The notes beneath the pieces are model-generated. The model was not told the origin of the DNA, ran no database searches, and saw nothing but the letters and a program-made list of their open reading frames with translations. Shown here one piece after another: positions 1-27,966 of a stretch of DNA of 27,966 nt. The position numbers and the translations under genes are program-made. Location of the stretch: positions 1-27,966 of the forward strand of contig MCFH01000139.1 in the NCBI GenBank assembly GCA_002104945.1. Reading direction: 5' to 3'. The DNA comes from Piromyces finnis finn (lineage: Eukaryota > Fungi > Neocallimastigomycota). Within the stretch, counting starts at the first letter, position 1; every line of letters starts with the position of its first letter.

Positions 1-573
1 TGATTATTAAAATTATAAAATATTAATCTAACTATATAATATTTCTTTATTAATAATAATAATAATGATTAAAATAAGAATATTTACATGTATTTATATT
101 TTCTTTTAGATTTAAACTATTTACATTAAAACAATAAAATTAATAACTATTTACAATAAAAGTAATTAGAAATAACAATAAAAGAAATAATTAAAAGTTA
201 AAGAATATAAAAAGTTGTTTATTTTACAATTAATTAAAGTAATAATTATTTTTAATGTTTTAATAAAGGTGTTTAATTATATTATTTTATAACATGAATT
301 ATTATATTTGTTTACTTTTAAAGTGTAATTTACTAACGAAGTTATTAAATATTAATTAACAATTTAATTTAACAAAGTTATATATTTTGATCTCGATTAA
401 TTAAAGTTTTATTTTCTTTCAATAATCAAAATATATGCAGTGTTTAGGATTAATTATTTAAGAATTTTGGTAAAGTACTTAATTAAACTATAACTTGTTT
501 TAAGTTACTTTTAGGGTTAACTTAAAAATCAGGTTTAATAATAATTTTATATTTATTAATTTCATTATTATCA
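1..573 (-). mobile_element. Mirror copy (partial) of V-family LTR V1
   Basis: Reverse complement of 14824-15403; the LTR start TGA lies at 573-571; cut off by the window edge. Confidence 0.75.
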
Positions 574-575
574 AA

Positions 576-1278
576 TGTTACGGTTCGAGGAATTTACTTT
601 TATTTATAAAATATTAATAAATTTATTAATACTCAAAAATAATATTAAAATGAAATAAGAAAAATTGTTTTATTAATAAAATTGTTTTATTAAGATATTA
701 ATATAAATTATAAAATAAAATAAAAATAAAAATAAAAATATCTGTATATTCTCTAATTCTTATAATATACACCTTTTTATACTTTTTGTAAAAAATTAAG
801 TAGTGTTAATTAAAAGAATTAGTCTTTAATTATTTACATAATTTTAGTATTTAAATTACTTTTAAATGAATAATAAAATTACATTACTATTATAATAAAT
901 ATTTATACATATTATTAAATTGATTAACATACATTAAAAGTTTACTTTAAATATATTTAACTAAAAATTTTACTATTTTACAGAAATATTATTCATAATT
1001 TTAATTAATAAAAATTCATTAACTTGATAAATTAAACTAAAAGTTCAATAAACTATAATTTTCAATATATTATTATTACTAAATTAATTTTTAAGTTTAA
1101 TAAAATAAAATTTAAGTTCAATAAAAATAATTATTAATAATTTTAAATATAATTTAAGTGTATACATTAATTTACAAATAAGAATATTGTAAAGTTTTCA
1201 TACATTTAGGAACAATAATGGATTAGGTCATAATCATTAATTATGACAAGAATAACATTATTTGTTGGTTCCTTAACA
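576..1278 (-). mobile_element. 3' LTR (L0) of the Ty3/gypsy element, mirror copy
   Basis: Plus-strand termini TGTTACGG (576) ... CCTTAACA (1278); reverse complement of 14111-14820. Confidence 0.75.
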
Positions 1279-1301
1279 AGTGCCCCCACGAAGACTCTTG
1301 C

Positions 1302-4300
1302 TTACGCAAAAGCAGAGTTAAACTTTACAATATTCTTAAGATGAACATTTCGGTTCATCTGAATTCCAGTGGATATATCAGCTAAAGTAACAGTATTGAA
1401 TTGTTTCTTGACAACTTTGAGTGGTCCAACGAAATAAGGCTCTAACTTCGTTCGATTAAAATTTCTAACTAATACTAGATCACCGATATGGATATTTTTG
1501 CCCTTAGTCATACTTTGTTTTTCTTCCCTTCTAGTAGCCCAGTATTTATTCGCATTTTTAATATTTTCACAAGCTTCCAACGTCCACCTGTAATGATTAA
1601 TAAACTTCTCAAGTAAGATTTCATCCGAAGACTGATTAATACCCTTAGTAGGTCTGGCGGCAATATCAAAGGGTTGCTGATCTTCTCTTCCATAAACCAA
1701 TTCAAAACTAGAATGGTTTGTGACAGTATTTTTAGTAGTTCTGAGCGCCCAAAGAGCAGAAGGCAAAATTTCATCCCAATCCTTGTTTTCTTTCCAAGCA
1801 GTCTTAGAAGCTTTCCAATTTCTTGTTTCTATTTTCAGTCAAACCATTACTTTCAGGATGATAAGTTGAGACAAACTTGACATAGACATCATATAAGTCC
1901 AGGAAAACTTTGGTCATATCTGAGGTAAATTGGACACCGTTATCGGTTGTAATGACTTGTGGTACTCCATGCCGAGAGAAAACATTGATTAAAAATTTTA
2001 TGACATCCTTTGAAGTGATATTTTCGGTGGGTTCTGCTTCGACCCATTTTGTGAAATGATCCACTGCAACTATAATATATTGGTTATTGTTACGAGTTTT
2101 TACCAATGGACCAATGATATCTAAACCCAGATGAGTGAAAGGAGCTTCAACCTCAGTTGGAAGATTTTCCGTAGGTTCTGGATATGGTTGAGGGCGATTA
2201 AGTTGGCATTTTTCACATTTGGCTACAACTCTTCGAATATCATTAACCATGTCGTTCCAATAATAGCTTTTTCTCAGACGTTGATAAGTTTATAATATCC
2301 TTCATGTCCAATGTTATGAGCTTCCAAAATCAATTTCAGCTTTTCATTGGTTTCCGTGATCAGTTTTCGATAATTCCTTCCATCAATAAAGTAATCCACC
2401 CCATCTATTTTGGTGAACTTTTCTTCAACAAATTCTTTAATTACCTTAGATAGCATGGTTTCTTCTATACCTTTATTAATTTTAGTAGCTAACACTTCCT
2501 TATCTTTGTCATTTCTCATTCGAGACAGTGCATCTGCTACAACATTCTTTTTACCTTGTTCATAACGAATATCAACTCCTAGCATACTAGCTGTTAAACA
2601 CCATCTTGTTTGTCTTGCATTGTTTGGCTCCTTATTTTAAATAATCCAATTAATGGTTTATGATCAGTATAGACGATAGTCTTGAATGGACTTCCCATTA
2701 TATAAGGCTTTAATTTAGTAATGCAGTAAAATAAGGCAGTCCCTTCCAAGTCAGTAATTCCATAATTTTTTTCTGCTTTCGTCAGACTTCGGCTAATATA
2801 ATGAATTGGATGTTCAATATCTGTGCCTTCCTTTTGTAATAATACTCCTCCGATTCCTTCATACGATGCATCTGTTCGGATTATAAATTCTTTCTCAAAA
2901 TCAGGGAATTTCAGAATAGGCGCATTAATTAACTTTTCTTTCAATATAATAAAACTCTCTTGTTGTTCATTACACCATTTGAAAGGAACACCTTTTCTAA
3001 GCAGCTTACACAAGGGAGCAGTAAGTTTAGCATAATTAGGAATAAAATCTCTATAATATCCAATTGAACCTAGGAATGATCTTAATTCATGGATATTCGA
3101 AGGAGGTTTCCAATTTTTTATAGCTTGGATTTTGTTATCTAATGGTTTAAGACCTTCTGTAGTTAAACGATGGCCTAACACGTCAACTTCAGTTTGCATA
3201 AAATGACATTTTTCAATATTGATTTTTAGTTTGTTTTCCCGGAAAATTGCTAAAACTTGATTTATATGTTCAATATGTTCTTCAATACTCTTTGAATAGA
3301 TCAGAATATCATCAATGAAGTTATAAACACACTTTCCAATTAACGGAAACAGAATCCGATTCATCTCCCTCTGAAATGTAGCGGGTGCTCCAGTGAGACC
3401 AAAAGGCATAACCTTGAATTGGTAATTTCCAAACTTAGTTGTAAAACTTGTCAATTCAACGCTTTCTTCATCCATAAGGATTTGATGATAGCCGGAATAT
3501 AAGTCCATAGTAGTGAATATAGTTGCACCATGTAAACTATCAAATATCTCATCTATAAAAGGAATTGAATAGGCATCCTTTTCAGACAAATCATTAACTC
3601 TTCGATAGTCCACGCACATTCTCCATTTCCCATTATGCTTCGGGACCAAAACCACCGGAGAAGACCATTCCGAGTACGATGGCTCAATTAGCTTTTTATT
3701 AATCAATTTAGACAATTCTTCCTTAAGTATATCAGATTTGAACTTGGCTAACCTATATGATCTTTGTTTAATTGGCTTTGCTCCTGGCTTTAAATTAATC
3801 TTATGGGGAGTTAAATTCGAAGGTGTTAGTTCTTCAGAAGAAGTAGCAATAATTTCAATATTCTCTTCCAATATCCGAACAATTTGTTCTCGATACTTTT
3901 CATTAAGAGTCTCAGTAAAATTTTTATTGTGAATATATTCTGAAGGTGGTAAACCTTCAATATTTTTCAAATCACTTTTAAAATCTTCATCACCGACTCT
4001 ACGTATCATACACATAATCTTTTCTTCATCATCATATTTGTTATTAATTGGAGCAATATCTTCAATAAATCCATTTGAATTAAATCTGCAAAGACTATAG
4101 CGAAGTGGGTGGATAAATAAGTTGTTATCCATTTGGGTTTTCAAATTAATTAACATATCATAAAAGGGGTCTTCTTTATCCACCACTCTAAAATCAGCAG
4201 TGATTGTAAGATCATTTATCTGGACCGGTACTCTAATAATTATGCCTTCCGAATAGTCATCATTTTTAGTAGCTAAACGTATTCTTCCACAACTCAATCC

Positions 4301-5350
4301 AATAGATTCATATTGATGGGGAAGTTTATCTAAATATTTTTTGTTATAATACTTAAGTTGCTACAGGAATCAACTAATAATTTACCTGGTACCCCATCAA
4401 CCGTTGCATCTACCATAGCGATATCTTCTTCTGATACTTCTTTACTTTTGCTTACATACGAATGATCTACATTATTTACTAATACCGAAGTAGCATTAAA
4501 ATTCTCCAGAGCTCCCACAATTTTTGTGTTGTTCTTTTCCAGTTTAAGACCTTGTGACACTTGCGTTCGTAACTTTGGAGCCGAGTTAAGTAATTGACCA
4601 AAAGTAATATTGCATTTTGTTTCGTTAAGATCTTTAACTACATTATATTCTTCCGTATCTGCTATCATTTGAATATTTCTAGCAGTTTTCTTAACCTTCG
4701 ATTCTGCAGGTTTTTCTTTCTTTTGCTCTTTCATTAATTTATTTAGAGTTGAATTAGAAGTAGATTTGGTTGATTCACTTGTGTTATCTTTCTCTACCAC
4801 CTTAGCACCTTTCTTATCTGTAATTGCAGAAACATTTCTTCTTCATCATAGTCGATAATAATAGGATCTTCATTAGAACTTGCCAATTCATTCTTTTCTT
4901 CTTCCTTTTGTTCACTACTACTAGCACGCTCTTTATCCCGAAGTTTTCTTTCTTTTAGTTTTTGTTCTCTGATATTCGGTTGAGCAATAATAGAAGGATG
5001 CAGTTGCTTAGGAGAAACATCTATTGGTATATTTTCTAATTCTTGTGCTTTACGTTTCCTAAGAGCAGGTGTAAGAATAGGTCTAGGATCATTTTTCAAG
5101 TTTTTGTGAAGTCGTTTTTCTTTATTACATCTTGTTCTTTGCTTATTTTATCCAACTTCCTTTTATTAGCACATACAAAGAACTGTTCATTAATATCAGT
5201 ATCTTCAAAGTCACTTTCGATTTCTTCATCATATTCTTCTTTCGACCAATCACTCTGGCTTGTTGTTTCTTCACTTGGCATTGACTGATACTGAGCTGAA
5301 GCTATTTTATTGACGATGGGAGTGCTTCTTCTCCCACTTAATGATTTAAA
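1302..5350 (-). pseudogene. pol: Ty3/gypsy pol (PR-RT-RNase H-IN), mirror copy broken by several 1-nt frameshifts
   Basis: ORF pieces 5096-5281, 4794-5099, 4330-4800, 2594-4297, 2274-2585, 1804-2250 and 1302-1766 are collinear with the plus-strand pol. Extra breaks at about 4330, 2635, 2288 and 1826 are single-base losses relative to the other arm. Confidence 0.93.
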
Positions 5351-6218
5351 TGATTATCATAATAACGCTTCTTGTTTCCTTCAATAATGGCTTGAAGTTT
5401 TGGGCAATTTTGTTGATAATGACCAGGTTCACTACAGAAGAAACAAGCTTTAATAGTTAAATTTTTCATTTTCTTGACTAGGTTATTCATTTCATCATCT
5501 TTATTAGGCTTTTTGGCTTCAGTAAAAGAAACTTTTCTCTTGTATGGTTGAAAATTATTATAACTTTTGGTTATTGCAGTAGTCGTTGGTAGATTACCAT
5601 CATTATCTATTCTAGTAGATAACCTATCTACCTTCTCAGCTATCTTAAAGGCCTTTTCTAGAGTGATATCATCTTTTAAAGATACTTTTCTCCATGCTTC
5701 TTTATTATTTTGTAAAGAATCTGCATAATCTAACACACTAATCTGCTTCTTCTTTTTCTTATCCAACTTTAAATATAAAGATCTATATCTTCTATTGAAA
5801 TCTTTAACTGATTCATTTCTTCTTATACGTAGTCTTCTTAGTTCCCGTAATAACATACTTTGATCTTCTTTTAACCCATAAAATGTTTCAAGGGCATTGA
5901 TAATTTTCCCAAGTGAGGGATAATCTTCTTCATTAGATTCATTTTTCTGATTCTCTTCTTCATTTTCACTTTCATATTCATCTTCACTATCACTGTCTTT
6001 ATCTTCCAACTCTTGGATTACCTTTCTTGGTTCACCCTTAGAAGTAAGCACACATGCCATGTAAATTTTCTTGGCACTAGTGATATCTTGAAGTTCAATC
6101 CATAAACTTATTTCAGAAGCCCAGGATCTTATGTCCAAATTATCTTTGGAAAGTTTTCTATATCCTTGAGTTCCTTCTTCAACTCCTTGAAATCTATCCT
6201 TGTAGTAGAATTGCTCAT
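5338..6218 (-). CDS. gag: Ty3/gypsy Gag with CCHC zinc knuckle (one frameshift at about 6157)
   Basis: CFFCSEPGHYQQNC = C-X2-C-X4-H-X4-C. The ATG at 6218 corresponds to 9167 on the other arm; an A run is one base shorter near 6157. Confidence 0.88.
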
Positions 6219-6848
6219 TTTCTTGTATTTTCCTTGACCGAATTTATTGCAGTACAAGATGACACAGTATAGACTCAAAAATACCTTTGATAGTCTAAAA
6301 AAAAATTATAAGTTCGAAATTCCTTTATCGACCACTTATTAGTTGTAACCAAGCTCGAAATTCCTTTATCGACCACTTGACAGAATGAGATACAAATAAT
6401 CTAGCACAGCACGTACTACCAATTATTTATTTAAATTTTTAGTATCACTCCTTACTATCTTAGTTCAGTCAGAAAAGATGAAATTATTACTTTTGTTTTC
6501 TGTTTTTCTTATAGTTAATTATTATTTGTTTTCAATTTACTAGCAAGAATTTTAATTTAATATTGTTATTACTGATTCAAGTTACCGACCAAATTATATA
6601 TAATAGACTATTAACTAAGAGTCTTTCGTCCAATGGTAAATGTTGCCGTCACCTTATTCACACGATCTAAGTTCCGTCACGTGCTTCAGGATCTTTCTAC
6701 CACCCCTAGTATACCTCTGTTGATTAGTTAATAAGGCTTGTCTATGCTGATATAACTTGTTTAACTTAAAACAGTAAGAAAAGAATATTTCAATTAGCAA
6801 TATTAAATTACTCGAAGAGAATCAACAAAAAGAATAGATATATATATC

Positions 6849-6891
<43 letters not shown>

Positions 6892-7687
6892 AATTATTAT
6901 TTAAAAACTTATTTCTTTTTATAAAAATATAGGCCAACCTATATAATGTTAAACCATCAAGTATTATAGGTTGTGTAATTCTAAGTGAAAATCCCTCGTA
7001 GCTCTTTGATGATAAGCCACAAATATACCCGATGGTTAATATTAAATATAATTTAATAAAAGGAAGTAACGTAATTAATTTCTTTATTATCACTAACTTA
7101 ATTAGCGGAAAGAAAATAATTGATTATCTTCCCCAATTATCAGATATAATTGAACACCAAAGTATTACGTACAGCAGTTTAACTTGCCACGCTAAGGGTC
7201 ACTTTCGAATTATTTATTTATATTTTAAAAAGAATAATTTTTAAAAATCGTTCAATTAAAAAAAAAATATTTTTTTTTTTTTTTTAAAAAATTATAAATA
7301 CTAAAATAATATTTAATTTATTAAAAATTTGAATTACAATAATAAGTATAGTAGAACAGCATTTCACAGCAATTTCCAATACTTATTTAGGGTGCTTAAG
7401 TAGTTCACAATTGCCCAGCTTACCGTATTACCAGTGTCATGTAGCAATTATGCGAGGCACTTCTATTTCTCTAGCAAAATAGAAAGGTTCAGCGCTTTCC
7501 AGTATCCTACTGTGAAAGATAAACTAGACCTAAAAACTTAACCACTAATTCCTAAATAAGTACTGCTTCTAAAGCGTACTAATTCAGTTCTACTAAAATA
7601 TTATACCTTAAAGCTTCAACAGTAATATAAATATTACCTATAACTTTGAAGGGTAAATAAATTTTTAAGAAATAATAAAATTTTTTA

Positions 7688-7690
<3 letters not shown>

Positions 7691-7727
<37 letters not shown>

Positions 7728-7761
7728 TTATTTTTTTTATTATTTATTTAAAAAAAAAAAA

Positions 7762-7823
<62 letters not shown>
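7691..7823. repeat. Poly-T / poly-A tracts at the palindrome centre
   Basis: T run 7691-7725; A runs 7750-7762 and 7767-7823. Confidence 0.9.
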
Positions 7824-7826
<3 letters not shown>

Positions 7827-8491
7827 AAACTAATTATATTTAGAAAATACTTATTAGAATAGTTTAGTTTTTAGGTCTAGTTATCTTTCACATAATACTG
7901 AAAGCGCTGAACTTTCTATTTTTAGAAAATAGAATGCTCGATATTGTACATACACTGTATACGTAAGCTGGGCAATTGTGAACTACTTAAGCACCTAAAT
8001 AATATTGGAAAATTGCTGTGAAATGCTGTTCTACTATACTTATTATTGTAATTCAATTTTTAATAAATTAAATATTATTTTAGTATTTATAATTTTTTAA
8101 AAAAAAAAAAAAAATATTTTTTTTTTAATTGAACGATTTTTAAAAATTATTCTTTTTAAAATATAAATAAATAATTCGAAAGTGACCCTTAGCGTGGCAA
8201 GTTAAACTGCTGTACGTAATACTTTGGTGTTCAATTATATCTGATAATTGGGGAAGATAATCAATTATTTTCTTTCCGCTAATTAAGTTAGTGATAATAA
8301 AGAAATTAATTACGTTACTTCCTTTTATTAAATTATATTTAATATTAACCATCGGGTATATTTGTGGCTTATCATCAAAGAGCTACGAGGGATTTTCACT
8401 TAGAATTACACAACCTATAATACTTGATGGTTTAACATTATATAGGTTGGCCTATATTTTATAAAAAGAAATAAGTTTTTAAATAATAATT

Positions 8492-8536
<45 letters not shown>

Positions 8537-9166
8537 GATATATATATCTATTCTTTTTGTTGATTCTCTTCGAGTAATTTAATATTGCTAATTGAAATAT
8601 TCTTTTCTTACTGTTTTAAGTTAAACAAGTTATATCAGCATAGACAAGCCTTATTAACTAATCAACAGAGGTATACTAGGGGTGGTAGAAAGATCCTGAA
8701 GCACGTGACGGAACTTAGATCGTGTGAATAAGGTGACGGCAACATTTACCATTGGACGAAAGACTCTTAGTTAATAGTCTATTATATATAATTTGGTCGG
8801 TAACTTGAATCAGTAATAACAATATTAAATTAAAATTCTTGCTAGTAAATTGAAAACAAATAATAATTAACTATAAGAAAAACAGAAAACAAAAGTAATA
8901 ATTTCATCTTTTCTGACTGAACTAAGATAGTAAGGAGTGATACTAAAAATTTAAATAAATAATTGGTAGTACGTGCTGTGCTAGATTATTTGTATCTCAT
9001 TCTGTCAAGTGGTCGATAAAGGAATTTCGAGCTTGGTTACAACTAATAAGTGGTCGATAAAGGAATTTCGAACTTATAATTTTTTTTTAGACTATCAAAG
9101 GTATTTTTGAGTCTATACTGTGTCATCTTGTACTGCAATAAATTCGGTCAAGGAAAATACAAGAAA
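7824..9166 (+). other. Long non-coding 5' leader of the Ty3/gypsy element (5' LTR absent)
   Basis: GC-richer islands separated by poly-A/T tracts upstream of gag; no match to the L0 LTR; mirrored at about 6219-7590. Confidence 0.6.
9007..9071 (+). repeat. Exact 24-nt direct repeat AAGTGGTCGATAAAGGAATTTCGA (9007-9030, 9048-9071)
   Basis: Read directly; mirrored at 6314-6337 and 6355-6378. Confidence 0.9.
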
Positions 9167-10047
9167 ATGAGCAATTCTACTACAAGGATAGATTTCAAGG
9201 AGTTGAAGAAGGAACTCAAGGATATAGAAAAACTTTCCAAAGATAATTTGGACATAAGATCCTGGGCTTCTGAAATAAGTTTATGGATTGAACTTCAAGA
9301 TATCACTAGTGCCAAGAAAATTTACATGGCATGTGTGCTTACTTCTAAGGGTGAACCAAGAAAGGTAATCCAAGAGTTGGAAGATAAAGACAGTGATAGT
9401 GAAGATGAATATGAAAGTGAAAATGAAGAAGAGAATCAGAAAAATGAATCTAATGAAGAAGATTATCCCTCACTTGGGAAAATTATCAATGCCCTTGAAA
9501 CATTTTATGGGTTAAAAGAAGATCAAAGTATGTTATTACGGGAACTAAGAAGACTACGTATAAGAAGAAATGAATCAGTTAAAGATTTCAATAGAAGATA
9601 TAGATCTTTATATTTAAAGTTGGATAAGAAAAAGAAGAAGCAGATTAGTGTGTTAGATTATGCAGATTCTTTACAAAATAATAAAGAAGCATGGAGAAAA
9701 GTATCTTTAAAAGATGATATCACTCTAGAAAAGGCCTTTAAGATAGCTGAGAAGGTAGATAGGTTATCTACTAGAATAGATAATGATGGTAATCTACCAA
9801 CGACTACTGCAATAACCAAAAGTTATAATAATTTTCAACCATACAAGAGAAAAGTTTCTTTTACTGAAGCCAAAAAGCCTAATAAAGATGATGAAATGAA
9901 TAACCTAGTCAAGAAAATGAAAATTTAACTATTAAAGCTTGTTTCTTCTGTAGTGAACCTGGTCATTATCAACAAAATTGCCCAAAACTTCAAGCCATTA
10001 TTGAAGGAAACAAGAAGCGTTATTATGATAATCATTTAAATCATTAA
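9167..10047 (+). CDS. gag: Ty3/gypsy Gag (one homopolymer frameshift at about 9920)
   Basis: MSNSTTRIDFKELKK... ORF. The C-terminus with the CCHC knuckle is in frame on the mirror arm (ATGAAAAATTTA versus ATGAAAATTTA here). Stop TAA at 10045-10047. Confidence 0.88.
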
Positions 10048-10087
10048 GTGGGAGAAGAAGCACTCCCATCGTCAATAAAATAGCTTC
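10035..10087 (+). promoter_or_regulatory. -1 programmed ribosomal frameshift signal (slippery heptamer plus predicted H-type pseudoknot)
   Basis: T TTA AAT (10035-10041) in the gag frame, 6-nt spacer, stem 1 GTGGGAG (10048-54) / CTCCCAT (10063-69), stem 2 GAAGC (10057-61) / GCTTC (10083-87). The -1 frame is open into the pol ORF starting 10104. Mirrored at about 5298-5350. Confidence 0.75.
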
Positions 10088-13000
10088 AGCTCAGTATCAG
10101 TCAATGCCAAGTGAAGAAACAACAAGCCAGAGTGATTGGTCGAAAGAAGAATATGATGAAGAAATCGAAAGTGACTTTGAAGATACTGATATTAATGAAC
10201 AGTTCTTTGTATGTGCTAATAAAAGGAAGTTGGATAAAATAAGCAAAGAACAAGATGTAATAAAGAAAAACGACTTCACAAAAACTTGAAAAATGATCCT
10301 AGACCTATTCTTACACCTGCTCTTAGGAAACGTAAAGCACAAGAATTAGAAAATATACCAATAGATGTTTCTCCTAAGCAACTGCATCCTTCTATTATTG
10401 CTCAACCGAATATCAGAGAACAAAAACTAAAAGAAAGAAAACTTCGGGATAAAGAGCGTGCTAGTAGTAGTGAACAAAAGGAAGAAGAAAAGAATGAATT
10501 GGCAAGTTCTAATGAAGATCCTATTATTATCGACTATGATGAAGAAGAAATGTTTCTGCAATTACAGATAAGAAAGGTGCTAAGGTGGTAGAGAAAGATA
10601 ACACAAGTGAATCAACCAAATCTACTTCTAATTCAACTCTAAATAAATTAATGAAAGAGCAAAAGAAAGAAAAACCTGCAGAATCGAAGGTTAAGAAAAC
10701 TGCTAGAAATATTCAAATGATAGCAGATACGGAAGAATATAATGTAGTTAAAGATCTTAACGAAACAAAATGCAATATTACTTTTGGTCAATTACTTAAC
10801 TCGGCTCCAAAGTTACGAACGCAAGTGTCACAAGGTCTTAAACTGGAAAAGAACAACACAAAAATTGTGGGAGCTCTGGAGAATTTTAATGCTACTTCGG
10901 TATTAGTAAATAATGTAGATCATTCGTATGTAAGCAAAAGTAAAGAAGTATCAGAAGAAGATATCGCTATGGTAGATGCAACGGTTGATGGGGTACCAGG
11001 TAAATTATTAGTTGATTCCTGTAGCAACTTAAGTATTATAACAAAAAAATATTTAGATAAACTTCCCCATCAATATGAATCTATTGGATTGAGTTGTGGA
11101 AGAATACGTTTAGCTACTAAAAATGATGACTATTCGGAAGGCATAATTATTAGAGTACCGGTCCAGATAAATGATCTTACAATCACTGCTGATTTTAGAG
11201 TGGTGGATAAAGAAGACCCCTTTTATGATATGTTAATTAATTTGAAAACCCAAATGGATAACAACTTATTTATCCACCCACTTCGCTATAGTCTTTGCAG
11301 ATTTAATTCAAATGGATTTATTGAAGATATTGCTCCAATTAATAACAAATATGATGATGAAGAAAAGATTATGTGTATGATACGTAGAGTCGGTGATGAA
11401 GATTTAAAAGTGATTTGAAAAATATTGAAGGTTTACCACCTTCAGAATATATTCACAATAAAAATTTTACTGAGACTCTTAATGAAAAGTATCGAGAACA
11501 AATTGTTCGGATATTGGAAGAGAATATTGAAATTATTGCTACTTCTTCTGAAGAACTAACACCTTCGAATTTAACTCCCCATAAGATTAATTTAAAGCCA
11601 GGAGCAAAGCCAATTAAACAAAGATCATATAGGTTAGCCAAGTTCAAATCTGATATACTTAAGGAAGAATTGTCTAAATTGATTAATAAAAAGCTAATTG
11701 AGCCATCGTACTCGGAATGGTCTTCTCCGGTGGTTTTGGTCCCGAAGCATAATGGGAAATGGAGAATGTGCGTGGACTATCGAAGAGTTAATGATTTGTC
11801 TGAAAAGGATGCCTATTCAATTCCTTTTATAGATGAGATATTTGATAGTTTACATGGTGCAACTATATTCACTACTATGGACTTATATTCCGGCTATCAT
11901 CAAATCCTTATGGATGAAGAAAGCGTTGAATTGACAAGTTTTACAACTAAGTTTGGAAATTACCAATTCAAGGTTATGCCTTTTGGTCTCACTGGAGCAC
12001 CCGCTACATTTCAGAGGGAGATGAATCGGATTCTGTTTCCGTTAATTGGAAAGTGTGTTTATAACTTCATTGATGATATTCTGATCTATTCAAAGAGTAT
12101 TGAAGAACATATTGAACATATAAATCAAGTTTTAGCAATTTTCCGGGAAAACAAACTAAAAATCAATATTGAAAAATGTCATTTTATGCAAACTGAAGTT
12201 GACGTGTTAGGCCATCGTTTAACTACAGAAGGTCTTAAACCATTAGATAACAAAATCCAAGCTATAAAAAATTGGAAACCTCCTTCGAATATCCATGAAT
12301 TAAGATCATTCCTAGGTTCAATTGGATATTATAGAGATTTTATTCCTAATTATGCTAAACTTACTGCTCCCTTGTGTAAGCTGCTTAGAAAAGGTGTTCC
12401 TTTCAAATGGTGTAATGAACAACAAGAGAGTTTTATTATATTGAAAGAAAAGTTAATTAATGCGCCTATTCTGAAATTCCCTGATTTTGAGAAAGAATTT
12501 ATAATCCGAACAGATGCATCGTATGAAGGAATCGGAGGAGTATTATTACAAAAGGAAGGCACAGATATTGAACATCCAATTCATTATATTAGCCGAAGTC
12601 TGACGAAAGCAGAAAAAAATTATGGAATTACTGACTTGGAAGGGACTGCCTTATTTTACTGCATTACTAAATTAAAGCCTTATATAATGGGAAGTCCATT
12701 CAAGACTATCGTCTATACTGATCATAAACCATTAATTGGATTATTTAAAAATAAGGAGCCAAACAATGCAAGACAAACAAGATGGTGTTTAACAGCTAGT
12801 ATGCTAGGAGTTGATATTCGTTATGAACAAGGTAAAAAGAATGTTGTAGCAGATGCACTGTCTCGAATGAGAAATGACAAAGATAAGGAAGTGTTAGCTA
12901 CTAAAATTAATAAAGGTATAGAAGAAACCATGCTATCTAAGGTAATTAAAGAATTTGTTGAAGAAAAGTTCACCAAAATAGATGGGGTGGATTACTTTAT

Positions 13001-14087
13001 TGATGGAAGGAATTATCGAAAACTGATCACGGAAACCAATGAAAAGCTGAAATTGATTTTGGAAGCTCATAACATTGGACATGAAGGATATTATAAAACT
13101 TATCAACGTCTGAGAAAAAGCTATTATTGGAACGACATGGTTAATGATATTCGAAGAGTTGTAGCCAAATGTGAAAAATGCCAACTTAATCGCCCTCAAC
13201 CATATCCAGAACCTACGGAAAATCTTCCAACTGAGGTTGAAGCTCCTTTCACTCATCTGGGTTTAGATATCATTGGTCCATTGGTAAAAACTCGTAACAA
13301 TAACCAATATATTATAGTTGCAGTGGATCATTTCACAAAATGGGTCGAAGCAGAACCCACCGAAAATATCACTTCAAAGGATGTCATAAAATTTTTAATC
13401 AATGTTTTCTCTCGGCATGGAGTACCACAAGTCATTACAACCGATAACGGTGTCCAATTTACCTCAGATATGACCAAAGTTTTCCTGGACTTATATGATG
13501 TCTATGTCAAGTTTGTCTCAACTTATCATCCTGAAAGTAATGGTTTGACTGAAAATAGAAACAGAGAAATTGGAAAGCTTCTAAGACTGCTTGGAAAAGA
13601 AAACAAGGATTGGGATGAAATTTTGCCTTCTGCTCTTTGGGCGCTCAGAACTACTAAAAATACTGTCACAAACCATTCTAGTTTTGAATTGGTTTATGGA
13701 AGAGAAGATCAGCAACCCTTTGATATTGCCGCCAGACCTACTAAGGGTATTAATCAGTCTTCGGATGAAATCTTACTTGAGAAGTTTATTAATCATTACA
13801 GGTGGACGTTGGAAGCTTGTGAAAATATTAAAAATGCGAATAAATACTGGGCTACTAGAAGGGAAGAAAAACAAAGTATGACTAAGGGCAAAAATATCCA
13901 TATCGGTGATCTAGTATTAGTTAGAAATTTTAATCGAACGAAGTTAGAGCCTTATTTCGTTGGACCACTCAAAGTTGTCAAGAAACAATTCAATACTGTT
14001 ACTTTAGCTGATATATCCACTGGAATTCAGATGAACCGAAATGTTCATCTTAAGAATATTGTAAAGTTTAACTCTGCTTTTGCGTAA
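10035..14087 (+). CDS. pol: Ty3/gypsy Pol polyprotein: charged linker, aspartic protease, RT, RNase H, integrase (three 1-nt frameshifts at about 10282, 10549, 11404)
   Basis: Protease LLVDSCS. RT: WSSPVVLV, WRMCVDYR, MPFGL, FIDD. RNase H: TDAS, YTDHKPL. Integrase: H-X4-H...C-X2-C, DIIGP, TDNG, SNGLTE, GPY/F-like KLEPYFVGPL. Domain order PR-RT-RH-IN is diagnostic of Ty3/gypsy. No chromodomain. Confidence 0.96.
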
Positions 14088-14090
14088 GCA

Positions 14091-14110
14091 AGAGTCTTCG
14101 TGGGGGCACT
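14091..14110 (+). other. Weak polypurine-tract candidate (AGAGTCTTCGTGGGGGCACT)
   Basis: G5 run between the pol stop and the TG that starts the LTR; only partly purine. Confidence 0.4.
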
Positions 14111-14820
14111 TGTTAAGGAACCAACAAATAATGTTATTCTTGTCATAATTAATGATTATGACCTAATCCATTCATTATTGTTCCTAAATGTATGAAAACT
14201 TTACAATATTCTTATTTGTAAATTAATGTATACACTTAAATTATATTTAAAATTATTAATAATTATTTTTTATTGAACTTAAATTTTATTTTATTAAACT
14301 TAAAAATTAATTTAGTAATAATAATATATTGAAAATTATAGTTTATTGAACTTTTAGTTTAATTTATCAAGTTAATGAATTTTTATTAATTAAAATTATG
14401 AATAATATTTCTGTAAAATAGTAAAATTTTTTAGTTAAATATATTTAAAGTAAACTTTTAATGTATGTTAATCAATTTAATAATATGTATAAATATTTAT
14501 TATAATAGTAATGTAATTTTATTATTCATTTAAAAGTAATTTAAATACTAAAATTATGTAAATAATTAAAGACTAATTCTTTTAATTAACACTACTTAAT
14601 TTTTTACAAAAAGTATAAAAAGGTGTATATTATAAGAATTAGAGAATATACAGATATTTTTATTTTTATTTTTATTTTATTTTATAATTTTATATTAATA
14701 TCTTAATAAAACAATTTTATTAATAAAACAATTTTTCTTATTTCATTTTAATATTATTTTTGAGTATTAATAAATTTATTAATATTTTATAAATAAAAGT
14801 AAATTCCTCGAACCGTAACA
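14111..14820 (+). mobile_element. 3' LTR (L0), 710 bp
   Basis: Starts TGTTAAGG 24 nt after the pol stop; ends CCGTAACA (7/8 terminal inverted repeat). Confidence 0.75.
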
Positions 14821-14823
14821 TTT

Positions 14824-15624
14824 TGATAAATAATGAAATTAATAAATATAAAATTATTATTATACCTGATTTTTAAGTTAACCCTAAAAGTAACTTAAAA
14901 CAAGTTATAGTTTAATTAAGTACTTTACCAAAATTCTTAAATAAAATTAATCCTAAACACTGCATATATTTTGATTATTGAAAGAAAATAATAAACTTTA
15001 ATTAATCGAGATCAAAATATATAACTCTTGTTAAATTAATTGTTAAATTAAATATTTAATAACTTCGTTAGTAAATTACACTTTAAAAGTAAACAAATAT
15101 AATAATTCATGTTATAAAATAATATAATTAAACACCTTTATTAAAACATTAAAAATGATTATTACTTTAATTAATTGTAAAATAAACAACTTTTTATATT
15201 CTTTAACTTTTAATTATTTCTTTTATTGTTATTTCTAATTACTTTTATTGTAAATAGTTATTAATTTTATTGTTTTAATGTAAATAGTTTAAATCTAAAA
15301 GAAAATATAAATACATGTAAATATTCTTATTTTAATCATTATTATTATTATTAATAAAGAAATATTATATAGTTAGATTAATATTTTATAATTTTAATAA
15401 TCACTTTTATACTTAAATAAATAAAATTTTAAATATTTAAATATTAGAAAAACAAGTGTTTCTAATAAAACAATTTAGTGTTTTAACAAAACAATTTTAT
15501 TAATTTTATAAAAACGATTTTAAATCTTAATCAATATAACTTATATAGTTATAACAAAAGATATAATATAATAATCACTTTTTGAAGTAAAATTCAAAAT
15601 TAAGATTATTATCAAATTATATCA
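14824..15624 (+). mobile_element. V-family solo LTR V1 (801 bp, TGATA...TATCA), target site unoccupied
   Basis: TG...CA ends with a 5-bp inverted repeat; nearly identical to V3, which is followed by a PBS. Confidence 0.75.
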
Positions 15625-15627
15625 TTT

Positions 15628-15758
15628 TGATAAATAATTAAATTTATAAATTATGAATTTATAATAATAATAATAATAATAATATTAAAACACAGATAGT
15701 TAAAAATTAAAATAATTAACTTGTATAAAATTATTAAATTAAAAATTATAAATGTAAA

Positions 15759-15789
<31 letters not shown>

Positions 15790-16203
15790 TAAATTAAATA
15801 GTTTATATTTGTTTATAATTATACTTTAAAATAATAATTTTGTATAAATAGTGATAGGATTATTTTATTTTAAAAAGATGTTCCTAATAATCCAGTAAAA
15901 TTAGATAATAATATTAAATTTTATTAAAATAATAATTGTGATTATATTTACATACATTCAAGATGTATTAAACCATAACATATATATATTTAATAATACA
16001 AGAGTTATTAAATATTAAAACTTTATAATTAAATAAAATAATTTTATATTTTAAACTAACAAAGACTTGCAAATGAACAAGTATAAAAATCATTTATTCT
16101 ATTTTTATTTTCTTATTTATTTTTATTTATTAAATTTTAGATACAAATATTATCACTTTCTATATTCCTTTATAGAATTAAGATAATATTTTTCTTCGTA
16201 TCA
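15628..16203 (+). mobile_element. V-like solo LTR V2 (576 bp, TGATA...TATCA)
   Basis: Start TGATAAATAAT resembles V1; ends CGTATCA; lies between two T-run spacers; body diverged. Confidence 0.5.
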
Positions 16204-16207
16204 TTTT

Positions 16208-17657
16208 TTATAAATAATGAAATTAATAAATATAAAATTATTATTAAACCTGATTTTTATGTCAAAATCACAATTCATGAAATTTGACATTTCATGAAAT
16301 TTCATAATTTTGAATTATTAGTTAAATTAATTAAAATATTAATTTAATAATATTTTACTAATAATAGTTTATTTAATATAAATATTAATTGGAAAGCTAT
16401 TTATTATCCGGAGATAAATAGTGTAACAATTAATTAATATTAAACAAACCAATTAGTAAAATAAGATTCATTTAAATAATTATTAATATTATTTTTAACA
16501 ACTTTTTAATATCGATATTTAAAGAAAATTATATTATTATTATTATATTTTATTAATATTTATATTTATATTATTATACATGTATAACTTAAATTATATT
16601 ATTATTATTATACTTTATTAATATCAACATTATATTAAAAATGAAAGTATAAATAAGTTGAACAAAGAACAACTTTAAGAAGTTCTTTGTGAGATTATTA
16701 ATACTCATTTTTATATAGTAAATTCAATATTTAAAATTAATAATTATCATTTACTTATATTATAAAAATTAAATAAAATATTTCTTAAAAAACTATATTT
16801 ATTACTCTTTTATTTATAAAAATTTATTATTTACTATATAATTAAGCCTATCCTAACCTAGTAGACTTAATTATAGTTCTAAATCCACTCTAACTCTTGA
16901 CATTTTAAGTTAACCCTAAAAGTAACTTAAAACAAGTTATAGTTTAATTAAGTACTTTACCAAAATTCTTAAATAAAATTAATCCTAAACACTGCATATA
17001 TTTTGATTATTGAAAGAAAATAATAAACTTTAATTAATCGAGATCAAAATATATAACTTTTGTTAAATTAATTGTTAAATTAAATATTTAATAACTTCGT
17101 TAGTAAATTACACTTTAAAAGTAAACAAATATAATAATTCATGTTATAAAATAATATAATTAAACACCTTTATTAAAACATTAAAAATGATTATTACTTT
17201 AATTAATTGTAAAATAAACAACTTTTTATATTCTTTAACTTTTAATTATTTCTTTTATTGTTATTTCTAATTACTTTTATTGTAAATAGTTATTAATTTT
17301 ATTGTTTTAATGTAAATAGTTTAAATCTAAAAGAAAATATAAATACATGTAAATATTCTTATTTTAATCATTATTATTATTATTAATAAAGAAATATTAT
17401 ATAGTTAGATTAATATTTTATAATTTTAATAATCACTTTTATACTTAAATAAATAAAATTTTAAATATTTAAATATTAGAAAAACAAGTGTTTCTAATAA
17501 AACAATTTAGTGTTTTAACAAAACAATTTTATTAATTTTTATAAAAACAATTTTAAATTTTAATTCATATAACTTATATAGTTATAACAAAAGATATAAT
17601 ATAATAATCACTTTTTGAAGTAAAATTCAAAATTAAGATTATTATCAAATTATATCA
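16208..17657 (+). mobile_element. V-family 5' LTR V3, interrupted by LTR W
   Basis: 16208-16259 plus 16908-17657 reconstitutes V1 (about 802 bp); ends TATATCA and is followed by a PBS. Confidence 0.8.
16260..16902 (+). mobile_element. T-family solo LTR W (643 bp) with 5-bp TSD TTTTA
   Basis: TGTCAA...TTGACA inverted termini. TTTTA at 16255-59 and 16903-07; the empty site is visible in V1. Carries TCTTTGTGAGATTATT (16684-99), the T-family motif. Confidence 0.85.
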
Positions 17658-17658
17658 A

Positions 17659-17675
17659 TGGTCCTTCGAACCGGA
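17659..17675 (+). other. Primer-binding site, tRNA-Tyr type (TGGTCCTTCGAACCGGA)
   Basis: Begins 1 nt after the LTR CA. Complementary to the ...TCCGG(C/T)TCGAAGGA-CCA 3' end recalled for vertebrate-type tRNA-Tyr; the host tRNA is not in this window. Confidence 0.7.
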
Positions 17676-18194
17676 GAATCAAAATAAGGTAAATATATAA
17701 ATTTTCTTTATATAAAAATTTCATATAGAATAGTAAAATATTCTATGAAATTAATTAAATAATCAAGTTATAATAGTATAGAATAGATATTTAATAGAAT
17801 AGTTAGCTAGATATTCTCAATATTTTATCTATTTAGAAATTATAACTTATTAAATAATAAAATAATATTAAAATAAAATAAATAAATTATAATACTTAAT
17901 AGTATAGTATTAATATAGTAAATTGATATATAAACATTATATATTATATAAAATATATAGATATTTTAAATAAGAAAAGAATTTAAAAAAAAATAGTATA
18001 GAAGAATTATTAGATAACTAGATTGATAATATTATAAATAAGATAGTTGAAAGAATTAATTATAATAATAAAATAGGTATATATATATTAGGTATATATA
18101 CATAAAGATAAATATATAATAAAAATAAATCAAAATAATAATAAATAAAGATTTAAGTATATATATATAAAAAATATATATACACCAAACAAAC

Positions 18195-18237
<43 letters not shown>

Positions 18238-19050
18238 ATAAAACTTTATAAATAAAAATACTTGTAAAAATATACTAGGAGCGTATAGAGCTCATATACA
18301 GAGTTTCAGTGTATAATTAACTAGTTTCAGTTGGTTAGAAACTATAGCTGTTAATCACTGAAGTATTTGTAAAAGTAGGACGAGTGTGAATAGCACGCTT
18401 ACTTGGGGGAAGGGATTGTTAGTGTGATAAAGAGCACGCAATACAGGACTCTCAAGTTGAATACTTTTGTGAACTCTGGCGAATAAGGAACTTTAGTCAC
18501 CGAAGGCTAAAGGTTTGTCGTGAAGGTAAAGCGACATAAAAATATATAGTTTAAATTTATTTTGAGATCTAGTATATCACCTCTAGTTAGTAGCTTTTGC
18601 CAGTTAATTAAATTGTTGTAAGGCACTAAAAAGCGAAAAATAAATCCTGTAAATAAAGTTTTATATTTAATTATTTTTTTTAAAAAAAGAAAAAGAAATA
18701 CATAAATTATAATTATAAATTAATAATTATAATTTATAAATTAAAGATAAAAATTATTTAATTATAAAATATAATCATCGGTCAAGTAAAATTAAAAGTA
18801 TTGTTATAAATTTTAAATAATAAAAGCAATAATATTGAGTTGTCTTTTTAGTTAATTTTCAGCGAAAAATAACTTTTGTTTATCTTTTCGGTTAATTAAT
18901 TACTAAGATAATTAAAGTGTTTTATAGTAAGTTAGTAAGAGTGCAGTTTTATCACATATCGTGGGGGAATAGAGTGCTAACTAATAAGTAAATATTACAT
19001 CACTTAATATTTATGATGGTTAGTTAGTGGAGGTCGAAAGACACGGTGAC
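17676..19050 (+). mobile_element. Non-coding internal region of a V-family element (non-autonomous or deleted)
   Basis: Follows the PBS; no ORF in the track; poly-A tract near 18200-18230; GC-richer structured islands; ends at the V4 LTR head. Confidence 0.5.
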
Positions 19051-19110
19051 TGATAAAGAATGAAATTTATAAATAATGAATTAATAGAATAGCTGATTCT
19101 AAAATTATAT
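19051..19110 (+). mobile_element. Head of V-family LTR V4 (second subfamily; target site unoccupied; 3' end unresolved)
   Basis: TGATAAAGAATGAAATTTATAAATAATGAATTAATAGAATAGCTGATTCTAA aligns without gaps to the V1 head and is nearly identical to V5. Confidence 0.6.
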
Positions 19111-19472
19111 AAACTTAATATAAATTAAAATAATAGTAAATAATCAAATTAATATAAAATATAAATATTTAATTAAACTTTAAAAATGTAAAATATAAAC
19201 AACTTTTGTTTATAAACAAACTTAAATGTAATTTTTTATTATAAATAGAAATAGAAAATATTATTTTTAAGATTGTTACTAATTAGCCAGGAAAATTAGA
19301 ATATTTTAATAATAAAATAATAAATTTATATATTTTTTTATAATATATAGCTGATATAAATTAAGTAATAAATATAATACACTTTCTCATTGAAAGTTTA
19401 AAAACAATATTATTTATATAAAGAAAATTAATATTCTTAATTTTAGAAACGCTTTATTAATTAGGTTTTTAG

Positions 19473-19487
19473 AAAAAAAAATTAAAA
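19473..19487 (-). terminator. Pol III oligo-T terminator downstream of tRNA-Thr
   Basis: On the minus strand, T4 then T9 within 20 nt of the tRNA-Thr 3' end. Confidence 0.6.
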
Positions 19488-19491
19488 TTAA

Positions 19492-19563
19492 TGCCTATTG
19501 ACGGAATCGAACCACCGACCTTCGCTTTACAAGAGCGACGCTCTACCACTAAGCCAAACAGGC
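19492..19563 (-). tRNA. tRNA-Thr (TGT)
   Basis: GCCTGTT/AATAGGC acceptor stem, A box TGGCTTAGTGG, anticodon arm TCGCT-CTTGTAA-AGCGA, GGTTCGATTCC B box; 72 nt, no intron. Confidence 0.93.
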
Positions 19564-19570
19564 ATTAAAT

Positions 19571-19641
19571 TGCGTTAACCGGGAATCGAACCCGGGCCAT
19601 TTGCTTGGAAGGCAAATATTCTACCTCTATACTATTAACGC
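19571..19641 (-). tRNA. tRNA-Gly (TCC)
   Basis: GCGTTAA/TTAACGC acceptor stem, anticodon arm TTTGC-CTTCCAA-GCAAA, T arm CCGGG-TTCGATT-CCCGG; 71 nt. Confidence 0.95.
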
Positions 19642-20737
19642 CTTACTTTCATTTATTTGATACGCTACTCACATAAAAACGTAATAAAAACTAGCCGAAT
19701 AAACACGACTTAACCCATAACGACTTATAATAAAAATAAAAGATAATAACCCTTAAAAATGAATAAATAATAATTTTATGGAAATATAACCCTTTCTTTT
19801 AAATAAATAATATTCTCTTTATTAAATAATAAATTATGAATAAAAACGACCTAATAGTGATAATAATAAAATAAATTATTAAATAAAATAAAACGACTCA
19901 ATCCAAAAATGTATTAAAATAATAAAATAATAATAAGTAAATAAAAATGAATAAATAAACTAAAAAATAAAATGATATACATTAAATTATTAATTCTAGT
20001 GTTTTATCCAAGTGTTCTTTAGAAATTCTTTCAAACTTATATATATAAATTAACAAATAAATAACTGAGTAATTATTACTAAAAGTGATTAATTTAAAGC
20101 CTGGAAATAGAACAATAATAACAATTCCAAAGATAAAATACAGAACTCTTTTATGTTTCTGTATAAAATGAGTGTTTATAATAATTGATACTTTTAATAT
20201 TTTAATTTCATTTTAATTTTATTTTAATATTATTTTAATTTTAAATTTTAATTATTTTATTCAAGGTATTATACATTTAATGATAGTCAATGATAATTTA
20301 TAATAATTTTTCTAAATTTAAACATTTTGAAGTAATAAGAAAATCAAATAAGTAATATTCTATAATATTTTATAATACTAAGACATAATTTTAATTTATT
20401 CTTTTAATTTTAATAAATAATAACAATAGTAATAATAACATTTAATAGTTAAAAATAATAATACATGTAATAAATGAAAATGTATAAAAGGAAGATAAAA
20501 TTCTTCTTTATAAAGGGCGGACAATAAATAGACAATAAATAAAATTATAAATATAATAAAGAGATAATTTAAACATAATAAAAAGAGTTTATTTTCGAGT
20601 TTTTGAGTGATTTATTTGTTAATTATAAAACATATTTTATTTTATTTTAAATTTATTGTTTCATCATTATAATATAGAATTTATTATTTATTAAAAACAT
20701 TATATTATTCACAAATATATCGGTCAACGCATCATAT

Positions 20738-20789
20738 TTATAAAGAATGAAAATTATAAATAATGAATTAATAGAATAGCTGATTTTAA
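20738..20789 (+). mobile_element. Head of V-family LTR V5, truncated at the T-family insertion site
   Basis: Nearly identical to 19051-19102; ends CTGAT-TTTAA and is followed by the TG of LTR1. Confidence 0.65.
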
Positions 20790-21787
20790 TGTGAAGATAT
20801 TAACTGGATTTAAAACAAATTCAGATAATATCTATAATTAATTAAACATAATAATTAGAATTAAATAATCCCAATAATAATTTTAAAATACCTTTAAAAG
20901 TCACCTTTTAAATTTTGGTTCAGTGAAAGGGTTATGATTTCAAAAAATTTAATATCAATACACTATAACCCTTAGCCAAAAATAAACAAATACGAAACTA
21001 CGCATAACTCGTCAAAAACGAGCGTTACGGCTGTAAGTGCTACGGCTGTGAAACCAGGTTTATTAGAAAGCTTAAGGGAAAAGCTATATTTTGGTACAAT
21101 CGCGGTCCTTCTAACTGGTCATTAAGGAAGATATGGTCATTTAAAGATTTTAATAAGTAAATTAAAATTAATATGATATCAAGTATGGATCATAGACATT
21201 TCTTATGACTTGACGAAAAATTAAAAAGATATCAATACAGAAATTTTAATTATATTAATTTAATTAATGATAGTGACTGTTACTAAAAATAGAACTAAAC
21301 CATTTAGGTGTAACAGTTAACATTTATAAATTAAATAATTTTAATTATTATAAATAGGTTAATGGATCAAGTGTTTAAATGATTAATCATATGTTTATTT
21401 TATTTTATGTCATGACAAAACAAACAAACAAACAAACAAACAATCTTATTATATTATTAACATATTACATGTAATACTTTATTTTTATCAATTTAATAAT
21501 CTGAACAAAGAATATAAAATAGAATGAATTGAATTCGATTTTAATTCTTTGTAAAGATTATAGTTATAATCTTAATTATATAGTTATTAAATATATTATC
21601 ATTTATATTATTATTAATAAATAAATAAAATTTTATAAAAAAAATTATTCTAAAGAATAAATATTAATTTTTCATTTGGAAGTTTAAAGGGTTATTTTAT
21701 ATTTAAATTTAATTTCTTAAAAACATATTTACTATATAATTGATAACATTCTGACCTGGCCGCATAACCAAATCCAAAAACTTAACA
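20790..21787 (+). mobile_element. T-family solo LTR1 (998 bp), flanked by TTTAA/TTTAA
   Basis: TGTGAAG...CTTAACA; identical 5-bp flanks at 20785-89 and 21788-92; independent inverted homolog at 25339-26467 with the same termini; motif GTAAAGATTAT at 21551. Confidence 0.85.
21417..21442 (+). repeat. (AAAC)n microsatellite inside LTR1; inverted counterpart at about 25702-25723
   Basis: Read directly. Confidence 0.85.
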
Positions 21788-21792
21788 TTTAA

Positions 21793-23012
21793 TGTCAAGA
21801 ATAGAAGACGATTAAAAAATAAACTAAATGTTCAAATAAACAACTTAAAAATCAAATTTATATTTCAAAAAGTATAAAACACTTTTAAAAATAATTAAAA
21901 AGATCACTTGGAAAAATTTAATATTGAAAAGGGTTAAGGATCACAAAAATTTAATTTTCAATAAATTAACCCTTGAGAAGAAAATGCACTATACGAAACT
22001 AGTGATAACTTCCGAATCTCGTGTCCTATTTTCCTTTTCTAGAGACTTCAAATTAATTTTATTAGGAAGTACTAGTCGAGATCTATATTCTCACAAATTT
22101 TCAGCTAATTTAGACCACTAGTTCTTGAGATATAGCTATTTAAAGAATTAATTAGTTCCAATAAATATATAATATATATTAAAATGATTAATATTAATTT
22201 ATATAATTAAAGTCATTATTCAAGTCATCCAACTTTCTATAAATAATTCAATTTAAAAATTCTCCATTATTATTAAATAAGGTTAGATAATAAATATTCT
22301 TGATTATAAACCTAATCAATTATAAAAATTAATTAATAATTTTTCAAATAATTTTGATTAATAACCTCAATCATAATCAAACCAAAAAAGCCTTTGGATC
22401 AAAAATCATTAGTTATAATTATTAATTAATTAATCATGAGAATATATAATTAGTATCAGTAATTGTTATTCTCAATTTATAATATTAAATATTTACAATT
22501 TAAAATGGTTAAAACAATACTTTTATTTTAAAAGTAATTTAAAAGATTAATCTTAAGATCTATCATATGAATTCATATTATTAATATCAATATCAATTAT
22601 TAATATTTTAATTTAAAATTATTTTATTTTTATCTTTATTATTAATATCAATATTAATATCAATGTAATTTTATTATATGTAAGAAAAAAAATATTTAAA
22701 CAAAGAATTGAAATCAATCTTGAAATTCTTTGTAAGATTATTAATTATTAATTATTAACTATAATATAACTTAATAAATATTATCTTAATAAATAAATAA
22801 TTAATAAACAAATTTCATAATTAAATTATATTAAAATTTTTTATTTTAAATATAAAAACCTATTTAATTTTAAATTAGTATTAATTAAATTCTTTAATAA
22901 GTTTTGAAGAAAAGATTTAATAATAAATAAGTTTAATATTTTATTAGTAAATTAAGTTATATTATATAAAATATTCTGACCAAGTTACATATCAATCCTA
23001 GCTCACTCAACA
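21793..23012 (+). mobile_element. T-family solo LTR2 (1220 bp), flanked by TTTAA/TTTAA
   Basis: TGTCAAG...CTCAACA; shares GATCACTTG, the AAGGGTTAA dyad, TCTTTGTAAGATTATT (22727-42) and ATTCTGACC with LTR1/LTR3. Confidence 0.75.
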
Positions 23013-23017
23013 TTTAA

Positions 23018-24051
23018 TGTCACGAATACTAGTGGAATCTGCAATTTCAAGATCACTTGAAATTGTGAATTACTTATAAAATTTCAAAATCAATAATATT
23101 TTATTTTCAAATAAATTATAAAATTATATTAAGAAATATTTAAAAAAATTTAGAAAAGGTTAAGATATGACCTTAACCCTTAATATTTTAATAATAAGTA
23201 ACTTTAACCCTTATCGTCAAAATTAAATAAGGAAAAACATGTGTATCTCCTTAACGAATGGCGATTTTGGATAATTGTGTTTTGGGAGATTGTGGGTTCG
23301 TTAGAAATCCACGCTTGAGATAAACATCATATCTTAAAATCAGGTCGATATCTCTGCTGGTTCACGAGATATTCCAATTTAAAGATATTTTGTTAGTAAT
23401 GATTAATTGTTTATTCAGAGAATGATCACCCCTGATGTATTGAACATAAATCATTCACCCAAAAGGATATAAATTATTGTTTTAATTAAATTAAGATTAT
23501 TTTCCGGAATTAATTAACTTTATTTTATAATAATTATTTCAATAACATAACTTATAATCTTTGAATTAAAAGATTATAAATTATTAATATTATATTCAAT
23601 GAATTATATTATAATTAAGAAATAATTAATATTATAAATATATAAACAATAGTTATTTTTAACAATTAGTAGTAAGTCTTAAGTTTAGCCTTAGTATTAT
23701 AAAATATATTATGAATATAATCATGTACTAAAAAGTTATTTTAGTATTAAATGTAAAATTACAAATAGTATAAATAGTTTAGAATAGTTTTATGAATTAA
23801 ATCTTTGTAAAGATTATTACCTTATTAATACTTACAAGTAATACTATTAAATAATCTTATTATTATATATACTCTTCAAATAAAATAAAAAGAAATTATT
23901 TTAACTATAATACATAATTTAATTATTATTATTCATTTAAAAAACAATTAAGATTATTTTAATAAAACATTTTTTCTAACCTAGTTATCTTTAATCTTTT
24001 ATTTAATTTAATATTTTAATATTAAATTATAAGTTTAGTAAAACTTTTACA
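23018..24051 (+). mobile_element. T-family 5' LTR3 (1034 bp)
   Basis: TGTCACG...TTTTACA; inverted homolog at 26473-27508 with the same termini; followed by a self-complementary PBS and gag. Confidence 0.85.
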
Positions 24052-24062
24052 ATAATCTTTAC
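24052..24062 (+). other. Self-priming PBS (ATAATCTTTAC)
   Basis: Exact reverse complement of GTAAAGATTAT at 23807-23817 inside LTR3; directly abuts the LTR CA. Confidence 0.7.
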
Positions 24063-24116
24063 CGCGTTTTTACCATAACTACCTTAGGAAAAAAACTTAA
24101 TTTAAAAAATTCCAAA

Positions 24117-24930
24117 ATGACTCAACCAACACCTAAACCAGTTCAACAATTTCTAAAGCCTCAAGATTTAGAAGAATTTAAGAAAAATCTTTGTGGTGAA
24201 CTGGATAAGTACATTACTCAACAATTGGACAAAAATACCACCTCCTTATTAGAACGTATGGATGCTATGTTAAAGGAACTCAAGAGCCGTGCTACTTATA
24301 CTGAAACTGAAGAATCTTCTACTAGTTATGATGAAGATCATGATGTTATAATGCGCAATAGAACCTATCCTATAAAACAAGTACCCGATCCAGGATTCTT
24401 TACTGGTGATACTACTCAGACTGAATTATTCTGCGAACTCTGCCAAACTACCTTTAAAACTCCACCTAACAACCAGCTCTCTGAAGAAGTAAAAATTAAC
24501 TTTGTTGTTGTTAGATTACGTGATTCTGCCAGAACTTGGTACCATATTAAATACAAAGATGGAATTGCTCCTATGATCATGAGCGAACTATTAAGTGAGT
24601 TAAACCAAGCCTTTTCAAATGTTACCAGTACTAAATTAGCCATGATTCAATTAATAGAATTAAGACAAGCTTATGGAAAAGTGAATGATTATATTAACAA
24701 ATTTAGAGATTTAAGTCGTTGCTTAGAAATAGATGACACTAGTCTTTCACTATTATTTTTAAATGGATTACATCCAAATATAAGAATGAAATTAAGAAAA
24801 CTGATATTTTACCAAACACTTTAAGTGAAATGGTTACAAAGTGCATAATTTTTGAAAATTCTCTTGCAACCAATAACAAATTAAATATCAATATCAATAA
24901 TAATAATATAATAATAATAATAATAAAAAC
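24117..24930 (+). pseudogene. gag: Ty3/gypsy (retrotransposon gag / PEG10-like) Gag, frameshifted near 24778
   Basis: PDPGFFTG...KINFVVVRLRDSARTWY...LRQ...VNDYINKFRDL...LFLNGL. Adding one A at about 24778 continues the frame as PKYKNEIKK...LSEMVTKCIIFE into an Asn-rich tract. Confidence 0.85.
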
Positions 24931-25236
24931 CAACATTACAACAAGAGAAAAAATAGAAAATTCAATAAGAATAAAACCAATATCAAAATTCAAACAACAA
25001 TAATAATTATGTCAATAAAGTTCAAAAAATTAACCCAAAAAACTAGGAAATGAACTCTCAAGAGAGTCTAAGAGGGTTCATAATACAAAAATAATACATT
25101 ACAACTTTCCTACATATGACTCTAAAATAAAATATAAAATTGCCTACTACATTTTTTAATTTAAAATTTTATATTCCAATTAAATTAAACAAATTTTACG
25201 ATTTTAAAAGATTCAATTAATAAAAATCAATACAAT

Positions 25237-25281
25237 TTAATTTTAGATAGTGGCTCATATTGCAATTTTATTCAATCAACT
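25237..25281 (+). pseudogene. Degenerate aspartic protease remnant (LILDSGSYCNFI)
   Basis: Manual translation; D-S-G at 25246-25254; surrounded by stops; truncated by the LTR at 25339. Confidence 0.65.
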
Positions 25282-25338
25282 TAGTCAATAAAATTAAAAC
25301 TAAAACCACACAAATTATTACATTCAATCGAAATAAAT

Positions 25339-26467
25339 TGTTAAGTTTTTGGGTTTGGTTATGCGGCCAGGTCAGAATGTTATTAATTATATAGTAAAAA
25401 TGTTTTTAAGAAATTAAATTTAATTATAAAATAACACCTTAAACTCCCAAATGAAAATTGAAAAAATTTATATTTACTTTAAAATAACTTTTTATAAATT
25501 TTTTATTTATTTAATAATAATAATATAAATGATATTATAAGTAACTATATAATTAGATTATAACTATAATCTTACAAAGAATTAAAATCGAATTCAATTC
25601 ATTCTCTTTTATATTCTTTGTTCAGATTATTAAATTGATATTAATAAGAATAAAGTATTACATGTAATATATTAGTAATATAATTAAATAAGTAATAAGA
25701 TTGTTTGTTTGTTTGTTTGTTTGTCATGACATAAAATAAAATAAACATATGATTAATCATTTAAACAGTTGATCCTAATTAGTAATTATAAAAACTATTC
25801 AATTAATAATTCATCATTATTAATTGATATTACCATAACATATTTGTTATAATTAAATAATTATTATTTTCAAAATTATTTCTAATAAAACTTGCCGTTA
25901 ACCTATTTATAATAATTAAGATTATTTAATTTATAGGTGTTAACTGTTACACCTAAATGGGTCTAGTTCTATTTTTTAGTAACAATCGTTATCATTAATT
26001 AAATTAATATAACTAAAATTTCTATTGATATATTTTTAATTTCATCAAGTCATAAGAAATATTTATGATCCATACTTGATATCATATTGATTTTAATTTA
26101 CCTAATAAAATCTTTAAATGATCATAACTTCCTTAAATGATCAGTTAGAAGGACCGCGATTGTACCAAATTGTAGCTTTCTTCCTAAGCTTTCCAATAAA
26201 CCTAGTTTTCATCACCGTAGTACTTATAGCCGTAGCGATCGTTTTTGGCGATTACACCTTATTTCGTACTTGCTTATTTTTGGTTAAGGGTTATAGTGTA
26301 TTGATATTAAATTTTTGAAATCATAAACCCTTTCACTGAATCAAAATTTAAAAGGTGACTTTTAAAAGTGTTTTAAAATATTATTGAAATTATTTAATTA
26401 TAATTATTAGTTTAATTAATTATAGATATTATCTGAATTTGTTTTAAATCCAGTTAATATCTCCACA
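25339..26467 (-). mobile_element. T-family LTR1-like copy (1129 bp), inverted
   Basis: Reverse-complement homology to 20790-21787 with about 120 bp extra at about 25784-25900; flanks differ (no TSD). Confidence 0.85.
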
Positions 26468-26472
26468 ATTAT

Positions 26473-27508
26473 TGTAAAAGTTTTACTAAAACTTATAATT
26501 TAATATTAAAATATAAATTAAATAAAAGGTTAAAAGATAACTAGGTTAGAAAAAAAAAAATGTTTTATTAAAATAATCTTAATTGATTTATAATGAATAA
26601 TTATATTATGTATTATAGTTAAAATAATTCCTTTTTATTTATTTAAAGAATATATATAATAATAAGATTATTTAATAGTAATACTTATTAAGTATTAATA
26701 AGATAATAATCTTTACAAAGATTTAATTCATAAAACTATTCTAAACTATTTATACTATTTGTAATTTTACATTTAATAATAAAATAACTTTTCAATACAT
26801 GATTATATTCATAATATATTTTATAATACTTAAACTAAACTTAAGACTTATTCCTAATTATTAAAAAATAAACTATTGTTTATAATATTCATAATATTAA
26901 TTATTTCTTAATTATAATATAATTCATTGAATATAATATTAATAATTATAATCCTCTAGTTCAAAGATTATAAATTATGTTATTGAAATAATATTATAAA
27001 ATAAAGTTAATTTAGTTCCGGAAAATAATTTTAATTTAATTAAACAATAATTTTTTTATACTTTGAGTGAATGATTTATGTTTGATATATCAGGGGTGAT
27101 CATTCTCTGAATAAACAATTAATCATTGCTAACAAAAATATCTTTAAATTGGAATATCTCGTGAACCAGCAGAGATATTGACCTGATTTTAAGATATGTT
27201 GTTTGTCTCGAGCGTGGCTTTCTAACGAACGTAATTATAACCAAAATATTATTATTCAAAATCGTCATTCGTTGAGGAGATACGCGTGTTTTTTCTTATT
27301 CCATTTTAACGATAAGGGTTAAAGTTATTTATTATAAAAATTATTAAGGGTTAAGGTCATATTTTAACCTTTTTCTAAATTTTTAAATATTTCTTAATAA
27401 AATTTTATAATTTATTTGAAATAAAATATTTGTTGATTTTGAATTTTCATAAGTGATTTCACAATTCCAAGTGATCTTGAAATTGTAATTTCACTAGTAT
27501 TCGTGACA
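26473..27508 (-). mobile_element. T-family LTR3-like copy (1036 bp), inverted; possibly a 3' LTR
   Basis: Reverse-complement homology to 23018-24051; on the minus strand it is preceded by purine-rich GGCGGAGCGA (27509-18, PPT candidate). Confidence 0.85.
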
Positions 27509-27966
27509 TCGCTCCGCCAAAAAAATCGAATACCAGGCGATTGAAATAATATAAAAATAAAGTTGTATAATAAAAGTATAATTGAAATAATTGAAGTAGT
27601 ATATATTAAATATAAACCAATATATAGTTGTATGTGTAACATGAAATAAAATGGTAACTAAATAAAGAATATATTTAATATAATATGTTGAATATATTGC
27701 AATATATGAAATAAAATTAAAAAACATTTTCTTGTGTAACATTCAGTCAAATTCATAAAATTTTTGAAAGAAATGTTGAAATTTAAATTGATCATTGAGT
27801 TGAAAAAATTGAAATTCGTACGAAAAATTAAAAATTGAATAAGAAATATTATTCCTAGGATATTGAAACACTTTTTATTTTTGAAAAATGTTAACATTTG
27901 CTAAAATAATTGAAATTTCAAAAATTGATCAAATAAACTTTAATTAATATGATTTTGAAAAAAAAA

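Follow-up and report, generated by a model that had tools for sequence, protein, structure and literature searches.

Stacked LTRs sharing one 5-bp target sequence in Piromyces finnis: probable tRNA-gene-anchored integration of Tf1-type retrotransposons

Insertion beside tRNA genes is a textbook route of transposons to safe sites in compact genomes, and its independent origins inform our picture of how integrases are tethered. Ty3 of Saccharomyces cerevisiae, which is tRNA-primed, relies on TFIIIB to insert in either orientation where Pol III starts transcription, 16-19 bp away from the tRNA. For this Ty3/gypsy element, targeting of Pol III genes at the nucleotide level is described in two reports (PMC5911963, PMC8632968). 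Tj1 of Schizosaccharomyces japonicus, a self-priming relative of Tf1 among the Ty3/gypsy elements, generates a 5-bp target site duplication (TSD) and inserts upstream of tRNA genes in one orientation, a fixed orientation described as unique in its paper (PMC4600332). In Schizosaccharomyces pombe, Tf1/Tf2 reach single-nucleotide specificity through Sap1, a host DNA-binding protein that also binds LTRs (PMC7175516). The DGLT-A element of Dictyostelium lands about 15 bp, and the non-LTR element TRE5 about 50 bp, from tRNA genes (PMC5006619). Double insertion into one target leaves the target duplication in the junction between the copies, and unequal exchange may then expand the pair (McGurk and Barbash 2018, PMC5932611; R1 in rDNA). 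Our literature search returned no work on transposon targeting in the Neocallimastigomycota, the anaerobic gut fungi.

The window, i.e. the whole stretch of 27,966 nt analysed here, is contig MCFH01000139.1 of P. finnis, a fungus with a very AT-rich genome. It contains three LTRs in tandem, here U1, U2 and U3, each of which starts with TG, ends with CA and is preceded by the same 5-mer. On the plus strand, the tRNA-proximal TTTAA (20785-20789) is followed by U1 (20790-21787, 998 bp), a second TTTAA (21788-21792), U2 (21793-23012, 1220 bp), a third TTTAA (23013-23017) and U3 (23018-24051, 1034 bp), and the CA/TTTAA/TG junctions lie at 21786-94 and 23011-19 (the 5-mers themselves carry no strand). 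Boundaries, lengths and junctions of the original prediction were reproduced throughout. Resemblance between the three LTRs is patchy (about 66-73% across 200-260 nt) and the array is therefore not a tandem duplication, again as predicted. The accompanying claim that all three are solo LTRs holds for U1 and U2, as judged from sequence and TSD analysis. It fails for U3, because a primer-binding site comes after it, and then a gag ORF; LTR pairs elsewhere and the tree identify U3 as the 5' LTR of a truncated element of an older U3 subfamily.

We assign U1, U2 and U3, as LTRs, to three related Ty3/gypsy families, probably of the self-priming Tf1 type. U3-type LTR pairs bound 7.7-kb gag-pol elements at L034 (LTRs 99.7% alike, TSD TTAAT) and L035 (LTRs 100% alike, TSD GATTT), for which profile searches revealed gag, PR-RT-RNaseH-IN and a Tf2-1 SH3 domain. 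In the ORFs of L035 the domains follow in the order PR-RT-RNaseH-IN and the SH3_Tf2-1 match has an E value of 6e-15; in the same ORFs, two of which share the split IN region, neither a chromodomain nor the rve core was matched at E <= 0.01. The primer-binding site of the window's U3 element (24051-24062, plus strand) is an exact 12-nt complement of LTR position 790-801, a putative self-primer at the start of R (23807-23818, plus strand), and this pairing within its own LTR, which L035 shows as well, predicts self-priming of the Tf1 type. A related self-primer-like motif is located 240-284 nt from the 3' end in U1 and U2 (240 nt in U1). The gag ORF (24117-24824, plus strand, 235 aa; Pfam Retrotrans_gag, E 4e-9) has about 30 genomic copies with 92-93% amino acid identity. 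Behind it, a degenerate remainder of the interior (24825-25338, plus strand), aligning to L035 589-2902 at 91%, ends abruptly at 25338. U1 copies elsewhere in the genome are 93-97% identical and, going by coordinates, C35 would have a U1-type LTR that precedes a gag (54% group) by about 150 nt. At least 28 further U2 copies have 92-98% identity, and a full-length U2 element was not found among about 30 U2 copies. Isolated U2 copies carry clean 5-bp TSDs (ACATT at L012, CCATT at L015, TTATC at L017 and ATTTT at L010). Inspection of the U LTRs for Pol III A and B boxes gave an AGTGG-like word near +14 and no B box, and taking this for a promoter would be over-reading.

The idea of successive insertions at one TSD, put forward from the window alone, is supported by the genome as the sole reading that fits the data. 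U1, U2 and U3 are each found alone and, as pairs, in all six possible orders; the pair spacers (TAACT, AATAA, AAATT, TGAAC, AATTA, AGACT and more) differ between loci and are usually identical to the outer flanks. We ran the suggested junction search genome-wide, in scans for an LTR 3' end and an LTR 5' start separated by 0 to 30 nt, the gaps being counted from coordinates. Exactly 5 nt separated the two LTRs in 24 and 27 per 100 junction matches listed in the two scans (51/200 among the matches listed), at about 2.5 for each of the other 30 gap lengths. The 5-bp spacing is thus about ten times commoner than any other, an excess far beyond chance. Stacks of this kind, up to 4-5 LTRs high, are common in the genome, and a triple, earlier rated as striking, is nothing unusual in it. 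The window's U2 groups in the trees with a copy from a different stack, not with its counterpart in the L003/L004 stack, which shares the TTTAA site; a common origin of these two stacks was discarded, the trees indicating independent events.

The U1-U2-U3 block as a whole occurs once more, on C181, with 99.7-100% identity and unchanged flanks, and this occurrence is a duplicate of the window's small contig (C45). We looked for the 3.26-kb block with new outer TSDs, as expected of one composite LTR, and encountered only these two copies. An origin by duplication or recombination, be it a composite LTR, unequal exchange or an IN-independent tandem made by single-strand annealing, we regard as extremely unlikely for the block. 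Homologous exchange would require more similarity than U1, U2 and U3 have, and the occurrence of all orders, with locus-specific spacers equal to the outer TSD, speaks against copying of a fixed unit. Tf1 does make tandems by an IN-independent route, but tandems of the annealing type share one LTR and have no TSD between copies (PMC11042837). Same-family arrays of identical copies do exist: on C135, a tRNA-Ala gene is followed after 65 nt by five U3 LTRs with AATAA spacers, at mutual distances of 0-0.001 and with a period of 1037. This array is best read as a double insertion followed by unequal exchange.

Re-use of one target would be explained by a fixed distance to tRNA genes. A genome scan for U-type LTRs near tRNA-Cys yielded 25 matches with gaps of 64-68 nt throughout, although 40-70 nt were allowed, and the corresponding tRNA-Gly scan yielded 9 matches, all with gaps of 65-67 nt within the allowed 45-75; the control gave 0 in both cases. 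The LTR thus starts 64-68 nt upstream of the tRNA gene in 34/34 pattern matches. It points away from the tRNA gene, the reversed orientation being represented by 1 match, i.e. a ratio of 25:1. The sequence between tRNA gene and LTR takes at least eight unrelated forms. Eight of the 20 young U3-type elements sampled have a confirmed tRNA gene on the opposite strand, 65-67 nt from the LTR start. The tRNA-like sequences near L034, L039 and L041 were set aside, being confirmed neither by ARAGORN nor by Rfam. Near U-type LTRs we found genes for tRNA-Cys, -Gly, -Ala and -Thr.

We propose, with a probability of about 0.68, that integration anchored at tRNA genes causes the ordered LTR stacks on a single 5-mer. 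The tRNA gene would position the integration machinery of the U-family elements, most likely by a tether, either to the Pol III complex or to a nucleosome of fixed position beside it. A 5-bp staggered cut would then be set about 62-66 nt upstream of the tRNA 5' end, with the element directed away from the tRNA gene. The tRNA-proximal TSD copy would keep this distance after insertion, and the next element would therefore cut the same five bases and shift the earlier copy outward. LTR-LTR recombination would then turn most copies into solo LTRs. The result would be LTRs arranged head to tail, separated throughout by one 5-mer, with the youngest nearest to the tRNA gene.

As an alternative, an integrase or a host protein bound to the termini of U-type LTRs could direct new elements to the 5 bp flanking a resident U LTR, irrespective of tRNA genes. 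This reading, at first preferred, could account for the dominance of the exact 5-bp spacing over 4, 6 or 7 bp and for some stack loci having no tRNA gene within 1.5 kb. It lost ground to the tRNA distances. In most young elements the 5' flank is not a U LTR and lies at the fixed tRNA distance. Homing to LTR ends would also be at odds with the one-sided polarity of the stacks, to which C46 was only apparently a counter-example (see below). Isolated insertion sites have no preference for CA/TG flanks, and a CA-N5-TG target consensus was dropped after seven clean isolated sites proved to lack such flanks. We consider this explanation very unlikely.

The proposed anchor of the window's stack is a tRNA-Gly(TCC) gene (19571-19641, minus strand; ARAGORN, Rfam 67 bits), of the tRNA species that gave the 9 tRNA-Gly matches above. 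Its 5' end faces the stack, and it is accompanied by a tRNA-Thr(TGT) gene (19491-19564, minus strand; ARAGORN, Rfam tRNA 68.5 bits); Rfam detected no Pol III RNAs other than tRNA in window positions 14000-27966. Between anchor and stack lie two LTRs of a second class, recognised by their TGATA...TATCA-like ends. The first, Z (19658-20733, plus strand; TGATA at the start, ATCA at the end), is 16 nt away from the 5' end of tRNA-Gly and recurs with identical ends at L008, L015, L017 and L030. Of the second, a Y'-type LTR of repeat family D4/D6, only the first 48 nt (20737-20784, plus strand) precede the stack that interrupts it; an uninterrupted Y' is present in the window from 19051 onward, and L010 has a U2 copy in the same LTR type, 2 nt off. 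According to our proposal, the five bases hit were +49 to +53 in the Y'-type LTR, then itself about 16 nt from tRNA-Gly, and the U3 element would have arrived first, followed by U2 and U1. By its position, U1 is the youngest of the three. We read Z as a later insertion that displaced the stack from tRNA-Gly by 1.08 kb and may thereby have closed it. The reconstructed distance before arrival of Z, about 67-69 nt, is at the edge of the observed range.

The right part of the window appears to hold an opposing stack. Adjacent to the truncated U3 element, U1' (25339-26467, minus strand; ends read from the sequence), a diverged relative of U1 with 85-89% identity and a long terminal branch of 0.064 in the tree, is separated by a 5-bp spacer (26468-26472; ATAAT on the minus strand) from U3' (26473-27508, minus strand; 98% to the L035 LTR). 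U3' is the 3' LTR of a young minus-strand element of the U3 type that exits the window, leaving the 3' end of its interior at 27509-27966. L035 6777-8267 aligns to window 27966-26473 at 98.5%, and the interior side of U3' is the reverse complement of the sequence before the 3' LTR in L034, L035 and L032. By coordinates, the 5' LTR of this element is that of L045, 67 nt from another tRNA-Gly gene on C181. The young U3' element is thus tRNA-proximal, and the old U1' would, from the arrangement of the sequences, be the distal, older member.

In another explanation, the signal resides in the second-class LTRs. A factor that binds their first 50 nt, or else their 5' end, would set the cut at +47 to +52, and the tRNA distance would follow only from these LTRs sitting 14-17 nt from tRNA genes, as they do in the genome scans. 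Every mapped site does coincide with position +47 to +52 in an LTR of the second class. Both L045 and L050 have the site 51 nt from the LTR start, with tRNA distances that differ by 1. Moreover, five of the 20 young elements (L042, L049, L051, L053 and L055) have this 50-nt LTR head and no tRNA gene in the roughly 200 nt inspected; our model then needs a still later insertion in between. However, the first 50 nt of second-class LTRs comprise at least eight dissimilar sequence types, and an intact Y remote from tRNA genes (window 14824-15624) is unoccupied. In flanks of the Y type (n=4), where Y is displaced by 3 nt with respect to the tRNA gene, the site inside Y moves by 3 nt as well, so that the total remains 66-67 nt. 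We hold a signal borne by the second-class LTR to be unlikely, if less so than homing to LTR ends. For anchoring at the tRNA gene itself, it has to be considered that the tRNA-LTR distance varies by +/-2 nt between genes and re-use inside one stack is mostly exact, so that the model needs a gene-specific precision.

The stacks were further expected to be an ordered record of invasions, and in outline they are, with younger copies tending toward the tRNA side. On C13, a tRNA-Cys gene is followed after 65 nt by U3a, U3b, U3c and U1, every spacer being TTTTA; U3a and U3b are identical and U3c differs by 0.009. Terminal branch lengths on C165 are 0.001 for a young element, 0.0145 for a U3 solo LTR and 0.013 for U1, and on C46 they are 0.010 for U2 and 0.026 for U3. 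The latter locus was withdrawn as a counter-example to polarity, since the U3 LTR there is one of the old subfamily and fits the order. In a tally of neighbouring pairs by terminal branch, 11 fit the expected age order, 5 are contrary and 3 tie, a measure that across families is noisy and varies with the number of copies sampled; as a dating method we did not treat it as decisive.

The U families share with Tj1 the relationship to Tf1, self-priming, the 5-bp TSD and a fixed orientation upstream of tRNA genes. [quoted passage not shown] Stacks have not been reported for Tj1 (PMC4600332). With Tf1/Tf2 they have in common self-priming, the order PR-RT-RNaseH-IN and the Tf2-1 SH3 domain; Tf1, however, targets Pol II promoters instead of tRNA genes (PMC7175516) and has a chromodomain, a domain not detected here in the L035 ORFs. 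Nucleotide-level targeting by Ty3 likewise permits repeated use of one site, and in position it is the second LTR class (Z, Y; 14-17 nt) that resembles Ty3, not the U families. DGLT-A, TRE5-A and relatives show the same convergence on tRNA genes, with family-specific fixed distances and shared tRNA genes, in other element lineages and another host kingdom. Known double-insertion tandems, too, keep the target duplication in the junctions between copies, but consist of copies of one family, while up to four families share one 5-mer here, and the cause would be a ruler set by the tRNA gene.

Targeting of tRNA genes as such is known from Ty3, Tj1 and DGLT-A; what looks new is that the elements sit at 66 nt in divergent orientation and form ordered stacks. 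This new distance, together with an orientation fixed as divergent, is found in a lineage that is self-priming and resembles Tf1. Whether a group of the Tf1/sushi lineage in anaerobic gut fungi independently evolved Pol III-anchored integration with a new geometry (~66 nt upstream, strictly divergent), beside a Ty3-like group at ~16 nt, is in our view an evenly balanced matter. If it did, each tRNA gene would be a landing pad with two slots, the chronology of invasions could be read from the LTR stacks, and the tether would be an undescribed contact, e.g. with the first nucleosome upstream or with TFIIIB at its upstream edge. The stacks would provide a built-in relative clock of family activity. 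They account for much of the repeat structure near tRNA genes in this assembly, which is relevant to annotation and to judging assembly redundancy.

A motif common to the hot spot in Y and the ends of U LTRs was sought, with nothing convincing emerging. Comparison of occupied and empty Y copies after the 12-mer CGAACCGTAACA was uninformative. This 12-mer is followed, after 1-5 variable nt, by at least six different LTR heads and thus resembles the terminus of a further LTR in a stack, not element interior.

The original prediction read this region as TTTAA/LTR1/TTTAA/LTR2/TTTAA/LTR3, a layout that is exact in the window sequence: TTTAA at 20785-89, U1 at 20790-21787 (998 bp), TTTAA at 21788-92, U2 at 21793-23012 (1220 bp), TTTAA at 23013-17 and U3 at 23018-24051 (1034 bp), each LTR starting with TG and ending with CA. 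Simple tandem duplication had been dismissed, in line with the patchy likeness of the units (66-73% over ~200-260 nt, in a contig with a GC content of 12-20% outside genes). A primer binding site (PBS, 24051-24062) lies directly 3' of U3, starting at the last LTR base, and is followed by a gag ORF (24117-24824, Pfam Retrotrans_gag) with about 30 near-identical gag copies in the genome. The proposed solo-LTR status thus holds for U1 and U2 but not for U3, which belongs, as 5' LTR, to an element cut short at 25338. The window is one entire contig (C45, 27,966 bp) of the assembly searched, which comprises 56,455,805 bp in 232 contigs; the published Piromyces finnis assembly has 56.46 Mb in 232 contigs (PMC5622200).

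Two complete elements, L034 (592-8266, LTRs 99.7% alike, TSD TTAAT) and L035 (589-8267, identical LTRs, TSD GATTT), encode gag, PR-RT-RNaseH-IN(H2C2) and a Tf2-1-type SH3 domain, in this order. In U3, LTR position 790-801 is an exact 12-nt complement of 24051-24062, a predicted Tf1-type self-priming arrangement as described for Tf1/Tf2 (PMC7175516). A closely related primer-like motif is present in U1 and U2, 240-284 nt from their 3' ends; since their 5' ends are related too and isolated copies show clean 5-bp TSDs, we regard U1, U2 and U3 as LTRs of related families. In L035, whose LTRs are 100% identical, the integrase region (2705-6311) is split over two ORFs (2705-5419 and 5493-6311), and the rve core domain gave no score at E <= 0.01 there; possible explanations are a frameshift, readthrough, an intron and a genuine defect.

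A composite LTR moving as one unit was not found. Elsewhere the full block occurs only on contig C181, with 99.7-100% identity and identical flanks, and is therefore a duplicate of the small contig studied here. All pair orders exist in the genome (U1-U2, U2-U3, U2-U1, U3-U2, U3-U1 and U1-U3), nearly always head to tail and ~5 bp apart, and LTRs of families U4, U5 and U7 also join such stacks. The spacer inside a stack usually equals the outer flank and varies from stack to stack (e.g. TAACT, AATAA, AAATT, TGAAC, AATTA, AGACT/TTAGA); AAATT occurs three times in one four-LTR stack. In trees, the window U2 clusters with the U2 of another stack (L005), apart from that of the other TTTAA stack (L003/L004), so the stacks formed independently. 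Two genome-wide scans for an LTR end, N{0,30} and an LTR start, with 100 matches listed in each, gave a gap of exactly 5 in 24 and 27 cases, any other gap accounting for ~2.5; the exact 5-bp spacing is thus dominant genome-wide among the matches listed. Pair orders, locus-specific spacers and tree placement together bear out sequential insertion into one TSD. The integrase-independent tandems described for Tf1 have one LTR in common and no TSD, and for this reason do not explain the stack.

What fixes the re-used five bases is apparently the distance to a tRNA gene. Homing to resident LTR ends became a minor rival when the flanks of elements showed tRNA distances. In L035 and another young element, L031, the 5' LTR starts 66 nt from an opposite-strand tRNA-Cys, with differing intervening sequences. 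We took 300 nt upstream of 20 further young U3-type elements; the 5' LTR start was locatable in 15, and in six of these a confirmed tRNA (Cys, Gly, Ala, Thr) lies at a distance of 65-67 nt, which makes eight elements with L031 and L035. Three more (L034, L039, L041) adjoin unconfirmed tRNA-like sequence. There, A-box-like and B-box-like words lie ~65-72 nt from the LTR starts (L034:~430-520), and neither ARAGORN nor Rfam called a tRNA; candidate identities are intron-containing tRNAs, pseudogenes and SINE-like Pol III units. When a tRNA-Cys 5' end, N{40,70} and a U-type LTR start were sought in this order, 25 matches resulted (control 0), all with gaps of 64-68, 12 of them copies of one 5.57-kb tandem unit. 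This unit, in which a U-type LTR starts 64-66 nt upstream of a tRNA-Cys gene, forms arrays of period ~5.57 kb on contigs C47, C74 and C79 (e.g. C74:931-17722; C79:834271-845498). For tRNA-Gly, with gaps of 45-75 allowed, all nine matches fell at 65-67 (control 0). With the LTR reversed, one match was obtained; in about 25 of 26 cases the element is therefore directed away from the tRNA gene. At least eight unrelated sequences were seen in the interval between tRNA and LTR. In two cases a stack lies directly next to its tRNA: on C13, tRNA-Cys is followed after 65 nt by U3a, U3b, U3c and U1, with TTTTA throughout, and on C135, tRNA-Ala is followed after 65 nt by five U3 LTRs with AATAA spacers. 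We propose, with a probability of roughly 0.68, that the stack results from a preference of a Tf1-like lineage for integrating at tRNA-anchored sites in a specific orientation, presumably through a tether to the tRNA-gene machinery.

At 14-17 nt from the tRNA, most of the intervening sequences open with TGATA-like heads, which belong to LTRs of another class (Y, Y', Z; ~0.8-1.1 kb, TGATA...TATCA or an ...ATCA end). They occupy the same position relative to the tRNA as Ty3 in yeast, which sits ~15-19 bp from tRNA genes, and they stack too, with spacers of 3-6 nt. Window units of this kind lie at 14824-15624, 15628-16196, 16208-17657, 19051-19400 and 19658-20733; the element at 8.5-14.1 kb may be their autonomous partner. 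Given where these heads begin, the U site corresponds to +47 to +52 of a second-class LTR, and the insertion signal could be borne by that LTR instead of the tRNA. Five young elements indeed have the LTR head and no tRNA in the upstream sequence examined. In four Y-type flanks, however, where Y is displaced by 3 nt against tRNA-Cys, the cut inside Y moves by 3 nt as well (GATTT vs TTTTA), keeping the tRNA distance at 66-67 in this small sample, and the LTR heads are diverse. Matched shift and diversity favour the tRNA as the ruler; the small sample and the five elements make the LTR-borne signal the main rival, though an unlikely one. At +48 of one Y LTR lies a reversed 644-bp U7-type LTR (16259-16902, TSD TTTTA); in stacks, unlike U1-U3, U7 is found in either orientation.

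With the tRNA as anchor, the window can be read from minus-strand tRNA-Thr and tRNA-Gly (19491-19641), followed after 16 nt by Z (19658-20733) and, 3 nt further, by the first 48 nt of Y' (20737-20784) next to the TTTAA stack. Before Z, the stack would have lain ~67-69 nt from tRNA-Gly, U3 arriving first, then U2, then U1; Z would then have taken the 16-nt slot and shifted the whole stack outward by 1.08 kb. Today the -66 position falls inside Z and has no insertion; in the Z-type LTR of L009 its equivalent is occupied by U2. To the right, on the minus strand, lie U1' (25339-26467) and, 5 bp away, U3' (26473-27508), the 3' LTR of a young element whose 5' LTR, by C181 coordinates, is that of L045, at a distance of 67 nt from another tRNA-Thr/tRNA-Gly pair. 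Two opposing stacks, seeded by tRNA pairs ~14.5 kb apart, meet at 25338/25339. The ATAAT spacer here (26468-26472) recurs at C165:67862-69059, C16:41199 and C176:199076, and is identical to the 5 nt that directly follow the U3 5' LTR; it may be linked to the PBS. On C165, the last LTR is followed on its right by sequence matching the Y''-type LTR of window 15628-15700; around the +48 site this LTR has an (AAT)n run, and the ATAAT of C165 is thus a piece of it. The contig studied here is only 28 kb long, and at least window 19285-25556 duplicates part of C181. In positions 1-15403, a Ty3/gypsy element (PR, RT-RNaseH-IN ORF 11415-14087) and following LTRs are duplicated almost perfectly in inverted orientation (arms 1-7542 and 7862-15403, 98-100% identity) around an A/T-run centre; this could be a palindromic artefact of long-read assembly or a genuine head-to-head pair.

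The ordered record of invasions that had been suggested holds in outline, with a tendency for younger copies to be tRNA-proximal. On C13, with one family and comparable branches, a shows no difference from b, and c, further out, is at a distance of 0.009. Across families the tally of neighbouring pairs (11 fit, 5 do not, 3 ties) is suggestive only. C165 has a young element (0.001), then a U3 solo LTR (0.0145) and U1 (0.013), all with ATAAT spacers; on C46, U2 (0.010) is proximal to an old U3 (0.026); the L020 and L022 stacks are monotonic. The five U3-type LTRs at C135:110800-115500 (L062) are virtually identical (distance 0-0.001, period 1037, AATAA spacer). This array probably arose from a double insertion enlarged by unequal exchange, as modelled in Drosophila (PMC5932611), and is a possible seed of a satellite.

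Targeting of tRNA genes is in itself known. The closest system is Tj1 of S. japonicus, which is Tf1-related, self-priming, tRNA-gene targeting and fixed in orientation, but inserts 5-11 bp from the tRNA and in the gene's own orientation (PMC4600332); the U families differ in both distance and direction. DGLT-A inserts ~15 bp and TRE5 ~50 bp from tRNA genes (PMC5006619), and Tf1 reaches single-nucleotide targeting via Sap1, but at Pol II promoters (PMC7175516). The literature searched yielded no work on how retrotransposons are targeted in Neocallimastigomycota. LTRs of U1, U2, U3, Y and Z all contain a telomere-like word, TAACCCTTA / TTAACCCTAA (window 20900-20990, 21925-21975, 23150-23215, 14875-14960 and 19700-19800), and in Y it begins immediately beside the insertion site.
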